Below, one piece after another: positions 1 to 64,000 of a stretch of 64,000 bases of DNA. Source of the DNA: Candidatus Fermentithermobacillaceae bacterium (GTDB taxonomy: Bacteria; Bacillota; Sulfobacillia; Fermentithermobacillales; Fermentithermobacillaceae); NCBI GenBank assembly GCA_018052475.1, contig JAGPNG010000008.1, positions 11,885 to 75,884 on the forward strand, written 5' to 3'. Positions within the stretch are counted from its first letter, which is position 1. Every line of letters begins with the position of its first letter. The notes beneath the pieces were generated by a model that made no database searches, was not told where the DNA came from, and worked only from the letters and a program-made list of their open reading frames with translations. The translations under genes and the position numbers were made by a program.

Positions 1-1
1 G

Positions 2-145
2 GATATGCTCAGAGATGCGCAGAAGAACCCCGACAAATATCGGGACTTGATAGTTCGTGTTGCAGGGTATAGTGATTACTTCTGCGATCTGACGAAAGCA
101 CTGCAAGATGAGATAATCGCTCGAACTGAACATTCGAGCTTCTAG
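2..145 (+). CDS. Glycyl-radical enzyme (PFL superfamily), C-terminal fragment; the 5' part lies outside the window.
   Basis: Frame 2 translates to ...[47 protein letters not shown]. The RVAGYS glycine-radical motif and the DEII(A)RT tail are typical of pyruvate formate-lyase-family C-termini. Stop codon at 143-145. Confidence 0.7.
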
Positions 146-182
146 TTTGTGTGACAGATCGACCTTTGGTTGATCGCTACCA

Positions 183-230
183 AGAGCCTTCCATACGAGA
201 CTGCCGGTCTTGGCGGAAGGCTCTAGTTTT
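183..230 (+). terminator. Candidate intrinsic terminator downstream of the glycyl-radical enzyme gene.
   Basis: Inverted repeat AGAGCCTTCC (183-192) / GGAAGGCTCT (215-224) followed by AGTTTT. The loop is large (22 nt), so this is a weak call. Confidence 0.4.
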
Positions 231-342
231 GAGATACACCTTTTGTGCCTACGCAAAGAGCGACCTTTGCAGGTTAACCAGAGCGTAGGTAGAACTTAAA
301 TGTCTGACGGTTGCGAAAACACATATCAGGGGGAGGAGACAT

Positions 343-1062
343 TTGATAGATAATTTGAGTCCGTTGAGGAAGCCAAATAAGATCACGGAGATAATCACAG
401 ATAAGATTCGGCAGATGATCGAAGAGGGCGTGCTTAAGCCCGGGGACAAACTTCCGACAGAGAAGGAGCTGTGCGAGGGTTTTGGAGTAGGGCGTTCGTC
501 TGTTAGGGAAGCGTTACAAGGTCTCGAGTACATGGGACTAATCGAATCAAGACCGGGGGTAGGCCGTTTCTTGTCATCTGATTCCGATGTCCTTCTCAAA
601 TCCGAGAATTGGAGGTTTACTTTGGACAAAGCCTCGGCCTTTGAGCTTATGGAGGCAAGGCGTATATTGGAAGTTAGCGCTGTCGAGTTGGCCGCGGAAA
701 GAGCTTCAGATGAAGTAATCAAAAGACTCAAGGAACTTTTAGGCGTAATGGAAAAAGTCATGGATAGCGACATGGATCTTTTTTTCGATAAAGAGCTGCA
801 ATTTCACCTTACTCTTGCGGGCGCCTGTCAAAACAGCGTATTGGTAGACCTTATTAACGGAGTGATACACCGAGTCACAAAAGATAGTGAGAGATTCCTA
901 AGGACTTTACCGTACACTTTTTCCCGGACCGTCGAGCAGTTCCAAACTATAGTCCGCGCACTTGAAGAAGGTGACCCGGTTCTTGCAGGACAGAAGATGG
1001 ATGAGCACCTGGATTTGGTGAGATATGCCTTGGGCAAAGACGAAGAAGGCGTAAGCGAGTAA
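343..1062 (+). CDS. GntR-family transcriptional regulator of the FadR/FCD subfamily.
   Basis: N-terminal winged-HTH block KLPTEKELCEGFGVGRSSVREALQGLEYMGLIESRPGVGRF, followed by an alpha-helical FCD-like C-terminal domain. TTG start preceded by the GGGGGAGGAG SD. Confidence 0.85.
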   Translation: MIDNLSPLRKPNKITEIITDKIRQMIEEGVLKPGDKLPTEKELCEGFGVGRSSVREALQGLEYMGLIESRPGVGRFLSSDSDVLLKSENWRFTLDKASAFELMEARRILEVSAVELAAERASDEVIKRLKELLGVMEKVMDSDMDLFFDKELQFHLTLAGACQNSVLVDLINGVIHRVTKDSERFLRTLPYTFSRTVEQFQTIVRALEEGDPVLAGQKMDEHLDLVRYALGKDEEGVSE

Positions 1063-1089
1063 TCCGGGTTCTCTAAAGGAGGGCTTGCA

Positions 1090-2094
1090 ATGAAGTTTTC
1101 GAAGATGATTACCGCGATAGATACGCATACATGCGGTGAGCCCACTCGGATTGTAACCGGCGGAATTGGCCCTATTCCCGGAAGTACGGTGTCTGAAAAG
1201 ATGCTTTACTTCAGGGAAAACATGGACTCTTTGCGCACCATGCTAATGCATGAGCCAAGGGGACACAGCGTCATGTCGGGGGCGATACTGACTGAGCCGT
1301 GCCATAGCGATGCTGATATTGGAGTAATATATCTGGAAACAGGCGGTTATCTTCCCATGTGCGGGCATGATACCATTGGCGTGTGCACAGCCCTTGTGGA
1401 AACGGGAATGGTGAATGTTTCAGAGCCTGTGACCTCTATAACATTGGAGACTCCTGCGGGGTTAGTCCGGGCCAAGGTCAAGGTGAAAGACGGTTCCGCA
1501 GAATCCGTGACTTTTAAGAATACCGAGTCTTTTTTGTATAAGAAAGGACTATGCGTTCACATAGACGGTATCGGAAACGTAGTTACGGATATAGCGTATG
1601 GTGGGAACTTCTATGCAATAGTGGACGCCGGAGATGTTGGGATCAAGATATCGCCTGAGTATTCGGCTGAGATAAAAAGGATTGGCAGCGAGATTAAGAA
1701 ACGTGTGAACCAGGAGATTGAAGTAATACATCCCGAGAAACCCTTTATCAGACAGGTTACCCATGTTTGCTTTAGCGAAAGGATGCACGCGCCTCGGCTT
1801 GGCAGGAAGAATGCGGTGGTCATAACTAACGGTGATATAGATAGGTCGCCATGCGGGACCGGCACATGTGCAGTGCTTTCTAAGATGTATTCTGAAAAAG
1901 AGATCGCGAAAGGGGACGTTTTTCTCAGCGAGAGCATAATTGGCACAAGGTTTTTTGCGTCGGTTGTCGAAGAGTCTTTGATAGGTGGTATCCCTGGAGT
2001 TTTATGCGAAGTGGAAGGCAGGGCTTTCATTACAGGTTTTCATACGTTTGTAGTGGATCCGCAAGATTCCTTGCGGGATGGATTCATGCTCTAG
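1090..2094 (+). CDS. Proline racemase / 4-hydroxyproline 2-epimerase family enzyme with the Cys/Cys catalytic pair.
   Basis: AIDTHTCGEPTRIVTGG N-terminus; catalytic Cys motifs MCGHDTIG and SPCGTGTCA; length 334 aa; AAGGAGGG SD. Confidence 0.85.
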   Translation: MKFSKMITAIDTHTCGEPTRIVTGGIGPIPGSTVSEKMLYFRENMDSLRTMLMHEPRGHSVMSGAILTEPCHSDADIGVIYLETGGYLPMCGHDTIGVCTALVETGMVNVSEPVTSITLETPAGLVRAKVKVKDGSAESVTFKNTESFLYKKGLCVHIDGIGNVVTDIAYGGNFYAIVDAGDVGIKISPEYSAEIKRIGSEIKKRVNQEIEVIHPEKPFIRQVTHVCFSERMHAPRLGRKNAVVITNGDIDRSPCGTGTCAVLSKMYSEKEIAKGDVFLSESIIGTRFFASVVEESLIGGIPGVLCEVEGRAFITGFHTFVVDPQDSLRDGFML

Positions 2095-2135
2095 GAGGCT
2101 CAAGGCTATCTGCAGTACGGAGAGAGGGATAAGAC

Positions 2136-2441
2136 ATGCGAGTAATATCCCATCCTGTGCTTGAAGACATGCAAGGCGCTAAATGGGTAGAGATTACCGT
2201 AGACGGTAGGAAAATAGTGGCACGGCAAGGGGAGAGCATTGCAGCGGCTCTTATGGCGGAAGGCATAAGGACAATGAGGTATACACCAGTAAGGTCCGAG
2301 CCCAGAGGAGTATTTTGCGGGATCGGACAATGTAGTGACTGCATGGTCACGGTAAATGGCGTTCCAAATGTGAGAGCATGTATTACCCCGGTTGAAGAGG
2401 GCATGGTCGTGGAAACCGGAACAGTTCAGCATCGAGGTTAG
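2136..2441 (+). CDS. Small (2Fe-2S)-binding subunit, like the gamma subunit of opine oxidase or D-hydroxyproline dehydrogenase.
   Basis: 101 aa; Cys cluster FCGIGQCSDCMVTVNG...RAC; immediately upstream of the FAD/NAD oxidoreductase gene. Confidence 0.7.
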   Translation: MRVISHPVLEDMQGAKWVEITVDGRKIVARQGESIAAALMAEGIRTMRYTPVRSEPRGVFCGIGQCSDCMVTVNGVPNVRACITPVEEGMVVETGTVQHRG

Positions 2442-2445
2442 AGAG

Positions 2446-3588
2446 ATGTCTCATCAGGTCGATGTTTGTGTGGTAGGTTCGGGCCCCTCTGGTCTTGGGG
2501 CCGCAATAGAATGCGCGAGATACGGTCTTAGCGTCATCGTTTTGGATTCCAATCTTCAAGCAGGCGGTCAGTTGAACAAGCAAATCCACAAGTTTTTCGG
2601 TTCTAGCGCCCACCGAGCGGGTACAAGGGGAATTCTGATAGCCCAAGAGCTTTTGGAGGAAGCCCTAAGTCTCGGCGTTAGGGTATGGCTTGACTCTGAA
2701 GTATACTCCGTTTCAAACGATCTATCCCTTCAGATACTAAAAGGCGTAAGAGCTTCTAAAGTAACGGCTGACCGCGCCGCGCATCCTTGTACCCTTATGT
2801 GCAGATACCTGGTCATAGCAACGGGAGCTTCAGAAAAACCGGCACTGTTCCCCGGTTGGACTCTTCCGGGGGTTATGAGCGCGGGGGCTGTTCAAACCAT
2901 GATGAACTTGGAAAGGGTTTTGCCGGGAAGGAATTTCATCGTTGTAGGCGCAGGGAATGTTGGGCTCATAGTTGCCTATCAACTTCTGCAGGCAGGAGCC
3001 CAAGTGTCATGTGTTGTTGAATCTAATAAAGAGATAGGTGGATATGCCGTACATGCTGCCAAGATAAGGCGGTGTGGAGTTCCTATTCTGACTGAAACTA
3101 CTGTAATACGAGTTTTGGGCATAGACCAGGTAGAAGCAGCAGAAATAGGTAGGATCGGTGCCGATTGGAATGGGAAAGACTCCGCTAGGAAGCGGATTTG
3201 TGTAGACACGGTGTGTATGGCAGTAGGCCTCAAACCGTATGCCAGGCTTGCTTCTTTAGCAGGGTGTGCGTTTGGATATTACCCTCAACTCGGTGGTTGG
3301 GTTCCCCTGCACGACGAGTACATGATGACTACGAAACAAAACGTGTACGTGGTCGGTGATGCTTCCGGCATTGAAGAAGGAGGAATAGCTGAGGATGAAG
3401 GTCGTCTAGCTGGTCTTGATATAGCTCTTAGGGAAAACCCTTGGGAAAGAAACCTGGATTTGAATCGTAACAGGGTGAGAGAAAGACTATGGGAGAATAG
3501 ATCCGGAAAATATATGAGTGATAAAGGTGATGCTAAACGAGATGTAATATCCCGCTGGCACAATCTGTCCGATCCATCGGGACCATAA
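2446..3588 (+). CDS. FAD/NAD(P)-binding pyridine-nucleotide-disulfide-type oxidoreductase, like the alpha subunit of heteromeric proline / D-hydroxyproline dehydrogenase or opine oxidase subunit A.
   Basis: Two Rossmann GxGxxG motifs (VCVVGSGPSGLGAA and FIVVGAGNVGL) and VVGDASG. The start was moved to the ATG at 2446, just after the upstream stop at 2441; the ORF track begins at 2392 inside the previous gene. Confidence 0.75.
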   Translation: MSHQVDVCVVGSGPSGLGAAIECARYGLSVIVLDSNLQAGGQLNKQIHKFFGSSAHRAGTRGILIAQELLEEALSLGVRVWLDSEVYSVSNDLSLQILKGVRASKVTADRAAHPCTLMCRYLVIATGASEKPALFPGWTLPGVMSAGAVQTMMNLERVLPGRNFIVVGAGNVGLIVAYQLLQAGAQVSCVVESNKEIGGYAVHAAKIRRCGVPILTETTVIRVLGIDQVEAAEIGRIGADWNGKDSARKRICVDTVCMAVGLKPYARLASLAGCAFGYYPQLGGWVPLHDEYMMTTKQNVYVVGDASGIEEGGIAEDEGRLAGLDIALRENPWERNLDLNRNRVRERLWENRSGKYMSDKGDAKRDVISRWHNLSDPSGP

Positions 3589-3618
3589 GACGCATTTTGA
3601 CGTTCCCAGTCTGCCATA

Positions 3619-3930
3619 TTGCCCTTTTCTCGTGGGAAAGGAGAGTTGTTTCATTTGGATGATGACGTGGTTGTCTGCAGATGTGAAGAAGTGACCGTTC
3701 GGGATGTGAAAAAGGCAATAGCCGAAGGGGCATTTGATATCGCCGGAGTAAAGCGACGCACAAGAGCGGGAATGGGGATTTGCCAGGGTAGAACATGTGA
3801 AGACCTGATCAGGCAGATTTTGGTTTCTGAACTTGGGATAGAACCCGAAGCGGTATTACCGGATAAGGTCAGGACACCTATATCCCCTGTTACTTTCGAG
3901 ATCCTATCCGGTGGTGGAGCCCATGAATGA
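3619..3930 (+). CDS. BFD-like [2Fe-2S]-binding domain protein.
   Basis: VVCRCEEVTVRDVKKAI ... GICQGRTCEDLI, the classic BFD-like CxC...CxxC pattern. The exact start is uncertain because no good SD precedes the 3619 ATG. Confidence 0.65.
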   Translation: MPFSRGKGELFHLDDDVVVCRCEEVTVRDVKKAIAEGAFDIAGVKRRTRAGMGICQGRTCEDLIRQILVSELGIEPEAVLPDKVRTPISPVTFEILSGGGAHE

Positions 3931-5092
3931 GGTTTGCGACGTCGTGGTAGTCGGCTGTGGCGTGATAGGTGCAGCCATAACATATTACTTATCGGCAGCC
4001 GGTATGAAAGTGATCGCCGTGGACAGGTCGGACATAGCTTCCGGTACGTCATCGGCTTGTGACGGGAATATACTTGCAATAGACAAAGAGCCTGGTTTTG
4101 ACTCAAGAATGGCTCTTGAAAGCCAAAAACTCTTCGAGACGCTTGAAAAGGAGCTTTCGTTTGATTTGGAATACAGGCATCTTGGGAGCACTTTGGCTGT
4201 AGAGGACGAATATCAAGTAGAGCAAGCTGCCGAATGGGAAAAAGCCATGAGGGAGTCAGGGCTTGATGTCAGATTGATAGGCCCGTCAGACGTGCACTCA
4301 TACGAACCTATGATAGCCGAGGATGTCCTTGGACTTTTGGAGTGTGCTTCTGACGCTTCACTAAACCCCATAGCGTTGGTCCGCGCTTATGTACTTGCAG
4401 CTAGAGGAAATGGGGCGGTCATAGAGGAGTTTACCGGGGTTAAGGACATCTTGGTTACCGCTGACGGTCGTGTTGCGGGAGTTGAGACTGATTTGGGCAA
4501 AATACTTGCGCCATTCGTGGTATTGGCCGCAGGGGTCTGGACTCCCGAGATAGCTAAAAGGTGCGGCATTTGCATTCCGATCCTGCCTCGAAAGGGCCAT
4601 ATTATTGTATCCGAAAGGACTTTTAGAGTTGGCAGTAGGAAGATCCAGGAATTTGGGTATCTGATGGCAAAATTCGGAACAAGAGATAGACGCGGCGTAG
4701 ATAGTGAAACAGAGCAATACGGCATAGCCATGGTATTTGAACCTACCCCCCACGGCAACTTCCTTATAGGCTCAAGTAGAGAGTTTGTGGGATTTGATAC
4801 TTCCTGTAACACGAAAGTTGTAGCGCTCATGGCAAAACGAGCCATGAGGTTCTTCCCTTGCATCAAGGACATTAGAGTTATAAGGACATATGCAGGGCTC
4901 AGGCCCTACACACCTGATCATCGCCCTATAATCTCCGAGGTAGACGGCATTTCAGGTTTGTATGTTGCTTCGGGTCACGAAGGCGATGGGATAGGGTTAG
5001 CTCCTATCACAGGTGTTTTGGTGCGTGACATGGTTCTTAAGCGACCTTCGCAGATACCCCTAGAACCCCTTAGTTTGAGAAGATTTGCATAG
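3923..5092 (+). CDS. FAD-dependent oxidoreductase of the DAO family, like the beta subunit of D-proline / D-hydroxyproline dehydrogenase or sarcosine oxidase beta.
   Basis: N-terminal dinucleotide-binding motif CDVVVVGCGVIGAAITYYLSAAGMKVIAVDR, and a C-terminal SGHEGDGIGLAP motif typical of the DAO family. Overlaps the upstream gene's end, suggesting translational coupling. Confidence 0.8.
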   Translation: MNEVCDVVVVGCGVIGAAITYYLSAAGMKVIAVDRSDIASGTSSACDGNILAIDKEPGFDSRMALESQKLFETLEKELSFDLEYRHLGSTLAVEDEYQVEQAAEWEKAMRESGLDVRLIGPSDVHSYEPMIAEDVLGLLECASDASLNPIALVRAYVLAARGNGAVIEEFTGVKDILVTADGRVAGVETDLGKILAPFVVLAAGVWTPEIAKRCGICIPILPRKGHIIVSERTFRVGSRKIQEFGYLMAKFGTRDRRGVDSETEQYGIAMVFEPTPHGNFLIGSSREFVGFDTSCNTKVVALMAKRAMRFFPCIKDIRVIRTYAGLRPYTPDHRPIISEVDGISGLYVASGHEGDGIGLAPITGVLVRDMVLKRPSQIPLEPLSLRRFA

Positions 5093-5259
5093 AAACAAAT
5101 CTCGTAGAACTTCTGAGATAACATTTCACAAAAGCAGGAGTTTTCTTGGCTATGGAGAACCTCCTTAATATGTATAGACATCAGACAATCTGATCGGAAT
5201 CGGAATGGGTGTACTTCTGCCCTCGTTGCGCATTAGCTCAATCAAGGAGGCGGTTGGAA

Positions 5260-6918
5260 ATGGGTGAGAGAGATAGCGTTAAGCTGGTCCAATTGTACAG
5301 AGATTTTGACGAAAGATGTGCTACTTGTCTTGATCAGATAAAAAGCACCAGAAGATACGAAAAGCAGTTGTATGTACCTTCTGAGGAAACTCGAAAAAAG
5401 GCCGAGAGGGCCCTACAAGAACTCTTGGCTGAGGCCGGCGAACTAGAGGCGCCTGATGTTGTTTTTGAGATACTCAAGAACCATTTTGACGAGTTCATTC
5501 GCGAGCAAATGTCCCATCTCAGGAGAATGTTTGCCGGACCCAGTTCTTTTATCAGCGGAATATCGAACACAATTGACTACTACTCAAGGAAAGACTCACG
5601 TAGCAGTTCAGAAAGAGCAGAGATCCTTCTAAGTAGGTTGAACAACATAGACGCGGTTTGGTCGGGCGTAAGAAAACTTCTTCCCTCTACTGCGATAGAT
5701 GAAGTATCACAGATGTCAGATGTATGTGACACTCTTTCCACAGTAGCAAAAAAGATGGTCTCTAGGGTTCCCGAACTATATAGCGGTATGTCAGAAAAAC
5801 TCGTTCAGGAAGTACAGTCAGAGTTAGAACGGGTATCTGAACGGGCAAAGGGCTGGGAACAAGAGGTAAAGGAATTTGTGGAATCAAGAAAGAGTGGTTC
5901 CGGACACAAGGAAGTAGTATCGGAGAGGGATCCCATTGAAGAATACAGGTACCTACTCTTAAATCAGTTTGGAGTGGACCTAGACCAGATCTTATCCTGG
6001 CATGAGGAAGAAATCGAAAAGACCAGATCTGAGATGTTCGAAATCGCTAATCGTATTAACGTTCCGGGGTTGCCAAAGGTAGATTCAGTAGAAGATGTGG
6101 TAGATATATTGAACAAGTTCGAGGGCCCGTGTGACGAGCCCGACGAGATGTTCGTTAGGATGAGAGATTATCTAGACAGGGCTCAAAAGGCTACGCGCGA
6201 GTTTGTGAAGCTCCCGGAAGAAAGTGTCGTGGTGGTTCCTACGCCGGATACCCTCGTCAAGCACTATCCTTGGGGAGGATACGGAGGAGGCTGTCCCAGG
6301 AGAAGGCCTCTTCAGGGCGAAACATTCCTTAACGTTGAGAACTACAAAGCTGTAACCGACGGCTGGATCAGGATGAATTCGGTACATGAATGCTATCCAG
6401 GGCATCACGTTCAGTGGGTACGATCGGTGCTAGATCCTCTTCCTGAGACCGTTAAGGTCGGTGCTCGCGGGGTTCCGACTTTGGAGGGCAGCGCACATAG
6501 GTCGGAACGTCTCATGGAATTCATCTATCCAGACGATCCATTCTATCCGCTATTTGTGGCCTATAGGCGTCACCATACCTCGGTGCGGATAAAAGCAGAT
6601 TTGTGGCTCAGGTACTTTGGGCGTCCCTTTGACGATGTGGTCGATCTATATGTCCAAGAGCTTGGCTTTGAAAGGAAAGTTGCATCGGGTCAAGTGTTGG
6701 CTCAAAACCTCATGAAGGGCTATTTCACCTGTTATTACTATGGAATGAAACGTTTGACAGACCTTGAGCGGCAACTGGGATACAACCAGAAAGATTTCAC
6801 CGAACTGATTTTTTCCTTGCCAAGGGTTAGCCTCAAGACTATGGAAGAATTCTTGAAACTAAGCGAGCCTGATAAGTCTAGATTGCTAACTGAGTTTCCT
6901 AGCAAGGTAACACTCTAG
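5260..6918 (+). CDS. Uncharacterised conserved protein, paralog A; a putative metal-dependent hydrolase.
   Basis: 552 aa from the ATG at 5260, which has a strong AGGAGG SD 12 nt upstream. Conserved blocks shared with the 8289-9968 paralog: YPWGGYGGGCPRRRPL, HECYPGHHVQWVR, DDPFYPL, YRRHHTSVRIKADL, GYFTCYYYGMK. Confidence 0.8.
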   Translation: MGERDSVKLVQLYRDFDERCATCLDQIKSTRRYEKQLYVPSEETRKKAERALQELLAEAGELEAPDVVFEILKNHFDEFIREQMSHLRRMFAGPSSFISGISNTIDYYSRKDSRSSSERAEILLSRLNNIDAVWSGVRKLLPSTAIDEVSQMSDVCDTLSTVAKKMVSRVPELYSGMSEKLVQEVQSELERVSERAKGWEQEVKEFVESRKSGSGHKEVVSERDPIEEYRYLLLNQFGVDLDQILSWHEEEIEKTRSEMFEIANRINVPGLPKVDSVEDVVDILNKFEGPCDEPDEMFVRMRDYLDRAQKATREFVKLPEESVVVVPTPDTLVKHYPWGGYGGGCPRRRPLQGETFLNVENYKAVTDGWIRMNSVHECYPGHHVQWVRSVLDPLPETVKVGARGVPTLEGSAHRSERLMEFIYPDDPFYPLFVAYRRHHTSVRIKADLWLRYFGRPFDDVVDLYVQELGFERKVASGQVLAQNLMKGYFTCYYYGMKRLTDLERQLGYNQKDFTELIFSLPRVSLKTMEEFLKLSEPDKSRLLTEFPSKVTL

Positions 6919-7017
6919 GGAACGAAGGTGAATTCTCTTTCAAAGAAGAATGTATTTGATGGTACCTGATGGATGTTGGCCAAGTTCTTGCTCAAAGAAA
7001 GGAGACTGAACGTAACT

Positions 7018-8211
7018 ATGCGCAAGTTTCGTGTTTCTCCGGAGGAATTCAAGAGGCGGACTGACGTTGTACTCGAAGAAATGAAGGGTAAGGATATTAA
7101 GGGCTTTGTGTTTTGGAGTTCGGTCAGTATTTTTTATCTTTCCGGGTTTGCGTTTATACCGACAGAAAGACCGCTTTGCCTCATCTTGTCGCAAGATGGC
7201 AAAAAAACGATTTTTGGGCCCAGATTGGAGCTTGAGCATGCCCGAGAATGCCCTGAGGTAGCGGATATAAAGACATATCCCGACTATCCGGGTAAAACGC
7301 ATCCAATGAAGCAGTTGGGAAAACTTTTAGAAGAGATGGGTTTAGGTACGGGTAAAATCGGAAGCGACGGAGGCGGATATGCATCGTCTTCGGGCTATCG
7401 GGGACCCAAGCTGTCTGAAGTCTTGCCTTCGGCGGAGATACTCATAGATCCCTATCTTATAGAGAATATGAGAATGGTTAAGTCCAAAGAGGAGATCTTA
7501 CTCATCAAGGAAAGCTGCAGATGGGGGAATCTTGCTCACAAGTTCCTACAGCTTTACTCAAAACCCGGAGCCTACGAGAACGAGATTTCGGCCAGAGCTT
7601 CCCTAGAAGCCACGCTAGCCATGATTAACACCTTGGGGCCGCTGTATGATCCGACCACCATAGGGCGCGGCGGCGCTAGCGCCGGTTTTAGAGGGCAAAT
7701 TGGGCCTAACTCGGCTTTGCCTCACGCCATGTCGATAAATGCGGTCCTTAAGCCCGGGGATGTTTTGGTTACAGGTGCGGGTGCGGGAGTTTTTGGATAT
7801 AACAGTGAGCTGGAAAGGACTATGTTTGTAGGTGAACCCGACGATGAGAAGAAAAAGTACTTTGACTTGATGATGCAGGCACAACAAGTGGCTTTTGATA
7901 ACATAAAGCCGGGCCGCAAGTGCTCTGAGGTTGATGCGGCTGTGTCCGCTTTCTATGAGAAGCACAGTCTTTGGGACTACTGGAGACATCACACGGGCCA
8001 CGCTCTTGGCTTACTTGGTCATGAGGCACCTTTCTTCGATGTAGCAGATGACACCGTAATCAAGCCCGGAATGGTGTTTAGCGTTGAACCGGGGCTTTAC
8101 GTGATGGGTCTTGGAGGCTTTAGGCATTCCGACACTATATTGGTTACCGAAACCGGTATCGAAATGCTCACCTACTATCCGAGAGATTTGGAGTCTCTTA
8201 TCTGCGGATGA
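7018..8211 (+). CDS. Xaa-Pro aminopeptidase/dipeptidase, peptidase family M24B.
   Basis: M24 pita-bread signature HHTGHALGLLGHEAPF plus metal ligands (D..D..H..E..E pattern). The start was set at the ATG at 7018 (MRKFRVSPEEF), which has an AAGGAG SD. Confidence 0.85.
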   Translation: MRKFRVSPEEFKRRTDVVLEEMKGKDIKGFVFWSSVSIFYLSGFAFIPTERPLCLILSQDGKKTIFGPRLELEHARECPEVADIKTYPDYPGKTHPMKQLGKLLEEMGLGTGKIGSDGGGYASSSGYRGPKLSEVLPSAEILIDPYLIENMRMVKSKEEILLIKESCRWGNLAHKFLQLYSKPGAYENEISARASLEATLAMINTLGPLYDPTTIGRGGASAGFRGQIGPNSALPHAMSINAVLKPGDVLVTGAGAGVFGYNSELERTMFVGEPDDEKKKYFDLMMQAQQVAFDNIKPGRKCSEVDAAVSAFYEKHSLWDYWRHHTGHALGLLGHEAPFFDVADDTVIKPGMVFSVEPGLYVMGLGGFRHSDTILVTETGIEMLTYYPRDLESLICG

Positions 8212-8235
8212 TTCAGTAACTGTGGCAAGAACGAA

Positions 8236-8278
8236 GGAGCAGGGGCTATCAGACAGAAAAGGTCCCTGCTCCTTTTTT
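8236..8278. terminator. Bidirectional intrinsic terminator between convergent genes.
   Basis: GGAGCAGGGG (8236-8245) / CCCTGCTCC (8264-8272) stem followed by TTTTTT (8273-8278). It lies between the 3' ends of the M24 peptidase (+) and paralog B (-). Confidence 0.7.
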
Positions 8279-8288
8279 GGAATGTGGA

Positions 8289-9968
8289 TTACCTATATTC
8301 AAGTTTGCTTGGAAAACCAGTCAGCAGTCTTGTTTTGTCTTGGTCGCTTAGAGTCAGAAACGCCTCGAAGTTGGATAGGCTCACATATGGCAAAGAGAAT
8401 AAGTATTCGGTGAAGGTTTTCCTATCATATCCATATCGTAGCTCCATATCCTCGAGTTTTTTCATCCCATAGTAATAACAGGTGAAGTAACCGATTCTGT
8501 TTTGAGGAAGTTGAGATACGGCTTGCCCTTTGGCGGTTTGATAATCGAAACCTAACTCGTCCATATATAACTTTATGGCATCTTCTAGTGGGCGGCCGAA
8601 ATACTGCATGTAAAGGTCGGCTTTGATCCTGACGGAAGTATGGTGACGCCTATAGGTCACCGCGAGCGGATAGAAAGGATCGTCATCATATATGTACTCC
8701 ATGAGTCTTTCTGTTCGATGACACATGCCTTCTTCCATTGGCACTCTCTTTGCGCCTAACTTCATGGTTTCGGGAAGCGGATCAAGGGTTGTGCGGACCC
8801 ACTGTACATGGTGGCCGGGGTAACATTCGTGCACTGCGTTTATCTTAATCCACCCGTCTGTGACTGCACGGTAGTTTGTGTCATTTAGAAACACTTCGCC
8901 GAGAAGAGGCCTTCTTCTTGGGCACCCGCCGCCATAGCCTCCCCAAGGGTACGTCTCCCTGCATTGTTCATACACAGGGACAACCCTGCAATCTTCTTCA
9001 GGCATGTTAACCCAGTCCCGACACGCTTTCTTGGCTCTGGCTAAATACTTCTTCATCCGGTCGAACATCTCAGTAGGGGAGGCAGCCGGTCCGGCGTACT
9101 TATTCATGATTTCAACTGCGTCAAGGGGCCCTTTTACCACAACGCCCGGAAGATCAAGGTGTGCGGCCGTTTCCACAAACTCCGCCCGGGTCTTTTCCAC
9201 TTCTTCCTCGTACCAATTTAACAATTCGTCTAGACTGACCCCTAGTTCTGTCTCCAAAACAGATCTATACCGTTCGGGACCGGCAGTAGCTATTTTGCCC
9301 TTGTCTTCTTTGTCGGGACGGTTTTCCAAGAGACTTTCTATCTCTTGCGCCCATCTGGAGCTTTTGGCTGCAAAGGTATCCAGCGCGTAAAGGATCTTTT
9401 CCATATCGCCTGCCGATAGACCTTGATACTCTTCTTTAGCCTTAGACTTTTCGATGCTTGCGACTCGAGCCAATAGCGAAGAAGCCGAGCTTGCTTCAAC
9501 AAGTTGAGCGCGCGGACTCGTTTCAAGGATATCTCGAAGCGCAGACCATAACTCGTCCAATAGATCGATTCTTGCCAGCAAGATCTCTAATCGGATTTGT
9601 GGTGGTCTTGAATCTTGACTTCCGAGGAACGTTAGCGAGTGAGTAAGCGACGATATGAACGCAGACGGATACTCGTACATGCCATCTAGATTAGATTTCT
9701 GCCCCTCTATGAAGTCTATTATGTGGCTCCTGAGAAGAGCAAAAACAGGGTCGGGCGCGGCACAGAGGTATGCTTCATGCAATATGTTATCCAATTCCTT
9801 CTCCTCGCGCTGTTTGGCTTCTTTCGTTGGAATGAACAGGTTCATTTCATAGTCGCGGTTATTGCGCAGTCTATCAGATTGAAGGCCGCACCGGTAATCC
9901 AGGTCAATATAGCTTTGGCGAAGATTAGACATGTCCTGGGAACTGTTCTTTCGGTTCAAATGCATCAT
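8289..9968 (-). CDS. Uncharacterised conserved protein, paralog B of 5260-6918.
   Basis: 559 aa; it aligns along its whole length with paralog A, including ETYPWGGYGGGCPRRRPL, AVHECYPGHHVQWVRT, YRRHHTSVRIKADL and GYFTCYYYGMKKL. The start could be one of the adjacent ATGs at 9968 or 9965, downstream of a GAGGTGG SD. Confidence 0.8.
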   Translation of the reverse strand: MMHLNRKNSSQDMSNLRQSYIDLDYRCGLQSDRLRNNRDYEMNLFIPTKEAKQREEKELDNILHEAYLCAAPDPVFALLRSHIIDFIEGQKSNLDGMYEYPSAFISSLTHSLTFLGSQDSRPPQIRLEILLARIDLLDELWSALRDILETSPRAQLVEASSASSLLARVASIEKSKAKEEYQGLSAGDMEKILYALDTFAAKSSRWAQEIESLLENRPDKEDKGKIATAGPERYRSVLETELGVSLDELLNWYEEEVEKTRAEFVETAAHLDLPGVVVKGPLDAVEIMNKYAGPAASPTEMFDRMKKYLARAKKACRDWVNMPEEDCRVVPVYEQCRETYPWGGYGGGCPRRRPLLGEVFLNDTNYRAVTDGWIKINAVHECYPGHHVQWVRTTLDPLPETMKLGAKRVPMEEGMCHRTERLMEYIYDDDPFYPLAVTYRRHHTSVRIKADLYMQYFGRPLEDAIKLYMDELGFDYQTAKGQAVSQLPQNRIGYFTCYYYGMKKLEDMELRYGYDRKTFTEYLFSLPYVSLSNFEAFLTLSDQDKTRLLTGFPSKLEYR

Positions 9969-10148
9969 CCCACCTCAGATTAGTTTTTCTGTCTCTTGCG
10001 ATGAAGTCTTTTGTATGACGAATATGAGAACTTTGTCATATCATCAGACATCAATCTACGAATTCTACATTGAGATTCGGAACCCTCTTTTGAGGAGTAA
10101 ACTCTTGCAAAGTTATATGTTTTATCGCTAGATGGTAGAATAGAGGAG

Positions 10149-11708
10149 ATGACGAATCCGGGGGTGAGACTAGCGTTGGATACAGTCGTTTACAAGGTAG
10201 ACCCTTTGCACCCTGATGAAGAGATAATCTCCAAATGCGCAGAGGTGATTTTGCGGGGGGGCCTGGTAGCGTTTCCCACTGAGACAGTCTATGGGATCGG
10301 CGGAAACGGTCTCGATCCGGTTGCTGTAGCAAAGATATTCGAGGCTAAAGGGAGGCCCCCAGATAACCCGCTGATACTGCACGTTTCGCGGCCCGAAAGC
10401 GTTGAGGCGTTAGTCGAGGAGATTCCGCCGGAAGCGGTCAGATTAATGGAGATGTTCTGGCCCGGTCCTCTTACGCTTATTCTTCCTAAATCTCATCTGG
10501 TGCCTTCAATAGTTACCGGAGGTTTGCCTACTGTGGCAGTCAGGATGCCGGATCATCCTGTAGCGCAGAAACTCATTGATGCTTGCGGCGTACCATTGGC
10601 AGCTCCCTCTGCGAATATATCGGGAAGACCCAGCGCTACGTCTGCTGAAGACGTGTTGGCGGATTTAAACGGCAAAGTGGATATCATTCTTGATGCAGGA
10701 CCTACTGAAATTGGCATAGAGTCGACGTTGGTGGATCTTTCTGGCGATGTTCCCAGAGTGAACAGACCCGGTGGATTGAACCTACAGAGCATTAGGGAGG
10801 TTCTTGAGACTGCCGATGTCGCTCCTCAGCCAAAATATAGACATTATGTTCCTGACAGTGACCTTTATCTTGTCACCGGTGATTTGATGCAACAGAGAAG
10901 AAAGTCGATATTCCATGCGATAAGGTTCATTGGTTCAGGTAAGAAAGTAGTCATTTTGGCGTCTGACGAAAATGCGCCGTTTTATGTTCCGTTCCAGAAG
11001 GTATTTGGCGATGACCGTATGCAGGTGATACCGCTGGGTTCCAGATGCGATCTTTCACCTGTAGCCGCAAAACTGTATTCAAGCCTTAGGCGCGCTTCAA
11101 ATGAATTGGGCGCAGATGTAATCTTATCGGAAACATTTCCCGAAGAAGGCATCGGTTTTGCCATTTCCAACAGATTAGAAATGGCAAGCGAAGGCAGGGT
11201 AGTCCCTTGGTTCGACTCGGCGTCAGACTATCAGCCCGCGCCACTTGCGATACTCATGGTCTGCTCCGGAAATACATGCAGAAGCCCAATGGCGGAAGGG
11301 CTTCTTAGGCGTCTGTGGAAAGATATAGGTGAGCCATATCCCATTCATGTTGCATCTGCCGGTGTATCGGCTATACCGGGGCTTCCGGCGTCGAGAGAGG
11401 CGATAGAAGTTATGGCCAAAAGAGGGGTAGACCTTTCATACCATAGGTCTAAGGCTTTAGAAATTGAAGATGTAAAAAGGGCAGATCTGGTTATAACGAT
11501 GACAAAGGCGCACAAAGCGGTCTTGGTATTGAGTTACCCTGAATTCTCTCACAAAGTGTTTACCCTATCGGAGATGATTTCTGATAGGGATTTAAGCGAT
11601 GTCCCTGATCCTTTTGGACAAGATTTGGAGATGTATGAGCGTACGGCAGATCTTCTCGAACAAAGCCTCCTGGTATTGGCAAAGAGGTTGGCGGGGTTGG
11701 ACGTTTGA
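10149..11708 (+). CDS. Fusion protein: L-threonylcarbamoyladenylate synthase (TsaC/Sua5/YwlC type) fused to a low-molecular-weight protein (Tyr/Arg) phosphatase (YwlE-like).
   Basis: N-terminal YrdC domain (GGLVAFPTETVYGIGGN, ILHVS) and a Sua5-type middle domain. The C-terminal approximately 160 aa begin ILMVCSGNTCRSPMAEGL, which is the CX4CR(S/T) P-loop of LMW-PTP / arginine phosphatase. A single uninterrupted 519-aa ORF. Confidence 0.8.
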   Translation: MTNPGVRLALDTVVYKVDPLHPDEEIISKCAEVILRGGLVAFPTETVYGIGGNGLDPVAVAKIFEAKGRPPDNPLILHVSRPESVEALVEEIPPEAVRLMEMFWPGPLTLILPKSHLVPSIVTGGLPTVAVRMPDHPVAQKLIDACGVPLAAPSANISGRPSATSAEDVLADLNGKVDIILDAGPTEIGIESTLVDLSGDVPRVNRPGGLNLQSIREVLETADVAPQPKYRHYVPDSDLYLVTGDLMQQRRKSIFHAIRFIGSGKKVVILASDENAPFYVPFQKVFGDDRMQVIPLGSRCDLSPVAAKLYSSLRRASNELGADVILSETFPEEGIGFAISNRLEMASEGRVVPWFDSASDYQPAPLAILMVCSGNTCRSPMAEGLLRRLWKDIGEPYPIHVASAGVSAIPGLPASREAIEVMAKRGVDLSYHRSKALEIEDVKRADLVITMTKAHKAVLVLSYPEFSHKVFTLSEMISDRDLSDVPDPFGQDLEMYERTADLLEQSLLVLAKRLAGLDV

Positions 11709-11727
11709 GAACAAAGGGTGTGAGGGT

Positions 11728-12882
11728 ATGAGACAGTTAAATGAGAGAGATCTCGTTGCTGCGGTTTGGGGCGGGGCGGTTTTGGGGGGCGGCGGAGGTG
11801 GTTCGCCTGAAGCAGGTTACCGCCTTGGGAAAAAAGGTTTGGAGATTGGGCGCGTGCTTTTGGCCGACGTAGACGAACTAGATGCTGATGACCTAGTCGT
11901 AACAGCGGGTTTGGTAGGTTCTCCAAAGAAAGGCGGCCTTGGACCTGCAGCCGAATCTTACGTAGATGCCTTTTCTTTTTTCCGACATGTCACAGGGGCA
12001 AGGATTTCTGCTATAAACTCTAACGAGTGCGGAGGTCTTGCAACTGTGAACGGGTGGCTTCAAGCTGCAGGTCTGGGCGTTCCGGTTCTGGATGCCCCGT
12101 GCAATGGGCGCGCTCATCCTACTGCCCTTATGGGAGCTATGGGATTGCACAAAGATCCGTCATATGTATCGAAGCAGGTGGCAATAGGAGATGGATCTCG
12201 GATGTATGTAGAGGGTCCGCTTGGGGATGCGTCTTCAATGGTTAGAGAGTTTTCCAAAAAAGACGGTCTTGTGGCAGTAGCCAGAAATCCTGTTAGCATC
12301 GGCTATGTGAAGCGAAATGCAGCATGTGGCGGAATATCAAAATGCATTGACCTTGGCTATGCAATGGCAGCTCATGTTCAAGAAGAACTAGGTTTTGATC
12401 CGCTTAAGCCTCAATACGTTGGAGGGTCACGAGAGTACCCTTTGGCCGGGTATTTTGCGTCGAGCATGGCTGCGATGGTGCTCGGTGGGGTGATTACCCT
12501 GATGGGCCAGGTAAAGGCGGTAGACATATCTACAAGAGGCGGTTTTGACGTAGGAGAGGTTGAGGTGGCATCTTTCGAGACTAAAAACGGCAACGGAACT
12601 ACTGCGCATTTAACTTTCATGAACGAGTATCTATCATATGGCCTAAAGGGGCATGTCATATTCAGTTTCCCTGACTTGGTTGCAGTGATGGATATGCATA
12701 CGGGGTGGCCTATATCCTCTGCGGACATAAAAGAGGGTATGGAGGTCATCGTTTTCGGTGTCCCATCAGATAATTTGATACTTGGGGCAGGCATGTATGA
12801 TAAAGAACTTTACAAGCCTCTTGAGGAGGCGACAGCCTTAACTTTTAACCTTCCTGTTTCAAAGAGGAGGTCAGACACATGA
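11728..12882 (+). CDS. Conserved hypothetical protein of unknown function, with a Gly-rich motif; possibly a DUF917 / S-Me-THD-like fold.
   Basis: 384 aa from the ATG at 11728, which has an SD GAGGGT; MRQLNERDLVAAVWGGAVLGGGGGGSPEAGY... I do not recognise a characterised family. The stop overlaps the rpiB start (ATGA). Confidence 0.7.
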   Translation: MRQLNERDLVAAVWGGAVLGGGGGGSPEAGYRLGKKGLEIGRVLLADVDELDADDLVVTAGLVGSPKKGGLGPAAESYVDAFSFFRHVTGARISAINSNECGGLATVNGWLQAAGLGVPVLDAPCNGRAHPTALMGAMGLHKDPSYVSKQVAIGDGSRMYVEGPLGDASSMVREFSKKDGLVAVARNPVSIGYVKRNAACGGISKCIDLGYAMAAHVQEELGFDPLKPQYVGGSREYPLAGYFASSMAAMVLGGVITLMGQVKAVDISTRGGFDVGEVEVASFETKNGNGTTAHLTFMNEYLSYGLKGHVIFSFPDLVAVMDMHTGWPISSADIKEGMEVIVFGVPSDNLILGAGMYDKELYKPLEEATALTFNLPVSKRRSDT

Positions 12883-13322
12883 AAATCGCGTTGGGAAGTG
12901 ACCATGCCGGTTACGCTCTCAAAAGAAAGATCAAGGAATTTGCAGAAGATTTGGGCCATGAAATAGTTGACTTGGGGCCCTATGATGAAGAATCAGTCGA
13001 TTACCCTGACTACGCAGCGAAAGTTGCACGAGCCGTAAGGGATGGTGAATTTGACCGCGGTATTTTAGTCTGTGGTACCGGGCTGGGAATGGCCATTGCG
13101 GCTAACAAGGTCAAGGGGATACGGGCTGTTACATGCGGTGACACGTTTTCGGCTAGGGCATCTAGAGAACACAACGATGCAAATGTTCTTTGCCTTGGCG
13201 CCAGAGTAATCGGCGAAGGTTTGGCGATGGATATCGTCGCTACGTGGCTCGAATCTTGCTTTGCAGGCGGGCGACACAAGAGGCGTGTTGATAAAATTAT
13301 CGAACTGGAAGAGGTAATGTAA
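12879..13322 (+). CDS. rpiB: Ribose-5-phosphate isomerase B (RpiB/LacAB family).
   Basis: MKIALGSDHAGYALKRKI... VCGTGLGMAIAANK, the canonical RpiB motifs; 147 aa. Confidence 0.9.
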   Translation: MKIALGSDHAGYALKRKIKEFAEDLGHEIVDLGPYDEESVDYPDYAAKVARAVRDGEFDRGILVCGTGLGMAIAANKVKGIRAVTCGDTFSARASREHNDANVLCLGARVIGEGLAMDIVATWLESCFAGGRHKRRVDKIIELEEVM

Positions 13323-13323
13323 G

Positions 13324-14001
13324 GTGAGCGAGAATTTCAAAGATTGGCCCGATGGTAAAGTATACGCAAAAGATGCAGAAGAAAGGCTTACTTACCAAGA
13401 AGCTTTTCTGGAGGAGAACATCAGTCTAGAAAGTATCCATGATGATACGAAAAAACTTGTAGGCGAGCTTTTGGATTCGGCCAACCTAAAACCCGGCAAT
13501 ATCTTGGTTTTGGGTTGCTCGACGAGTGAAGTTCAGGGCAAGAGAATTGGCTCTTACGGCAATACCGATGTCGCTAAGGCGATCTTAGAAGCAGTGCGCG
13601 CTTTATTATCCGAATCGGGCGTGTTCTTAGCGGTCCAGTGTTGTGAGCATCTTAACAGGTCTTTGGTAGTTGAAAGAAAGGTACTCGACAAGTACGGTCT
13701 TACTGAAGTCACCGTGCTTCCTGTGCCCCACGCGGGAGGAGCCGCGGCTTTTACCGCGATGCGGTTGTTTGAAGATCCCGTTGTAGTCGAATCCATCCAG
13801 GCACATGCCGGGGTTGATATTGGAGATACCTTTATAGGTATGCATCTAAAGCCTGTGGTTGTTCCTGTTCGGTTGTCAGTTAAGTCGATTGGTTTTGCTC
13901 ACGTTACTGCGGCGAGGACGAGACCCAAGCTTGTAGGTGGCAAGCGCGCTGTGTACGATCGAGAAGAATTTGAAAAGTGGGTTAAGGGGGAGCGCCGGTA
14001 G
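13324..14001 (+). CDS. ywlG: UPF0340 / DUF436 family protein (YwlG-like).
   Basis: Position directly after rpiB, as in B. subtilis ywlF-ywlG. It has the conserved [10 protein letters not shown] and VQCCEHLNR blocks typical of the DUF436 family. Confidence 0.65.
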
Positions 14002-14060
14002 TAATAGATAGGCTCTCATATCGTGCGGTGATGCCGGATAAGGAACTTGGAGGAATGTTT

Positions 14061-14546
14061 ATGAGTCAAAGTAAAGACACCCGCAGATCAAACAGACCCG
14101 GGTGGGATGAGTACTTTATGCAGGTAGCAGATGTTGTATCTAGGCGTTCTACCTGCATACGGCGAAACGTAGGAGCGGTCATAGTGAAAGACAAGCGGAT
14201 CCTTGCGACAGGGTATAACGGTGCTCCAAGCGGTCTGGCGCACTGTGCTGATGTGGGGTGTCTTCGCGAGGAATTGGGAATTCCATCAGGTGAGAGGCAT
14301 GAGATTTGCCGAGGGCTTCACGCTGAACAAAATGCTATTATCCAGGCAGCGAAGTATGGGATAGCTATTGAGGGCTCAACTATTTACTGCACAGTTGAAC
14401 CGTGCAGTTTGTGCACAAAGATGCTCATAAACTCTAAAATAGTGCGAATCGTCTACAAGGAACCGTATCCTGATGATCTTGCGCGGAGGCTTCTGGCTGA
14501 GTCGAAAGTGACTGTAGAACATTTCGTGGTGCCCGATATCAATTGA
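14061..14546 (+). CDS. dCMP (deoxycytidylate) deaminase, ComEB-like.
   Basis: WDEYFM N-terminus, Zn-binding HAEQNAI and PCSLC motifs. The start was set at the ATG at 14061, 7 nt after a GGAGG SD. Confidence 0.8.
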
Positions 14547-14629
14547 CTTGCGTACATTGGTTTGGTTAGAATTAATGACGGTTAGTTGGCACTGAAAAGG
14601 CGAATCCGGAAGTTGAAAGGGGTAGGCAA

Positions 14630-15781
14630 GTGAATGTCTTTTTTAGCTTCGTGATAGCGTTTGTGTTGGCGCTTACCCTTACGCCGCTTTTTCGAAGCCT
14701 GGCGCACAGATTGGGCGTTTTATCATATCCGAATGAGCGAAGCGTGCACAAAAAACCCATACCGTACTTTGGCGGGATAGCGATATACATTTCGTCTGTT
14801 GTAGCCATCTTAGCTATTGGCCCTCAAGACAAGTCTACCCAACAAGGCATAATATGGGGCGGACTCATCATACTTATAGTGGGAATACTAGACGATCTTT
14901 ATACACTCAAACCATGGCAAAAAGTCCTAGGGCAATTGGCATCTGCAATATGTGTAGTTGCCTTGGGGGTTGATATAACCTTCATAAAAGATCCTTTTAC
15001 AGGAATGTTCCGATTCTTGGGCATCCTCGCAGTTCCTGTAACTATTATGTGGGTGATATGTTTTGAAAATGTGATAAATCTCTCTGATGGACTCGATGGT
15101 CTCGCGGCCGGGCTATCGGGCATTGCCGCATTGGTGACAGTCTTTGCGTCGACTAAGGCTGGTCTGCCTGCGGTTAGTCTTGCTGCGGCTGCGGTGGCAG
15201 GCAGCGTGTTTGGGTTTTTGCCATATAATTTCCATCCCGCGTCTATTTTCATGGGGGACGCTGGGGCGATGTACCTTGGATTGGTACTATCAGTGATCTC
15301 TGTTCAGGGTCTGGTCAAGTCCACAATCGTTCTATCGGTCTTGGGGCCGATTCTTGCGCTTTTGGTGCCCATATCAGATGCTGCATTTGCGATAGTGAGG
15401 AGGCGGGCTTCGGGAAAACCTGTTTCCAGCGCAGACCATGATCACATACATCACCGCCTGCTCGATTTAGGGCTAGATCATCGCCAAGCCGTGCTTGCCA
15501 TATACTTGGTATCAGGGGTCTTCGGAGTGCTTGGCCTGTCCTCAACATTTCTTCCGGTCAAAAGCAGCACCACCATTGCAGGGCTTGCAGTAGTAGGGCT
15601 GTTTATTGTAGCTCAAAAAATCGGTATTTTATCTGTTCCTGGGTCTAAACGCAAAGCCAAAGGATCCTGTGCTGAGCTGAAGTCGGGCCGTGGGCAGAGT
15701 GCTGCTTCGGCAAACAAGCAATCGCCGAGCAAATCTGTTGCGTCGCCCGATGTCCTAGGCGTCAAGTCGCCTCGGAAGTGA
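14630..15781 (+). CDS. tagO: UDP-GlcNAc:undecaprenyl-phosphate GlcNAc-1-phosphate transferase (TagO/WecA, MraY-like glycosyltransferase family 4).
   Basis: Polytopic membrane protein with NVINLSDGLDGLAAG and YFGGIAIY motifs characteristic of WecA/TagO. GTG start after an AAAGGGG SD. Confidence 0.85.
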   Translation: MNVFFSFVIAFVLALTLTPLFRSLAHRLGVLSYPNERSVHKKPIPYFGGIAIYISSVVAILAIGPQDKSTQQGIIWGGLIILIVGILDDLYTLKPWQKVLGQLASAICVVALGVDITFIKDPFTGMFRFLGILAVPVTIMWVICFENVINLSDGLDGLAAGLSGIAALVTVFASTKAGLPAVSLAAAAVAGSVFGFLPYNFHPASIFMGDAGAMYLGLVLSVISVQGLVKSTIVLSVLGPILALLVPISDAAFAIVRRRASGKPVSSADHDHIHHRLLDLGLDHRQAVLAIYLVSGVFGVLGLSSTFLPVKSSTTIAGLAVVGLFIVAQKIGILSVPGSKRKAKGSCAELKSGRGQSAASANKQSPSKSVASPDVLGVKSPRK

Positions 15782-15841
15782 AAGCAAGAGAGTGGATTTG
15801 ACTTACGGTATTCGGAACCGTCTGAAAGGTGCGAGTGGGTT

Positions 15842-17032
15842 TTGTCTTTGAAGCAGATTAAGGTTTTGTCGGTGTTTGGTACGCGTCCGGAGGCAATCAA
15901 GATGGCGCCGGTAGTGCTCGAACTATCGCAAAAATCCCCTCTTATCGTCTCTAAAGTTCTGGTTACCGCGCAGCATCGTGAAATGCTGGACCAAGTCATA
16001 GAACACTTCGGGATAAAGACAGACTATGATCTGGATATTATGCATGAACGCCAAACCTTACAGGAAACTACAACTCGGGTACTCGAGAGGCTCACCCCCA
16101 TCTTGAAGAAAGAAAGCCCCGATATCATACTAGTGCACGGTGATACAACTACCACCGCGGCTAGCGCGCTTACTGCGTATTATGAGAGAATTGCCTGTGG
16201 TCATGTAGAGGCAGGACTTAGGACTGGAGACAAATATGCTCCTTTTCCAGAGGAGATCAATAGAAGAATCGCAGGGATAATATCTGACGTCCATTTTGCC
16301 CCTACAAAACGTGCGAAAGAGAATCTACTGAGGGAAGGGGTAAAAGAAGAGTCAGTGTTTGTAACAGGAAATACCGCCATCGATGCCCTTTTCATGACAG
16401 TCAGAGATGATTACGTTTTCAAGAATGCAAAACTCGGTTCGATTTATGATAATACAAATGCAGAATATGGAGAATCTATTCGTGATATAGTGATTGAAGT
16501 GCATCGCAGAGAGAATTTTGGGGAAGGCATGGAAAACATTTGCCAAGCTCTTGCGGATATAGCGAAAAAAAGAAATGGGGATGTACGTCTTTTGGTCTCG
16601 GTACATAAAAACCAACAGGCCCGAGAGCCTGTTTTGCGCTATTTGCGCGGAATAGATAATGTAGTCTTGTTTGAGCCTTTGAACTACGCGGATTACGTCA
16701 ATCTTGTAAATCGTGCGTATTTGGTGGTTTCAGATTCCGGTGGTATTCAAGAAGAGGCTCCTGCTCTTGGAGTTCCGGTTATCGTGTGTCGCGAGAAGAC
16801 TGAGCGTCCTGAAGCCGTGGAGGCCGGAACTGTGGCGCTTGTCGGGACTTCAAAGAGTCTTATTGCAGATACAATTGAGGAACTGTTAGAGGATAATGAA
16901 AAGTACACCCAAATGGCTACGGCCAAGAGTCCTTTTGGCGACGGGCAAGCTTCGCGTAGGATTGTCGAGGCTTTGATGTATCATTTTGGTCTTTCCGACG
17001 AGAGGCCAGACGAATTCGAGACTTTTTTGTAA
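15842..17032 (+). CDS. mnaA: UDP-N-acetylglucosamine 2-epimerase, non-hydrolysing (MnaA/WecB).
   Basis: VLSVFGTRPEAIKMAPV N-terminus, HVEAGLRT and DSGGIQEEAP motifs. Confidence 0.85.
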   Translation: MSLKQIKVLSVFGTRPEAIKMAPVVLELSQKSPLIVSKVLVTAQHREMLDQVIEHFGIKTDYDLDIMHERQTLQETTTRVLERLTPILKKESPDIILVHGDTTTTAASALTAYYERIACGHVEAGLRTGDKYAPFPEEINRRIAGIISDVHFAPTKRAKENLLREGVKEESVFVTGNTAIDALFMTVRDDYVFKNAKLGSIYDNTNAEYGESIRDIVIEVHRRENFGEGMENICQALADIAKKRNGDVRLLVSVHKNQQAREPVLRYLRGIDNVVLFEPLNYADYVNLVNRAYLVVSDSGGIQEEAPALGVPVIVCREKTERPEAVEAGTVALVGTSKSLIADTIEELLEDNEKYTQMATAKSPFGDGQASRRIVEALMYHFGLSDERPDEFETFL

Positions 17033-17072
17033 GGGAGGGAACCGCGCAGTAGCGTAGATTGCGCGGGATTTC

Positions 17073-17390
17073 GTGGCCAGGAAAGAATTTGATCTCATAC
17101 TTGAAGCGGAGAAAAAGGCAGAAGACGAGATTGAACAAGCTAAGAAAACTGCCCAGCAAATATTAGAAGATGCGACTGCGAAGGCGGAAGAAATAATAGC
17201 CAATGCAACAAAAGATGCCGAAAGCAAGGCTAATGCGATCATTGAGAAAGCTAAGAGGAACGCAGACCTTATCGCTGATTCTGCGGCAAAGAATGCAGAC
17301 GCTGAAATCGAGGAGATGAAGGCTGAGGCTATGAGCCGATTTGAAAAGGCAGTTAGCTTCGTCATAGAGCAGGTAAAGAAAGCGGTTTGA
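17073..17390 (+). CDS. V/A-type ATPase small peripheral-stalk subunit (G/H, Enterococcus NtpF-like).
   Basis: 105-aa, highly charged Ala/Lys/Glu-rich helical protein placed first in the V-ATPase operon. Confidence 0.6.
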   Translation: MARKEFDLILEAEKKAEDEIEQAKKTAQQILEDATAKAEEIIANATKDAESKANAIIEKAKRNADLIADSAAKNADAEIEEMKAEAMSRFEKAVSFVIEQVKKAV

Positions 17391-17435
17391 AGGGAGGGAA
17401 CTGTAGGCTCGTATGTGTAAGCTTGCAGTGCGATT

Positions 17436-19418
17436 ATGGCTGTTGCCAAAATGCGGAAAGTAACGATATTTGCTTACGAAGAGATTGGTGAATCCATCTT
17501 TGAGACTCTAAGAGACTTGGAGATCCTTCATGTTATTAAGAGCGAATCCTATGGTCATAGGGAGCGCGGAGATGCAGAGGGACCGGAGGTAGATGAGGCC
17601 AAGTACAATGAGACACTTTCCCAATTATCGGCTATTAAGTCTTACTTTGAACGTTACACGAGTATCAAGAAGAGCTTCATAGATATGTTTACAGGCGCAA
17701 AGCCTCAGATGTCATATGAGGACTTTCAGAAGGTCGTCGCCAGATATGATGTGGCAGAGACTTTCGACAAGGTACAGTCCCACGAAAAGCGTTTAAGAGA
17801 GATAGACAAGGAAATCGAGGAACTCAGCCAGAGAACCCAGGTCCTTGAGCCTTGGGTTGACTTCGATATCCCGATTTCCCATATGGGTCCAACAAAAACC
17901 TGTGACATGCAGTTGGCAATAGTCCCTACTCGGTCTTTGAGCGAGGCAGTGAAGGAAATTCCTTTGGAGCATGTGCACTTTAAAGTTATATGGCAGGAGC
18001 ACGGAAATTCGGGCGTGTGGCTGGTTGGTCTTTCGGACGAGGAGCCTTCGCTTAGCGCAGTGGTGTCTGCCTTCGGAGGCGTAATCGTAAACTTAGGCAG
18101 AGAAGTGGCAGGGTATTCCGAAACCGGACTGGTTAGCGATGCGCTCGCGAATATCGAAAAGAAAAAGGAAGAACTTTTGAACGAACGCAATGCGATTCTA
18201 GTTGAAGATTCTGAGGTGGCTCAGAATCTCATGGATATACTTGCGCTAATAGACTATTACCTTGACAAGAAGAATCTGTTCGAGATCCACCAAGAAGTAG
18301 CCAAGACTAGATTCACTCTGGTCATAGAGGGCTATGCTAGGGCAAAAGAGATCGATAAGCTCAGAAACGGTCTCGGCATGTACAAAGATATTGAGGTCAT
18401 AGATGAGGAACCGGGGCAAGACGAGGACATTCCAGTGCTCCTTGAGAATAACGCTTTGGTGAGGCCATTTGAGTTCGTTACGAATATCTATGGGTATCCT
18501 CAATACAATGAAATGGATCCTACTCCTTTCTTGGCCCCGTTCTTCTGGGTGTTCTTTGCTATGTGTCTAGGCGACGCTATCTACGGGATCATTCTTTCTA
18601 TATTTTCCATCGTGTTTCTTAGGACGCAAAACCTTGAGGATGATAAGCTCATCAAGCTGCTGGGCTATTGCGGAATATCTACTGTGTTTGCGGGCGCACT
18701 CATGGGCAGTTGGCTAGGGGATTTGCCGAAGACCTTTTTGGCAGGAACTGCTTTTGAGAAATTCACGTCAAGCATCGCTATTTTGGATCCGGTTAATGAT
18801 CCTATCACGCTTCTTATCGTATCTTTGGGGCTAGGCATTCTTCATATCTGGGTTGGCATAATTGTGAAAATGATTGGCACCATAAGGCAAGGGGCGGTCG
18901 TCGATGGGATACTGAGCCACGGTTCGTGGGTTGTGTTCTTGCCGGGTCTCATCCTTTGGGCAGTTTCTCAGATGGGGATCATACAAAGCAGCGTTCCACT
19001 CTACATCATGATTGCAGGTGCAGTAGGGATAATGTGGTCCGGTGCTAGGAATCAGAAGAATATCCTCATGAAGCCGATATCGGCAATTGGCGGCTTTTAT
19101 TCAATGCTCTCTTATTTCTCAGATACGCTATCTTATGCCAGAATTCTTGCGTTAGGATTGGCCAGCGCCATAATAGGGGTCGTGGTGAACATGGTTTCAG
19201 CACTGGTTGTTGATATGGTACCTGGAGTCGGATGGGTCTTTGTCCCTGTGATATTGATCGTAGGACATCTTTTCAACCTTTTGATAAACGCGTTGGGTAG
19301 TTTTATTCACTCGGGCCGTTTGCAATATGTTGAGTTTTTCAGTAAGTTTTTCGAAGGAGGTGGAACTCCCTTTAGGCCTCTGAAACGGGTAAGGAAAAAC
19401 GTGTGGGTCGTAGAATAG
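17436..19418 (+). CDS. V/A-type ATPase subunit I (membrane a-subunit).
   Basis: 660 aa with a hydrophilic N-terminal half and a C-terminal polytopic membrane domain; operon position before the proteolipid. Confidence 0.8.
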   Translation: MAVAKMRKVTIFAYEEIGESIFETLRDLEILHVIKSESYGHRERGDAEGPEVDEAKYNETLSQLSAIKSYFERYTSIKKSFIDMFTGAKPQMSYEDFQKVVARYDVAETFDKVQSHEKRLREIDKEIEELSQRTQVLEPWVDFDIPISHMGPTKTCDMQLAIVPTRSLSEAVKEIPLEHVHFKVIWQEHGNSGVWLVGLSDEEPSLSAVVSAFGGVIVNLGREVAGYSETGLVSDALANIEKKKEELLNERNAILVEDSEVAQNLMDILALIDYYLDKKNLFEIHQEVAKTRFTLVIEGYARAKEIDKLRNGLGMYKDIEVIDEEPGQDEDIPVLLENNALVRPFEFVTNIYGYPQYNEMDPTPFLAPFFWVFFAMCLGDAIYGIILSIFSIVFLRTQNLEDDKLIKLLGYCGISTVFAGALMGSWLGDLPKTFLAGTAFEKFTSSIAILDPVNDPITLLIVSLGLGILHIWVGIIVKMIGTIRQGAVVDGILSHGSWVVFLPGLILWAVSQMGIIQSSVPLYIMIAGAVGIMWSGARNQKNILMKPISAIGGFYSMLSYFSDTLSYARILALGLASAIIGVVVNMVSALVVDMVPGVGWVFVPVILIVGHLFNLLINALGSFIHSGRLQYVEFFSKFFEGGGTPFRPLKRVRKNVWVVE

Positions 19419-19477
19419 TTGCTTTTGACTGAAAAGAGCAAGTAAAAAGAGCAAGGCGATACTGGGAGGGGTTTAGT

Positions 19478-20038
19478 GTGTTTGAAGGAATGATAGGAAA
19501 GTGGGTTTTGATAGGTTGTGTATTGCTTTTTGGAATGCTCATTGTGGGTTTGATTTTTGGACCGCTTCTTGGCGGCAACGTTTTGGCTCTCATGGGCGCA
19601 GGGTTAGCAGTGTTTCTCGGAGGGATCGGTTCTATTGTGGCAGTAGGAGCTACGGGAGAAAAAGCTGCTGGGATGACTGCCGAAAACCCCGAAAATTTCG
19701 GACGTCTTTTGCCACTGCAGGCTCTTCCGGGAACTCAGGGCATCTACGGTTTCTTGGTAGGCTTCCTTGCTTTGGTCAAAATAGGTGCGTTTGGCGGAGT
19801 TATGGATCTTGACCTCGCGCAGGGCTGGCAGGTTTTCTTCGCGTGCGTACCGGTTGCCGTCACTTGCTTGGTGTCAGCTTTGTACCAGGGGAAGGTTTGT
19901 CTGGCTGGTATGGATATCGTGGCAAAGAAGCCTGAAGAATCAGGAAAGTCCCTTATTCTTCCGGCTATGGTTGAAACCTATGCTGTTTTGGGACTCTTGG
20001 CTTCAGTCCTGATGATAATGTTTGCAGTCAAAATCTAG
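19478..20038 (+). CDS. V/A-type ATPase proteolipid subunit K (c-ring).
   Basis: Duplicated two-hairpin proteolipid with Gly/Ala-rich TM helices and the conserved carboxylate in the last helix (AMVETYAVLGL). The start may be downstream of 19478. Confidence 0.75.
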   Translation: MFEGMIGKWVLIGCVLLFGMLIVGLIFGPLLGGNVLALMGAGLAVFLGGIGSIVAVGATGEKAAGMTAENPENFGRLLPLQALPGTQGIYGFLVGFLALVKIGAFGGVMDLDLAQGWQVFFACVPVAVTCLVSALYQGKVCLAGMDIVAKKPEESGKSLILPAMVETYAVLGLLASVLMIMFAVKI

Positions 20039-20050
20039 GGGGAAAATCAT

Positions 20051-20671
20051 ATGCCCTTAGAGGACATTTTAAGAAAAATAGACGAGAAAGCGGATCATCT
20101 CAAGGAAGAGATTATTTCCGCCGCACAAACGCAAGCCGAGTCTAAGCTCAAATCTGCAGCTGAAACGGCATCTATGCTTGAAGCCAGTATTTTGGAAGAA
20201 GCACGCGAACGTGCGGCTCGAATTGAGAGCATTGCCGTATCTCGAGCTGAAATGAATAAGAAGCAGATGCTTCTGGAAGCCAAACAACAGCTGATCTCCG
20301 ACACTCTCAGGGAAGTGTTGGAAGAGTTTCGGAACATGCCGCAGGAACAATACAGGGGATTGCTTCTGGACTGGATTTCTCTCAGGGCCCAAGGCACAGA
20401 GATGGTAATAGTTAGTGAATGGGAAAGAGAGAGCCTGGGCGAGGATTTTTTGGAAGCGGCAAATGAGAGACTCCGGGAAATCGGCAAAGAAGGCAGTCTC
20501 ACTATCTCATATTCCCCGGAGTATCTAGGCGGTGGACTCATTCTGAAAAAGGGCGGAATATCAGATAACCTGACATTTCCTGCTATCCTGAATTTCATGA
20601 AAGAGGATCTTGAGCTCGAAGTGGCCACGATACTTTTTGGGAAAACTCAGGAGAAGGAGAGTGCGTCTTGA
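20051..20671 (+). CDS. V/A-type ATPase subunit E.
   Basis: 206-aa charged helical protein in the operon position after K. Confidence 0.7.
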   Translation: MPLEDILRKIDEKADHLKEEIISAAQTQAESKLKSAAETASMLEASILEEARERAARIESIAVSRAEMNKKQMLLEAKQQLISDTLREVLEEFRNMPQEQYRGLLLDWISLRAQGTEMVIVSEWERESLGEDFLEAANERLREIGKEGSLTISYSPEYLGGGLILKKGGISDNLTFPAILNFMKEDLELEVATILFGKTQEKESAS

Positions 20672-21747
20672 ACGACTATCTTTGGGCAAATCCGGTGGGA
20701 AGGATAAGGTTTATCGAAAAGACGCTTCTCACTCGAAGCGATCTAATGCGGGTCTTAGAGGCGCCCACGCTCGAAAGCGCCCAATCGGCGCTGAGGGATT
20801 CTTACTATGGGCCTTATGTATCAAAACTTGATAATTCCAATGACTTTGAGCCCGCGCTTGAAGCGGCCATGAAGGGGATTTACGAGGGTATTCTCGAAAT
20901 CGCACCTGAGCCCATAATAATTGATGCGTATAGGGCGCGGTATGACTTTCACAATCTCAAGGTCATTCTAAAGGCAGAGGTTTTGGATGTAGCGCCGGAC
21001 GACAGCGCTTTTTCGCAACTGGGTAACTTTGACCTTGTTGCGCTTGATAACTTGATTGCTCAAGCGCGCAAAGAAGATGATGCTACGTTGAGAGCAAAAA
21101 AGAAAAAGCGTCTTCAAACAGACGATCCCAGAGAAAAGAGCCTTTATGCTATAGGTTTGGAGATCGAAGAAGTCTATCGTGACATCCGCAATGTATCTCT
21201 TACCAGATCACTGTCACCTTTTGAGGTAGACAGTCACATTGATAAATCATACTACTCCTGGATCGGAAACCTCTACAGGAGACATGGTTATTACTTCCTT
21301 ATCGAGTTCATACAGCGGGAGATCGACATACTTAACATGAAGATGCTAATGAGAAGCTATCGTCTGAAAATTTCTCCTGACGATTTTGCCAAAGCGGTCC
21401 TCGAAGGGGGGACCATCAAATCTGACCTCTTGGTGAGTGCTTTTGCCCAGGGTCCAAAAGGTGTATACGCAGTATATCAAGGTTCTGAACTAGAGAAACT
21501 GGCAGGGCGCGGCCTCTCCTTTGTGGAGAAGAATGAGCCGTTGACTCGTTGGGAGAAGGATTGCGATGATGCAATCTCAGAGATTGTCAAGGAAGCAGGC
21601 AAGGTGGCGTTGGGCCCAGAGCCTGTTTTCGGATATGTGTTTGGGAGAGAAATCGAAACGAAGAATCTAAGGATCATATTCTCAGGGAAGCAATCTTCCG
21701 TTCCCGAGAGCAAGATTAGAGAGAGGTTGCGTGAGAGTTATGCCTAA
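20668..21747 (+). CDS. V/A-type ATPase subunit C (d-subunit family).
   Basis: 359 aa; operon position between E and F; overlaps both neighbours. Confidence 0.7.
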   Translation: MNDYLWANPVGRIRFIEKTLLTRSDLMRVLEAPTLESAQSALRDSYYGPYVSKLDNSNDFEPALEAAMKGIYEGILEIAPEPIIIDAYRARYDFHNLKVILKAEVLDVAPDDSAFSQLGNFDLVALDNLIAQARKEDDATLRAKKKKRLQTDDPREKSLYAIGLEIEEVYRDIRNVSLTRSLSPFEVDSHIDKSYYSWIGNLYRRHGYYFLIEFIQREIDILNMKMLMRSYRLKISPDDFAKAVLEGGTIKSDLLVSAFAQGPKGVYAVYQGSELEKLAGRGLSFVEKNEPLTRWEKDCDDAISEIVKEAGKVALGPEPVFGYVFGREIETKNLRIIFSGKQSSVPESKIRERLRESYA

Positions 21748-22063
21748 GGTTGCGGTATTAGGGCAAAGGGATGCGGTGTTAGGGTTCAAGGCAAGTGGAG
21801 CTGTTGCCTTCCCAGCTGACAGCCCCGAAGAAGCTCGCAAGCGTTTGAGCGAGATACTCGAAAACGATTACGCTATTGTGCTGGTCACGGAAGAGATAGC
21901 CGAGGTTCTAGAAAAGGAATTGGAACCCTTATACAGCATGCCCAAACCGGTGATTACGGTTTTGCCTGATTCTAAGAAACCCAGAGGTATGGGAATGGAA
22001 CTTTTGCGCAGGCGAGTTGAAAGAGCTGTCGGAGCGAACATATTGTTCAAGAGAGAGGAATGA
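21731..22063 (+). CDS. V/A-type ATPase subunit F.
   Basis: KVAVLGQRDAVLGFKASG N-terminus typical of subunit F; 110 aa. The ATG at 21740 is an alternative start. Confidence 0.75.
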   Translation: MRVMPKVAVLGQRDAVLGFKASGAVAFPADSPEEARKRLSEILENDYAIVLVTEEIAEVLEKELEPLYSMPKPVITVLPDSKKPRGMGMELLRRRVERAVGANILFKREE

Positions 22064-22069
22064 TGCGGC

Positions 22070-23839
22070 GTGGCGGAAAGCCAGGTTATAGGTCGGATAG
22101 TAAAGGTGTCCGGCCCTTTGGTGGTAGCTTCTGGGATGGCCGGCTGCCGCATGTTCGACGTTGTGAGGGTCGGTAACAACAAGGTTATAGGCGAGGTTAT
22201 CGAGCTTAAAGGTGATACCGCTTCAATTCAGGTATATGAGGAAACATCGGGTCTAGGCCCTGGCGAACCTGTTGTGTCTACCGGTGCTCCTCTAAGCGTC
22301 GAACTAGGGCCAGGACTTATCGGGTCGATCTATGACGGTATTCAAAGACCTCTTAATGTTTTGGCCGATATGGCCGGAGACTATATTTCCCGGGGGCTGG
22401 AGGCTCCTGGTCTCGATAGAGAGAAGAAGTGGCACTTTGTGCCTTATGTCGATGTTGGCGATGAGGTATTTGCAGGGGATATTCTGGGAACTGTACGAGA
22501 AACCCCATTGGTTTTGCATAGGATAATGGTGCCCCCCAAAATAGCTAAGGGGACCGTAAAAGCGATTGAAGAAGGAGACTTTACGGTTACGGAAGTTGTG
22601 TGCGAACTAGAAACTCAGGAAGGACCAGAGGAAATTTCTATGCTTCAAAAGTGGCCGGTTCGTCTCCCTAGACCGGTAAAGCAGAAACTTCCTCCTGTGG
22701 AACAGCTGGTTACAGGCCAGAGAATAATCGATACGTTTTTCCCGATAGCAAAGGGAGGAACAGCATGCGTGCCCGGTCCGTTTGGAAGCGGAAAGACCGT
22801 AATTCAACACCAACTGGCCAAATGGGCAAATGCGGACATAATAGTTTATGTAGGTTGCGGTGAACGCGGCAATGAGATGACCGACGTCTTGCTTGAATTC
22901 CCGGAGCTTTTGGATCCAAGTTCGGGCAGACCCCTTATGGAAAGGACCGTGTTGGTAGCCAATACGTCGAATATGCCGGTAGCAGCCCGTGAAGCCTCTA
23001 TTTACACCGGAATTACTTTGGCTGAGTACTATAGAGACATGGGTTATGATGTTGCCCTTATGGCAGATTCTACATCGCGTTGGGCTGAAGCGCTGAGAGA
23101 AATATCCGGCCGGTTGGAAGAAATGCCCGGTGAAGAAGGGTACCCTGCATATCTTGGTTCAAGGCTCGCAGAATTCTACGAACGGGCAGGTAGGGCGCGT
23201 CTTCTTGGAAATGGCGACAGGCAAGGAGCTTTGAGCGCCATAGGCGCGGTATCCCCTCCGGGCGGTGATTTGTCTGAACCGGTAACCCAGGCTACATTGC
23301 GGTTGGTTAAAGTATTCTGGGGTCTGGATGACCGCCTTGCAGCAAGGAAGCATTTCCCCGCTATCAATTGGCTGGATAGCTATTCGCTTTACACAGACAC
23401 CCTGGATCCTTACTTCCGAGAGTCAGTTGGGAAAGACTTTCCTGAGTTGAGAGACGAGGCAATGGCTCTTTTACAGGAAGAAGACGAGCTTCTCGAAATA
23501 GTTAGGCTGGTCGGTGTAGATTCATTATCCGACAGGCAGAGGATGGTGTTGGAAACGGCCAAGTCCTTGAGAGAGGACTTTCTCTACCAGGTTGCGTTTC
23601 ATGAAGTAGATACGTATTGTTCCCAAAGAAAGCAATATGGCCTCCTCAAGATCGTTCTTGAGTTTCACCGTAATGCCATGGAACTTCTGGATAGGGGCGT
23701 GAAACTGGATAGGATTCTGAGCATGGAAGTAAGAGATCGTATTGCAAGGGCCAGAGTAGTGCCTGAAGACAAATGGACGCAAGAGTATGAGAGCATTATG
23801 GCGGCCATCCGAGATGAGCTTTGGGCCGGAGTCCTTTGA
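22070..23839 (+). CDS. V/A-type ATPase catalytic subunit A.
   Basis: Walker [10 protein letters not shown] and Walker B context; 589 aa; the characteristic non-homologous insert region of A subunits is present. Confidence 0.9.
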
Positions 23840-23884
23840 GCCAATAACAGGCCGGAGTGAAAGTTTTAGCATGGGGGAATCTAA

Positions 23885-25279
23885 ATGCCGTTGGAATACA
23901 CGACGATTACGCAGATAGCAGGGCCGTTGATTATAGTCGATCAAGTTACCGATATACACTATGACGAATTAGTAGAAGTCGAAACTGGCGATGGGCAGAT
24001 TCGACGGGGGCGGGTGCTCGAAGCTAGCGAAGGCTCGGCACTAGTGCAGTTATTCGAGGGCACAACGGGTCTCGATGTTAAGTCATCGAAAGTGAGATTC
24101 TTAGGTAGAGTACTTGAGATCCCTGTCTCACCGGACATAGTTGGGAGAATATTTGACGGGGCCGGGAACCCAATCGATGATGGACCCAGGATTGTGCCGG
24201 ACAAGAAATTGGATATAAACGGTAGCCCGATCAATCCGTACGCGCGGGCTTACCCTTCTGAGTTCATACAGACGGGAATTTCATCCATAGATTGTATGAA
24301 CCCATTGGTACGTGGGCAAAAGCTTCCTATCTTCTCAGGGGCCGGGCTTCCCCACGCTCAAATCGCCGCTCAGATTGCTAGGCAGGCAACGGTTTTAGGT
24401 ACGCAGGAGCCTTTTGCAGTTGTGTTAGGGGCTATGGGCATCACTTTTGAAGAGGCCGATTTCTTCATTACGGATCTGAGAACAAGCGGGGCTTTGGACA
24501 GAGCGGTCTTGTTCATCAATCTAGCTAACGATCCGGTTATCGAAAGGATCGCTACTCCCAGAATGGCGCTCACTGTAGCCGAATATCTAGCATTTGAATT
24601 GGATATGCACGTTTTAACGATACTGACAGATATGACGAACTATGCTGAAGCTTTGCGTGAGATTTCGGCTGCGAGAAAAGAGGTTCCGGGCAGAAGAGGA
24701 TATCCCGGCTACATGTATACAGACCTTGCATCGATATATGAAAGGGCGGGAAGAATTACCGGCAAGAAGGGTTCAATAACGCAGATACCTATTCTGACGA
24801 TGCCCGAAGATGACAAGACTCATCCGATTCCTGACCTGACTGGATACATTACAGAAGGGCAGATAATTTTGTCGAGAGAGCTTCATAAGATGGGGATATA
24901 TCCTCCTACGAACGTTTCGGTGTCATTGTCAAGGCTTAAAGACAAAGGCATTGGGGAAGGGAAAACCAGGGAGGATCACGCCGACGTTTTGAACCAGCTT
25001 TCAGATGCTTACGACCGGGGTAAGGAAGCTGCTGAACTAGCAGTAGTTTTGGGCGAGGCTGCTTTGTCTGAGTCTGATCGGATCTTTCTTAAGTTCTCAG
25101 AAGAGTTCGAGCGGAGATTCGTGAATCAAAGACCCGATGAAAACAGAACGATCCAAGAGACATTGGACATCGGTTGGAGCCTTATGTCGCTTCTGCCCAG
25201 ATCTGAGATTAAGCGTGTATCCCAGGAGAATATGGACAAATACATGCCGAAGGATGCGGAACGAAAAGTCAGCGACTGA
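23885..25279 (+). CDS. V/A-type ATPase subunit B (regulatory).
   Basis: 464 aa; [18 protein letters not shown] and the [15 protein letters not shown] motifs typical of V-ATPase B. Confidence 0.9.
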
Positions 25280-25293
25280 GGGGGTGACAGACC

Positions 25294-25941
25294 ATGCCGA
25301 TCAAGGCAAACGCGACTCGGCAGGAGCTCACACGGCTTAAGGGCAGGTTAAGCATGGCCAAACGTGGTCATACGCTCCTTAAAGATAAAAGAGATCAGCT
25401 TATGAAAGAATTTCTGGCTATTGTGCATGAGAGCCAGAGACTAAGGCTGGAGCTCGAAGAGAAACTTGCAGATGCGTATAGAAGTTTTTCCCTTGCACGA
25501 GCTGTTCTTTCACCATCGATACTTGAGGAGGCGCTTATGGTTGCCGGTGGAGCCGAGGAGGTTTCTATATCCTACCGCAACATCATGAATGTGTCTGTGC
25601 CCCAGATGGAGATCGTTCACGGTGATCATGAAGAGGCGATAGAGACGTCAGGTTTTCATCCAAACTATGGCTTGGCTGTGACTTCATCTGATTTAGATGA
25701 TGCCATAGAAGAATTCCATGGGATTTTGCCTCTCTTGGTCCGCTTGTCTACTGTCGAGCGCACCATCCATCTCTTGGCAGACGAAATAGAAAAGACTAGG
25801 CGAAGGGTAAATGCTTTGGAATATGTCCTTATCCCGGAATTGGAAGAAGCAGTCAAGAGCGTTGAGATGCGCTTAGAAGAAATGGAACGCGAAAACGTAT
25901 CCAGGCTGATGAGGATCAAAGATGTGGTTAGGGCTCGTTGA
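25294..25941 (+). CDS. V/A-type ATPase subunit D.
   Basis: 215 aa; coiled-coil central-stalk protein (MPIKANATRQELTRLKGRLSMAKRGHTLLKDKRDQL); last gene of the operon. Confidence 0.8.
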   Translation: MPIKANATRQELTRLKGRLSMAKRGHTLLKDKRDQLMKEFLAIVHESQRLRLELEEKLADAYRSFSLARAVLSPSILEEALMVAGGAEEVSISYRNIMNVSVPQMEIVHGDHEEAIETSGFHPNYGLAVTSSDLDDAIEEFHGILPLLVRLSTVERTIHLLADEIEKTRRRVNALEYVLIPELEEAVKSVEMRLEEMERENVSRLMRIKDVVRAR

Positions 25942-25986
25942 GGGTAAAAACATGCTTACCTGCTTTGATCGTATAAGGAGATACCT

Positions 25987-27264
25987 ATGAAGGAGTTAGT
26001 TGTTTCTGGCGGAAAGCCACTAAACGGCAGAATAAAGTGCGACGGTGCGAAGAATGCGGCTTTGCCCATTTTGGCAGCAACGCTTCTTACTCATGGGGTC
26101 ACCCACCTAACACAAATACCGTATCTTGCCGATGTAGAGACGATGCTTGCGATTTTGTCATCTGTTGGAGCAAGCACCAAAATGTCATCCGGACAGGTAC
26201 GCGTAAGAGCGGAACACCTTGTGTGTGATGTGCCTTATGAATTAGCTCGCATGATGAGAGCTTCATTTCTGGTTATGGGGCCGCTTTTGGTGCGCTGCGG
26301 CGAGGCGCATGTGCCTTTGCCCGGTGGTTGTGCCATCGGGCGAAGACCCGTGGATCTTCATCTCAAGGGTTTTGAAGCGATGGGAGCTGTCGTGTCTATG
26401 GAGCAGGGAAATATCATTGCCAAGGCGCCGAGGTTGCACGGGGCCGATATCTACCTTGACGTTCCTTCGGTCGGAGCGACAGAGAATATCATGATGGCGG
26501 CTTCATTGGCCGAAGGAGTTACCACCATAGACAACGCCGCTCAAGAGCCGGAGATAGTTGACCTTGCTAATTTCTTAAACGCTGCTGGGGCAAAGATAAG
26601 CGGAGCAGGGACTTCGAGGATAAGAATAAAAGGTGTCAAACAACTCCATGGCGTTGAATATACTATTATCCCTGATAGGATCGAGGCAGCTACCTATCTA
26701 GTGGCAGCGGCAGCTACATTGGGCAACATCTGCGTTGAAAATGTTATTCCTGCGCATCTTACTTCCGTTCTGGCCAAGCTTGAGGAATGCGGGTATGTCG
26801 TTTTGGAGTCAGATAGCGGCGTTGAGATTATCAGTGAATCGCGCCCGAAGCCTGTAAACATCAAAACCATGCCATATCCCGGGTTTCCAACAGATGTTCA
26901 GGCTCCTTTTGCAAGCCTTTGCAGCTTAGGGTTGGGAACCAGCGTCATATCCGAAACTGTTTTTGAGAGCCGGTTTGGCTATGTCGAAGAATTAGAACGC
27001 ATGGGCGCAGATATTAGGGTTGAAGGTCCCAATGCCATTGTCGAGGGTGTTGACTACCTCAAGGGTGCTAATGTCCATGCACGGGACCTGCGAGGGGGCG
27101 CCGGGTTATGTATAGCCGCTCTTTCTGCAGATGGCATAAGCCATATTACCGGAGTGGAGCATCTGGAAAGAGGATATTCAGATTTTTGTGGGAAATTGCG
27201 GTCTTTGGGGGCCGAGATATCTTATGGCTACGATGTGGATCAGCCGTTGCGACTAGTCAAATGA
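25987..27264 (+). CDS. murA: UDP-N-acetylglucosamine 1-carboxyvinyltransferase.
   Basis: KCDGAKNAALPILAATLL N-terminus and active-site Cys context (GGCAIGRRPVDLH); 425 aa. Confidence 0.9.
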   Translation: MKELVVSGGKPLNGRIKCDGAKNAALPILAATLLTHGVTHLTQIPYLADVETMLAILSSVGASTKMSSGQVRVRAEHLVCDVPYELARMMRASFLVMGPLLVRCGEAHVPLPGGCAIGRRPVDLHLKGFEAMGAVVSMEQGNIIAKAPRLHGADIYLDVPSVGATENIMMAASLAEGVTTIDNAAQEPEIVDLANFLNAAGAKISGAGTSRIRIKGVKQLHGVEYTIIPDRIEAATYLVAAAATLGNICVENVIPAHLTSVLAKLEECGYVVLESDSGVEIISESRPKPVNIKTMPYPGFPTDVQAPFASLCSLGLGTSVISETVFESRFGYVEELERMGADIRVEGPNAIVEGVDYLKGANVHARDLRGGAGLCIAALSADGISHITGVEHLERGYSDFCGKLRSLGAEISYGYDVDQPLRLVK

Positions 27265-27285
27265 AAGTGACTTTAATACGAGAAC

Positions 27286-28320
27286 ATGGGTGAGGTGGAA
27301 TGTTTGAGGTTAGGTAAAGACGTAGGGATTGATCTTGGAACCTCATCGGTATTGGTATTCGTCTCCGGCAAGGGGATAGTTCTTCACGAACCGTCAATCA
27401 TATCGATTCATAGAGACTCGAAAGAAGTCTTGGCAGTCGGCGAAGAAGCCAAACGGATGGTAGGCAGAACTCCGGGGAACATAGTTACGGTACGTCCCCT
27501 TATGCAGGGAGTAATAACTGATATCGAAGTTACCGAAACCATGTTGAGATACTTTTTGCGCAAAAGCGTAGGGTCGATGATGATAGCAAAACCTAGGGTC
27601 CTTCTCTGCGTGCCATCTGCAGTAACATCTGTTGAAAGAAGGGCTGTTCTTCAGGCGGGCATTGCTGCCGGTGCCGGCAGTGTGTACCTTATCGAGGAAC
27701 CTTTGGCTGCGGCTCTTGGAGCAGGGTTGAACATAAAGCGTCCCAGAGGGCATATGATAGTAGACATTGGCGGCGGGACTACCGATATTGCGGTATTGTC
27801 CCTAAACGATATCGTAACCGGCGCTACAACTCGGGTAGGCGGCAATGCTTTTGACGATCAAATAGTGAAATACATCCGTAGAGCACACAGACTTCTAATT
27901 GGTGAGTCTACTGCAGAGGATGTAAAGATCGCCATAGGATCTGCCCACGCGGAATCTACTGACGAATTAGAGTATGAAGTTAGAGGGCGAGACGCGCTTA
28001 CCGGTTTGCCCAAGAGCGTGATCGTTCGTTCTTCCGACATAAGAAGCGCTTTGTCTGAGTCCTTGGAAGTTATCGGCATGAATGTGCGGGCGGTTTTGGA
28101 CCGAACTCCGCCTGAACTTGTATGCGATATCATAGACCGCGGCATCATACTTACCGGCGGCGGGGCTTTGTTAAAGGGTATGGATTCCTACATAAGGGAC
28201 TTAACAGGTTTGTCAGTTCACATTGCGGAAGATCCGATTTCTTGTGTCGCCAAAGGTACACAAGTTGCGTTAGAGGACTTTGAAACCTACAAAGACCATA
28301 TGAATAGGTTGTCCAAATAG
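27286..28320 (+). CDS. mbl: MreB-like actin homologue (Mbl/MreB).
   Basis: DVGIDLGTSSVLVFV phosphate-1 motif and DIGGGTTDIAVLS phosphate-2 motif. The real start may be the TTG at 27304, which has a GGTGAGGTGG SD. Confidence 0.85.
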   Translation: MGEVECLRLGKDVGIDLGTSSVLVFVSGKGIVLHEPSIISIHRDSKEVLAVGEEAKRMVGRTPGNIVTVRPLMQGVITDIEVTETMLRYFLRKSVGSMMIAKPRVLLCVPSAVTSVERRAVLQAGIAAGAGSVYLIEEPLAAALGAGLNIKRPRGHMIVDIGGGTTDIAVLSLNDIVTGATTRVGGNAFDDQIVKYIRRAHRLLIGESTAEDVKIAIGSAHAESTDELEYEVRGRDALTGLPKSVIVRSSDIRSALSESLEVIGMNVRAVLDRTPPELVCDIIDRGIILTGGGALLKGMDSYIRDLTGLSVHIAEDPISCVAKGTQVALEDFETYKDHMNRLSK

Positions 28321-28405
28321 AAGCACTTCTCGGGATCTCCTCTTTTTTTGCACAACTCTAATCACTTTCCCTTTTCTTACGATACAAGTTGAGGGGGAGT
28401 TATTC

Positions 28406-29146
28406 GTGATTAGAGGCATCTTGTCAGCAACCACTGCTATGAGAGCGCAACTGGTGAATCAAGAAGTTATAGCTAACAATTTATCCAATGCAGATACGGT
28501 TGCATACCAAAAAGATAAAGCTACTTTTTCGAGTTTCCACGATGTTCTCATGTATAGGGTAGAGCCCTTTAGCCGGCCTGCACTCGTAGGCGGATTGGGC
28601 AACGGAACAGTACTTCAGGACATAGCCACATCGGTTGAGCAAGGACCGCTGAGAAACACTGATAATCCTATGGACATCGCACTGCCCAAAGGGGCATATC
28701 TGGGTTGCGAGACTCCCTCTGGGACTATGTACACGCGAATGGGCGATTTGCGGGTAAGAGATGGGTATCTCACGGTTGCAGGTTACAAAGTTCTGGGCGA
28801 AAACGGTCCCATAGAGGCGGATGACTATACGGTGTGCACGGTTTCTGAAGATGCAACTGTCCATAGCGAAGGGAGCGAGATTGGGCGATTAGCTGTGTAT
28901 TCTTTCCCTTCGGGCACTGCTCTCACAAAGGTTGGCAGCAGTTTGTTTCGACAAGACCAAGGAGTGGCAGATGCCATCGAGATGCCGGCTGTAACTGTTG
29001 GCGCTCTCGAAGGGTCTACAGTAGATCCTGTGTCTGAGATGGTCAGCATGATTTCTTCACTAAGGTCCTACGAAGCGGCTCAGAAAGTCCTTCAGGCTCA
29101 GGATGAGACTTTGGATCAGGCGATAAATAGGGTCGGAAGAGTTTGA
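28406..29146 (+). CDS. flhO: Flagellar basal-body rod protein (FlgF/FlgG family; FlhO-like by synteny with mbl).
   Basis: N-terminal LSNADTVAYQK (Flg_bb_rod) and C-terminal rod/hook conserved segment; GTG start after GAGGGGGAG. Confidence 0.8.
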   Translation: MIRGILSATTAMRAQLVNQEVIANNLSNADTVAYQKDKATFSSFHDVLMYRVEPFSRPALVGGLGNGTVLQDIATSVEQGPLRNTDNPMDIALPKGAYLGCETPSGTMYTRMGDLRVRDGYLTVAGYKVLGENGPIEADDYTVCTVSEDATVHSEGSEIGRLAVYSFPSGTALTKVGSSLFRQDQGVADAIEMPAVTVGALEGSTVDPVSEMVSMISSLRSYEAAQKVLQAQDETLDQAINRVGRV

Positions 29147-29185
29147 TTTGTTTCAACCAATCACGTGCGGAAGGATGAGGTGTAG

Positions 29186-29947
29186 ATGCTTAGAGCGTTA
29201 TGGTCGGGCGCAACAGGAATGGCTGCTCAACAGTTTAACATCGATAACATATCTAACAATTTGTCCAACGTAAACACATCGGGCTACAAAAAACAACGTG
29301 TACAGTTCCAAGATCTGTACTATCAAAACCTCACTATAGGTAATAGCGCCGTAGTTTCGATAGGGAGCGGCGTGCGAGTTTCAGGAACCGACAGGAACTT
29401 TCGGCAAGGACCCCTCGAAAAGACAGATGACCCGTTATCTCTTGCTGTGGAAGGTCAGGGTTTTTTCACAATCGTAGGCCCGAATGGAGAAGATAGATAC
29501 ACGCGAGATGGAGCTTTTAGATTGGACAGCCAGGGCAGACTCGTGACATCACAAGGTTACGCGGTGAAGATAGACGGGGCCGGAGTCATACCTGCAAGCG
29601 CTGAAGAACTTACCGTTGACAAAGACGGGGTGATATATGGCAAGGTCGGTGGGGCTTTTCACCAGTATGGGAAGATAGTTCTGACTATGTTCCCAAATCC
29701 AGCTGGGCTAGAGGCTGTAGGCTCCAATCTATATCGAGAGACTACTCAGTCTGGGACAGGTGTTAACACAGATCCTGGCCAAAAGGGCGCGGGCTTTGTT
29801 TTATCGGGGTATTTGGAAAACTCCAATGTCGAGGTCGTGACCGAGATGGTCAATTTAATCGTCGCGCAGAGAGCCTTTGAACTCAATTCAAAATCGGTTG
29901 AAGCTGCGGACCAAATGTGGGCCATTGCAAACAATATCCGGCGGTAG
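29186..29947 (+). CDS. flhP: Flagellar basal-body rod protein (FlgG family; FlhP-like).
   Basis: NNLSNVNTSGYKK N-terminus and VNLIVAQRAFELNSK C-terminal rod signature. Confidence 0.8.
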   Translation: MLRALWSGATGMAAQQFNIDNISNNLSNVNTSGYKKQRVQFQDLYYQNLTIGNSAVVSIGSGVRVSGTDRNFRQGPLEKTDDPLSLAVEGQGFFTIVGPNGEDRYTRDGAFRLDSQGRLVTSQGYAVKIDGAGVIPASAEELTVDKDGVIYGKVGGAFHQYGKIVLTMFPNPAGLEAVGSNLYRETTQSGTGVNTDPGQKGAGFVLSGYLENSNVEVVTEMVNLIVAQRAFELNSKSVEAADQMWAIANNIRR

Positions 29948-29983
29948 AAAACGAGAGTGTGCCACGCTGAGGGGTGTTTATAA

Positions 29984-30304
29984 ATGTATTCGGATTCAAT
30001 CAGCGGTACCTACTTGAAAGATGTTTCTAAGAACATTGATGCGCACAGAGACGCAAAGACCTTGAAAGCATGTCAGGAATTTGAGTCTGTTTTTTTAAGC
30101 ATGCTGTGGCGCGATATGACTAGTTCGTCAGGGTTAAAAGGCGGCAATTGGGATGTGATGTTATCACAGGTAATGGGAAAGGCCTGGGCGGATGCAGGTG
30201 GTATCGGTTTGGCGAAGGTACTTTACAGCCAGTTGTCGAAGTCATCTTCTGAGAATATCTTGGGAGATGATTATATTGAAGGACCCTTGTCAGACACCTT
30301 GTGA
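29984..30304 (+). CDS. Rod-binding protein (FlgJ N-terminal-domain-like).
   Basis: ACQEFESVFLSMLWRDM ... GGIGLAKVLYSQL matches the Rod_binding domain pattern; 106 aa. Confidence 0.7.
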   Translation: MYSDSISGTYLKDVSKNIDAHRDAKTLKACQEFESVFLSMLWRDMTSSSGLKGGNWDVMLSQVMGKAWADAGGIGLAKVLYSQLSKSSSENILGDDYIEGPLSDTL

Positions 30305-30740
30305 AAGCGTTTCCAAGGATGACTTGGAGAGAATAAAGGAAATCCTACCTCATAGAGATCCTTTTTTATTTCTCACACGGATCATTAGAGTTGAAGAAGG
30401 CAAGTCAGCTATAGCTGAGTATGATGTACCCTATGACCACATTTTCTTCAAAGGACATTTTCCCGAAGAACCCATTTTGCCAGGTGTGATCATTCTCGAG
30501 ATGATGGCTCAGACCGGGGCGCTGGCGGTCTTGTGCGATCCTCGTCGCAAGGGACAAGTCGTCTATCTCGCTGGTATAGATGCTGCTCGTCTCAAGAAAC
30601 CAGTGAGGCCTGGCGATGTATTGCGTGCTGAAGTGACTGTGGAGAGCGTTAAGATGAAAATCGGCAGAGGAATTGGAAGAGCCTTTGTAGGGGCAGATGA
30701 AGTGGCGTCAGCCAAGATCATCTTTGGCCTGCCGGTTTGA
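30267..30740 (+). CDS. fabZ: 3-hydroxyacyl-[ACP] dehydratase.
   Basis: ILPHRDPFLFLTRII ... FFKGHFPEEPILPGVIILEMMAQTGA, a hot-dog fold with the FabZ catalytic His context. The start was chosen at the in-frame ATG at 30267; the ORF track begins at 30192 inside the previous gene. Confidence 0.8.
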   Translation: MIILKDPCQTPCESVSKDDLERIKEILPHRDPFLFLTRIIRVEEGKSAIAEYDVPYDHIFFKGHFPEEPILPGVIILEMMAQTGALAVLCDPRRKGQVVYLAGIDAARLKKPVRPGDVLRAEVTVESVKMKIGRGIGRAFVGADEVASAKIIFGLPV

Positions 30741-30749
30741 CGGGTGGGT

Positions 30750-30774
30750 GTCTAGGTGCTAATATAGCCTAGAC
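30750..30774 (+). terminator. Candidate hairpin after fabZ (weak terminator).
   Basis: GTCTAGG (30750-30756) / CCTAGAC (30768-30774) stem, followed by an interrupted U-rich stretch. Confidence 0.3.
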
Positions 30775-30830
30775 CGCAGATTATTGCTTGGCTTTGTGAT
30801 TATTTATTTCCTCCTGAAGGAGGTTGGGCT

Positions 30831-32018
30831 ATGCCGACTATTGGTAAGGGAACCAAGTTATTCACTTCAGAGTCTGTGACCGAAGGTCACCCAGATAAGG
30901 TAGCCGATCAAATCGTAGATGCCATTTTGGATGCGATATTGGAAAAGGACAAAGAAGCCAGAGTCGCATGTGAGTGTCTTGTCAAGACAGGGTTTGTGCT
31001 TGTTGCAGGTGAAATCAGTACGGAATGCTATGTTGACATGCCATATATAGTCAGGGAGACCTTAAGGAAAATTGGCTATACACGGGCAAAGTTTGGATTT
31101 GACGCAGATACTTGCGCGGTCCTTACGGCAATTGAGGAGCAGTCACCTGATATCGCTTTGGGCGTGGATGAATCGCTTGAATCCAAAGAAGGAACGATGC
31201 CACCAACAATAGGGGCAGGAGATCAAGGCTTAATGTTTGGCTATGCGTGCGACGAGACCGACGTCTTCATGCCTACTCCTATTCACTTGGCACACCTTTT
31301 GGCCAAACGACTGTCCTACGTACGTCACGAGAAAATAATACCCTATCTTAGACCAGACGGAAAAACCCAGGTGACTATGGAATATGAGGACGGTGTTCCC
31401 GTGAGGGTTCACACCGTAGTTATTTCTGCGCAGCATGCAAATGACATATCTCTTGATACGATCCGCAGAGACGTAACTGCTAAGGTAATTAAGCAAGTGA
31501 TTCCGCCCGAACTTATTGACGAGCGGACGCGAATACTCGTGAACGCAACAGGTCGCTTTGTGGTAGGAGGACCGCAAGGAGACAGCGGGCTTTCCGGGCG
31601 CAAGATCATAGCAGATACTTACGGTGGGTTTGCAAGGCATGGAGGAGGCAGTTTCTCCGGTAAGGATCCTACAAAAGTTGATAGGTCCGCAAGCTATGCC
31701 ACACGTTACATTGCTAAAAATGTGGTCGCCGCAGGACTCGCGAAGGAATGTGAAGTACAGGTGGCATATGTTATAGGTGTTGCCGATCCTGTATCTATAT
31801 ACGTAGATACAAAAGGTACTGGTGTTTTGTCGGATGACGCAATACTTTACGCGATCAAGAAGTGTTTTGATTTCAGACCCGCGGGTATTATTGAAAGATT
31901 CGACTTAAGGCGACCGATCTACTCTCAGGTCTCCGTATATGGCCATTTCGGCAGGAGCGATTTAGACCTTCCGTGGGAACGTCTTGATCTCAAAGATGAC
32001 ATCCTAAGGCATGTGTAA
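30831..32018 (+). CDS. metK: S-adenosylmethionine synthetase.
   Basis: [17 protein letters not shown]-terminus and [16 protein letters not shown] motif; 395 aa. Confidence 0.95.
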
Positions 32019-32042
32019 AGTCAGTCGCATATTGTGATTAAG

Positions 32043-32081
32043 CTCCCTCGAGGCGTATGAATCCTCTGAGGGAGTTTTCAT
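32043..32081 (+). terminator. Intrinsic terminator after metK.
   Basis: CTCCCTC (32043-32049) / GAGGGAG (32069-32075) stem followed by TTTTCATT. Confidence 0.7.
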
Positions 32082-32195
32082 TGGTAGGCTAATGGCGTCT
32101 TGCCCCCTAGGGTAAAATGGCATAAACTAATATTAGAGGGAAATTGTGCCATAACTTTTTGACCGAGAAATGTTCCCGGAAAGGGGCAAGGTAAG

Positions 32196-32918
32196 ATGTG
32201 TCGCGTGGGAAGCAGGGCCATATATGGAATCTCCTCGGGAATTATCTATGGCGAGCCGACTTGCTGCTGTCTGTGCGGAAGGCGCATTCTGGTTGGGAAT
32301 GGTATATGCGAAACATGCAGGGAGTTTTTGAAACTCCAAATGGCCAATACCTGTAAAGTATGTGGTATCCCGGTTCCGCCGCCATTTGAACTTTGCGAAA
32401 CATGCAGGAAAAACCTTTACTATTTTGATGCGTGCAAATCGGCGGGGCTTTACGCCGGACTCTTGAAAAACGCCATTGTGAGCATGAAATACCGAGGAGA
32501 AAGGTGGCGGTCCAGGCCTTTGGGCGGATTACTATCAGAGGCCATGAGTTTTCTGGATAGAGCGGACATGTTGGTACCCATACCTCTCGAACCTTCCAGT
32601 ATGGAGAGAAGAGGTTACAATCAGGCGAAAGATCTAGCGAGCGAGGTTTCTAGTAAAACAAAGTTGCCTATGTTCGATATCTTGATTAGGGAACGCAAAA
32701 CAGGACGACAGTCCAAACTCAATCGAGTGAATCGATGGAAGAACCTAAAGGGTACGATGGCCGTACAAAGCGGTTATCAACTGCCAGATGCGACTGTAGT
32801 TTTGGTAGACGATGTGACAACTACCGGTGCTACTCTTGATGAAGGGGCAAGAGCGCTCAAAGAAGCAGGAGCCCAAAAGGTGTTTTGTCTTACCCTTGCA
32901 CGAACTATGAAATACTGA
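32196..32918 (+). CDS. comFC: ComFC-type competence protein (phosphoribosyltransferase-fold).
   Basis: N-terminal double CxxC zinc fingers and a C-terminal PRTase motif VVLVDDVTTTGATL. It lies upstream of yvyF-flgM, as in B. subtilis. Confidence 0.8.
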   Translation: MCRVGSRAIYGISSGIIYGEPTCCCLCGRRILVGNGICETCREFLKLQMANTCKVCGIPVPPPFELCETCRKNLYYFDACKSAGLYAGLLKNAIVSMKYRGERWRSRPLGGLLSEAMSFLDRADMLVPIPLEPSSMERRGYNQAKDLASEVSSKTKLPMFDILIRERKTGRQSKLNRVNRWKNLKGTMAVQSGYQLPDATVVLVDDVTTTGATLDEGARALKEAGAQKVFCLTLARTMKY

Positions 32919-32978
32919 TACAGAAATGTTCGACGCATATCTCGGAAGAAGGACTAATGAATTGCTGAGGAAGAAGGG

Positions 32979-33437
32979 ATGTACGTGCCCATACAAAACT
33001 GCAAGAAGTGCGGGAGACTCTTTGTCAGCTCAGGTTCCATGCTTTGTCCGGAATGTATAGAGAAAGAGGATGAGCAATTTCAGATCGTAAAGCGATATCT
33101 TACCGAAAACCCCGGCTCTTCCGTGATGACGGTTAGCGAAAAAACCGGGGTTGCAGTTGAGACCGTTACCGAGTTCATCCGTCAGGGCCGATTGATGGGA
33201 ATGGAACCGCAAGGGGCGGAAAACCTGTTGGTGTGCATCATCTGTAAGAAACCAATTTCTGCAGGCAGGATATGCGACGAATGCCAGAAAGCTCTTTCGG
33301 GACGTTCTTCAGATGTATCTGGCAAAGAAAATGGTAAAATAGACGTGGAACGACCTAAACTAAGTATAGATGAACAAAATGAAAGAATTGGCGAACGTAT
33401 GTACACTATCGATCTCATCCGAAGGAAAAAACAATAA
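32979..33437 (+). CDS. yvyF: Flagellar-operon zinc-ribbon protein YvyF-like.
   Basis: CKKCGRLF...CPEC and CIICKKPI...CDEC zinc-ribbon pairs; located between comFC and flgM, as B. subtilis yvyF is. Confidence 0.7.
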   Translation: MYVPIQNCKKCGRLFVSSGSMLCPECIEKEDEQFQIVKRYLTENPGSSVMTVSEKTGVAVETVTEFIRQGRLMGMEPQGAENLLVCIICKKPISAGRICDECQKALSGRSSDVSGKENGKIDVERPKLSIDEQNERIGERMYTIDLIRRKKQ

Positions 33438-33529
33438 GTACTGACAGAGATAGCTAAACGCTAAGTTCCAATTAATCGATGATTAATTGTGGACGGTGGC
33501 GCGATCCAAAGAGAGGCGATGTCAAGGTG

Positions 33530-33826
33530 ATGATATCCAAGATACAAGTGGATCAAATACTCAAGGTGTACAAGACCAATAAGTCGCTGGGCGCTCAATC
33601 GGCTGTTGAGAAAGTCTCCTATGACAACAGGCAGGACGAGGTCGGGCTTTCCTTTACCAGAGAAGATATTGAAAAGATAAAGGAACTTGTAAAAAAGATG
33701 CCTGACGTCCGTGAGGACTTGATTGCTCCAATTTCGAAGAAGGTCGAAACTGGTGAGTATTCGGTCGAGTCCGAGGCTATTGCTGAGAAGATGATGGGAA
33801 GGCTTTTGGCCGACAAGATTCGGTGA
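33530..33826 (+). CDS. flgM: Anti-sigma-28 factor FlgM.
   Basis: 99 aa from the ATG at 33530 (MISKIQVDQILKVYK...). The C-terminal VDLIAPISKKVETGEY...EAIAEKMM matches the FlgM family. Synteny yvyF-flgM-flgN-flgK. Confidence 0.7.
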   Translation: MISKIQVDQILKVYKTNKSLGAQSAVEKVSYDNRQDEVGLSFTREDIEKIKELVKKMPDVREDLIAPISKKVETGEYSVESEAIAEKMMGRLLADKIR

Positions 33827-33887
33827 TGACTTGCCTCAGAATGTATAGGCGTTAAGCTCGCTGCCGTCCCTCAAGGGGGCGGACGTA

Positions 33888-34310
33888 ATGGAAGAAAAAT
33901 CCATAGAAGTTGCAAGTTTGATAAATGAGCTGGACTTGGTCATTGAACGGCTTATAGATCTAGCTAGGAAAAAGCAAGACTTTGTGATTGCAGGCGACTG
34001 TAGCGGGTTAGAGACAGTCGTCAGAGAGGAAACAGCTGCCCTTTGGGACCTCAAACACCTGGAAAAACAATTCAGTGATGATGGTCACTCGTGTATTTTG
34101 GAAGATATTCTCCGAAAAGATGAATATCGATCCGCTAAAAATACCCTCGCTAAGAAGGCCTCATTGCTTCGAAGGCTTAACCATCAAAACCAAAGGCTAA
34201 TATCTAAGAGCCTGGAAATTGTGAAATATGAACTGGGATTGTTCTTGCCCAAAGATGACTACTTCAAGACTTCTGAATTGGCGCCTATTGCTTTTGATCA
34301 AAAAGTTTAG
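33888..34310 (+). CDS. FlgN-like flagellar export chaperone (YvyG-like).
   Basis: 140-aa helical protein located between flgM and flgK, as B. subtilis yvyG is. Confidence 0.6.
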   Translation: MEEKSIEVASLINELDLVIERLIDLARKKQDFVIAGDCSGLETVVREETAALWDLKHLEKQFSDDGHSCILEDILRKDEYRSAKNTLAKKASLLRRLNHQNQRLISKSLEIVKYELGLFLPKDDYFKTSELAPIAFDQKV

Positions 34311-34316
34311 CCGGAG

Positions 34317-35747
34317 GTGGCTTTGATGCCTTCTACGTTTACTGCTATCGAAATCGGAAAATCGGCTCTGCTTGCCGCAAGGCGTGCGATGGACACTACA
34401 GGTCACAACATAGCTAACGCTGCTACTCCAGGATATTCGAGACAGCGGGTGGTACAAGAGCCGATCATACAAAGGATTGATGTAAGTTCGGGTACATCCG
34501 GACTTGGCGTTAAGGTTACTGATGTTCAAAGGATAAGAGATCCGTTTATCGACGGGGTTTTGCGTAATGAACAGGCCAAGCAAGCGAGTTTCGAATCTCA
34601 GAAGGATGTTTTGGATCATTTACAGGTCGTTTTTGCCGAACCGTCAGATTCAAGCCTGAGAACATTTGTAGACTCTTTCTGGTCAGCGTGGCACGATCTT
34701 GCATCAGAACCACAATCCCAAGCTGCGCGCGCACAACTCATGGAAACAGGTCAGTCTGTTGCTGATATGTTTCGGCACCTGGGAAGTCAAATAGACTCCC
34801 TGGTAGGGGACGTGGAAGGCGCTATCAATTCGACGATAAATACGGTAAACCTTCTTAGCGAGAAGATTTGTTCTTTGAATACAGAGATTTCAAGGGGACT
34901 GTCTCGAAATGAGCCGGTTGGAGATCTTATGGACCGAAGAGACCTTCTTATCGATCAATTGACCCAGCTCACGGGTGCAACCGTGAGTTATCTTGACGAA
35001 GGCACTGTAAAAGTTAGCATTGGTGGCGTAGCGCTGGTAGACAAATACAAGTCTTACCCCATGTCGAGTTCGATAACCTCGGCGGGCGTAAAATACTTTG
35101 TATCTACAGGGCCTGCGAGCAGCGACAAAATACAGCTAGACTTGGTTTCCGGAACACTAGGAGGGCACAAAGTCGCAAGAGACGAGACCGCACTGAAGTT
35201 TAGACAAGAACTGAACACCATTGCGGCAGAGTTTTTTCAAGGGATCAATGATATCCATCAGACAGATTCTACTACCGGGCAGGTAGATCCATCGTACATT
35301 AAGTTCTTCGAGTTTTCCGGTTCTGATGTGCTTTCAACGCTCAAGGTAAACGATGCGATAGTAAACGATCCGAATAATATACGGGTGTCTGTAGGTAATG
35401 ACCCTTTGGATGGCACTGTCGCCCATGCAATTGCGGACTACATAGATGGCACGCCAAACAGTTTTATAATAGACGACACCGGAGGCAACTTCGCGGAGAA
35501 ATGGATGTCGATCGTGGGCAAAGTGGGGGTTGAAGGGCAAAAAGTAGAGATTGGTCACTCAACTCAGCAATTGCTGGTGAAGGAATTGGCAAACAGGAAG
35601 GACTCAATAAGCGGGGTGTCCCGAGACGAAGAAATTACAGAACTGATACGAGAGCAGCATGCTTTTAATGCGGCTAGCAGAGTTATAACTGTTGCCGATG
35701 AAATGCTCGATACGATAATAAATCGGATGGGAACAGGTGGCAGATAG
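34317..35747 (+). CDS. flgK: Flagellar hook-associated protein 1.
   Basis: N-terminal TGHNIANAATPGYSRQR rod/hook motif and C-terminal FlgK conserved helix; 476 aa. Confidence 0.85.
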   Translation: MALMPSTFTAIEIGKSALLAARRAMDTTGHNIANAATPGYSRQRVVQEPIIQRIDVSSGTSGLGVKVTDVQRIRDPFIDGVLRNEQAKQASFESQKDVLDHLQVVFAEPSDSSLRTFVDSFWSAWHDLASEPQSQAARAQLMETGQSVADMFRHLGSQIDSLVGDVEGAINSTINTVNLLSEKICSLNTEISRGLSRNEPVGDLMDRRDLLIDQLTQLTGATVSYLDEGTVKVSIGGVALVDKYKSYPMSSSITSAGVKYFVSTGPASSDKIQLDLVSGTLGGHKVARDETALKFRQELNTIAAEFFQGINDIHQTDSTTGQVDPSYIKFFEFSGSDVLSTLKVNDAIVNDPNNIRVSVGNDPLDGTVAHAIADYIDGTPNSFIIDDTGGNFAEKWMSIVGKVGVEGQKVEIGHSTQQLLVKELANRKDSISGVSRDEEITELIREQHAFNAASRVITVADEMLDTIINRMGTGGR

Positions 35748-35773
35748 TTTAAGGGCCATGTGCAAAGGGGGCG

Positions 35774-36589
35774 GTGTTTGTGCGCGTAACAGATCTTACG
35801 ATTCAGCGGAACTTTCTTTACAACATTTTTGGCGTGGAAAAGAGACTTGGGGAGCTTCAAGACATGGCTTCTTCAGGGAAATCAATTACCAGACCTCAAG
35901 ATGATCCTGTAGGTTCGGAGAGGTCAATATCTCTTAGACATGACCTTTGTGTGAATGATCAGTATCTGCGTAATATCGACAAGGCCAAGACGTGGATGTC
36001 TCAGACCGAACAAGCGATGGCTCATGTGACGACAGTGCTTTCAAGAGCACACGATTTGGCTCTTACTGGTATGACAGGAACTACACCGGAAGACGCAAGG
36101 GAAGCAATTTCTGCAGAGATCAGCCAACTCAAAGATGAATTATCCGGAGTGTTTGACACCACGGTTGACGGCAGGAACCTTCTTCACGGAACGATGCCTG
36201 TGTGGAGATTAGGCACAGATGTGACCGTTACGTGTAAGGGTGTCGAAACCATCATGACTGAGGTATCTACTTTTATGGACCAATTAGAGCAAGGACTAGA
36301 GACCTCGAATGTCGATGATATCAAAGATGCTGCAGAAGGAATAGACAAATGTTTGGATAAGGTGCTATCTCATAGGGCTGAAAACGGCGCAAAACTTCGG
36401 AGACTAGATACCCTGGAAGAAAAAGCGGGCGAAATGTATGTCGAGTACAAAAGGGTATTGGCAAATGTGGAAGAGGTAGATATTACCGAAGTAGTTGTAA
36501 AACTTATGTCCCAGCAAATGGCTTATCAGACTGCGCTTGCTGTAGGAGCAAGACTCATTCAGCCTAGTCTATTAGACTATTTACATTAG
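35774..36589 (+). CDS. flgL: Flagellar hook-associated protein 3 (flagellin-fold).
   Basis: RVTDLTIQRNFLYNI N-terminus and flagellin-like C-terminal helix; 271 aa. Confidence 0.8.
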   Translation: MFVRVTDLTIQRNFLYNIFGVEKRLGELQDMASSGKSITRPQDDPVGSERSISLRHDLCVNDQYLRNIDKAKTWMSQTEQAMAHVTTVLSRAHDLALTGMTGTTPEDAREAISAEISQLKDELSGVFDTTVDGRNLLHGTMPVWRLGTDVTVTCKGVETIMTEVSTFMDQLEQGLETSNVDDIKDAAEGIDKCLDKVLSHRAENGAKLRRLDTLEEKAGEMYVEYKRVLANVEEVDITEVVVKLMSQQMAYQTALAVGARLIQPSLLDYLH

Positions 36590-36643
36590 GACCTGTACTG
36601 GTTTTTGGGAAAACAGAGGTTATGTCGGGCAGGAGGGATTCGT

Positions 36644-37096
36644 ATGGAATTTCCCACAAGACAGTTTGGGGTACTGCATATACGAGACGACCAGGTCATA
36701 GATTTTCCGGAAGGTCTTATAGGGTTTCAATCATGCAAAAGGTTTTTTGTTTTCGACCTTGACGATTTTGGTGTCTTTAAGTGGCTTCAAAGCCTTGATG
36801 ACCAATCCCTGGGCTTCGTAATATTGGATCCTAGGCTTGTATTCAAAGACTACGATCCTGAGTTTACCCCAAAGGATTTGGAGATTCTGGAAGCCTCAAA
36901 TCCTGGAGATCTTGTGCTCCTTTCAGTAGTGACTCTGCCGGAAGAAGTGAGAGATATGACAGTAAATCTTCAGGCGCCTCTGGTGATTAACCCTTCCAAA
37001 CGTTTGGGTAGGCAGGTAATTACTATTTCCCAGGAGTATAGTACTAGGCACAATGTATTTGTCGAGCTACAGAATCTTATGAAGAGGACGGGCTAG
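36644..37096 (+). CDS. fliW: Flagellar assembly factor FliW.
   Basis: MEFPTRQFGVLHIRDDQVIDFPEGLIGF is a typical FliW N-terminus. The ATG at 36644 lies 6 nt after AGGAGGG. Confidence 0.85.
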   Translation: MEFPTRQFGVLHIRDDQVIDFPEGLIGFQSCKRFFVFDLDDFGVFKWLQSLDDQSLGFVILDPRLVFKDYDPEFTPKDLEILEASNPGDLVLLSVVTLPEEVRDMTVNLQAPLVINPSKRLGRQVITISQEYSTRHNVFVELQNLMKRTG

Positions 37097-37098
37097 AT

Positions 37099-37353
37099 AT
37101 GCTTGTTCTATCGAGAAAGCAGGGCGAAGCAATACTCATAGGTGACGATATCATCATACGGGTCACGGAAATAAGGGGCAAAGGTTCTAAGGCGTTTGTA
37201 AAACTGGGAATCGAAGCTCCTTCTGGGACAAAGATCCTGCGGGAAGAGGTAGAGGTCGAGATCGCCGAAGAGATGACCCTGGCGAAAGATTCCATTTTGG
37301 ATTTGGATCGCTTAAAACGCGAGCTCCTAAAAAAAGAGGATAAAGAAGAATAA
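37099..37353 (+). CDS. csrA: Carbon storage regulator CsrA.
   Basis: MLVLSRKQGEAILIGDDIIIRVTEI... is the canonical CsrA sequence, with a Firmicutes-type C-terminal extension. Confidence 0.95.
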   Translation: MLVLSRKQGEAILIGDDIIIRVTEIRGKGSKAFVKLGIEAPSGTKILREEVEVEIAEEMTLAKDSILDLDRLKRELLKKEDKEE

Positions 37354-37519
37354 GGCTAATCTATACTCCCTTATATACGATTACATTGTTGAAGGATATG
37401 TGAAATAATCCTCAAATCCGGAACCCTTTTTGGGATCTACGCTGGTTGAAAACTAAGTAAGGACTGTGTGTCTGTAGTTATGTGCAGGTGGTGGAAATAT
37501 ACTCTTTGGAGGTGTGAGC

Positions 37520-38866
37520 ATGAGTTCAAAGGTTACCATGAATATGACCGGACTAGATACGCAAAATATCATTGAACAGCTAATGAAAGTAGAGAGAATT
37601 CCCATAGAGAAACTGGAATTGAAAAAACAAGCAGTTGCAGAAAAAAGAGCTGCTTGGAATGCTATTAAGACCAAAGTCGATGCGGTTCTTTCAAAGATAG
37701 GGACGCTTACGAAAGAGAGCCTTTACAATACCAAAACGCCCAAGGTAAGTGACCTGAGCATTGTTTCTGCATCGGCATCTGAATCGGCCGCGGTGGGCAG
37801 ATACGACATTGAAGTGCTAACGCTTGCCCGATCCCATGTTCTTCAATCTAGGGTTTTTTCACAGGGACCTGATGTTTCACTGGGCATGTCAGGAAGCCTG
37901 ACTCTTACCCTTGATGGTTCAGATCCATTTTCAGTTGATATTGTCGAGTCAGATACTCTAAACACGGTTGCCGACAAGATAAACCAGGGTGAAATGGGAA
38001 TCAGGGCTTCTGTCTTGCAGGTTAGACCCAACGAGTACTCTCTTGTGCTTACGGGAGAATCCACTGGCAAAGAAATTGCCATAGTTGAGACTCTTGCAGA
38101 AGGCAACACATTCGATATCTCGCAAGTAGTCTCAGCATCGAATTCAAGTTTCAAGATAAACGGTGTTACGTTTGAAAGAGACTCAAACAAAGTATCCGAT
38201 GCCATTCAAGGAGTCACTCTTGATCTTTTGAAAACAGGGGAAACCTCCTTATCAGTAGCCTACAACGATGATTCAATTGTAAGCGCAGTTAAGTCATTTG
38301 CAGATGAATACAACTCCCTGATTGACCTCACTTCGCGTTACAATTTCTGGGATAATGACACTAAATCCAGCGGACTTCTTTTCGGAGATCCATTGCTCCA
38401 GAGATTGCTTTCCGAAATTCAGAGCACGTTGTTTGCATCTATCGATCTCCCGGGTTTCAAGTTTGTAGGGCAGGTTGGGATAAGCACCGGAGCAATCGGC
38501 GCTTTCTCGCGGGACGGTAAAATATCTATTGATGAGTCAAAATTGAAAGAGGCGCTTTCAACCGACAGAGAATCAGTGGCTTCTCTTTTTGTCGAGGGTA
38601 GCTCAGGCTCCAACGGCGTTTTCAAGACGCTAGAGAGCACCTTGCAGATGTACACTTCGTACAACGGTTTTTTACCGCTGAAAGATGCTCAGTTTGAGTC
38701 AGAGAACAAGGATATATCAAAGCAGATCGACAACGTCCAGAAGCGTCTGGACATGAAACTTGCGGGTCTTCAAAGGAAGTTTACTGCCCTAGAAACGTAT
38801 TTGGCCAGAATGGAAACCCAGTCAATGTGGTTATCTCAGCAAATGTTGTCTATGTTCAGCGGTTAA
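37520..38866 (+). CDS. fliD: Flagellar filament cap protein.
   Basis: N-terminal LDTQNIIEQLMKVERIPI and C-terminal FliD helix; the ATG at 37520 lies 7 nt after GGAGG. Confidence 0.85.
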   Translation: MSSKVTMNMTGLDTQNIIEQLMKVERIPIEKLELKKQAVAEKRAAWNAIKTKVDAVLSKIGTLTKESLYNTKTPKVSDLSIVSASASESAAVGRYDIEVLTLARSHVLQSRVFSQGPDVSLGMSGSLTLTLDGSDPFSVDIVESDTLNTVADKINQGEMGIRASVLQVRPNEYSLVLTGESTGKEIAIVETLAEGNTFDISQVVSASNSSFKINGVTFERDSNKVSDAIQGVTLDLLKTGETSLSVAYNDDSIVSAVKSFADEYNSLIDLTSRYNFWDNDTKSSGLLFGDPLLQRLLSEIQSTLFASIDLPGFKFVGQVGISTGAIGAFSRDGKISIDESKLKEALSTDRESVASLFVEGSSGSNGVFKTLESTLQMYTSYNGFLPLKDAQFESENKDISKQIDNVQKRLDMKLAGLQRKFTALETYLARMETQSMWLSQQMLSMFSG

Positions 38867-38897
38867 GATGAAGTAGAAGAAAGATAGGTGATAGGCT

Positions 38898-39293
38898 TTG
38901 GTGAATGTAGGGTATGTGGGAAATATAGACAAAGCGCTTGAAGTATACAGGCAGTCGAAGGTAGAGACTGCTTCACCAGCTGAACTGGTACTTATGCTGT
39001 ACGATGGTTGTCTCAAGTCCATGCGGAGGGCAATGCAATGCATAGCGGACAAAAATTACAGCGGTGCAAATGAAAGCCTCATACGTGCGCAAGATATCAT
39101 TGACGAACTGAGAGTATCCCTGGATTTCAGCACAGGTGAGATTGCAGACAGTCTTGCATCTGTGTACGATTTTGTTTATTCATCGCTCGTATCCGCAAAC
39201 CTCAAAAAAGATCCAGAGCAAGTAGAAGCCGCGATTACGATTATGACCGAAATTAGAGATGGTTGGGAAGAAGCGATTAGAAGCCATGCTTAA
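38898..39293 (+). CDS. fliS: Flagellin-specific chaperone.
   Basis: VETASPAELVLMLYDG is the FliS signature. Confidence 0.9.
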   Translation: MVNVGYVGNIDKALEVYRQSKVETASPAELVLMLYDGCLKSMRRAMQCIADKNYSGANESLIRAQDIIDELRVSLDFSTGEIADSLASVYDFVYSSLVSANLKKDPEQVEAAITIMTEIRDGWEEAIRSHA

Positions 39294-39627
39294 CATGTTC
39301 AAAGACCTTTTAGAACTGACCAAGAAAGCACTAACTTTTGCGCAGGGTGGAGACTTTTCGAGTCTTGAGTCGATAATATCGGAAAGGGAAGAGATCCTCA
39401 AACGAATAGACTCCTGTGGCAATCCTCAATTAGGAGATAAAGAATTTGAATCAATCAAAGAGATCATCGTTTCAGTAGGCGAGTTGGATAAGGAGATTGC
39501 CTCGCTTCTGCAACAAGAAATGACGAACATCAGTCACGAGATCTCGGATGTCATCACTCAATTAAGGGTCTTATCAGCTTATTCCACCGGTAACTACTCA
39601 GGGGGACGATTTGATACCGTTTTGTAG
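39259..39627 (+). CDS. FliT-like flagellar protein.
   Basis: 122-aa helical protein directly after fliS. The start may be the ATG at 39286, which overlaps the fliS stop (ATGCTTAA). Confidence 0.5.
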   Translation: MVGKKRLEAMLNMFKDLLELTKKALTFAQGGDFSSLESIISEREEILKRIDSCGNPQLGDKEFESIKEIIVSVGELDKEIASLLQQEMTNISHEISDVITQLRVLSAYSTGNYSGGRFDTVL

Positions 39628-39631
39628 AGTA

Positions 39632-39663
39632 GAAATAAAAAAGCCCCGGTTATAGACCGGGGC
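39632..39663 (-). terminator. Intrinsic terminator for cspA; the hairpin is shared with the end of the fliS-fliT unit.
   Basis: GCCCCGGT (39643-39650) / ACCGGGGC (39656-39663) 8-bp stem with a 5-nt loop. On the - strand it is followed by TTTTTATTT, which is the complement of 39632-39641. Confidence 0.8.
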
Positions 39664-39676
39664 GAGTTGGCTTTGC

Positions 39677-39880
39677 TTACTCAGAAATTCTAGTCACTTC
39701 TGCAGCTTGCAGGCCTTTGGGGCCTTCTACGATTTCGAATTCTACAAGATCGCCTTCGTTAAGCGTACGAAACCCGTCAGATTTGATTGCCGAATAGTGT
39801 ACGAATACGTCTGGACCGTCATCACGTTGAATGAAACCGAAGCCTTTTTGCGCGTTAAACCATTTTACTGTACCTTGCAT
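39677..39880 (-). CDS. cspA: Cold-shock protein (CspA family).
   Basis: [17 protein letters not shown] (RNP1) and VFVHYSAI (RNP2); 67 aa. Confidence 0.95.
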
Positions 39881-39954
39881 TGTGGGACATTCCTCCTAAT
39901 TCCCGACGCTGGGCCCCAACCCAACATCTTTTGGAGCTTTTAGCTCGTGTTGCG

Positions 39955-39983
39955 AATATAGCACGATAAGAAGAAAGAGTCAA
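39955..39983 (-). promoter_or_regulatory. Sigma-A-type promoter for cspA.
   Basis: On the - strand: TTGACT (complement of 39978-39983), then a 17-nt spacer, then TATATT (complement of 39955-39960). An A/T-rich UP-like tract lies upstream. Confidence 0.55.
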
Positions 39984-40287
39984 CAAGTATTTTTGATTTT
40001 GTAGTGAACGGTGGGCGAAAACTGCATAATGATATCTGGGGATAGTGTGGATAATTGTGTTGATAACCACTTAGATGCTATCTTCCATTGTGCACAGTTA
40101 TGTGGATTGCAGGTTCACACATGTATGGGTTTAGCGTATTATTGAATTGAGATTGAAGCGTCGTGTAAAGCCATATGAAAGGTATATGGAACGGACCCGG
40201 AGAATTTATTGTATAGTAACAACAGTTCTTTGGTTATTCGCATAATCCAAAGGCAAAAGTAACGGTTATTTCGAGGAGGCATGCCAC

Positions 40288-40803
40288 ATGGAGATCAACG
40301 TAAGAGGTAAGAACATGAATGTAAGCCCCGCACTTCGGGAATATGCAGAGAAGAAATTGTCCAAATTGGATAAGTATGTAAAGCAGGATTCTTGTTTGTG
40401 CCAGGTGATGTTTTCAACTCAGCGGGGCAGGTACGTGGTTGAAGTTACGCTACCTCTCAACGGCATGATTTTGAGGGCAGAAGAGTCGGCCCAGGACGCG
40501 TTTGCCTCAGTAGACCTGGTTGTTGAGAAACTCGAGCGGCAGCTGGACAAATATAAGACGAGGCTTCTTAAGCGCGATAAGCAAGAACCTCGGTTGTCAG
40601 AACATGAGGAAGAACCGGAAACGGGAAGGATCGTAAAAGTCAAGAGATTTGCCATGAAACCTATGATGCCTGAAGAAGCTGCGATGCAGATGGAGCTTTT
40701 GGGTCACGATTTCTTTGTTTTTTCAAACGGGGAAACCGGTTTGGTTAACGTGATCTACAGAAGAAAAGACGGCAACTTTGGTCTCATTGAGCCGGAAATA
40801 TAG
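40288..40803 (+). CDS. hpf: Ribosome hibernation-promoting factor, long form (YvyD/HPF).
   Basis: MEINVRGKNMNVSPALREYAEKKLSKLDKY is a canonical HPF N-terminus; a long linker and C-terminal dimerisation domain are present. Confidence 0.9.
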   Translation: MEINVRGKNMNVSPALREYAEKKLSKLDKYVKQDSCLCQVMFSTQRGRYVVEVTLPLNGMILRAEESAQDAFASVDLVVEKLERQLDKYKTRLLKRDKQEPRLSEHEEEPETGRIVKVKRFAMKPMMPEEAAMQMELLGHDFFVFSNGETGLVNVIYRRKDGNFGLIEPEI

Positions 40804-40809
40804 GGGCTT

Positions 40810-42000
40810 TTGGGAAACTTGTCTATGTTAAGCGGGGGAGCCAGCTTGGAACAACCTAAGGTTACCGCAGTAATGTTTGAAGGTGGTAAACCGAAAACTT
40901 CTCTAGATGCAAAGATCAAAGACATCCGGAAAGAGATTGCCCTAGATACACTGTCTAAGCTGGCATTGGCACCGGAAATTGACGAAATCATACTTGCAAC
41001 CAATTACGAAGACCTCGCGCGCGAAGCGTCAGAGTTCGCGGTAGTTGATTTAGAGCCAGATGATGGCAAGTTCCATTTTGGACGTAGATTAAGGGAGATA
41101 ATCGTCAATTACCGATTAGAAAACGTGTTGTATATGGGGGGGACAGCTGCCCCCCTTGTGTATTTGGAAGAGTTTGACCAGATTGCCCTTACGCTCAAGC
41201 AGACCCGAAATACAGTCATAATGAATAATGTCCAGTCCGCAGACCTGGTTGCCTTTACTCCTGCAAGAGCAATCGATGAGGTTGAACTACCTGAGAATGA
41301 CAACGTCCTTGGCAATTTGCTTCGCGACATTGGAATGCGGCGGCTTCTTGTGCCTAACTCGGGTAGGGTCAATTTCGATATAGATACCCCAACTGATATC
41401 CTGGTACTTGGTCTGCATCCTAACTGTGGACCGAGATCATCAAGGATCATAAGTTCTCTCGATTGGCCTACTCAGAACCTAAATGATGCCTTACGAATAC
41501 TTAGGCAAGATTCACGTGAGATAGCGGTGATAGGACGAGTGGGGCCTGCGGTCATACAATATATAAACTCCAACATGGTGCATAGAATGCGTGTGTTTTC
41601 TGAGGAGAGAGGTATGAAGGCATTGGGTCGAGAAGAAAGAGGAGAAGTTGTATCTCTATTAGGTTTTATGATAAATGAGGTCGGCCCGAAGATGTTTTTT
41701 GAGTATCTGTCTCGTGTCTGCGATCTAGCCTTCATCGATACAAGAGTGATTTTTGCTCATCTTAAGGGTCAAGTTTCCGATTGGGACAGGTTCTACTCAG
41801 ATCTAGGCCAGTACCAATTGATTGAAGATGAGTGGGTAAGGGATTTTACTAAGAGCGCGGTTGAATGCCCTGTCCCGGTTATACTTGGCGGGCACAGTCT
41901 GGTGGCTGCGGGACTGTGGATTATGGCAGAGATGGTTGCTAAGGAGAAAGAAGATTCAGGGTATCGTCATAACACTGCAATTATGGCCCCGTATATGTGA
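40810..42000 (+). CDS. Uncharacterised protein with an N-terminal MobA/CofC-like nucleotidyltransferase-fold domain.
   Basis: 396 aa; VTAVMFEGGKPKTSLD near the N-terminus and the DIDTPTDILVL motif resemble the CofC/MobA family (DxDTPEDL). The C-terminal approximately 180 aa are unrecognised. TTG start at 40810 directly after the hpf stop. Confidence 0.6.
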   Translation: MGNLSMLSGGASLEQPKVTAVMFEGGKPKTSLDAKIKDIRKEIALDTLSKLALAPEIDEIILATNYEDLAREASEFAVVDLEPDDGKFHFGRRLREIIVNYRLENVLYMGGTAAPLVYLEEFDQIALTLKQTRNTVIMNNVQSADLVAFTPARAIDEVELPENDNVLGNLLRDIGMRRLLVPNSGRVNFDIDTPTDILVLGLHPNCGPRSSRIISSLDWPTQNLNDALRILRQDSREIAVIGRVGPAVIQYINSNMVHRMRVFSEERGMKALGREERGEVVSLLGFMINEVGPKMFFEYLSRVCDLAFIDTRVIFAHLKGQVSDWDRFYSDLGQYQLIEDEWVRDFTKSAVECPVPVILGGHSLVAAGLWIMAEMVAKEKEDSGYRHNTAIMAPYM

Positions 42001-42033
42001 TCGAAGCGCTTTTCCAATTGGGAGTGCATAAAA

Positions 42034-42675
42034 ATGGGCATCAAGGATCATTCAGCCAAAGATTATGAGGACATCATCAAGAAGATAAATGACGTGTTGG
42101 ATTGTCGAGTTTCCATTGGCGAGGACAACAATGTCGACGAAATTAATGTCGTGGCGCGAACAGGTCGTTCGCCCAAATATGTAATACGCGATGTAGAATC
42201 TGCCATCTTGGCGGCATCCGGAGAAAAGATCGATAAAGGTAAGATTTCGATCGTTCAGATGACCGACACAGAATTGGCTTTTGTCGCTCGGCCGAAACTG
42301 GTCGGGATAGAGCTCATGGCAAGCGGATCATCTGCTGTTGCTAGAGTAAGACTTGCTTTGGGTGGAGTAGTTTCTCTCGGAGAAAGTGAAGGAATTGCCA
42401 CTGCGACCAGATGGAACTGGTTTTGCGCAGAAGCTACTGTAAACGCTCTTAGTCATTTCTTGAAAGAAAGTGTTAATATTTCTCTTAGAGATGTAAATGT
42501 ATACGAGTCAAGATCTCTGCGAACGGCTCTGGTTGTTCTTGGTGTTATTGAGGATGGCAGGGAACTAACCCTAACGGGTTCTTGTCCTGTTTCATATGAC
42601 GAAAGGGAAGCGGTGGTAAAGGCGACTCTTGATGCGGTTAATCGGCGGTTTCCAAGGCTTATGGCGAATGCATGA
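42034..42675 (+). CDS. Hypothetical protein, 213 aa, family unknown.
   Basis: Clean ORF with a GGGAGTG SD; internally repetitive segments rich in V, R and G; no motif I can assign. Confidence 0.6.
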   Translation: MGIKDHSAKDYEDIIKKINDVLDCRVSIGEDNNVDEINVVARTGRSPKYVIRDVESAILAASGEKIDKGKISIVQMTDTELAFVARPKLVGIELMASGSSAVARVRLALGGVVSLGESEGIATATRWNWFCAEATVNALSHFLKESVNISLRDVNVYESRSLRTALVVLGVIEDGRELTLTGSCPVSYDEREAVVKATLDAVNRRFPRLMANA

Positions 42676-42935
42676 GATCAGACGGATTTGCACTACTTAA
42701 TAGAAGGACTAATCGAAACAGTCGTTGAACAAATTACTATGCCGACAGCCCGGCAACTTTCATCAGCGGAGCTAAATGAATCTGATCTAGCGATTCAGAT
42801 TCAGCCAGTTGACGGGGGGTTTTTAGGTGAATAAGAAGGTTCTCAGGGTGATTTTCGCCATCCTCACGCTCCTTTTGGCTGGAGCGGCGAACTTTCAAGT
42901 AGGTTAGAGTTTCTGCCGGGGCTGTCGGCCTGGTC

Positions 42936-44201
42936 ATGAGGTGTCTACCGTTGAATAAGAGTCTCAAGTCCTTTGATGTGTATTTATGGGGCATAATATG
43001 CCTTGGCATTGCGTTGCTCTGTATGAACATTCCTTCATTCGAGGGTTGGGCTCACTTTCTAGAAGTATGTTTTTTGGGAGCGCTCATAGCTTTTGGCGAA
43101 ACTCTGGCAATTCCTTTCCCAAAGGGGAAAGGTACCGCTTCTGTCGCTGCCCCTCTCATTTTCACGGTTATCGTTCTGCATGGGCCTGCCATAGGCATGT
43201 GGGTGGCAGCGTTGTTTACTTTGCGCAGACGAGACTTAGCAGGGCAGGTTCCTCTCAAGCTAGTTTTATTCAACAGGGGAATGTTAAGCATATGCGCCTA
43301 TGTTTTCTCCGTGGTGTATGCTTTTCTGGGGGGCGAATTTGGATTTTTGGAATTTCCTTCAGGACTTCTGGCTTTTGTATTGGCGGCGCTAGGTTACACG
43401 ATGCTCAATGCCGTCATGACCGGAGAATTTGTGTCCCTTCAAACCGGACTACCTTTTCTAACCATTTGGCGCCAGAACATAGTGTGGATGCTGCCTAATA
43501 TGTTCGCTTTGTTTCCTCTCGGCGCCCTTATGGTTGTTGTAACCAAACAAGCTGGGCCCCTTGTGCTTCTGCTGTTTTATCTGCCTCTAGTCGTGACTAA
43601 GATGTCCCTTCAGAAATATGTGGATCTAAAAGATACCTATGGCGAAATGGCTGAGGCTTTGGGTACGGCTGTAGATGCGAGAGATCCTTATACCCAGGGC
43701 CATTCCATAAGGGTGTCCGAATACTCTGGGTTACTGGGAAAAGAAATGGGACTTGACGACGAAGAGGTGGACTTACTGAAATACGTTGCCCTTTTGCATG
43801 ATGTGGGCAAAGTAGGAATACCTGACAGCATATTAAAGAAAACAGATTATTTTACATACGAAGAATATGAAGAAATGAAAAAGCATGTTGATATAGGGGC
43901 AGACGTTATTGCGGCGATGAAGATACTGGGTAAGGGTGCGGAGTGGGTAAGATACCACCATGAAAGATGGGATGGTACAGGTTTCCCGAGAGGATTACGT
44001 GGCGAAGAGATACCTCTAGAGGCGCGAATTATTGCCTGCGCAGACGCTTTTGATGCTATGACAACAGATCGGCCGTACAAAGAAAGGATGGACTATGAAG
44101 AGGCTAGAGAAGAGATTATAAGGTGCAGTGGAACTCAGTTTGATCCCAAAGTGGTAGAAGCTATGCTAAAAGTAATTGATGAGAAGATTCTAAGGAAGTG
44201 A
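42936..44201 (+). CDS. Membrane-anchored HD-GYP domain phosphodiesterase (cyclic-di-GMP-type).
   Basis: N-terminal approximately 200 aa hold multiple hydrophobic helices. The C-terminus has LLHDVGKVGIP (HD) and HHERWDGTGFP, a GYP motif with Tyr replaced by Phe. Confidence 0.8.
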   Translation: MRCLPLNKSLKSFDVYLWGIICLGIALLCMNIPSFEGWAHFLEVCFLGALIAFGETLAIPFPKGKGTASVAAPLIFTVIVLHGPAIGMWVAALFTLRRRDLAGQVPLKLVLFNRGMLSICAYVFSVVYAFLGGEFGFLEFPSGLLAFVLAALGYTMLNAVMTGEFVSLQTGLPFLTIWRQNIVWMLPNMFALFPLGALMVVVTKQAGPLVLLLFYLPLVVTKMSLQKYVDLKDTYGEMAEALGTAVDARDPYTQGHSIRVSEYSGLLGKEMGLDDEEVDLLKYVALLHDVGKVGIPDSILKKTDYFTYEEYEEMKKHVDIGADVIAAMKILGKGAEWVRYHHERWDGTGFPRGLRGEEIPLEARIIACADAFDAMTTDRPYKERMDYEEAREEIIRCSGTQFDPKVVEAMLKVIDEKILRK

Positions 44202-44205
44202 TCCG

Positions 44206-44790
44206 TTGTTCCTAACCGTAATGGTCGTTTCCCTGGTTGTTGGGCTAGTTTCGGGAGGCAAGATTTCTCGACTTGCAGATGTAGACCTTGATAGAGTGGT
44301 GTGGATTGCGGGTTCATTCTTGGTGAAAATCGCATCGATCAAGTTGCTAAGCGGTAGATTTGAGCCATATCCGCAGGTTTGCCTCGCTTTAAGTTTCGGT
44401 ACTTACCTGATGCTGTTTTACGGCCTTTATCCGAATCTAAAATTGCCTGGTTTTAGGGCGCTTGCGTTCGGAGTATTTTTGAATTTCCTGGTCATAATGG
44501 CCAATGGAGGCAGAATGCCTGTCGATTTGTCTCCTTTGGGTCCCGATGTCTTGGGTAGCCAAATATCAGTGCTATCTTCCAGTTTTACTCACTGCATGTT
44601 AGGGGACAACACAAGGCTTACCTTTCTTGCAGATATATTCTCTTGGAAGTTTCTTTCCAAAGCACCCACCACGTTTAGTCTAGGCGACATATTCATGGCG
44701 GCGGGAATCTTTTTGTTCATAATGAACGCAATGCACGCAAGTTTTTCGCAGAGGCATAAGAATGGTAGAATTAAAGGCAGTGATATATAG
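44206..44790 (+). CDS. Small polytopic membrane protein of unknown function (possibly a DUF5317-like type often found beside c-di-GMP genes).
   Basis: 194 aa with about 5-6 hydrophobic helices; begins 5 nt after the HD-GYP gene stop. Confidence 0.55.
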   Translation: MFLTVMVVSLVVGLVSGGKISRLADVDLDRVVWIAGSFLVKIASIKLLSGRFEPYPQVCLALSFGTYLMLFYGLYPNLKLPGFRALAFGVFLNFLVIMANGGRMPVDLSPLGPDVLGSQISVLSSSFTHCMLGDNTRLTFLADIFSWKFLSKAPTTFSLGDIFMAAGIFLFIMNAMHASFSQRHKNGRIKGSDI

Positions 44791-44840
44791 GCAAAACTGT
44801 CTTATTGTTTGTGAGTTTGCACTCAGAAAAGGAGATATGC

Positions 44841-47600
44841 ATGTCCATTCTAAAGAATCTGTTTAACGCCAATGACCGGGAGCTGCGAAAAATAAGCCCA
44901 ATCGTCGATTCGGTAGGAAGATTTGAGCCGGTTTTGGAGCGAGCTTCCGACGGAGACCTCCAAGGTAAGACCAGAGAGTTCCGGGAACGCATATCCAGAG
45001 GTGAGCCGCTGGATAAAATACTGCCCGAGGCTTTTGCCGTCGTCAGAGAAGTTTCCAAACGCGTGCTCGATATGAGGCACTTTGACGTTCAGATAATAGG
45101 CGGTGTTGTTCTTCATCAGGGACGTATTGCGGAGATGCAAACGGGAGAAGGAAAAACGCTCGTAGCTACTCTCCCGACTTATCTGAACGCCTTAGGAGGC
45201 GCTACCGTCCACGTAGTTACGGTCAACGACTATCTGGCAAAGCGAGATAGAGAGTGGATGGGTCAGATTTACAGGTTCTTGGGCTTAGATGTAGGACTTG
45301 TAATCCCGGGAATGGAAGTTGCTCAGAAGAAGGATTCTTATTCATGCCCTATCATCTATGGTACGAATACGGAATTCGGTTTTGACTATCTTAGAGATAA
45401 CATGGCTTGGCGCAAGGAGGATCTCGTTCAAAGCCCTCTAAACTACGCTGTAATCGATGAGGTTGATTCAATTCTGATAGATGAGGCAAGAACCCCTCTC
45501 ATAATTTCAGGCCGAGGAGAGGGCACTACAGACAAGTATATAAGATTTAGGGATCTGGCTCGCACGCTAAAAAGGGATAACCATTACACAATAGATGAGA
45601 AAGCTAAGACGATCGTATTGACCGATGAAGGGATCAAAAAAACAGAGGAATGGTTGGGCATAGAGGATCTTTCCGATGAAAACAACATAGGGTTGGAGCA
45701 TTATGTTAAGCAGGCCCTAAGGGCAAAAGAGCTAATGCATCGAGATGTTGACTACGTGGTGAAAAACGGAGAGGTTCTAATAGTAGATGAGTTTACCGGT
45801 CGCATTCTTGAAGGTAGGAGATTTTCAGATGGGCTTCATCAGGCAATTGAAGCCAAAGAAGGAGTAAACATAAAAGAAGAAAGCGATACGCTCGCTACTA
45901 TCACAGTGCAAAACTTCTTCAGGATGTATGACAAACTTTCCGGCATGACAGGAACCGCTGCCACTGAAGAACCGGAGTTTGTAGAAATATACGGTTTGGA
46001 TGTTGTGTCTATTCCACCGAATAAGGCTCTGGTAAGGACGAATATGCCCGATTCTATTTGGAAAACAGCAGACGCCAAGTTCAAAGCTGTTGTTGAAGAA
46101 ATTGCTCACATGCATGAAATTGCCAGGCCCGTTCTTGTGGGCACGCGTTCGGTGGAAAAATCAGAGATGCTATCTTCTATGCTCAAAAGAAGAGGGATCG
46201 ACCATGAAGTCCTCAACGCTAAGCATCACGAACGGGAAGCGGAAATAGTGGCCCAGGCAGGAAGAAAAGGTGCGGTGACCATTGCAACCAACATGGCCGG
46301 GCGGGGAACTGACATCCTACTAGGTGGCAATCCTGACTTCATGACGCGTTCGGCTCTTAGAAAAGAAGGCTATGATCCTGAAGTGGTATCTATCGCCTCG
46401 GAGAAGGTGCTGCCCCAAGCAATACTTGCAAAGGTAGACGAGGGCACACAAGATGAGCGCATTAATGTGATTCTTGAGGCGAGAAGCAGATACAAGGAAC
46501 TCTTTGAGCAGTTCAAAAGTCAGACAGATGAAGAGCATGACGAGGTAGTGTCTTTGGGCGGACTCCATGTTCTTGGAACAGAGCGCCACGAAGCTCGGCG
46601 TATAGATAACCAGTTAAGAGGCAGAGCGGGTAGACAAGGAGACCCGGGCTCGTCGAGGTTCTATCTTTCGTTGGATGATGAGCTTATGCGGCTGTTTGGA
46701 GGGGACCTCATAAGTAACGTTATGGAAAAGGTAGGATTCTCAGAGGACGAGCCTATAGAGCACCCATTGATCACCAAGTCTGTGGAAACAGCCCAGAAAC
46801 GCATTGAGGCGCACAACTTTTCTATAAGGAAGAATGTACTCGAATACGACAATGTTCTGAACAAACAGCGTGAAGTCATATACGCTCAGAGACGCCAGGT
46901 ACTTGAACTTGATGATCTTTCTGATATTCTGCGGAGTATGATTACGAGGACAGTAGAAACGGGCTTTGATGCATTTTGGAATCCGGGCGAAAGGAACCAC
47001 GAGGCAGATATAGACGGGCTTGTTTCTTATCTCAAAGAGCTAATGCCTGCCGTAGATTTCAGAAAAGTTCTGGATTCTGCCAGTTCCAGAGTTGCTGCAC
47101 TAGAAGCCGTCATGCAGGTTTTCGACCAAGGATACAAAGAGAAAGCGGAGATGCTGGGGCCGAACTTCAACGAGGTGCAGCGGCTCATCCTTCTTAGGGT
47201 AGTTGATCAAAAGTGGATAGACCAGTTGCGTGCCATGGAGGGTCTTCGGGAAGGGATAGGACTGAGGGCGTATGGTCAGAGAGATCCTTTACTTGAATAT
47301 CAAAAAGAAGGGTATGAGCTGTTTCAGAACATGATTCAAAATATAGAGAAAGATACAGTTTCCTATCTCTACAGAGTAACTGTATCCAAGCAAAAAGGCC
47401 CCGGATCCACAAAAGATGGTCAAGGAGCCTCGGGGCCGGTAAGAGTAATAAGACTTAGCGGGGCTCAATCTCAAGATACAACTGAAGGCGGACAGCCAAG
47501 ATCTGCCCCGCTTAAGTCCGGGAAAAAAGTAGGCCGAAATGATCCCTGTCCGTGCGGTAGCGGAAAAAAGTATAAGAATTGTTGCGGAAAACTTGGATAA
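44841..47600 (+). CDS. secA: Preprotein translocase ATPase SecA.
   Basis: MSILKNLF...; DEAD-like motor motifs (MQTGEGKTLVATL, DEVDSILIDEARTPLIISG); C-terminal Zn finger CPCGSGKKYKNCCG. The ATG at 44841 lies 6 nt after GGAG. Confidence 0.95.
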   Translation: MSILKNLFNANDRELRKISPIVDSVGRFEPVLERASDGDLQGKTREFRERISRGEPLDKILPEAFAVVREVSKRVLDMRHFDVQIIGGVVLHQGRIAEMQTGEGKTLVATLPTYLNALGGATVHVVTVNDYLAKRDREWMGQIYRFLGLDVGLVIPGMEVAQKKDSYSCPIIYGTNTEFGFDYLRDNMAWRKEDLVQSPLNYAVIDEVDSILIDEARTPLIISGRGEGTTDKYIRFRDLARTLKRDNHYTIDEKAKTIVLTDEGIKKTEEWLGIEDLSDENNIGLEHYVKQALRAKELMHRDVDYVVKNGEVLIVDEFTGRILEGRRFSDGLHQAIEAKEGVNIKEESDTLATITVQNFFRMYDKLSGMTGTAATEEPEFVEIYGLDVVSIPPNKALVRTNMPDSIWKTADAKFKAVVEEIAHMHEIARPVLVGTRSVEKSEMLSSMLKRRGIDHEVLNAKHHEREAEIVAQAGRKGAVTIATNMAGRGTDILLGGNPDFMTRSALRKEGYDPEVVSIASEKVLPQAILAKVDEGTQDERINVILEARSRYKELFEQFKSQTDEEHDEVVSLGGLHVLGTERHEARRIDNQLRGRAGRQGDPGSSRFYLSLDDELMRLFGGDLISNVMEKVGFSEDEPIEHPLITKSVETAQKRIEAHNFSIRKNVLEYDNVLNKQREVIYAQRRQVLELDDLSDILRSMITRTVETGFDAFWNPGERNHEADIDGLVSYLKELMPAVDFRKVLDSASSRVAALEAVMQVFDQGYKEKAEMLGPNFNEVQRLILLRVVDQKWIDQLRAMEGLREGIGLRAYGQRDPLLEYQKEGYELFQNMIQNIEKDTVSYLYRVTVSKQKGPGSTKDGQGASGPVRVIRLSGAQSQDTTEGGQPRSAPLKSGKKVGRNDPCPCGSGKKYKNCCGKLG

Positions 47601-47671
47601 CGGCGCAAAATGTCGTATTATTCATGTTTGGGAATAGGTCACAGGTACCGTAACTAGCGGAGGGAATGATT

Positions 47672-48785
47672 ATGTACGAAGAAGTAATAAGTGAATTGGA
47701 GTCTTTAAGAGAAAGACTGGCAAATATCGGGAGGTCTCTTTGACCCTGTTAAGTTATCCATGGAGTTGGCGGATCTAAATGCCAAAATGCAAGACCCTTC
47801 AGTGTGGGAAGATCGTAGGCGAGCGCAATCAATCGGCAGACGAATAAGCCATATCGAAAACAAACTAAACACATTCAACGATCTCAAGACCCAGGTAGAA
47901 GACAGCATTTCCATAGCTGTTTTGGCCGAAGAAGAAGGCGACATATCGCTTCTAGAAGATCTGAAGCAAACGGCGCAGGAATTGTCTGAAAAGATCCACG
48001 ACCTAGAATTTGAAACCTTGTTTTCTGGCCCGTATGATTCGAGAGATGCCATAGTTACCCTGCATGCCGGAGCAGGCGGTACAGAGGCGATGGATTGGGT
48101 TGAGATGCTCTACAGAATGTACTCTAGATGGGTTGAGCGTAAGGGATTCGAACTGGAGACTCTTGATATGTTACCTGGTGAGGAAGCCGGACTGAAAAGC
48201 GTGAGCTTTTCTGTTAGGGGCGACCACGCATATGGTTTTTTGCGCCCCGAAAAGGGCGTGCACAGGCTGGTAAGGATCTCTCCTTTCGATTCAAATCAGA
48301 GGAGGCACACTTCGTTTGCATCTGTGGACGTGTTGCCCGAGATTGAGGCCGAAGAAGAAGTAGACATCGACCCAGATGAGATCAAGATAGACACATATAG
48401 GTCCTCAGGCGCAGGTGGCCAGCACGTTAACAAGACTGATTCCGCGGTTAGGATCACGCATATTCCTACAGGCATTGTCGTTACATGCCAAAACGAGCGT
48501 TCTCAGCACTCTAATAAGCTCGTGGCAATGAGGGTCTTAAAAGCCAAACTTTTGGCCCTCAAAGAGGAAGAAAGACTAAAAGAGATTGAAAACCTTAGGG
48601 GTCCGCAAAAAGAGATTACATGGGGAAGTCAGATTAGGTCATATGTCTTTCAGCCGTACACGCTGGTTAAAGACCACCGCACAGGCTTGGAGATAACCAA
48701 CGTGGAACGTGTTATGGATGGCGATATAGACGACTTCATATATGCCAAACTGCGGCAAGATGCCGAACGGGCGGCAGACGGATAA
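47672..48785 (+). CDS. prfB: Peptide chain release factor 2, made by a programmed +1 ribosomal frameshift: join(47672..47740, 47742..48785).
   Basis: Frame-0 ORF MYEEVISELESLRERLANIGRSL ends at the in-frame UGA at 47741-47743 within CTT TGA C. This is preceded by the internal SD-like GGGAGG. The +1 frame continues DPVKLSMELADLNAK..., with the RF2 motifs SPF and GGQHVNKTDSAVR. Confidence 0.9.
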
Positions 48786-48818
48786 CACACATCAAAACCT
48801 ACGGAAGGTGGTTCTGAA

Positions 48819-49238
48819 ATGCCAAGGAGATACCTGATATGTTTGGTGATATTGGCAGTGCTAGGCGCGTTTTCAGTTGGGTGGTTTGGTAGGGGATTAG
48901 TTTTCGCTGGTAGCACAGTTTTACCCGGGAGCGAGGACGATCCGTTGGTATCAAGGTCCTACGTAGATTCAATGATGAAGATGAACGTAGTTGAACTTTC
49001 TTCCGGGCAGAGCCTTATCGGGTATTCTGGGACAGAGATCATTCTCAGATCAGGAGCTGCTACCGTAATAGATTCCGAACTTGGTGGGTTGTGCGACTTC
49101 ACTGCCGGTTCTGACCTGGCAAAAGGTACCGAAGTGCCAAGAAATCACCTGCTTTTGGTTCCAAGGGATGACGGCAGAGGGATAAAGGTTACTTCCGACG
49201 CGTTTATTATGGTGCGAGGCAAGTTTGACATAAGATAG
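48819..49238 (+). CDS. Hypothetical exported or membrane-anchored protein.
   Basis: 139 aa with an N-terminal hydrophobic segment (YLICLVILAVLGAFSVGWF); no recognisable family. Confidence 0.5.
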   Translation: MPRRYLICLVILAVLGAFSVGWFGRGLVFAGSTVLPGSEDDPLVSRSYVDSMMKMNVVELSSGQSLIGYSGTEIILRSGAATVIDSELGGLCDFTAGSDLAKGTEVPRNHLLLVPRDDGRGIKVTSDAFIMVRGKFDIR

Positions 49239-49296
49239 AAAGTCATCATTAGGTATAAGTTCATGTGATTTTTTCAGGCGGTGGTTACGGGCAGGT

Positions 49297-50391
49297 CTAT
49301 ATGTGGTCTAGGTGACGTAAAACGATGTTTATGTTTTCTTCGGCAAGCGAGGAGAACACCGGTAGTTTTTCATTCAGCGATCTTCTATACATATCGCCAT
49401 CTCGGATTAAGGCAAAAAATTCTTTTACGATGTCGAAGTTGGGGTATTTCGCCGGATATGGGAGAACCGGACAACCCGCTGTCCTGCAAAATGCGCTAAT
49501 CTTAGGGTCTATATCTACCCCAACAAATGGGACTCCCACTCTAGATGATAGTATTAAAGTGTGCAATCGCATCCCTAGGCAGAATTGGCCGACCGCAAGG
49601 ATCCCGAGAGCATCTACGGGCGTGATATTTGAGACAACCGGCAATGGATCCATATTCATGGCTGCGATATCTTGGTTCAATTTTGTGGTCAAAGCCAAAT
49701 CTCTTTCTTGCATCGCAAGAAAGCACGGCGATAGGCCATCTTGTCTCATCTCAGATACTAATGTCGTGATTTGATCGTAAAACCAAGCCGGAGCGTTTAT
49801 ATCTTTTAAGGCAATCCATACGATGTCTTGCTGTCCGTTTACTCCATGAGATTCAAGGATTTTCTTTGCCAGATCGTCTGGCGCAGGCTCCAAAAGAAAA
49901 GCTGGGTCAGCCGTTACCTTTATGTCCCGAGTTACGCCGAGCCTCAATAGTTCCTCTTTGGACTCACTATCTCTTACTGTTATGTCTTTTACTTTCCTCA
50001 TAGCCCGCTTTGTAAGTAACCTGCCAAGACGAGAGTTTATTGGCCCAATCCCGTTTGCGTATACTACCACGGGTTTATTGTAAAAGCATGATAGGTGTAT
50101 TATCGAAAGGTAGTACAAAAGAGATCTGAAAGAAGTAGCGTCTTGTAGCAGACTTCCGCCGCCAAAGATCACTAGATCCGATTTTCGTACGGCCTTTCTT
50201 ACTTCGTTCATGGACATTCTGGGGTAAGATTCTACGCCATATGCCGCGCTAGTCTCCTCAGGATGTTGAGAAAGGACCATGATATCGAGGTCAGGTCTGG
50301 CCTTTCTCAAAGCTTCGACAGTAGACGCTAGAATGGCTTCGTCGCCTATGTTTCCAAAACCGTAATACCCGGAAAGGAGAACTTTTCTCAC
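49297..50391 (-). CDS. csaB: Polysaccharide pyruvyl transferase CsaB.
   Basis: MRKVLLSGYYGFGNIGDEAIL is the canonical CsaB N-terminus; 364 aa. Confidence 0.85.
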   Translation of the reverse strand: MRKVLLSGYYGFGNIGDEAILASTVEALRKARPDLDIMVLSQHPEETSAAYGVESYPRMSMNEVRKAVRKSDLVIFGGGSLLQDATSFRSLLYYLSIIHLSCFYNKPVVVYANGIGPINSRLGRLLTKRAMRKVKDITVRDSESKEELLRLGVTRDIKVTADPAFLLEPAPDDLAKKILESHGVNGQQDIVWIALKDINAPAWFYDQITTLVSEMRQDGLSPCFLAMQERDLALTTKLNQDIAAMNMDPLPVVSNITPVDALGILAVGQFCLGMRLHTLILSSRVGVPFVGVDIDPKISAFCRTAGCPVLPYPAKYPNFDIVKEFFALIRDGDMYRRSLNEKLPVFSSLAEENINIVLRHLDHI

Positions 50392-50593
50392 ACTTCCGCA
50401 CCTCGTTTTCTTGCATGGTCCAGGTTATAATTCATTATTTACAGCACAAATATTAAATCAAGTCTTTTTGAATCATAACAAAAAAGGATACCCTTAAGGA
50501 AGGGTGGTATCTCCAAACAGGTATTGGGCAGAAAGAGTCGAAGTTGGATCACGAAAACTGTCTCCGTGTTACACTGAAAAGGGTGAGGTTAGG

Positions 50594-51313
50594 TTGGCCG
50601 ATATTCTTGGAGTCGAGTTTATTCCTATTACGCTTCAGGGAGCGTTAAGCACTATAGAAGGTATGTTCTCTCAGAACGACGGTCGTACAAAGATCATTGT
50701 CACGGCTAATCCCATAATGGTGATGACTGCTCAAAGGGATGCTGAGTTTATGCAGATACTCCAATCCGCCGATCTAATCGTTCCCGACGGTGTGGGAATC
50801 CTTTGGGCGGCTCGCAGGAAGGGCGTGGATTTGCCTGACAGGGTAACAGGTGTAGAATTGGCTTATGGATTGCTAGGTTCAGAAGTCTCGCCTAAGGTTT
50901 TCTTCCTTGGCGGGAAAGAAGGAGTAGCAGAGAAAGCGGCTCAAAAGGCTAGCGAACTATTCCCCGGAGTTAGGATATCCGGGACCCATCACGGGTATTT
51001 TTCCTCGGATGAGGAGCCTAGAATCGTACGGGATATTAGGGAAACAGAATCTGACCTCTTGCTTTGTGCCATGGGTTCTCCTAAGCAGGAGAAATTTATA
51101 TGGAAGTATAAAAATGAACTGGGTGCCAAAGTAGGCATAGGAGTAGGCGGGGTTTTTGATGTATTGGCAGGCGAGAAGAAGAGAGCACCTGAGATAATAC
51201 AGAATCTAGGTTTGGAATGGTTGTACCGGCTGATTCTGGAACCGGGCAGGATTAAACAGGATGCTTTGCTTTTTGAGTTTGCACTTAGGATCCTTTTGAG
51301 CGGCAAAGAGTAA
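50594..51313 (+). CDS. tagA: WecB/TagA/CpsF-family glycosyltransferase (N-acetylmannosaminyltransferase TagA-like).
   Basis: ILGVEFIPITLQGALSTIEGM ... LIVPDGVGILWAARRKG match TagA-family motifs. The start was set at the TTG at 50594, 5 nt after GGGTGAGG; the ORF track begins at 50504. Confidence 0.75.
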   Translation: MADILGVEFIPITLQGALSTIEGMFSQNDGRTKIIVTANPIMVMTAQRDAEFMQILQSADLIVPDGVGILWAARRKGVDLPDRVTGVELAYGLLGSEVSPKVFFLGGKEGVAEKAAQKASELFPGVRISGTHHGYFSSDEEPRIVRDIRETESDLLLCAMGSPKQEKFIWKYKNELGAKVGIGVGGVFDVLAGEKKRAPEIIQNLGLEWLYRLILEPGRIKQDALLFEFALRILLSGKE

Positions 51314-51345
51314 AAAAGGGAAAAGGCAAGATGGAGGGCTAGACG

Positions 51346-52200
51346 ATGCAGGAATCCCCAATCGAGAGCACAGAGAAGATAGTTCGGTTAGTAAAAGAAA
51401 AGGCAAGAGAAATTAGGGTCAATGTAATACAGATGACATCTAAAGCGGGCTCGGGTCATCCCGGCGGGTCTTTGTCATCGGCAGATATATTGAGCACGCT
51501 GTATTTTGGCGGGGTGCTCAACGTAAAGCCTGATGAGCCTCTATGGCCCGATAGAGACAGGTTCATTCTTTCCAAAGGTCATGCTGCCCCGGCGCTGTAT
51601 GCGGTTTTGGCTGAGAAAGGTTTCTTTTCAAAAGATCTCTTGCCAACACTCAGGCAGTTAGGTTCGCCCCTGCAAGGGCATCCGGACTGCCGCAAAGTGC
51701 CTGGTGTAGAAGTCTCAACAGGTTCCTTGGGTCAGGGCCTGTCGATGGGAGTTGGAATGGCTCTTTCGGGCAAATTGGATAGTAAGGAATACAGAGTTTG
51801 GGTATTGTTAGGAGATGGCGAATGCCAGGAGGGTCAAGTCTGGGAGGCTGCGATGGCAGGTCATCACTACGGACTAGATAATCTTGTGGCAATAGTGGAT
51901 CACAATCACCTTCAGATAGATGGCAGGATTGAGGATGTAATGTGCCCAGAGCCTTTGTCTGAGAAGTTTGAAGCATTTGGTTGGAACGTGCTTTCGGCAG
52001 ACGGACACAATCCTATCGATCTTCTCAATGCTTTTGGCAAGGCCCGAATGACCAAAGGGCGCCCCTCGGTTGTAATTGCCGAGACTGTAAAGGGCAAGGG
52101 AGTGAGTTTCATGGAGAACAAGAAAGAATGGCATGGAAAAGCTCCGAGTCCACAAGAAGCAGCGAAAGCGATTGAAGAATTGATGAGCCGAGAAATCTAA
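51346..52200 (+). CDS. Transketolase, N-terminal (TPP-binding) subunit.
   Basis: GSGHPGGSLSSADIL and LGDGECQEGQVWEA TPP motifs; 284 aa; followed directly by the C-terminal subunit gene. Confidence 0.9.
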   Translation: MQESPIESTEKIVRLVKEKAREIRVNVIQMTSKAGSGHPGGSLSSADILSTLYFGGVLNVKPDEPLWPDRDRFILSKGHAAPALYAVLAEKGFFSKDLLPTLRQLGSPLQGHPDCRKVPGVEVSTGSLGQGLSMGVGMALSGKLDSKEYRVWVLLGDGECQEGQVWEAAMAGHHYGLDNLVAIVDHNHLQIDGRIEDVMCPEPLSEKFEAFGWNVLSADGHNPIDLLNAFGKARMTKGRPSVVIAETVKGKGVSFMENKKEWHGKAPSPQEAAKAIEELMSREI

Positions 52201-52251
52201 CTCGTGCTATGTTGTATCTACCGAATTAATGTTCAAGAGGGTGAAGGGAGA

Positions 52252-53262
52252 ATGTCCGAGGTATCGGAGATGAAAGCAACAAGGGACGCTTACGGTGAAA
52301 CCCTAGTTGAATTGGGCAAGGAGAATCCTGATATTTGTGTTCTTGACGCAGACTTGTCTTCCTCTACAAAAACATCTGAATTTGCAAGAGCGTTTCCTGA
52401 GCGGTTTTTTAACGTGGGAATAGCCGAAGCCAATATGATGGGAATAGCGGCGGGGCTTGCACGGTCGGGGAAGATCCCGTTTGTGTCGACGTTTGCTGTA
52501 TTTGCAAGTGGCAGGGCATACGATCAAGTGCGGCAATCCATCGCCTATCCTGGTTTCAATGTGAAGATAGTGGCGTCTCACGGGGGACTTACTGTAGGCC
52601 CTGATGGGGCATCTCATCAAGCCTTGGAGGATATTGCTCTTATGAGGGTGATCCCCGGTATGGTCGTCATAGTGCCCTGCGACGCCCGGGAAACGCACCT
52701 TGCTGTAAGAGCGGCTGCTGCCTATGAAGGGCCGGTCTATATTAGGCTGGGCAGGGAGAAGGTGTCTCCCATACTTAAGCCAAATCATAGTTTTGAAATC
52801 GGAAAAGGGACAGTCCTATGGCCTCAATTGTCAGAAGGTTCCATCGATGACCTTATAGAGAGGAAACCCCGTTCAAATCCAGATGAGGTACTTTTCGACG
52901 TCTGTTTTGTAGCGTGTGGGGTTACGGTTCTGCCTGCTTTGCAAGCTGCTCAGACTCTTGAAGACGAAGGGATATCATGTCTTTTGATAGATATGGCGTG
53001 CGTAAAACCTATCGACGTAGAGTTGCTAAGGAAAGCGGCTGCTTGCAGTCGGATGATTATAACTTGTGAGGAACATAACATAATCGGCGGTCTAGGCAGC
53101 GCAGTATGCGAAACACTGAGTAGGATCCATCCTATGCCTGTGATGCGTCTGGGTGTAAACGATGAATTTGGGCAGTCGGGTTCGGCTAAGGAACTTATGC
53201 AAGCCTATGGACTTACGGCCGAGAAGTTCTGTGAAGAAGCAAGGGCCTTTCTTCGAACCTGA
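52252..53262 (+). CDS. Transketolase, C-terminal (pyrimidine-binding / C-terminal domain) subunit.
   Basis: MSEVSEMKATRDAYGETLVELG; the ATG at 52252 follows SD GAGGGTGAAGGGAG; 336 aa. Confidence 0.9.
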   Translation: MSEVSEMKATRDAYGETLVELGKENPDICVLDADLSSSTKTSEFARAFPERFFNVGIAEANMMGIAAGLARSGKIPFVSTFAVFASGRAYDQVRQSIAYPGFNVKIVASHGGLTVGPDGASHQALEDIALMRVIPGMVVIVPCDARETHLAVRAAAAYEGPVYIRLGREKVSPILKPNHSFEIGKGTVLWPQLSEGSIDDLIERKPRSNPDEVLFDVCFVACGVTVLPALQAAQTLEDEGISCLLIDMACVKPIDVELLRKAAACSRMIITCEEHNIIGGLGSAVCETLSRIHPMPVMRLGVNDEFGQSGSAKELMQAYGLTAEKFCEEARAFLRT

Positions 53263-53389
53263 TGGCAGTTTTTTTCATAAAGGCGCGTATTAGCCGTTTG
53301 TGGGAACAGGATGTGCCGAAATTGTGTCGAATACTAGTATACAAGCACAGAGGCAGTTTTTGTTGCGGTGTGACGGTAGGTGACTATTT

Positions 53390-54070
53390 TTGATTAGCTT
53401 GAGGAATGTGTCCAAAGATTATGGGGGTAGCACCAAAGCTCTTGAATCGGTAACTCTTGCCATAGAAAAGGGCGAGTTTGTATTTATCGTGGGTCCGAGC
53501 GGCGCAGGTAAGTCTACTCTCATAAAACTATTGTACAGAGAAGAAACACCGTCTACTGGTCAAGTTGTGGTATTGGGAAAAGACTTGGCGAAGCTCCGGC
53601 GAAGGGAGATTCCTTTTCTTAGACGGCGCATAGGTGTGGTATTCCAAGACTTCAAACTGCTTGAGGATAAGACTGTCGGAGAGAACATATCCTTTGCTCT
53701 GGAAGTTACGGGCACACCGACACGCGAGATCAAGAAAAGAGTCGCTCAAGTTCTGAATTTAGTTGGCTTAAAGGATAGGAGAGACGCCTATCCCAATGAG
53801 TTATCCGGGGGAGAGCAGCAGAGAATTGCCATTGCCAGGGCGCTTGTCCGAAATCCCGATGTTCTTTTGGCAGATGAACCTTCCGGCAATTTGGATCCCA
53901 AGACGGCTCATGAGATTTTTAGCCTTCTCGAGCGTGCCAACATGTACGGCACGACTGTTGTAGTCGCGACTCATGCACAGGATATGGTTAACCTCTTGAA
54001 GAAGAGAGTGATCGAACTCAGAAACGGCACAGTTGTACGTGACGAGAGAAGAGGGGCGTATAGTTCTTGA
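53390..54070 (+). CDS. ftsE: Cell-division ABC transporter ATP-binding protein.
   Basis: MISLRNVSKDYGG, Walker A GPSGAGKST, LSGGEQQRIAIARAL signature, and Walker B LLADEP; TTG start. Confidence 0.9.
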   Translation: MISLRNVSKDYGGSTKALESVTLAIEKGEFVFIVGPSGAGKSTLIKLLYREETPSTGQVVVLGKDLAKLRRREIPFLRRRIGVVFQDFKLLEDKTVGENISFALEVTGTPTREIKKRVAQVLNLVGLKDRRDAYPNELSGGEQQRIAIARALVRNPDVLLADEPSGNLDPKTAHEIFSLLERANMYGTTVVVATHAQDMVNLLKKRVIELRNGTVVRDERRGAYSS

Positions 54071-54951
54071 GGTTCATAGGATATGTATTCTCTGAGGCTT
54101 TTAGGAGCCTATGGCGCAGCAAACTTTCGTCATTTCTTTCGTCTTTAACAACAGGTTTTGCGCTATTTCTGCTTGGCATCAGTTTCTTGGTTAGCGTTAA
54201 CTTAGGATACATTTACACCGTGGCGGAGCAGCAAATGGAAATCCAGGCCTATATAATAAAAGATGCCACGGCTGAACAGATTTCTACGGCAGTTGAGCGT
54301 GTGCAAGGAATTCCCGGTGTTAGCACTGTAAAGTATGTGAGCAAAGAAGATGCTCTTGAAGAGTTGAAATTGATGTTCAAAGATAAGGCGTCTGTGCTTG
54401 ATTCTTTGAAGGAAGAGAATCCTTTGCCTGCAAGCATAAGGGTGAAAACTACCGGCGTGGATGAAATCGATGCCGTTGTGGCTGAAATTCAGACTCTTGA
54501 TATCATAGACGATGTTATCTACCAAGAAGAAGTCTCGAGGCGAATGATGTCAATCGGTCGGGCTATTCAGTATGTGTCTCTCGGAGGTATGGTTGCAGTA
54601 GGGGCAGTCTCTATAATGGTTATAGGGAATTCAATCAGACTGACAATCGATTCCAGGCGGCACGAAATTGCGGTGATGAAACTTGTGGGTGCTACCGATG
54701 GATTCGTTGTGGGGCCCTTTATACTCGAAGGAGTAGTAATAGGTATAGTTGGGAGCATTTTGGGTACCTTCTTTGCAGTTGGCATTTACAATTGGCTCTC
54801 TGAGAGACTCTATGAATTCATACCATTTATGCCTATGTATGTGCTGGATACCCAGTCAAAACTGCAGATGTTTGGAATAATGGCGATCACCGGAATTGTA
54901 GTCGGTGCGGCGGGTTCGGTCCTTTCAGTCCGAAGACATTTGAAAGTGTAG
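54067..54951 (+). CDS. ftsX: Cell-division ABC transporter permease.
   Basis: 294 aa; 4-TM FtsX topology with a large extracellular loop; overlaps the ftsE stop. Confidence 0.85.
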   Translation: MRFIGYVFSEAFRSLWRSKLSSFLSSLTTGFALFLLGISFLVSVNLGYIYTVAEQQMEIQAYIIKDATAEQISTAVERVQGIPGVSTVKYVSKEDALEELKLMFKDKASVLDSLKEENPLPASIRVKTTGVDEIDAVVAEIQTLDIIDDVIYQEEVSRRMMSIGRAIQYVSLGGMVAVGAVSIMVIGNSIRLTIDSRRHEIAVMKLVGATDGFVVGPFILEGVVIGIVGSILGTFFAVGIYNWLSERLYEFIPFMPMYVLDTQSKLQMFGIMAITGIVVGAAGSVLSVRRHLKV

Positions 54952-54969
54952 TCGTTAGGGGGTTTTGCG

Positions 54970-56133
54970 ATGGACAAAGGCAGGTACAAATGCAAAAACA
55001 TTATTGCATTCGCTGTGATAGCTGCCTTATGCTTGGCTTTTATCCCATACATCAATGTTGCAAAAGCCGGTATTTTGGACGACAAGTATTCAGAACTTGA
55101 GCAGATGCAAAAGGAGATCGAGGAGTATCAAAAACAGATTGAGTCCAAACGGCGTTCGGAGAGTTCCGTGTTGAAGGAACTGGAAAAGTTAGAAATGGAA
55201 CTAACTTTGTCTGAGAAAGAACTTGCATACATGGTAGCTAGAATTGAATACCTCAATGGAAGAATAGACGAAACAAAAAAAGAAATTGAAGCGATGGAAA
55301 ACAAGATAGCTGAGCAAAAGGGCCTTTTCGACGAGAGATTAGTATCCATGTACAAGGCCGGGAGAATGTCCTACCTTGAAATACTGTTAAACTCAGATAG
55401 CATTTCGGATTTCACGGCTAGGTTGTACTACCTTCGCGAGGTTGCCCAGGACGATGTCCGCCTTATCGAGGAATATGAAGCGATGAAAGTTGCGTTGGAT
55501 GAGAAAAAAGCAACGCTTGAGAAAGACCTTAACGATATAACCTGGTCAAAAAAACAAGAGGAGCAGAAAAGAGCGGCCGTCGCATCTCGAAGCACAGATA
55601 GAGAGAGATATCTTGCGCAACTACAGCAAGACAGGCAAAAGCTTGAAGAAGCTCTCGACGAAATGGAACGCGAGTCCAAAGCTTTGGAACAGGTAATCAT
55701 AGATCTTCAGGCACAAGGTCATCAGCGAGAAAAACCTGAGGGCCTATCCATGATACGGCCGGTTTCGGGGGGATGGATAAGCTCCGAATACGGCAACAGG
55801 TGGCATCCTATTTTGGGGAAGTACAAGTGGCATTCCGGCATAGATATTGCCGTAAATAGCGGTACTCCTATAAAGGCTGCGGAAGATGGGACAGTTATCC
55901 TGTCGGGTTCAAATGGCGGGTATGGCCTCTGTGTGATTATTGACCATGGCGGCAGCATTTCAACCCTCTATGGTCATGCCTCTAAACTGTTAGTAAAAGT
56001 TGGAGATGTGGTCACAAGAGGACAAACGATTGCCTTGGCTGGGAGCACCGGAGTGTCTACGGGTCCTCACCTGCACTTTGAGGTACGTGTCAAGGGTGTT
56101 ACGGACAATCCCAAGAACTGGGTATCTTTTTAG
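54970..56133 (+). CDS. Coiled-coil M23 (LytM) peptidoglycan hydrolase, EnvC-like FtsEX partner.
   Basis: Signal/anchor, long coiled coil (EQMQKEIEEYQKQIE...), and a C-terminal M23 domain with HxxxD ... HLHFEV. Confidence 0.8.
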   Translation: MDKGRYKCKNIIAFAVIAALCLAFIPYINVAKAGILDDKYSELEQMQKEIEEYQKQIESKRRSESSVLKELEKLEMELTLSEKELAYMVARIEYLNGRIDETKKEIEAMENKIAEQKGLFDERLVSMYKAGRMSYLEILLNSDSISDFTARLYYLREVAQDDVRLIEEYEAMKVALDEKKATLEKDLNDITWSKKQEEQKRAAVASRSTDRERYLAQLQQDRQKLEEALDEMERESKALEQVIIDLQAQGHQREKPEGLSMIRPVSGGWISSEYGNRWHPILGKYKWHSGIDIAVNSGTPIKAAEDGTVILSGSNGGYGLCVIIDHGGSISTLYGHASKLLVKVGDVVTRGQTIALAGSTGVSTGPHLHFEVRVKGVTDNPKNWVSF

Positions 56134-56336
56134 GTCATATAGGGTATTTCGACACACAAACGTAAGTGCTGCTTATCTAAGTCGGTGTGCTAGCCTTTTG
56201 TAGAGACTTGCATACCAACCGGGATAAGCAGTTTCGTCTTGAATGTGCTAGACTGAGTATGACACTTCATAAACAGATCCGATTTGAATGCGATGCGTTG
56301 ATTCGATTGAATAAAGGAAAGAACGGCGGTGGCTTT

Positions 56337-57461
56337 ATGGAAGCTAAATCTAATCGAAGAACTCTGAGACTGTGCATTATTACAGCCATTGTATCAATTC
56401 TAGTTACGGTTGGATTATGTTCATATTTTGTGGTCAGATATACTCCTATAGCAAAGGTATACGAGGTGCTAAGAGTCCTAGACCAAGCGTATTACAAGGA
56501 ATTTGACAAAACCAGTCTGATGGAGGGCGCTCCTCGCGGAGTGGTGTCAGCTCTCGGCGACCCATACACCACATACATGACTAAGCAAGAGTGGACTGAA
56601 TTTTACATAACCACTAGCGGCGAGTACTCTGGCGTCGGCGTTACTATAGGGGTAAAGGATGGGAAAGTCACTATCGTAGCGCCAATGAAAGGAACACCTG
56701 CCGATAGAGCCGGCATCAAAGCAAACGATGTTATCCTCAGCGTGGACGGCAAAGATATTTCTACCAGCGACGAAGCCGCGTCACTCATAAGAGGTCCTGC
56801 CGGAACTGAAGTGAGCGTTACCATATATCGTGACGGCGAGATCCTCGAGTTTTTGCTCGTGAGAGAAAACATCGTTATTCCTGCTGTAAACTATGAAATG
56901 AAAGACGAGACCATTGGCTACATAGAACTAATAACTTTTAGCGAGAATGCGGCCGTAGAGACTTCTGATGCACTGAAGGAGCTGAAAGCCCAGGGTGCTC
57001 AGGCCATAGTACTCGATCTACGCTATAACGGCGGAGGCCTTTTGGACAAGTGCATAGATATTGCGAATTTGTTTGTTCCCAAGGGAACCGTTGTTACCAT
57101 AAGTGGAAGGAAGTTTGAAAAGACGAGTTTCAATTCATCGGGCAAGGGATTGGGAATGCCCCTTGTTGTCCTGGTGAACGAGGGTACTGCAAGCGCCTCC
57201 GAAATCCTGGCAGGAGCTATACAGGATCATGAGGTAGGTACTTTAGTAGGCAAGACTACATTCGGCAAAGGTTTGGTACAGAATTCATATGAACTAAGAG
57301 ATGGTTCCTATGTCAAAGTTACCATAGCCGAGTATCTCACTCCCAAGGGACGTTCCATTCACGGAATAGGGCTCGAACCGGATGTAATGGTAGAAGGGGA
57401 CGAAGAGCAGCTTGCAAAAGCACTGGAACTTGCGAAGGCCGAGATCGGAAAAACGTTCTAA
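56337..57461 (+). CDS. Carboxyl-terminal processing protease (S41, CtpA/CtpB type) with a PDZ domain.
   Basis: N-terminal TM; PDZ GDVILSVDGKDI; S41 catalytic-region motifs (GTASASEILAG, TFGKGLVQ). The start was set at the ATG at 56337. Confidence 0.8.
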   Translation: MEAKSNRRTLRLCIITAIVSILVTVGLCSYFVVRYTPIAKVYEVLRVLDQAYYKEFDKTSLMEGAPRGVVSALGDPYTTYMTKQEWTEFYITTSGEYSGVGVTIGVKDGKVTIVAPMKGTPADRAGIKANDVILSVDGKDISTSDEAASLIRGPAGTEVSVTIYRDGEILEFLLVRENIVIPAVNYEMKDETIGYIELITFSENAAVETSDALKELKAQGAQAIVLDLRYNGGGLLDKCIDIANLFVPKGTVVTISGRKFEKTSFNSSGKGLGMPLVVLVNEGTASASEILAGAIQDHEVGTLVGKTTFGKGLVQNSYELRDGSYVKVTIAEYLTPKGRSIHGIGLEPDVMVEGDEEQLAKALELAKAEIGKTF

Positions 57462-57490
57462 CTTGTGTTTGGTTCAAATACGAGAGGGGA

Positions 57491-58789
57491 ATGTGTGTGG
57501 GCCCATTGATTGAGCTGGTCGGTTCAGTTATCCGCTCTTACCCGAGCATATTTGGCAATCCTGTGGTAGACGGTCTGTATCTGGTCGTGTTGGTTCTTGT
57601 GACAGTTCAGTATCACAAGATACAGTCGATCGAAGAGAAACTATATGGTACCGCAAAAAACAAGGCGTTTCGTAATACTCTTTACGCCATCGGCCTTGGA
57701 TTAGTGGGAGGATTGTTTGCAAGCCTCCTTTTGGTCATAGTTGGGGTGTCAGTTAGTGACAGCGGGATAGGTTATCTTTTCCCGCTTGCTCTGCTACTTT
57801 TTCTAGTAAGCCCGAGGTTTGTATGTTACTCATACGCCGGTGGTCTTGCAGGTCTTAGCTACCTTTTGTTTGGATGGCCCAAGATAAACGTGCCGTCAGT
57901 GATGGGCCTTGTTGCATGCCTTCATGCTGCAGAAGCCTTTCTTATAAGGATATCGGGGCATTCATGTTCTACTCCTTTTTATGTTTCGAGCAAGGATGGA
58001 AAAGTAGTCGGCGGCTTTGCGCTTCAGCGGTTTTGGCCCATTCCCCTGATCGTTTTATTCCTTATACAAGCGCCTTTTCTTTCGGACATTCAGGATCTGA
58101 TTTATCTTCCGGATTGGTGGCCTTTGATAAAGACACCAGGCGACTTGAGTACCAAACACATGATTTTTGCAATGATGCCTGTAATTGCTGCCCTAGGCTA
58201 TGGCGATATTGCTGTTGCCTCAAATCCCAAAGATAAGTCTATAAGCACGTCGAAGACGTTGATGCTTTTTAGCGTGGTTCTACTGATTCTCTCTATTATG
58301 GCGTCGCGGTGGCCTTTGTTTGCCTGGGTCGCGGCACTATTTTCGCCGATTGGCCATGAACTCGTGATTAAGAAGGGGCTCAAACAAGAGTTTGAAAATC
58401 CTCCGATCTATGTTCCGCCTGAGAGAGGAGCAATGGTCCTCGATGTTGTCCATGGCAGCCCGGCGGAAAAATCGGGGATAAGGACTGGCGATATAATAGT
58501 CATGGTCGACGGTCGCGAAGTTAATTCCAGGCATGACTTTTTACAAAGTGCCGAGTCTTCGGAATCAGAAGGGCTAGTCGTGACTATTGAGAGACAAGGT
58601 CAAGACGGTCAAGTTGAAACGGTTCACACTGACATCCGAATAGTCCATGGCGAACCCATAGGGATAATCTTTGTTCCGGAGCCGGGAGACGAGCCAATGG
58701 TGAGCCAATACAACGAGGGAATCATGGTTACTTTCATCAAGAAAATGCTAGCGAATAAGCAGGCTAGATCTGCTGACACCAACCAGTAA
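57491..58789 (+). CDS. Polytopic membrane protein with a C-terminal PDZ domain; function unknown.
   Basis: Approximately 8 hydrophobic helices, then a PDZ domain (GSPAEKSGIRTGDIIVMVDGREV). No HExxH site-2-protease motif found. Confidence 0.65.
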   Translation: MCVGPLIELVGSVIRSYPSIFGNPVVDGLYLVVLVLVTVQYHKIQSIEEKLYGTAKNKAFRNTLYAIGLGLVGGLFASLLLVIVGVSVSDSGIGYLFPLALLLFLVSPRFVCYSYAGGLAGLSYLLFGWPKINVPSVMGLVACLHAAEAFLIRISGHSCSTPFYVSSKDGKVVGGFALQRFWPIPLIVLFLIQAPFLSDIQDLIYLPDWWPLIKTPGDLSTKHMIFAMMPVIAALGYGDIAVASNPKDKSISTSKTLMLFSVVLLILSIMASRWPLFAWVAALFSPIGHELVIKKGLKQEFENPPIYVPPERGAMVLDVVHGSPAEKSGIRTGDIIVMVDGREVNSRHDFLQSAESSESEGLVVTIERQGQDGQVETVHTDIRIVHGEPIGIIFVPEPGDEPMVSQYNEGIMVTFIKKMLANKQARSADTNQ

Positions 58790-58870
58790 TTGCTGTGGAA
58801 CCTCTGTCTGTCCCATCGAGACTTGCCTACACGCCAAGTCCATTTTCATATTTAGACCTATATAGAACAT

Positions 58871-58899
58871 TTGATTGCCTACCCCTCGCCGGTTATAAT
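58871..58899 (+). promoter_or_regulatory. Sigma-A-type promoter of uvrB with a possible degenerate LexA (Cheo-box-like) half-site.
   Basis: TTGATT (58871-58876), then a 17-nt spacer, then TATAAT (58894-58899). GAACATTTGATT (58866-58877) partly matches GAAC-N4-GTTC. Confidence 0.5.
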
Positions 58900-58913
58900 A
58901 AATGGACGGGGGA

Positions 58914-60944
58914 ATGCAGTTGCCGGATTTCAAATTAGTTTCTGATTTTAGGCCGGAAGGAGACCAGCCTGAAGCCATAGATGCCCTTGTTTACGGTGTG
59001 GAAAAGGGGTATAAACACCAGGTTTTACTGGGTGTTACAGGCTCAGGCAAGACGTTTACTATTGCCAACGTCGTCGCACGGCTCAATCGCCCTACTTTGG
59101 TGGTGTCTCACAACAAGATTTTGGCCGCTCAGCTGGCTTCAGAGTTCAAAGCCTTTTTCCCTGACAACGCGGTCGAGTACTTCGTCAGCTACTATGATTA
59201 CTATCAGCCGGAGGCATACATTCCTCAGACAGACACCTATATCGAGAAGGATGCCATGATTAACGATGAGATCGACAAACTGAGACACTCAGCTACCTGC
59301 GCCTTGTTTGAACGCAGAGATGTCCTTACGGTGGCTAGTGTGTCCTGCATATATGGTTTGGGATCACCTGAAGACTATAGAGACCTTGTGCTTTCACTGC
59401 GAAAAGGAATGCAGAAAGAAAGGGAAGAGATCTTACGTAGGCTGGTAGATATACAGTACACCCGAAACGACATTGATTTTCAGCGGGGCACCTTCAGGGT
59501 GCGTGGTGATACCATAGAGATCTATCCCGCAGGATCTACTGATACAGCTGTAAGAGTGGAACTCTTTGGGGACGAGGTCGAAAGGATCCTGCAGTTTGAC
59601 GTACTTACAGGGCGAGCCACTTCCGAGATGAATCACGTCATGATTTATCCCGCCAAACACTATGTAGTAAAAGATGATAAAATGGCAATCGCCATAAAGA
59701 CTATAGAGGAAGAGCTGGAGATAAGGCTGAGAGAATTGAGAGACCAAGGCAAAATCCTCGAAGCTTACAGGCTTGAGCAAAGGACCAGATTTGACTTGGA
59801 GATGCTCCAGGAGATGGGATATTGCCCGGGTATCGAGAATTATTCTAGGCACCTTACTCAAAGGCTACCGGGGCAGCCACCTTATACGCTGCTAGATTTC
59901 TTCCCGGAAGATTTCTTAGTTGTAATAGATGAATCTCACGTGACAATACCACAACTTCGGGCGATGTATGAGGGAGATCGTTCTCGAAAAGAGTCTTTGG
60001 TGAAATTCGGGTTCAGGCTTCCTTCGGCTTTCGACAATAGGCCGCTTACCTTCGACGAGTTTATGTCCAAAGTGGGCCAGGTGATTTACGTATCTGCTAC
60101 GCCGGGGCCTTTTGAAATGGAGGTTGCTTCTCAGGTAGTAGAACAGGTTGTACGCCCGACAGGGCTCATCGATCCGGAGATAGAGATTAGACCCACTGCG
60201 AATCAAATAGATGATCTAGTCTCCGAGATCCGGGAAGCGTGTTCTAGAAATGAGAGGGTCTTGGTTACCACCCTTACCAAGCGAATGGCCGAAGACCTTA
60301 CTGAATATCTCAGGGAGTTAGGTATAAAAGTGACTTACATGCACTCTGACGTAAAGACTTTGGAGCGCATGGAGATAATTCGAGATTTGAGACTCGGCGT
60401 TTTTGACGTTTTAGTAGGCATAAACCTTCTGAGAGAAGGACTTGACTTACCTGAAGTTTCACGCGTCTGCATACTTGACGCTGATCGAGAAGGGTTTTTG
60501 AGATCCGAAACTTCATTGATACAAACCACCGGTAGAGCAGCTCGAAACGTAAACGGAAAAGTTATAATGTATGCAGATACTATAACGGGATCTATGGAGA
60601 GAGCCATCCGCGAAACCGAAAGACGCAGATTGAAACAAAAAGCGTATAACGAGAAACACGGAATCGTTCCCAAGACCATAGAAAAGAAGATCCACGACGT
60701 AATCGCACACGAAAGACCTCTGGAAGAAGAGAAAGTGGATTCTCTCCTAAGACAGAAGAATCTGAGAGATATTCCAAAGAAACAAGTCCCGGAGGTTATT
60801 GAGAGTCTAATGAAAGAGATGAAAGAAGCATCTGCAAATCTTGAGTTCGAGAGGGCGGCGATTATAAGAGATATGCTGTTTGAACTCGAACAATACGGAG
60901 GAGAAATCCCATCGTTGAGAGGTAAACGCAATGTCCCACGATAA
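58914..60944 (+). CDS. uvrB: Excinuclease ABC subunit B.
   Basis: [18 protein letters not shown]-terminus, Walker [10 protein letters not shown], helicase motifs and a C-terminal UVR domain. The start could be the ATG at 58902 or 58914, or the TTG at 58920. Confidence 0.95.
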
Positions 60945-63909
60945 GATAGTCATAAGGGGTGCGCGTCAGCACAACCTAAAGAACATAAATCTGGAAATAC
61001 CCAGAGACACCCTGACAGTCATAACTGGGTTGTCGGGTTCAGGGAAAAGTTCATTGGCTTTTGATACCATCTACGCCGAAGGTCAGAGGCGATATGTTGA
61101 ATCACTATCTTCTTATGCCAGGCAGTTTTTGGGCCTTATGGATAAGCCGGACGTAGACTACATCGAAGGACTATCGCCGGCAATCTCTATTGACCAGAAA
61201 TCGGGAGTCAGGAACCCCCGGTCGACTGTGGGGACCGTGACTGAAATATACGACTACCTCAGACTTCTTTATGCGCGCGTGGGTCATCCCCACTGTCCGA
61301 AATGCGGAAAGCCTATCTCTAGGCAAAGCGTAGATCAGATGGCAGACAAAATCCTTGAGCTGCCCGAAGGTACCAGGTTCTCGGTGTTAGCTCCTTTGGT
61401 GCGGGGCAGAAAAGGAGAGTATGAAAAGGTTTTCGACGATATTCAAAGGTTGGGATTTGTGAGAGTCAGGGTCGACGGGGTCACAGGGGAAGTTTCGGAG
61501 TTTTTGGGAAAGCGACTGGCGAAGCACAAAAAGCACAACATAGAGGTGGTCGTCGACAGGCTGATAATCCGAGAGGGCACGAGACAGAGACTGGTGGATT
61601 CGCTCGAGACCGCCCTTTCCTTATCAGGTGATCTAGTATGTATTGAGATTGTTCTCGATGGTGACAAAGAAGATATCCTTTTCAGCCAGTCTTTGGCTTG
61701 TCCTGACTGCGGCATATCCATACCGGAACTGGAGCCAAGGTTGTTTTCATTCAATAGTCCGTTTGGGGCGTGTCCTGCGTGCAATGGATTAGGAGTCAAC
61801 ATGGAAATCGATCCTGAAATGATCATCCCTGATAGGCGAAAATCGATTTCAGATGGTGCGATAGCACCGTGGAATGGAACCCCCGATGGATATTATGCTC
61901 AGCTTTTGGACGCAGTAGCTGGATTTTTAGGGATATCTACTGATGTGGCAATTCAGGATCTTCCGCCTGAACACGTTGAGGCGATTTTATATGGGATTTC
62001 AGACCGAAAAGTGCCTTTTCACTATGAGAGCCCCTACGGTAGGGAATCGGATCGTTTGATTACTTTTGAAGGGGTTATTCCTAACCTCGAGAGACGTTAC
62101 AAACAGGCTACCAGTGACGATGTGAGACAGTGGATAGAGCAGTTTATGGCTGCAGTGCCTTGTCCTGTATGTGACGGCAAGCGACTTAGGCCTGAAGCGC
62201 TTGCTGTAACTGTAGGCGATATCAACATAGCGGACCTTACCGGTATGTCATGTGAAAATGCATTGAAATTCCTAGATGCTTTGACGCTTACCGAAAGAGA
62301 GTCTCTAATTGCAAGCCAAATCTTGAGGCAGCTTCGTTCGAGGCTCACGTTCTTAACTGATGTAGGATTAGGATACATAACTTTGAACCGTCATGCAGGT
62401 ACTTTATCAGGCGGTGAATCTCAAAGGATACGGTTGGCAACGCAGATTGGTTCGGGTTTGGTAGGAGTGTTATATGTACTAGATGAACCGAGTGTTGGCC
62501 TACATGCTCGTGACAATGAGAAACTGTTGGATACGTTGAAGCACCTTCGGGATATTGGCAATACGGTAATCGTAGTAGAACACGATGAAGAGACAATACG
62601 CTCAGCAGACTATGTTGTTGATATCGGGCCCGGCGCCGGTGAAAATGGCGGCTACGTTATATGCGCCGGATCGGTAGAGGATCTCCTTAAATGCGAAGAA
62701 TCAATAACTGGCCAATATCTGTCGGGGAAAAGGCAAATCCCTGTACCGAAAAAGCGAAGGAAACCAGAGAAGTTTATCACGGTAAAAGGTGCCCGAGAGC
62801 ATAACCTAAAGAACATCGATGTAAGAATACCTCTCGGAGTATTTACTTGTATAACAGGGGTTTCAGGTTCGGGCAAAAGTACTTTGGTAGACGATATCCT
62901 CTATAGAAAGCTCGCGTCGTCGCTGCATGGAGCGAGGCTTCGACCAGGCGATCACGATGGGATTGAGGGAATGGAGTTTCTCGATAAAGTCATAAACATA
63001 GACCAATCGCCTATAGGTCGGACTCCGAGGTCCAATCCTGCCACATATACGGGAGTGTTCACTGACATAAGGCAGCTTTTCGCAGGGACTCCTGAGGCCA
63101 AGATGAGGGGGTACAAACCGGGGCGATTCAGTTTCAACGTAAGAGGAGGCAGGTGCGAGGCTTGCAGAGGTGAAGGTATTATCAGGATAGAAATGCAGTT
63201 CCTGTCCGACGTATACGTACCGTGTGAAGTATGCAACGGCAAGCGATACAATAGCCAGACATTAGAAGTTAAGTACCGCGGAAAGAACATTGCAGAAGTC
63301 TTGGATATGACCGTTGAGGAAGCCTTAGAACTTTTCAAAAACGTGCCTTCGGTGAAACGAAAGTTGAAGACACTCTATGATGTGGGCCTGGGGTATATAA
63401 AGTTGGGACAACCTGCTACTACACTATCCGGAGGAGAAGCTCAAAGAGTAAAACTGTCTACCGAGCTTTCGAGAAGAGGCAATGAGCGAACTCTTTACAT
63501 TCTAGACGAGCCGACCACCGGACTTCATTTTGAGGACATACGCAAATTGTTAAACGTGCTTCAGCGTCTAAGAGATGGCGGTAGCACAGTAGTGGTCATT
63601 GAGCACAATATGGACGTCATAAAATCTGCAGACTATGTCATCGATCTGGGTCCCGAAGGGGGCGAAGAAGGCGGTTACGTCGTTGCAGAAGGCACCCCTG
63701 AGGATATTATGAACCATCCGTCTTCTTATACAGGTCAATCATTGAGAAATGTTCTCTTAGCGCCCCGGAGTAAAAGGAAGGAACCGTCATCCAAACAGAC
63801 TAGGTCAGAGGATAACACAGGTTCAAGAAGACTGAAAAAGGCGTCAGGTCAGAACAAGGCCGCTGTTGAGGAAGTCACGCTTGTCGGGGTTGATGATCGT
63901 GAGAGTTAG
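60931..63909 (+). CDS. uvrA: Excinuclease ABC subunit A.
   Basis: Two ABC ATPase modules ([10 protein letters not shown] and [10 protein letters not shown]), LSGGE signatures and Zn-finger Cys clusters; 992 aa with a roughly 45-aa basic C-terminal extension. Confidence 0.95.
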
Positions 63910-64000
63910 CCCGCAGGAACATATATGGGCAGGTATTAGGGGTAATCGTGGAGTTTTAGCAGAAAAGATAAAAGAACTGTCTACTTCTCCGGGGGTATAC

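Follow-up and report, generated by a model that had tools for sequence, protein, structure and literature searches.

A probable hydroxyproline and collagen-peptide utilisation island combining radical and flavin routes in an uncultured anaerobic Bacillota bacterium

Hydroxyproline (Hyp) is an amino acid of collagen, and two bacterial ways of attacking it are known: one uses a radical dehydratase sensitive to oxygen, the other an epimerase acting together with a flavin/iron-sulfur dehydrogenase. The roles of the active-site residues of the radical dehydratase HypD (PMC7077986) and the ligand sites of the proline racemase (ProR)/hydroxyproline epimerase (HypE) family (PMC4364671) have been set out. 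For the gamma subunits of D-hydroxyproline dehydrogenase (D-HypDH) and OpnDH, a C-X4-C-X2-C-X12-C motif has been defined (PMC4575208). In S. meliloti and S. coelicolor, regulators of the GntR/FadR type named HypR serve Hyp genes (PMC6608401). For a B. cereus cluster that may belong to the subfamily analysed here, the reported evidence is limited to growth and transcript data (eLife 2014, PMC4113996). We describe a locus from an uncultured anaerobic Bacillota bacterium in which both routes lie side by side with peptidases, apparently under one regulator. Among named organisms, the nearest to this bacterium are MAGs of Ca. Fermentithermobacillaceae. Its parts are of known kinds; their combination in an anaerobe has so far not been described. 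On balance we take the island to be the core of a system for using hydroxyproline and collagen peptides, with radical and flavin routes under GntR control, a reading that we consider fairly probable.

The sequence examined comprised a window of 64 kb (the whole stretch of DNA that was analysed) and 8.9 kb upstream of it, about 73 kb in all. Comparison with the public metagenome-assembled contig JAHZTS010000383.1 revealed 0 mismatches across 12,094 nt, and the upstream DNA was taken from this identical contig. Public gene calls on the identical contigs showed the same genes as the open reading frames read in the window. A first-pass annotation had listed seven features between positions 2 and 5092. 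All seven were found in place, with strong domain matches that distinguish them from chance reading frames. The limits given for the module were too narrow, as the island extends upstream of the window with a radical-SAM activase and membrane-protein modules, and downstream of position 5092 with two DUF885 genes and an M24 prolidase-like peptidase gene.

The window opens on the 3' end of hypD (2-145, plus strand), encoding trans-4-hydroxy-L-proline dehydratase, a glycyl-radical enzyme (GRE). Positions 2-142 code for the 47 C-terminal residues, including the radical glycine in an RVAGY motif, and are followed by the stop codon at 143-145; translation of this stretch matched Pfam Gly_radical (E=1e-10). 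The remaining hypD and the activase are located upstream of the window (positions 5676-9056 of locus L001). Extension in this direction, which the first-pass annotation had suggested, recovered a full GRE of 786 aa with the radical-SAM activase directly before it (409 bits on the HypD-activase model). The full GRE reached 1413.7 bits on the NCBIfam equivalog NF043068 HypD (cutoff 1100). Among solved structures it scored 1182 bits with C. difficile HypD (PDB 6vxc) versus 580 bits with glycerol dehydratase, the maximum for non-HypD classes, about 510 bits with HpyG/HpzG and 427 with HplG; assignment to the glycerol dehydratase class was rejected on these scores. All 15 of the 15 C. difficile HypD active-site residues inspected are identical in the GRE (F152, R156, H160, W277, D278, K326, S334, D339, F340, C434, V435, E436, Y450, T645 and G765). 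The earlier suggestion of a trans-4-hydroxy-L-proline dehydratase-type enzyme is thus borne out by equivalog score, 6vxc match and kept residues, and judged from its sequence the GRE is a full-length HypD. Behind hypD, RNA folding revealed an intrinsic-terminator-like nested hairpin followed by AGUUUUGAG (183-224, plus strand). The fold of positions 140-240 has an energy of -39.1 kcal/mol (z = -4.66), with 0 of 200 shuffles folding as well, and the modelled hairpin looks like the end of the activase-hypD transcript.

The proline-racemase-superfamily enzyme (1090-2094, plus strand; Pfam Pro_racemase 384 bits) had been described as either a proline racemase or a 4-Hyp 2-epimerase. Its Cys91/Cys255 pair is retained, as a racemase or epimerase would require, and the epimerase (4HypE) alternative stood while the racemase did not. 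At the ligand sites the protein has S63/H225/I245 versus F/L/F in true ProR, and the Ser and His of this set are common to 86 of 86 family members. On the ProR model it scored 397 bits, 159 short of the cutoff of 556, whereas a genuine ProR from A. sticklandii, used as control, passed with 605 bits; none (0) of the family members reached this cutoff. Family members from Brevibacillus and Thermovorax pass the curated 4HypE cutoff; the window protein stays below it (323 bits versus 376), its raw bits being closer to the ProR model. Proline racemase identity was rejected on the missed ProR cutoff and the HypE-like Ser/His ligand-site residues, and we predict a 4-hydroxyproline 2-epimerase interconverting trans-4-L-Hyp and cis-4-D-Hyp.

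Four genes on the plus strand follow, and their coupling was confirmed (gamma-alpha gap 4 nt, alpha-BFD/A3 gap 66 nt, BFD/A3-beta overlap 8 nt). The gamma-like [2Fe-2S] subunit (2136-2441; Pfam Fer2_4 109 bits) carries the C-X4-C-X2-C-X12-C motif and aligns to positions 15-98 of TIGR01372 soxA. The alpha-like flavoprotein (2446-3588; Pfam Pyr_redox_2 100 bits), whose start is identical in the public gene call, matches soxA positions 164-479 with 121 bits and displays two dinucleotide-binding motifs, GSGPSG and GAGNVG, the second Rossmann motif being of NAD type. In contrast to the alpha of three-subunit enzymes, it is without the C-terminal BFD domain. This detached part is encoded separately as a BFD-like [2Fe-2S] plus SO_alpha_A3 protein (3655-3930; Pfam Fer2_BFD 53 bits, SO_alpha_A3 44 bits), which covers soxA positions 522-597 and has four Cys arranged as C-X-C...C-X4-C; Hyp clusters of Paenibacillus and Priestia also have a separate BFD/A3 gene. 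The catalytic beta subunit is a DAO-family FAD protein (3923-5092; Pfam DAO 215 bits). Using 51 betas sited next to the pathway deaminase as reference, we found 87 of the 87 positions with at least 95% conservation kept. With betas of Hyp clusters the protein shares 48-66% identity, but only 24-27% with homologues on Agrobacterium plasmids, which are annotated only as FAD-dependent oxidoreductases; Agrobacterium is a taxon carrying opine oxidases. The beta thus groups with Hyp-cluster betas, not with the plasmid homologues. From the likenesses first proposed, that to D-hydroxyproline dehydrogenase was upheld, and those to archaeal L-proline dehydrogenase and opine oxidase were not. The enzyme is of the LhpBEF/SoxAB type, closest to the heteromeric D-hydroxyproline dehydrogenase but with alpha split in two, and we predict that its beta acts as a cis-4-hydroxy-D-proline (D-imino acid) dehydrogenase. 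In most anaerobic relatives there is an additional 2x[4Fe-4S] subunit, which is missing from the clade of the window.

A DUF885 gene (5260-6918, plus strand; Pfam DUF885 119 bits) follows beta. Its product contains a metal-site-like HE..PGHH motif and presumably acts as a metallopeptidase on Pro/Hyp peptides; a search for a characterised relative found none. The gene sits directly behind beta, where other lineages have the deaminase; it also follows beta in five related loci (L012, L015, L016, L018, L019), and the Hyp cluster of L037 contains it too. Next comes an M24 metallopeptidase of the Xaa-Pro dipeptidase (prolidase) type (6973-8211, plus strand, beginning at 7018 in the public gene call; Pfam Peptidase_M24 143 bits, Creatinase_N 48 bits), whose best solved relatives are the proline dipeptidases 3q6d, 1pv9 and 1wy2. 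A second DUF885 paralogue (8289-9968, minus strand; Pfam DUF885 94 bits) is transcribed convergently. The two paralogues are about 49% identical (48.5% by tblastn), and the second is present in L016 as well.

In the proposed scheme, the peptidases would free trans-4-hydroxy-L-proline from Pro/Hyp-rich peptides. HypD would dehydrate it to delta1-pyrroline-5-carboxylate (P5C) in the radical branch. In the flavin branch the epimerase would interconvert it with cis-4-D-Hyp, which would be oxidised at the beta subunit to delta1-pyrroline-4-hydroxy-2-carboxylate; the alpha flavin would receive the electrons by way of FMN and the two [2Fe-2S] clusters. The epimerase would also allow D-Hyp to drain into HypD. 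Searches by tblastn of the window and the 8.9 kb upstream revealed no homologue of the deaminase, aldehyde dehydrogenase, AFOR, OCD or AcnX, and the flavin branch is therefore incomplete here. Among the annotated ORFs there was no proC (which was outside the tblastn queries) or P5C dehydrogenase.

The missing deaminase would also suit a proline module, in which the Cys/Cys enzyme is a ProR or bifunctional ProR/HypE and the dehydrogenase, resembling the alpha-beta-gamma-delta PDH1 from Thermococcales, oxidises L- or D-proline; this oxidation, or NADH-driven reverse P5C reduction, would then meet HypD at P5C. Such an arrangement has a precedent in T. litoralis, where a bifunctional ProR is clustered with an alpha-beta-gamma-delta L-ProDH (PMC4364671). 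In the PDB, the epimerase matches proline racemases best (7pb3, 319 bits), the top raw score is that on the ProR model, and proline would be released by the prolidase. The relative L019 has an OCD-family gene after its cluster, OCD being the family of Pyr2C reductases. The shortfall on the ProR cutoff speaks against this reading, however, as do the Ser and Ile that replace the two proline-packing Phe of ProR, and no D-proline reductase was found nearby. Beta does align full-length with the P. horikoshii L-ProDH beta (1y56_B, 106 bits), but no better than with glycine oxidase, its similarity to the deaminase-cluster Hyp betas is high, and the ferredoxin-like subunit of PDH1 is absent. We consider a proline module unlikely.

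The GntR-family regulator of the FadR subfamily (343-1062, plus strand), proposed at first pass to follow the GRE, matched both Pfam domains (GntR 73 bits, FCD 93 bits), and orthologous genes lie upstream of the epimerase in six related loci (L009, L012, L013, L014, L016, L018). It is a candidate HypR-like regulator of the island. The 9-mer TGTCTGAYG occurs at 4 sites in the 64 kb, with about 1 expected by chance, and motif counts placed 3 of the 4 in intergenic regions of the island: TGTCTGACG in the GntR gene promoter region (301-309, plus strand), TGTCTGATG between beta and DUF885 (5179-5187, minus strand; with counterparts at the equivalent position in L015 and L019) and TGTCTGATG upstream of the minus-strand DUF885 gene (10042-10050, minus strand; conserved in L016 at 19161). 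With a further site upstream of the activase (L001 5559), all four promoter regions of the island (activase, GntR gene, both DUF885 genes) carry the motif, and conservation of sites extends to L015, L016 and L019. The regulator probably governs every transcription unit of the island through this shared putative operator.

An alternative is that hypD with its activase and the epimerase/dehydrogenase/peptidase genes form two operons that are chance neighbours, separately regulated and used, their pairing being functionally meaningless. Among 80 species-level loci of the epimerase family, 61 contain the beta subunit and 49 beta plus a DHDPS-type deaminase, partnered by aldehyde dehydrogenase in aerobes and AFOR in anaerobes. 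HypD lies within 10 kb of the epimerase in only 6 of the 80, and none was seen in L012, L017 and L018, where stretches are short or have little upstream DNA; the strong terminator-like hairpin also separates hypD from the downstream genes. These six, however, represent no fewer than four distant lineages and differ in gene order, including the cultured Thermovorax subterraneus, and in a Deltaproteobacteria MAG HypD adjoins a complete flavin pathway. The 9-mer precedes genes of both operons and is otherwise almost absent from the 64 kb, and both operons would share one substrate. Chance proximity appears less probable still than a proline module, and the earlier proposal that one locus combines radical and flavin Hyp routes is supported, with the pairing recurring in other lineages.

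That the four-gene enzyme oxidises an opine, sarcosine or an N-alkyl amino acid, or is akin to hydrogen cyanide synthase, its substrate being an N-substituted amino acid with no relation to Hyp, as its subunit architecture (common to OoxAB/OdhABC, HcnABC and SoxAB; PMC4575208), the mapping of its pieces to SoxA and the name 'sarcosine oxidase subunit beta' given to homologues by some sources might suggest, is highly improbable in view of the distant Agrobacterium homologues, a soxB score for beta of 91 bits (cutoff 529), the absence of a folate-binding GCV_T domain and the Hyp enzymes that neighbour it throughout the family.

Within the Hyp island, the epimerase departs from its deaminase-linked relatives at 6 of 98 conserved positions. 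Since three of these (S260C, K262V and A264S) are clade-specific changes just past the catalytic Cys255, a shift in its specificity is possible.

All seven features that the first-pass annotation had placed in the first 5.1 kb of the window were recovered there by ORF analysis, Pfam searches and public gene calls; the calls on public copies of the contig match the window ORFs in this region. The window opens in frame 2 with the 3' end of a glycyl-radical enzyme (GRE) gene, here called hypD (2-145), whose 47 residues include the end of the Pfam Gly_radical domain. Downstream on the forward strand are a GntR+FCD regulator (343-1062; GntR 73 bits and FCD 93 bits, each exceeding its Pfam cutoff), a Pro_racemase-family protein (1090-2094), a Fer2_4 [2Fe-2S] protein (gamma; 2136-2441), a Pyr_redox_2 flavoprotein (alpha; 2446-3588), a 91-aa Fer2_BFD/SO_alpha_A3 protein (BFD/A3; 3655-3930) and a DAO-family flavoprotein (beta; 3923-5092). 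These are followed by a DUF885 protein (5260-6918, forward strand), an M24 Xaa-Pro-dipeptidase-like peptidase (6973-8211) and a second DUF885 paralogue on the reverse strand (8289-9968). The rest of the window encodes housekeeping functions (Sua5, rpiB, V-type ATPase, murA, mreB, flagellar genes, metK, secA, prfB, uvrAB), and no RNA family reached the Rfam threshold anywhere in it. The Sua5/TsaC protein (threonylcarbamoyl-AMP synthase, with Sua5_C) is encoded at 10149-11708 as one 519-aa ORF, fused to a low-molecular-weight phosphotyrosine phosphatase domain.

An exact-protein look-up showed that the locus is present on many public contigs. One of these, JAHZTS010000383.1 (GCA_020049655.1; L001), is identical to the window across all 12,094 overlapping bases and supplied the DNA upstream of it. 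At species level the nearest genome is a Bacillota MAG, whose epimerase is 97% identical, followed by two MAGs of Ca. Fermentithermobacillaceae with 82% and 70%. The dehydrogenase genes are adjacent to the epimerase gene, but tblastn searches of the window and 8.9 kb upstream found no DHDPS-type deaminase, aldehyde:ferredoxin oxidoreductase (AFOR), aldehyde dehydrogenase, OCD, AcnX or Fer4 subunit. No Prd-like genes were found among the subset of ORFs annotated in this region.

The 47 GRE residues within the window scored 70.9 bits for trans-4-hydroxy-L-proline dehydratase (HypD) and 67.9 bits for indoleacetate decarboxylase. Naming the enzyme from the window was rejected on the near-equal scores for the HypD, indoleacetate decarboxylase and sulfopropanediol dehydratase models; as the 47 residues do not separate GRE classes, the upstream contig was required. 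The first-pass annotation had proposed to look there for an adjacent radical-SAM activase, and L001 indeed encodes a 338-aa activase (L001 5676-6692), whose gene ends 4 nt ahead of hypD, which encodes a full-length GRE of 786 aa. The full protein scored 1413.7 bits on the NCBIfam HypD equivalog NF043068 (cutoff 1100 bits; positions 2-783 of 784). The next-best specific model was sulfopropanediol dehydratase with 589 bits, and the generic PFL2/glycerol-dehydratase subfamily model TIGR01774 (697 bits) was the only other model above this value. Compared with solved structures, whose PDB codes were tied to enzyme names via PMC13450708, the GRE aligned with C. difficile HypD without gaps and collinearly over residues 3-783 (1182 bits). 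Glycerol dehydratase reached only 580 bits against these 1182, and HpyG, HpzG and HplG (trans-4-D-Hyp C-N lyase) were rejected with 513, 509 and 427 bits.

A structural and mutational study identified phenylalanine (Phe) 152, Arg156, His160, Trp277, Asp278, Lys326, Ser334, Asp339, Phe340, Cys434, Val435, Glu436, Tyr450, Thr645 and Gly765 as catalytic and substrate-binding residues of HypD (PMC7077986). Each of these diagnostic residues, likewise marked beforehand as a check, is identical in the full GRE at the equivalent position (offset -4), and the radical Gly in RVxG and the Cys-X-Glu loop are present. The GRE thus resembles C. difficile HypD (PDB 6VXC/6VXE) in its Gly loop, its C-V-E Cys loop, its substrate-binding and acid/base residues and its adjacent activase. 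The best model for the activase is the HypD activase (409 bits, just below the cutoff of 425), and it passes the general GRE-activase model TIGR02494 (363 bits, cutoff 174). We assign the GRE as a HypD predicted to dehydrate trans-4-hydroxy-L-proline to delta1-pyrroline-5-carboxylate (P5C). In C. difficile and many Clostridia hypD adjoins proC, encoding a P5C reductase that feeds Stickland proline reduction (PMC6219649), whereas the hypD described here has no adjacent proC and is neighboured by the epimerase, flavin dehydrogenase and peptidase genes.

The Pro_racemase-family protein carries a Cys/Cys pair (C91 and C255) in MCGH and DRSPCGTG motifs. This pair is common to proline racemases (ProR) and hydroxyproline epimerases and therefore does not discriminate between them. 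The protein scored 397 bits on the ProR equivalog NF010576 (cutoff 556 bits; the control, A. sticklandii ProR, 605) and 323 bits on the 4-hydroxyproline 2-epimerase (4HypE) equivalog NF010578 (cutoff 376 bits). The 4HypE cutoff is exceeded by the subfamily members of Thermovorax (386 bits) and Brevibacillus (379 bits), while the Paenibacillus protein scores 374 bits; none of the subfamily members tested reached the ProR cutoff. These scores point to a divergent member of its epimerase subfamily. According to Watanabe et al. (PMC4364671), ligand sites separate the two enzymes: ProR has Phe at sites 1 and 5, HypE has Ser/Val at site 1, and His occurs at site 4 in HypE only. Phe at sites 1 and 5 has been used as a ProR criterion (PMC4364671, PMC1964878). 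A MAFFT alignment with two ProRs revealed Ser63, His225 and Ile245 at these sites in the window protein, in contrast to Phe/Leu/Phe in A. sticklandii ProR and Phe/Leu/Trp in Thermococcus litoralis TlProR. Ser at site 1 and His at site 4 are invariant across all 86 subfamily members. Of the two activities proposed earlier, proline racemase (EC 5.1.1.4) was rejected on the low ProR score and on Ser63 and Ile245 where ProR has Phe, while the epimerase-type residues Ser63 and His225 favour the other; the protein is predicted to be a 4-hydroxyproline 2-epimerase (EC 5.1.1.8). Unlike the Pseudomonas HypE branch, it lies in the ProR-like branch and reaches 156-211 bits on Pseudomonas-type HypE models.

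The window protein differs at 6 of the 98 positions that are at least 95% conserved in 51 deaminase-linked members, true ProRs at 21-24 of them. Three of the six, S260C, K262V and A264S, are clade-specific and lie just behind the catalytic Cys255, where residues 256-264 (window 1855-1881) read GTGTCAVLS against a family consensus of GTGTSAKVA. Lys262 is kept in deaminase-linked epimerases and in A. sticklandii ProR and is Arg in T. litoralis ProR; in the window clade the residue is V, V, M, E, V or R.

The three non-DAO proteins of the dehydrogenase cover successive segments of the SoxA-family model (15-98, 164-479 and 522-597), and together with the DAO-family beta are predicted to form a SoxAB/LhpBEF/OdhABC/HcnABC-type enzyme with a split alpha subunit. 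D-hydroxyproline dehydrogenases (D-HypDH) have a C-X4-C-X2-C-X11-12-C [2Fe-2S] motif in gamma, and two ADP-binding motifs and a C-X-C...C-X4-C cluster in alpha; the [2Fe-2S] motifs are described for opine dehydrogenases too (PMC4575208). All these motifs were found in the window set, the second cluster on the separate 91-aa polypeptide, a variant architecture common to Bacillota relatives. Beta keeps all 87 positions that are at least 95% conserved among 51 deaminase-linked betas, and is 48-52% identical to the betas in Hyp clusters of Paenibacillus polymyxa and Priestia megaterium. It is 35-39% identical to homologues on Streptomyces plasmids, which are probably counterparts of SCO6289, the chromosomal D-HypDH beta of S. 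coelicolor (PMC6608401). No D-HypDH, HcnC or opine enzyme is represented in the PDB; there, alpha matches SoxA, and beta matches glycine oxidases and the P. horikoshii L-ProDH beta about equally (114 bits for 4ysh, 106 bits for 1y56_B). These matches leave the substrate undecided. The gene neighbourhoods and the 87 conserved positions suggest oxidation of cis-4-hydroxy-D-proline to delta1-pyrroline-4-hydroxy-2-carboxylate (Pyr4H2C).

Of the three enzymes to which the four genes had first been likened, D-HypDH is favoured by the motifs and by the conserved beta positions. The archaeal alpha-beta-gamma-delta L-proline dehydrogenase (PDH1) is defined by four subunits including a ferredoxin-like gamma, and by a beta close to PH1364/PdhB. 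The T. litoralis cluster, which comprises TlProR, alpha-beta-gamma-delta and alpha4-beta4 L-proline dehydrogenases, a T3LHyp dehydratase and a Pyr2C reductase, similarly combines a Cys/Cys ProR-superfamily enzyme with a four-subunit SoxAB-like dehydrogenase (PMC4364671). However, the window set lacks the 4Fe-4S, ferredoxin-like subunit (the gap between alpha and BFD/A3 is 66 nt), its beta reaches only 106 bits against the archaeal L-ProDH beta, and the archaeal cluster has no HypD; PDH1 was rejected. Agrobacterium is a taxon that carries opine oxidases. An opine oxidase or dehydrogenase (OoxAB, OdhABC), which would share the [2Fe-2S] motifs, was rejected, as beta is only 24-27% identical to DAO-family homologues on Agrobacterium plasmids, whose annotation goes no further than FAD-dependent or FAD-binding oxidoreductase, while its identity to betas from Hyp clusters of Bacillaceae is 48%. 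The predicted epimerase and D-HypDH resemble LhpA plus LhpBEF of Pseudomonas aeruginosa and Azospirillum brasilense, where a Cys/Cys epimerase adjoins a DAO beta, a Fer2_4 gamma and a Pyr_redox_2 alpha; this likeness is drawn from domains and two shared [2Fe-2S] motifs (PMC4575208). Relatives of the window genes also occur with an LhpC-type deaminase. In contrast to LhpBEF (alpha4-beta4-gamma4, three genes), alpha is split in the window and four genes are present; furthermore, the host is anaerobic and the locus lacks the deaminase and alpha-ketoglutarate-semialdehyde dehydrogenase of Lhp systems.

An epimerase-centred census with one genome per GTDB species yielded 80 subfamily loci (50-97% identity). 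Beta was present in 61 of the 80, and 49 of these 61 also contained a DHDPS-type gene. Paenibacillus polymyxa and Priestia megaterium plasmid pBMV_2 encode the same four polypeptides alongside an aldehyde dehydrogenase, a DapA/DHDPS-family protein and either one or two members of the ProR family, which is the canonical Hyp to alpha-ketoglutarate pathway. In MAGs of Clostridia, Ignavibacteriales, Bipolaricaulota, Thermotogae, Spirochaetaceae, Deltaproteobacteria and other anaerobes (including loci L013, L014/L044, L023, L034, L040, L067 and L029) the order is epimerase, Fer2_4, alpha, 2x[4Fe-4S] protein, BFD/A3, beta, DHDPS and often AFOR; some also have AcnX, the cis-3-Hyp dehydratase. This anaerobic version of the route to alpha-ketoglutarate, with AFOR replacing the NAD(P)-dependent aldehyde dehydrogenase, is apparently undescribed. 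These uncharacterised clusters share with the window an epimerase (52-59% identical) and gamma, alpha, BFD/A3 and beta in the same order. They differ in that a 2x[4Fe-4S] subunit stands between alpha and BFD/A3 and that beta is followed by a DHDPS-type deaminase and AFOR; all three are missing from the window clade, which instead has HypD in front and DUF885 and M24 after beta.

HypD was found within 10 kb of the epimerase in 6 of the 80 loci. Three belong to the window clade (L015, L016 and L019). In Thermovorax subterraneus the order is M24, S-Me-THD-like, sigma-54 regulator, epimerase, SSF transporter, HypD and activase; in a Selenomonadales MAG it is activase, HypD, ABC transporter, epimerase and class-III aminotransferase, and in a Deltaproteobacteria MAG HypD lies beside a complete epimerase-DHDPS-beta-gamma-alpha-AFOR set. 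The GREs of Thermovorax and the Selenomonadales MAG show no change at the HypD-specific residues. The proposal that one locus combines a radical and a flavin route is supported by these pairings and by the adjacency of HypD to the flavin genes in the window, and with it the overall reading of the first-pass annotation.

In the L019 locus, HypD and AFOR are followed by a second, distant dehydrogenase set that includes a 4Fe-4S subunit, then by DUF885, GntR, epimerase and the orthologous four-gene set, and finally by DUF885, M24 and an OCD-family gene. The locus resembles T. litoralis in having two dehydrogenase sets plus an OCD-family reductase. The second set (AFOR, Fer2_4, alpha, 4Fe-4S protein, BFD/A3, DAO protein and DUF885; L019 1-9042, equal to L009 1-6222, and L018 1830-9109) has a DAO protein only 28% identical to the window beta. 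This set resembles an archaeal PDH1-type L-proline dehydrogenase and, with AFOR, might oxidise proline or P5C to glutamate.

DUF885 proteins (window and loci L012, L015-L019, L037 and L038) carry an HE..PGHH motif and in the window clade are consistently linked to Hyp genes and the M24 prolidase. In the window clade DUF885 always directly follows beta, the slot of the DHDPS-type deaminase elsewhere. No characterised member and no functional study was found in the literature, and the PDB returned only one 'putative lipoprotein' (E=1e-4). Just upstream of the window, L001 401-5482 contains a four-gene module and its paralogue, inverted relative to each other and divergent from the activase gene of hypD. 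Each comprises a DUF6754 protein and three multi-pass membrane proteins without a Pfam family, the paralogues being 33-40% identical. An unrelated Bacillota MAG has this module, too, within its Hyp cluster (L037 5767-8635; 58-71% identical), where DUF885 and the epimerase flank it; in L039 the epimerase is preceded by the module's last gene. The module is a candidate for a new hydroxyproline or peptide transporter. For DUF885 and DUF6754, both of unknown function, these contexts give functional leads that can be tested. Near the island is an S-Me-THD-like (DUF917) gene (window 11599-12882), and one adjoins the M24 peptidase in the Thermovorax HypD/epimerase locus (L030 2099-3232); it may be part of the same metabolism.

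Taken together, the gene content suggests that the peptidases would free Hyp from Pro/Hyp-rich peptides and that HypD would convert trans-4-L-Hyp to P5C. The epimerase would equilibrate trans-4-L-Hyp and cis-4-D-Hyp, giving D-Hyp access to HypD and supplying the dehydrogenase, which would form Pyr4H2C. Electrons would pass from the beta FAD via FMN and the [2Fe-2S] clusters to the alpha flavin with its NAD-type motif. Consumers of P5C and Pyr4H2C are not encoded nearby. A further reading, which we consider improbable as a whole, is a single-substrate, Stickland-like dismutation of Hyp: the epimerase and the flavin dehydrogenase would oxidise part of the Hyp pool, and reducing equivalents leaving through the NAD-type alpha would be used in the HypD branch to reduce P5C to proline. 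DUF885 might then process the imino-acid product, or Hyp peptides, by new chemistry, and the upstream DUF6754 module might import Hyp or peptides as a transporter of a new type. The redox-balanced core of this scheme, an oxidative flavin branch feeding the reduction of P5C to proline, is an attractive hypothesis.

As judged from their sequences, the components belong to known families and their arrangement appears new: an anaerobe that combines HypD and epimerase with a four-polypeptide dehydrogenase of split alpha, a locus without the deaminase, DUF885/M24 after beta, and an operator-like motif across promoter regions. In guts, digesters and sediments, collagen hydroxyproline is a major source of amino acid. 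According to Huang et al. 2018 (PMC6219649), proC does not adjoin hypD in most genomes with HypD, it is unclear in most what becomes of P5C, and the epimerase/D-Hyp dehydrogenase route was hypothesised to be confined to aerobes. Our literature search found no paper describing HypD paired with the epimerase or the dehydrogenase. The locus and the census argue against the division in the literature between HypD in anaerobes and the epimerase/D-Hyp dehydrogenase route in aerobes. The flavin route is widespread in anaerobic phyla, with ferredoxin-like subunits and with AFOR in place of the NAD-dependent aldehyde dehydrogenase; its dehydrogenase takes a four-polypeptide form in Bacillota, and in several lineages it is joined to HypD physically and probably regulatorily. 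Thermovorax subterraneus, which is cultured, could be used to study the pairing.

To the regulatory side belongs a nested hairpin after hypD (183-224; -39 kcal/mol, z = -4.7) followed by a U-run, which suggests that activase and hypD form their own transcript. A sigma-70/terminator consensus scan gave no more sites than shuffled sequences and missed this hairpin on account of its nested loop. The sequence TGTCTGAYG is common to four intergenic regions, those preceding the activase, GntR, forward DUF885 and reverse DUF885 genes, with a tandem copy at the activase, and the sites are conserved in L015, L016 and L019. Canonical FadR-type operators (T.GT...AC.A) gave only one weak match in the intergenic regions. 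The local GntR may bind TGTCTGAYG as a candidate operator. HypR proteins are GntR/FadR-FCD regulators that control Hyp genes in Sinorhizobium meliloti and Streptomyces coelicolor (PMC6608401); the window regulator has the same domain architecture, lies directly before Hyp genes and likewise has an operator-like sequence in its own promoter, although TGTCTGAYG differs from the S. coelicolor site TACAATGTCAC. The 64-kb window contains four copies of TGTCTGAYG against about one expected by chance, three of them in island promoter regions. The sole copy outside the island (35256-35264, reverse strand) lies inside a flgK-like gene (34317-35747) and presumably matches by chance.

Follow-up and report, generated by a model that had tools for sequence, protein, structure and literature searches.

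The window analysed here, a stretch of 64,000 nucleotides corresponding to L001 from position 4742, contains two convergent open reading frames, DUF885-A and DUF885-B, which flank a gene of the M24 fold (7018–8211) and a strong terminator hairpin common to both. DUF885-A lies on the forward strand at 5260–6918, in a frame open from 5209, with AAGGAGG ahead of the ATG at 5260; it encodes a cytoplasmic DUF885-family protein of 552 amino acids, a predicted zincin-like metallohydrolase. Its paralogue DUF885-B, on the reverse strand at 8289–9968, encodes 559 amino acids, or 558 from the second Met (9965), which is the start chosen in the public annotation. The two proteins align end to end in BLASTP with 267 identities in 550 positions (49%), 68% positives, 7 gaps and an E-value of 0, a similarity that far exceeds chance and bears out the paralogous pair proposed by the first-pass annotation; the five blocks quoted there, YPWGGYGGGCPRRRPL, VHECYPGHHVQWVR, DDPFYPL, YRRHHTSVRIKADL and GYFTCYYYGMK[RK]L, are identical in A and B. 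Neither protein contains a signal peptide or a transmembrane segment. Both genes look functional and are under purifying selection, dN/dS against a sister species being 0.04 (A) and 0.05 (B). The entire gene order from hypD to B is kept in the sister species, and a B orthologue with 85% identity occupies the equivalent position in L175/L176.

The first-pass annotation had assigned the pair to no characterised enzyme family and had named DUF885 as a vague guess, and on both points the profile searches agree with it. Against PF05960, with a gathering score of 32.4 bits, A reaches 118.9 bits across positions 13–513 of the 532-position profile and B 94.3 bits across positions 65–496, whereas the NCBIfam search returned no family model for either protein, and no activity of any DUF885 member was found in the literature mentioning the family. 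A and B thus belong to a known yet uncharacterised family, not to an unknown one. The two DUF885 motifs, H-E-x-x-P-G-H-[HY]-x-Q and E-G-x-A-x-x-x-E, are present in both proteins, align with the solved members 3u24, 3iuk and 3o0y and are invariant in 59 relatives. A and B share the fold of these solved members, and their structural similarity extends to characterised gluzincins (Peptidase_MA); DUF885 is an uncharacterised family with a zincin/gluzincin fold, and its characterised structural relatives are all peptidases. The genomes of the subfamily hold two to three paralogues drawn from at least eight clades, and within this one subfamily B falls in a separate, older clade than A. The two are old, diverged paralogues within a small DUF885 subclade of cytoplasmic proteins, found mostly in Bacillota.

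The putative active site of DUF885-A comprises H376, E377, H382 (H383), E409 and E416. Among 59 diverse representatives at 27–46% identity, H376, E377, G381, H382, E409, E416, R436 and R443 are invariant, and Y379, H383, R414 and Y492 are retained in at least 55. As the first-pass annotation stated, the site is not HExxH: the sequence reads H376-E-C-Y-P-G-H382-H383, that is H-E-x4-H(H), with a spacing of 6–7 residues instead of the 4 of the gluzincin motif, and the predicted helix is interrupted at Y-P-G. The secondary-structure elements follow one another as in a zincin: a three-stranded sheet (321–357), a helix ending at H376-E377, a helix starting from H382 and a further helix (405–418) that carries both E409 and E416. 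The invariant residues look like an extended zincin motif, HE-x4-H...E, in which E409 is proposed, by analogy, in preference to E416 as the candidate third metal ligand. The metal site had originally been drawn as a His/Glu/Cys/His cluster; this did not hold, since the Cys position of 'HEC' varies (Ala in 23 and Cys in 22 of the 59). The 'CPRRRP' block is likewise conserved in the close clade only, the position of C345 being occupied by Asp in 24 of the 59 and by Cys in 13, and of 'RRHH' the invariance of R436 stands, whereas H438 is found in about half. A search for a characterised precedent of the HE-x4-H spacing found none. MATCAP/TMCP and DPP III, which carry an HExxxH motif, are active metallopeptidases (PMC10499314), and the A/B motif may be a stretched variant comparable in kind.

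The gene between the pair, on the forward strand at 7018–8211, encodes a variant M24 hydrolase with Peptidase_M24 (PF00557, 142.8 bits) and Creatinase_N (PF01321, 47.9 bits) domains, that is, a pita-bread catalytic domain preceded by a creatinase/prolidase-type N-terminal domain. Its AF2 model has a pLDDT of 89.9 and matches the folds of prolidase and creatinase, with TM-scores of 0.73–0.86 to members of both groups, the best of them (0.83–0.86) to creatinases, and Foldseek E-values to prolidases reaching 1e-32. In an alignment with Pyrococcus furiosus prolidase (1pv9), the metal-ligand positions are occupied by G253/E264/H328/E357/S371, where the canonical set is D/D/H/E/E: D209, D220 and E327 of the prolidase are replaced by G, E and S, whereas H328 and E357 are kept. 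The same G/E/H/E/S pattern, together with an added invariant His370, occurs in 120 of the 120 closest homologues, and dN/dS is 0.02. The label Xaa-Pro peptidase given to this gene in the first-pass annotation was not supported: with two of the five canonical ligands absent, the protein is not a standard prolidase and its status as a peptidase is uncertain. All NCBIfam equivalog scores were far under the cut-off.

The spacer of 77 nt between the M24 gene and B holds a G+C-rich hairpin of about 13 bp followed by T6 on the forward strand (8234–8280), an intrinsic terminator for the A–M24 transcript. It folds with −33.1 kcal/mol (z = −3.97; none of 200 shuffles folded as well) and was missed by a simple terminator scan because of its long loop. 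It could serve as a terminator for the convergent B transcript as well; the minus-strand T-run, TTCGTTCTT, is weaker, so that the earlier description as a shared bidirectional terminator is plausible but on weaker ground.

Upstream of the pair lies a proline/hydroxyproline module, as the first-pass annotation had recognised, with all of its genes on the forward strand. The window opens with the 3' end (1–145) of hypD, which encodes the glycyl radical enzyme trans-4-hydroxy-L-proline dehydratase; tblastn places HypD residues 740–786 at 2–142, and both the remainder of hypD and the activase gene precede the window. The complete gene (L001:2526–4883) scores 1413.7 bits against NF043068, above the cut-off of 1100, and identifies the enzyme as HypD, while the activase scores 409 bits against NF043069, just under its cut-off of 425. 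It is followed by a GntR/FCD-family transcription regulator (343–1062; Pfam GntR and FCD), which is likely the local regulator and whose homologues, at 51–57% identity, adjoin DUF885 genes in L085 and L093. Next comes an enzyme of the proline racemase/4-hydroxyproline 2-epimerase family (1090–2094; Pfam Pro_racemase, 383.8 bits) of the Cys/Cys type, with C91 (CGH) and C255 (DRSPCGT) present; its top NCBIfam matches are proline racemase and 4-hydroxyproline epimerase, each under its cut-off. Four further genes (2136–5092; Pfam, NCBIfam and L001 gene calls), namely Fer2_4 (2136–2441), Pyr_redox_2 (2446–3588), BFD-like 2Fe–2S (3655–3930) and DAO (3923–5092), encode a flavin/iron–sulfur amino-acid oxidase/dehydrogenase, by family a candidate enzyme of the sarcosine-oxidase/HcnABC/D-hydroxyproline-dehydrogenase type.

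The linkage to peptidase and Pro/Hyp genes claimed for this locus extends to relatives of the pair, though not to all of them. Across 29 independent loci of the subfamily, each 5 kb or longer, hypD was found in seven, M24 in nine, Opp in ten, a DUF6754 membrane cassette in six and Pro_racemase in three; some of the Opp counts stem from cross-hits to generic ABC ATPases (16 of 103 among the controls). One or more of these neighbours are present in 20 loci, whereas nine (e.g. L086 and L090) have no peptide or Pro/Hyp neighbours. The 103 control loci of distant DUF885 genes gave no hypD, no M24 and no DUF6754, a contrast that overstates specificity because these loci come from other phyla that mostly lack hypD. 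By the NCBIfam equivalog model, the glycyl radical enzymes that neighbour subfamily members at six other loci are HypD as well: five score above 1100 bits and one partial sequence scores 1097, and the gene of the present locus is the seventh. L093 also has a trans-3-hydroxyproline-dehydratase-like gene, an OCD-family reductase and an S9 peptidase, and L085, L005 and L006 contain an extra amidohydrolase with Xaa-Pro dipeptidase NF051886 as its top match.

The setting, a gene cluster for hydroxyproline utilisation in an anaerobic member of the Bacillota, suggests, without in itself being proof, a role of the pair in digesting proline-/hydroxyproline-rich peptides. We consider the chances about even that A and B are a pair of cytoplasmic metallopeptidases whose substrates are imported peptides rich in Pro/Hyp, and the dedicated hydrolase pair for collagen-like peptides envisaged by the first-pass annotation is to be read in this conditional sense. 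As no DUF885 activity has been published, we infer peptidase chemistry from fold and motif; metal binding and Pro/Hyp specificity are likewise presumed. Each protein would bind a single metal ion for catalysis, probably Zn(II), through H376 and H382 of the H-E-x-Y-P-G-H-H motif and through E409 on the long helix that follows. E377 would act as the general base activating water, Y492 (or Y379 or H383) might stabilize the tetrahedral intermediate, and R436, R443 and R414 could bind the substrate by its C-terminal carboxylate. The N-terminal half, which is entirely helical, is predicted to cover the site, as in the structurally related M32 carboxypeptidases, MATCAP and M3/M2 oligopeptidases, so that short peptides alone would fit. 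Short Pro/Hyp-rich peptides imported by Opp-type or DUF6754-cassette transporters would then be trimmed by A and B, most likely from the C-terminus or as di- and tripeptides, with M24-fold hydrolases working beside them, and the released free hydroxyproline and proline would pass to HypD and to the racemase/oxidase module encoded just upstream. A and B probably differ in substrate preference.

A general role, in which A and B are cytoplasmic oligopeptidases or carboxypeptidases with the same metallopeptidase chemistry and no Pro/Hyp preference, and the proximity of hypD reflects general clustering of peptide catabolism, is somewhat unlikely in our estimation. It accounts well for the many loci with general peptide genes only, such as OppBCDF alone in L011, L015 and L108, M14, M20 and M28 peptidases in L089 and M32 with amidohydrolases in L091, for the absence of hypD from 22 of the 29 loci and for the multiple paralogues per genome, a pattern usual for broad peptidase families. 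It sits poorly with the seven loci, spread over several clades (43–78% identity range), in which hypD, a single-copy and uncommon gene, lies within 10 kb, where about 0.2 would be expected by chance (estimated from 20 kb of an approximately 3-Mb genome per locus), and with the further Pro/Hyp-specific neighbours, namely the Pro_racemase family, OCD, the Xaa-Pro-dipeptidase-like amidohydrolase and M24.

The altered metal site of the variant M24, which argues against ordinary dipeptide hydrolysis, leads to a different proposal: A and B could be metal-dependent amidohydrolases whose substrate is a Pro/Hyp compound that is modified or not a peptide (such as a cyclic dipeptide or an N-acyl, N-carbamoyl or amidino derivative) and that act in series with a creatinase-like variant M24. 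The pattern fixed in all of the closest M24 homologues, the superposition of the M24 model on creatinases, the creatininase-family and amidohydrolase genes at related loci (L085 and L091) and the room that an uncharacterised family leaves for a non-peptide substrate all speak for it. We nevertheless regard it as distinctly unlikely, given that the characterised structural relatives are peptidases without exception, that oligopeptide transporters and canonical DDHEE M24 peptidases are the commonest neighbours (DDHEE being the reading of the DUF885-adjacent M24 genes at most other loci), and that the variant M24 accompanies DUF885 in two lineages only and stands alone in a housekeeping region in L094. 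Pseudoenzymes such as EBP1 exist among M24 and zincin relatives, EBP1 itself appeared among the NCBIfam matches, and the motif of A and B departs from canonical HExxH; a non-catalytic protein retaining the zincin fold (e.g. for binding, as a chaperone or in regulation) is nonetheless highly improbable in view of the H, E, H, E and E that are invariant across the 59 relatives, the strong purifying selection and neighbours that are enzymes and transporters rather than regulatory partners.

Three crystal structures exist for the large DUF885 family, for which no activity is known, and the subclade gives it a concrete functional context of peptide import, M24 hydrolases and HypD. If the metallopeptidase reading is correct, it would be the first function assigned to DUF885, the HE-x4-H variant would join the known zincin motifs, and it would be explained how anaerobes free hydroxyproline from collagen peptides, the step preceding HypD-dependent hydroxyproline fermentation, which the literature on Clostridioides difficile and commensal Clostridia describes as a factor in gut nutrient competition; if it fails, the pair would amount to two more annotated 'DUF885 family proteins'. 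A bolder version, which is speculative and unlikely as it stands, casts the subclade as the missing bacterial enzyme that cleaves X-Hyp or Pro-Hyp or releases C-terminal Hyp/Pro, using the HE-x4-H zinc site and supplying HypD from collagen peptides; the variant M24 and the four-gene DUF6754 cassette, which would be a new peptide importer in place of Opp, would join it in a so far unrecognised system by which anaerobic Bacillota use collagen peptides. X-Hyp and Pro-Hyp bonds withstand ordinary peptidases.

Among known systems, the closest are 3IUK from Arthrobacter aurescens, 3O0Y from Colwellia psychrerythraea and 3U24 from Shewanella oneidensis, structural-genomics proteins of the same Pfam family that are themselves without an assigned function. 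They have in common with A and B the HE..PGH[HY].Q and EG.A...E motifs, the Arg conserved in 'vRl..D' and a Tyr-Gly region towards the C-terminus, although identity is only 13–18% and the PDB match by sequence alone is weak, at E-values between 1e-4 and 1e-7. The subclade blocks PWGGY.GG and R436-R437-x-H439 are absent from all three, and two of them, 3O0Y and 3U24, carry a lipoprotein annotation, in contrast to A and B with neither a signal peptide nor a transmembrane segment. The M32 metallocarboxypeptidases of the Taq/PfuCP/BsuCP type resemble A and B in being cytoplasmic and of similar size, and an M32 gene adjoins one subfamily member in L091. Membership of M32 was rejected: PF02074 gave no match to A or B at E ≤ 1, and hhalign against an M32 protein gave a non-significant probability of 6.6% and aligned the GYFTCYYYG region alone; a G-Y-F-x-x-Y-x-x-G element near the C-terminus is possibly common to both. 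The M32 enzymes have canonical HExxH where A and B have HE-x4-H, and their signature motifs are HPF, HESQ, IRxxAD and GxxQDxHW, none of which was seen by eye in the A and B translations. MATCAP/TMCP (KIAA0895L), the tubulin carboxypeptidases, are eukaryotic and act on tubulin tails, an unrelated substrate, and their match to A and B is confined to the catalytic half at 11–12% identity. Like A and B, however, they carry a stretched zincin motif, HExxxH as against HExxxxH, followed by a Glu-Gly element for the third ligand, 'EEG' in MATCAP and a candidate 'EG' in A and B, and MATCAP is a proven metallocarboxypeptidase (PMC10499314).

DUF885-A, which runs from GTG 5209 or ATG 5260 to 6918 on the + strand, and DUF885-B, which occupies 8289–9968 on the − strand, align end to end as paralogues with 267 identities in 550 positions (49%, 68% positives, E = 0), and the sequence blocks quoted in the first-pass annotation are all present and identical in both. 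An AAGGAGG motif stands at the right distance before the ATG at 5260, which is also the start in the public gene calls. The M24-domain gene reported between them is found at 7018–8211 (+) with Creatinase_N and Peptidase_M24 domains in Pfam, and the 77-nt spacer between this gene and DUF885-B contains the expected terminator, a G+C-rich hairpin of about 13 bp followed by T6. This hairpin was overlooked by a simple terminator pattern scan and was recovered by folding the spacer (−33.1 kcal/mol, z = −3.97), with none of 200 shuffles folding as well. A search of window positions 1–12000 against Rfam gave no match, and thus no riboswitch or leader is placed in the 168-nt gap before DUF885-A. The dN/dS ratios, which are approximate as dS is saturated, are 0.04 for A, 0.02 for the M24 gene and 0.05 for B, and all three genes are under strong purifying selection. 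Distance clustering of about 100 homologues gave at least eight clades at around 50% identity, with the A-type and B-type sequences in different clades; orthologues in other MAGs share 59–96% identity with A and 57–94% with B, and several genomes carry two or three paralogues, which are sometimes adjacent (locus L085). The A/B duplication is old, and the two proteins may accordingly differ in the substrates they prefer; a tandem copy of recent date is less likely.

The vague impression of a DUF885 relationship proved correct: the Pfam search assigned A (118.9 bits) and B (94.3 bits) to DUF885 (PF05960) over nearly their full length, against a gathering score of 32.4, and all three tests of membership in this family were positive. 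NCBIfam holds no model for either protein, and sequence searches of the PDB returned only DUF885 structural-genomics entries, as weak matches. A whole-library HMMER search of 1.84 billion sequences yielded 265 cluster representatives at E ≤ 1e-3, of which 75 reached E ≤ 1e-30, followed by a gap before the ordinary DUF885 proteins, which align at about 25–28% identity in the C-terminal half only; from this gap and the few representatives, the subclade is small and distinct. A and B thus belong to a cytoplasmic subclade that has diverged within a known, uncharacterized family, and do not represent a new family; public annotation already names them ‘DUF885 family protein’. The AlphaFold2 model of A, built from 22 homologues (pLDDT 93.6, pTM 0.92), shows a three-stranded sheet (321–357), then a helix that ends at H376-E377 and, after a brief interruption at Y-P-G, a second helix from H382-H383 and a long one (405–418) carrying E409 and E416; in this model the order of the structural elements is that of the zincins. 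With respect to the gluzincins, the fold agrees and the literal HExxH motif is missing; E409 and E416 are candidates for the third ligand. The test for membership of M32 was negative, and comparing profiles with an M32 enzyme gave no significant match.

Residue conservation was counted in 59 full-length representatives with 27–46% identity to A. Eight residues (H376, E377, G381, H382, E409, E416, R436 and R443) are invariant, and at least 55 sequences retain each of Y379, P380, H383, G410, R414, Y492 and G495; of the residues on or before the edge strand, P337 is found in 58 of the 59, W338 in 50 and G339 in 53. Because of this pattern, the predicted site probably binds metal through His-His-Glu and has a further, catalytic Glu, and is not the H/E/C/H cluster first proposed. 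The spacing from H376-E377 to H382 is HE-x4-H, a stretched motif; that the site is not HExxH had already been noted. The cysteine of ‘HEC’ was rejected as a metal ligand, since only 22 of the 59 representatives have Cys at the C378 position and 23 have Ala. Similarly, the ‘CPRRRP’ block does not hold as a family-wide site, as most sequences beyond the close clade have Asp in place of C345 (Asp 24, Cys 13 of 59) and R347–R349 are not conserved; the ‘RRHH’ block survives in its invariant R436 and loses H438, which is present in only about half of the sequences.

Upstream of the pair, the genes are, in order, a GRE activase, a 786-aa glycyl radical enzyme, GntR/FCD, a Pro_racemase-family gene, Fer2_4, Pyr_redox_2, BFD-like 2Fe–2S and DAO, after which come DUF885-A, M24, the reversed DUF885-B and a Sua5–LMWPc fusion. 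The radical enzyme is HypD (trans-4-hydroxy-L-proline dehydratase) by the NCBIfam equivalog model NF043068, with 1413.7 bits against a cut-off of 1100, and the last 145 nt of its gene form window positions 1–145. Its radical-SAM activase lies just upstream of hypD, and the activase–hypD region spans positions 1506–4886 of the longer matching contig sequence L001, upstream of the window apart from those 145 nt. The racemase-family protein keeps both catalytic cysteines, C91 and C255, and is therefore of the racemase/epimerase type. With hypD and both cysteines, the proline/hydroxyproline module described in the first-pass annotation is real and stronger than could be seen there, and the complete arrangement is kept in the sister species at 85–92% amino-acid identity. 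The four-gene Fer2_4/Pyr_redox_2/BFD-2Fe2S/DAO oxidoreductase (window 2136–5092), which adjoins the racemase-family gene, is of the heterotetrameric sarcosine-oxidase/HcnABC type, and its substrate may be D-Pro, D-Hyp or another compound; loci L084 and L085 carry this set with an extra 4Fe–4S ferredoxin gene. On the other side of the pair, a single ORF (window 10149–11708) fuses a Sua5/TsaC threonylcarbamoyl-AMP synthase (Sua5_yciO_yrdC and Sua5_C) to a low-molecular-weight phosphotyrosine phosphatase domain, a fusion kept in the sister species (L175). Between this fusion and rpiB/DUF436 lies an S-Me-THD/DUF917-family gene (window 11728–12882), the best NCBIfam matches of which, to thiohydantoin desulfurases, reach about 200 bits and so fall far short of the cut-offs of 440–450.

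The neighbourhoods of the subclade were compared in 12 Pfam-annotated contigs (11 obtained via subfamily DUF885 queries and two via variant-M24 homologues) together with a tblastn panel run on loci from genome and metagenome collections, and the two sources combined comprise 29 independent subfamily loci, each 5 kb or longer; 103 distant DUF885 loci, which are taxonomically different from the subfamily loci, served as the control. Neighbouring hypD was found at seven subfamily loci, an M24 gene at nine, the DUF6754 four-gene cassette at six and a Pro_racemase-family gene at three, and none of these was found in the control (0/103 each). At least two Opp components were present at 10/29 subfamily and 16/103 control loci, counts that include generic ABC-ATPase cross-hits, and at least one panel gene (hypD, M24, Opp, the DUF6754 cassette, Pro_racemase, S9 peptidase or prolidase-like amidohydrolase) at 20/29 and 18/103, respectively. 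The six radical enzymes examined beside DUF885 at other loci all score as HypD, five of them above the 1100-bit cut-off and one, a partial sequence, at 1097. In a Dethiosulfatibacter MAG (L087), two M24 genes, OppABCDF and DUF885 are followed by activase and hypD; L096 carries hypD, OppABCDF and DUF885, L098 and L105 have DUF885 followed directly by activase and hypD, and L091 combines Opp, two amidohydrolases, M24, M32 and DUF885. L093 carries hypD, a trans-3-Hyp-dehydratase-like gene, an OCD-family reductase and an S9 peptidase, a variant M24 gene that ends 16 bp before DUF885, and also GntR, an SNF symporter and the DUF6754 cassette. Genes for peptide import, M24 hydrolases and enzymes of Hyp/Pro catabolism thus recur beside the subclade. 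The linkage anticipated for homologues stands for the 20 loci with a panel gene and fails at the other nine (for example L086 and L090), where informative neighbours are absent; a universal linkage to Pro/Hyp genes was rejected, as it is true only in a minority of the 29 loci. Gene calling splits the canonical M24 directly after hypD in L093 (2159–3237) into two ORFs (Creatinase_N, 188 aa; Peptidase_M24, 173 aa), possibly a frameshift or pseudogene, whereas the variant M24 beside DUF885 is intact.

The DUF6754 cassette encodes DUF6754 together with three membrane proteins that carry no annotation (about 204, 281 and 198 aa), and adjoins the DUF885 subfamily in six independent loci: L001:1–1312 (upstream of the window), L093:14377–17241, L085:9821–12701, L088:4903–7788, L089:4733–7854 and L006:4404–7273. 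It is located where OppABCDF stands in other loci, and may therefore be an undescribed transporter. No NCBIfam model was found for the cassette, and nothing on DUF6754 in the literature searched. The best match of the accompanying amidohydrolase is a Xaa-Pro dipeptidase model (NF051886), below its cut-off.

The gene between A and B had been called a Xaa-Pro peptidase. Aligned with the P. furiosus prolidase, its ligand positions D209, D220, H284, E313 and E327 become G, E, H, E and S, and of the 120 closest homologues 110 have G at position 253 and eight have Y, whereas E, H, E and S are kept in all 120, as are H370 and D372 around the Ser. Because the replacement is conserved in this way, it does not reflect decay; an ordinary prolidase was rejected, and the label of a standard Xaa-Pro dipeptidase does not fit the protein. 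Its model (pLDDT 89.9) gives the best superposition E-values with prolidases, whereas the best TM (0.83–0.86) is with creatinases; the modelled fold lies between the two. The chemistry could be mononuclear or metal-independent; on metal-independent M24 enzymes, the literature searched offered nothing useful. The other M24 genes adjoining DUF885 among the loci aligned are canonical DDHEE, with the exception of the one at L093, which belongs to the variant subfamily. Only two lineages have the variant beside DUF885, and it is also found by itself, as at L094 in a sporulation/housekeeping region.

These neighbourhoods and the predicted site suggest that A and B may be cytoplasmic mononuclear metallopeptidases, a reading to which we give an even chance. 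They would trim imported Pro/Hyp-rich peptides, and the free Hyp/Pro would then reach HypD and the racemase/oxidase module. A general oligopeptidase with no Pro/Hyp preference would suit the 22 subfamily loci that lack hypD, and is set against the hypD genes found at the other seven; it is possible but unlikely. A wider reading, in which peptidases releasing Hyp, the variant M24 and a DUF6754 importer make up one system, is doubtful. A non-peptide amidohydrolase working with a creatinase-like M24 draws on the likeness of the middle protein to creatinases, beside the canonical M24 genes of most aligned loci, and appears improbable. Finally, the absence of a literal HExxH might point to a non-catalytic protein, but the HE-x4-H…E…E core of A and B is strictly conserved and both are under strong constraint, and this explanation is hardly credible.

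Within the literature searched, no function is given for DUF885, the HypD papers do not mention it, and a search by PDB code and accession for the DUF885 structures returned no more than a survey of zinc geometry and a note on a fungal gene cluster; what is new here is the map of conserved residues and the functional hypothesis drawn from gene neighbourhoods. Among known systems, the stretched zincin motif HExxxH occurs in the active enzymes MATCAP/TMCP and DPP III, and TMCP has an ‘EEG’ third-ligand element (PMC10499314). By analogy with M32, MATCAP and M3/M2, A and B would most likely be carboxy- or oligopeptidases. The solved DUF885 members 3O0Y and 3U24 are described as lipoproteins, whereas A and B carry no signal peptide or membrane segment.

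Follow-up and report, generated by a model that had tools for sequence, protein, structure and literature searches.

A Sua5-type threonylcarbamoyl-AMP synthase joined to a YwlE-type phosphatase in an uncultured Bacillota lineage

The t6A37 modification is one of the few universal modifications of tRNA, and its regulation is poorly understood. In Gram-positive bacteria McsB phosphorylates arginines of proteins and thereby marks these for degradation by ClpCP, a signal that is reversed by the phosphatase YwlE. A 64,000-nucleotide stretch of a Candidatus Fermentithermobacillaceae contig, referred to here in its entirety as the window, contains a gene that appears to bring these two subjects together, as a Sua5-type threonylcarbamoyl-AMP (TC-AMP) synthase runs without interruption into a YwlE-type phosphatase. 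The locus raises the question of whether this fusion is genuine and, if so, whether it reflects a functional connection between t6A synthesis and protein dephosphorylation.

A single reading frame with three domains

The fused gene comprises 519 codons and a TGA stop, with no internal stop codon (Table 1). The preliminary description of this DNA had proposed one ORF joining TsaC/Sua5 to a low-molecular-weight (LMW) phosphatase, and domain analysis bears this out. Three Pfam domains are located in the one frame, all scoring far above their cut-offs: Sua5_yciO_yrdC (PF01300; E 4e-61, 205.9 bits against a cut-off of 25.1), Sua5_C (PF03481; E 1.5e-19, 71.3 bits against 22.9) and LMWPc (PF01451; E 1e-31, 110.6 bits against 23.2). 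The NCBIfam model for L-threonylcarbamoyladenylate synthase, TIGR00057, matches with 208.5 bits (cut-off 123.2), and the AF2 model of the whole protein has a pLDDT of 91.6.

Table 1. Coordinates of the fused gene, its parts and the genes downstream, in window positions.
Feature	Position	Strand	Remark
Whole fused ORF	10149..11708	+	Sua5-type TC-AMP synthase joined to YwlE-type LMW phosphatase
Probable translation start region	10159..10178	+	SD-like GGGGGTGAG at 10159-10167, then TTG 10176
TsaC-like (YrdC) catalytic domain	10242..10772	+	aa 32-208, Pfam
Lid linker and SUA5 domain	10797..11186	+	aa 217-346, Pfam
Variable inter-domain linker	11187..11249	+	aa 347-367
LMW-PTP fold domain, YwlE type	11250..11669	+	aa 368-507, Pfam and structure matches
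P-loop CSGNTCRS	11262..11285	+	C372-S-G-N-T376-C377-R378-S379
General-acid loop D487-P488-F489	11607..11615	+	aligned with the YwlE DPFG loop
S-Me-THD/DUF917 gene	11728..12882	+	between fused ORF and rpiB
rpiB	12879..13322	+	overlaps the S-Me-THD/DUF917 gene by ATGA
DUF436/ywlG	13324..14001	+	after rpiB

Translation probably begins at TTG 10176 or GTG 10164 rather than at the first codon of the frame, ATG 10149. This ATG is not conserved, reading ATA in the relative L082. Both GTG 10164, which is the annotated start in relatives, and TTG 10176, which lies 8 nt past the SD-like sequence, are conserved in L082 and in a second relative, L001. Residues 1-9 have a pLDDT below 50 in the AF2 model, and the consensus of the homologues begins at L10. 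With a start downstream of ATG 10149 the protein is probably 510-514 residues long.

The fusion and its probable origin

The preliminary description had left two explanations for the continuous frame, a genuine fusion or an assembly indel that removed a stop. In some Clostridia (L003, L006, L012 and L041) sua5 and ywlE are in frame with a single stop codon between them, and a one-base error could thus mimic a fusion in an organism that truly has two genes. Several lines of evidence stand against such an error. An independent, near-identical Logan assembly, L081, keeps the frame open with 10 nucleotide differences in 1557. L082, an ENA contig from another metagenome whose synteny is identical to that of the window, is 81% identical and contains no stop, with synonymous change saturated (pS 0.6). 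The fusion is also present in L001, the complete MAG genome of Ca. Fermentithermobacillus carboniphilus; in the scan of genome contigs Ca. Fermentithermobacillus, at 57% identity, was the best among the matches listed. More widely, all three domains occur together in 118 of the best 120 protein clusters (90% identity level), with identities down to 37%, these 118 fused clusters being drawn from NCBI, JGI, ENA and Logan. At the 50% level about 26 of the best 150 clusters have fused representatives.

Purifying selection spans both halves and the linker, with dN/dS values against L082 of 0.05 (YrdC), 0.17 (linker) and 0.09 (LMWPc). Where the linker lies, unfused relatives instead display a stop codon as well as an SD and an ATG. 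This SD and ATG are lost at the window junction, and the linker itself was found to contain no internal SD or start codon for separate translation of the phosphatase. The linker is the region of lowest conservation in the alignment of fused homologues (29% gaps); its length is the same in L081 and L082 and 6 residues shorter in L001. The search for fused orthologues proposed in the preliminary description thus returned many independent assemblies and one complete genome. Together with a junction under purifying selection these exclude an indel for practical purposes, and the probability that the frame is an artefact is very small. The fusion is common in uncultured Bacillota and already present in databases.

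The genomic context had been compared with that of Bacillus subtilis, where ywlC, ywlD and ywlE lie upstream of rpiB. This comparison holds in part: rpiB is indeed downstream of the fused gene, but the two are not adjacent, as an S-Me-THD/DUF917 gene that the earlier account passed over intervenes. The absence of a ywlD equivalent is likewise correct, with no MntP/YwlD gene between or beside the halves. It is not, however, a special feature of the window, since MntP/YwlD intervenes only in the Bacillaceae loci examined; sua5 and ywlE are directly adjacent in the other Bacillota loci examined. The S-Me-THD/DUF917, rpiB and DUF436/ywlG genes are probably co-transcribed with the fused ORF. No terminator-like site was found between 9900 and 14200, promoter-like sites in the promoter scan were no commoner than in shuffled sequence, and L082 and L001 display the same downstream gene order as the window.

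Several Bacillota classes retain the sua5-ywlE pair, and only tiny gaps separate the genes in unfused relatives. As the two genes are neighbours across Bacillota, sometimes only one stop codon apart, their fusion would be easy. Fitch parsimony on a crude neighbour-joining (NJ) tree of Sua5 gives at least 17 changes between the fused and unfused states; because the tree is without support values and the protein set is biased toward fused hits, the fusion is counted only as probably recurrent. We propose that a conserved sua5-ywlE pair lost the sua5 stop codon together with a short spacer, and that the resulting fusion was then fixed in the lineage of the window. The variable linker and the scattered distribution of fused and unfused states would fit a near-neutral fusion without mechanistic coupling.

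The synthase and phosphatase halves

In all but one motif the N-terminal two-thirds of the protein displays the features of the Sua5/TsaC2 L-threonylcarbamoyladenylate synthase family, and this region is predicted to be a TC-AMP synthase. The ATP-binding tetrad KxR/SxN, as defined for Sua5 (PMC6004061), is present as K67-x-R69 (10347-10355) and S154-x-N156 (10608-10616), and is invariant in 118-119 of the 119 aligned fused sequences (query included). The lid motif H232-Y233 (10842-10847) is kept, as is P235, and the HY pair is invariant or nearly so across the fused homologues. The SUA5 C-terminal motif MNRLxKAS is represented by S340-N-R-L-E-M-A-S347, in which R342, L343 and A346 are nearly invariant in the aligned fused homologues. 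The two-domain body, TsaC-like plus SUA5, is that of known Sua5/TsaC2 enzymes (Pyrococcus abyssi 6F87, S. tokodaii 2EQA and 3AJE, T. maritima 9D3H, and B. subtilis YwlC), with which the window protein has in common the KxR/SxN tetrad, the HY lid motif and the NRLxxAS C-terminal motif. The phmmer match to 6F87 has an E-value of 1.6e-79, and Foldseek aligns the Sua5 part with Sua5/TsaC2 structures at a TM-score of 0.9 and an rmsd of about 2 Å.

The window protein differs from these enzymes in its additional C-terminal phosphatase domain of 150 residues, in a lid hairpin that is shortened by more than 10 residues compared with Pa-Sua5, and in the Pro-Gly-Met (PGM) lid motif, which is replaced by P226-Q227-P228. 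Close relatives likewise depart from PGM (PPS, PSV), while the Gly is retained in 109 of the 119 aligned sequences (window protein included). A P. abyssi Sua5 mutant in which Pro-Gly-Met was changed to three alanines is inactive (PMC6004061). The PQP sequence and the short lid hairpin suggest that TC-AMP synthesis may work somewhat differently in the window protein.

The C-terminal third is consistent with a cysteine phosphatase tuned to phosphoarginine. The P-loop segment quoted in the preliminary description, CSGNTCRSPMAEG (residues 372-384, nucleotides 11262-11300), fits the pattern C-X4-C-R-S/T, with C372 as the nucleophile, C377 as the second Cys and R378 as the Arg. Position 5 of the loop is occupied by T376, and the motif C[TSA]GNTCRS is present in 118 of 118 fused homologues. 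Thr at this position steers LMW-PTPs to phosphoarginine, in contrast with the Ile of tyrosine phosphatases (PMC8001253, PMC7772506). The Asp and Pro of the acid loop are kept in 118 of the 119 aligned fused sequences. The best solved relatives of the domain are of YwlE type, led by 4egs (8e-36) and followed by YwlE chains (1e-26 to 9e-25), with identities of 40-46%; Foldseek aligns the phosphatase part with YwlE at TM-scores of 0.92-0.94 and rmsd values of 1.1-1.2 Å. The position-5 Thr, the DPF loop and the structural matches thus uphold the label ‘YwlE-like' that the domain had been given.

It is improbable that the domain is instead a phosphotyrosine phosphatase of the Wzb/PtpA type or an ArsC-type arsenate reductase. 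Pfam does call the domain a phosphotyrosine phosphatase and NCBIfam returns weak matches to Wzb-type and ArsC models, but these lie far under their cut-offs (66.3 against 243 bits for NF007520, 70.7 against 247 for NF008486 and 45.1 against 174.3 for the ArsC model TIGR02691), and P-loop position 5 is Thr, not Ile. The structural matches point the same way, with 1e-26 to 8e-36 for YwlE-type structures against 1e-15 for the best tyrosine-type chain, V. vulnificus 7dhd; S. aureus PtpA structures match at 1e-14 or weaker, Escherichia coli Wzb structures at about 5e-14 to 9e-14, YfkJ at 6.5e-12 and ArsC at 1e-8. In addition, C372 and C377 are the sole cysteines of the domain, which is thus without the redox Cys pair that thioredoxin-coupled ArsC has downstream of the P-loop.

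The conserved catalytic residues and the purifying selection in both halves suggest that both activities are probably retained. Some gut Clostridia retain catalytically dead YwlE-like domains, either adjacent or fused to Sua5, as in MAGs of Lachnospiraceae, Ruminococcus, Roseburia and Eubacterium (L010, L016, L061, L066 and others). These degenerate cases match the locus studied here in three-domain order or in gene adjacency, but either the nucleophile Cys or the Arg of the P-loop is gone, whereas the active site of the window protein is complete.

A possible link to t6A synthesis and its alternatives

We consider it likely that the gene is bifunctional, a fused sua5-ywlE pair that encodes a TC-AMP synthase and a phosphoarginine-tuned phosphatase, for which we propose a coupling to the t6A machinery. 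The Sua5/TsaC2-type portion would convert threonine, bicarbonate and ATP to TC-AMP, which TsaBDE would use to make t6A37. The tethered YwlE-type domain would strip McsB-type arginine phosphorylation from proteins, the target probably being the t6A machinery itself, in particular TsaD, as in B. subtilis, in addition to other proteins. B. subtilis TsaD carries a phosphorylation at Arg282; it is subject to degradation by ClpCP, and YwlE stabilizes it. If the tethered phosphatase acts on TsaD, the production of TC-AMP and the protection of its consumer would be expressed 1:1 and held close together. The B. subtilis study that places TsaD under McsB/YwlE control does not refer to ywlC/TsaC or to the location of that gene next to ywlE. 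No McsB-like ORF was found in the 64-kb window, either with a B. subtilis McsB sequence as the query or with the CPTNxGT motif. The suggestion in the preliminary description that the fusion supports a link between t6A synthesis and dephosphorylation is, in part, sustained. A functional link is plausible in view of the B. subtilis YwlE/TsaD data and the retained dead domains, but the fusion of operon neighbours is in itself weak evidence.

Indeed, there is a real possibility, although at somewhat less than even chances, that the two domains are both active but were joined simply as packed operon neighbours, the phosphatase acting in trans on phosphoarginine proteins in general, just as free YwlE does, with no special relation to t6A. 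The tiny gaps in unfused relatives, the 17 or more state changes on the crude tree and a linker that varies in both length and sequence are consistent with such an origin, as is the fusion of Mycoplasma genitalium TsaC to its other neighbour, HemK/PrmC (PMC4615747). Retention of the sua5-ywlE pairing across several Bacillota classes argues against it, as do the dead YwlE-like domains still kept with Sua5 in Lachnospiraceae-type genomes and the control of TsaD stability by YwlE in B. subtilis. Two divergent fusions, whose AF2 models have pTM values of 0.87 and 0.77, also hint, weakly, at a fixed arrangement of the domains. A dedicated role is, in turn, rather doubtful: the phosphatase would dock on Sua5 and serve the t6A pathway as its guard or regulator, shielding Sua5 and TsaD from arginine phosphorylation of the McsB type and hence from ClpCP degradation, and in lineages with a decayed active site the domain would be a phospho-binding or structural partner.

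It is highly improbable that the substrate of the phosphatase is a small phosphorylated compound that either feeds the TC-AMP reaction or clears it, an arrangement comparable to that of the HypF acylphosphatase, which gives carbamate to a YrdC-like domain. We know of no phosphorylated intermediate in TC-AMP synthesis, which argues against this explanation. Furthermore, sequence and fold both mark the domain as an ordinary YwlE orthologue; many relatives have it as a separate protein, and in some fused versions either the nucleophile Cys or the Arg of the P-loop has been lost. In its favour, HypF joins acylphosphatase and YrdC-like domains (PMC9654439), and the PPi produced by Sua5 is located in the active site, where it may be inhibitory (PMC6004061).

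The sua5-ywlE pairing, its repeated fusion and the retained dead domains provide comparative-genomic support for a link between YwlE and t6A. Were the phosphatase a dedicated guard, this would constitute independent genomic evidence for a connection so far reported only genetically in B. subtilis. The fused protein also offers a simple test system, as both activities would be on one polypeptide. Because the fused proteins are named only ‘threonylcarbamoyl-AMP synthase', the phosphatase half is hidden, and in lineages with the fusion a phosphoarginine phosphatase would escape name-based searches.

Comparison with known systems

The phosphatase domain resembles YwlE/PtpB (B. subtilis 4KK3, Geobacillus stearothermophilus 4PIC, T. 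tengcongensis 4EGS) in its LMW-PTP fold, its CxGNTCRS P-loop with Thr at position 5 and its DPF acid loop, and shares the genomic place of ywlE, directly after sua5 and before rpiB. Unlike free-standing YwlE, a protein of about 150 residues, it is connected with Sua5 through some 20 linker residues and is without its own translation start.

No description of a Sua5/TsaC-LMW-PTP fusion was found in a full-text search of the t6A literature covering open-access papers; the window protein is a genuine new member of an architecture that databases already contain and on which the literature searched is silent. As in TsaC-HemK (M. genitalium MG259), HypF (acylphosphatase-Zn finger-YrdC-Kae1), TobZ (Kae1-YrdC) and TsaN (TsaD-TsaC-SUA5-TcdA), a TsaC/YrdC module is joined to a neighbour or a pathway partner, as is often the case for this module. 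In contrast to all four, the partner in the window protein is a protein phosphatase.

The fused reading frame and its occurrence in relatives

The ORF encoding the window protein runs without interruption and carries its three Pfam domains (see the table) in one reading frame, and the product scores 208.5 bits against the L-threonylcarbamoyladenylate synthase model TIGR00057 (NCBIfam cut-off 123.2). These observations, which lie far beyond chance, confirm the single-ORF joining of Sua5 to a low-molecular-weight phosphatase (LMW-PTP) proposed in the preliminary description; the P-loop quoted there, CSGNTCRSPMAEG, is located at aa 372-384 (nt 11262-11300).

Several independent sources show that the fusion is real. 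The same 519-codon ORF is present in a near-identical Logan assembly (L081), with 10 differences over 1557 nt, while L082, a 73-kb contig from an ENA metagenome, encodes a fused protein of 513 aa that is 81% identical to the window protein. The synteny of this contig is identical to that of the window, the gene order being DUF885, M24 peptidase, DUF885 (other strand), the fusion, S-Me-THD, rpiB, DUF436, dCMP deaminase, GT4, UDP-GlcNAc 2-epimerase and V-type ATPase. Between window and L082 the frame stays intact despite near-saturated synonymous sites (pS about 0.6), and the corresponding dN/dS values are 0.05 (YrdC domain), 0.17 (inter-domain linker) and 0.09 (phosphatase domain). The fusion is also present, at 57% identity, in the complete genome of Ca. 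Fermentithermobacillus carboniphilus (L001). All three Pfam domains occur in 118 of the 120 best 90%-identity protein clusters from NCBI, JGI, ENA and Logan, which range from 99% to 37% identity, and about 26 fused proteins are among the best 150 in a library of 50%-identity representatives. The fusion extends to Clostridia, exemplified by Ructibacterium, a member of the Oscillospiraceae (L009). Of the matches listed, all that share 48% identity or more with the window protein are fused, which shows that the fusion has become fixed in the lineage of the window. The search for fused orthologues in related genomes suggested earlier was therefore positive, and the assembly indel raised as the alternative is ruled out by the same open frame in both other assemblies, the complete genome and the best clusters, together with the low dN/dS across the junction.

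The start codon probably lies further in. The ATG at 10149 directly abuts its GGAG and is ATA in L082, whereas GTG 10164 and TTG 10176 are both conserved in L082 and L001. An SD-like GGGGGTGAG is positioned 8 nt ahead of TTG 10176, which is also where the homologue consensus starts, and residues 1-9 have a pLDDT <50 in the AF2 model. These features indicate that the protein is probably 510-514 aa; the 519 codons stand for the ORF, and the 519-aa protein originally described is probably too long. This revision has no effect on the fusion.

Features of the window and of related loci (positions along the window unless a locus is named)
Feature	Location	Details
Fused ORF	10149..11708 (+)	519 codons, 0 internal stops
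Sua5_yciO_yrdC	aa 32-208 (+)	Pfam, E 4e-61
Sua5_C	aa 217-346 (+)	Pfam, E 1.5e-19
LMWPc	aa 368-507 (+)	Pfam, E 1e-31
Short Sua5 lid linker	10815-10847	aa 223-233
S-Me-THD/DUF917 gene	11728-12882	384 aa
Upstream cluster	343-9968	GntR/FCD regulator, proline-racemase-family enzyme, two FAD oxidoreductases, two DUF885 proteins, M24 (creatinase/prolidase-like) peptidase
V/A-type ATPase operon	17436-25941	subunits I, K/c, E, C, A, B, D; after sua5-rpiB-ywlG cluster
prfB (RF2)	47673-48785	ORF0 from ATG 47673; main ORF 47760..48785
In-frame sua5/ywlE single stop	L003:9054-9056, L006:9018-9020, L012:7892-7894, L041:8997-8999	TAA or TGA
Degenerate domain fused to Sua5	L010:7974-9554, L016:4044-5582	Pfam LMWPc 56-63 bits
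Degenerate YwlE-like gene adjacent to sua5	L044, L061, L066, L026, L059, L011	Pfam LMWPc still recognised
Degenerate YwlE-like proteins	P0260-P0285	Pfam LMWPc still recognised

The Sua5 and phosphatase halves

The first 350 residues form a Sua5/TsaC2 enzyme, matching P. abyssi Sua5 with a phmmer E of 1.6e-79, and the AF2 model (pLDDT 91.6) superimposes on Sua5 and TsaC2 crystal structures with a TM of about 0.9 and an rmsd of about 2 A. The ATP-binding tetrad K67-x-R69/S154-x-N156, the lid residues H232-Y233 and P235 and the C-terminal NRLxxAS motif are all present and nearly invariant among fused homologues. In P. abyssi Sua5 the lid motif Pro-Gly-Met is essential, as shown by triple mutation to Ala (PMC6004061); the window protein, in contrast, has Pro-Gln-Pro and a lid hairpin more than 10 residues shorter. 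Its closest relatives also depart from the motif (PPS, PSV), and the 119 aligned sequences, window protein included, keep the Gly in 109 cases. The proposed domain-boundary analysis places the boundary, judging by the alignment, at a variable linker, residues 347-367, the least conserved and gap-richest region.

The best solved relative of the phosphatase half is the T. tengcongensis LMW-PTP 4EGS (8e-36), and the YwlE arginine phosphatases of B. subtilis and Geobacillus match at about 1e-26, while tyrosine-type matches are far weaker (V. vulnificus 7dhd, the best, 1e-15; E. coli Wzb, about 5e-14; YfkJ, 6.5e-12). The domain superimposes on YwlE structures with a TM of 0.92-0.94 and an rmsd of 1.1-1.2 A. 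In its P-loop, C372-S-G-N-T376-C377-R378-S379, position 5 is occupied by Thr, the residue that switches LMW-PTPs from phosphotyrosine to phosphoarginine, as demonstrated by mutagenesis of YwlE, S. aureus PtpB and Drosophila DARP (PMC8001253, PMC7772506). These data bear out the initial YwlE-like call. A C[TSA]GNTCRS P-loop is found in 118/118 fused homologues, and the acid loop D487-P-F is conserved. ArsC and Wzb identities are improbable, both model scores being far below cut-off and the domain being devoid of the extra ArsC cysteines. Structure searches with the Sua5 half, the phosphatase half and the AF2 model found no solved structure covering both halves.

Both halves are assigned by sequence and fold. 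The gene probably encodes one bifunctional polypeptide, in which the Sua5 part would make TC-AMP, the precursor of the tRNA modification t6A, and the C-terminal part would act as a phosphoarginine phosphatase. C372 would be the nucleophile and D487 the general acid, with R378 binding the phosphate and T376 accepting the guanidinium. Both activities are predicted from conserved catalytic residues and purifying selection.

Two database entries touching the phosphatase half deserve comment. The 4EGS sequence record names the molecule 'Ribose 5-phosphate isomerase RpiB', while the entry title says LMW-PTP; the misnomer probably stems from the adjoining rpiB gene. P0124, a match of 1679 aa, has an unusual architecture of PEP-utilizers and PPDK_N followed by five tandem LMWPc domains.

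Probable origin from the sua5-ywlE gene pair

Comparison of sua5 surroundings in 80 genome loci identified 33 in which sua5 either belongs to a fused long ORF or shares its locus with a canonical-P-loop LMW-PTP gene: 6 are fusions, 15 have the phosphatase gene as direct neighbour, 9 have it further downstream, and 3 are long ORFs lacking a canonical P-loop. By label, 32 are Bacillota, the exception being Desulfovibrio sp. (L078), and rpiB usually follows the pair. Lachnospiraceae-type loci whose neighbouring YwlE-like gene has a degenerate P-loop come on top of this count. In Bacillaceae loci (Gottfriedia, Virgibacillus and others) sua5 and ywlE are 1.7-2.1 kb apart, and the intervening gene was confirmed in Gottfriedia as MntP (YwlD), matching the B. 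subtilis-type sua5/ywlD/ywlE layout given in the preliminary description. Elsewhere the two genes touch, so that ywlD, although indeed absent from the window locus as noted there, is ordinarily missing outside Bacillaceae.

In four relatives a single in-frame stop separates sua5 from ywlE, which starts 1-6 codons beyond it (ATG in three loci, apparently GTG in L012), and the few intervening codons hold its SD and start. Loss of the stop in such a pair, for which a one-base change suffices, would give exactly the window architecture; no SD or usable start was found ahead of the phosphatase domain in the window gene. In a crude neighbour-joining tree built from the Sua5 part, fused sequences are mixed with unfused ones and parsimony requires 17 or more state changes, a sign that fusion (or fission) may have occurred more than once. 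P0088 and P0093 are short fusions (395-411 aa) in which YrdC leads straight to LMWPc without a SUA5 domain, and are thus TsaC-type rather than Sua5-type.

The S-Me-THD/DUF917 gene lies between fusion and rpiB in the window, L082 and L001, an insertion not seen in the other Bacillota loci examined. The upstream cluster, which is conserved in L082, resembles an island for amino-acid or peptide catabolism. The V/A-type ATPase operon occupies the place where Bacillus presumably has its F-type atp operon, and beyond it are murA, mreB, flagellar rod and hook-associated genes, fabZ, metK, secA, prfB, uvrB and uvrA. The prfB gene contains a classic programmed +1 frameshift site, with an internal SD GGGAGG followed by CTT TGA C at 47738-47744. 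No tRNA genes were found in the window.

Apparent pseudophosphatases and the possible link to t6A

In Lachnospiraceae, Ruminococcus, Roseburia and Eubacterium MAGs, the P-loop of a YwlE-like domain that adjoins Sua5 or is fused to it has degenerated (for example AENGTCRA, SDSDTCRG, CRENVTIS and CTDNTCLS), with Ser, Ala, Gly or Asp in place of the nucleophile Cys, or Ile, Leu or Glu in place of the Arg. From their sequences these domains look like a conserved pseudophosphatase kept with Sua5, and the retention of dead genes at this position suggests a role independent of catalysis. The fusion architecture is already in public databases, with Pfam domains precomputed for >100 clusters, and NCBI and JGI label the fused clusters merely 'threonylcarbamoyl-AMP synthase'; no discussion of it was found in the open-access papers searched, those on t6A among them. 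The probably recurrent fusion and the retained pseudophosphatases are a more interesting lead than the gene itself.

The fusion had initially been taken to support a functional link between t6A synthesis and protein dephosphorylation. Taken by itself, the joining of closely spaced operon neighbours is only weak evidence for such a link. The main rival, a near-neutral fusion without coupling of the two activities, is to our mind quite possible, somewhat short of an even chance. Points against a link are the variable linker, the patchy fused state among relatives and the failure to find a gene for the arginine kinase McsB within the 64-kb window with a B. subtilis query. The odds of a real link are, however, raised by the retained dead domains, and also by the AF2 pTM of 0.87 for the window protein (0.77 for a 43%-identical Ructibacterium fusion), which is above our own estimate for a freely tethered third domain and is only a hint. 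They are raised further by genetics in B. subtilis: there TsaD, the t6A transferase, undergoes phosphorylation at Arg282 and degradation by ClpCP, and YwlE stabilises it (Ogura 2020, PMC7546277). That study is silent on ywlC/TsaC and its place beside ywlE. On the basis of that work and the comparative pattern, the phosphatase could preferentially protect the t6A machinery, a proposal we consider rather unlikely. Joining to an operon neighbour is also known for TsaC of M. genitalium, which is fused to its other neighbour, HemK (PMC4615747).
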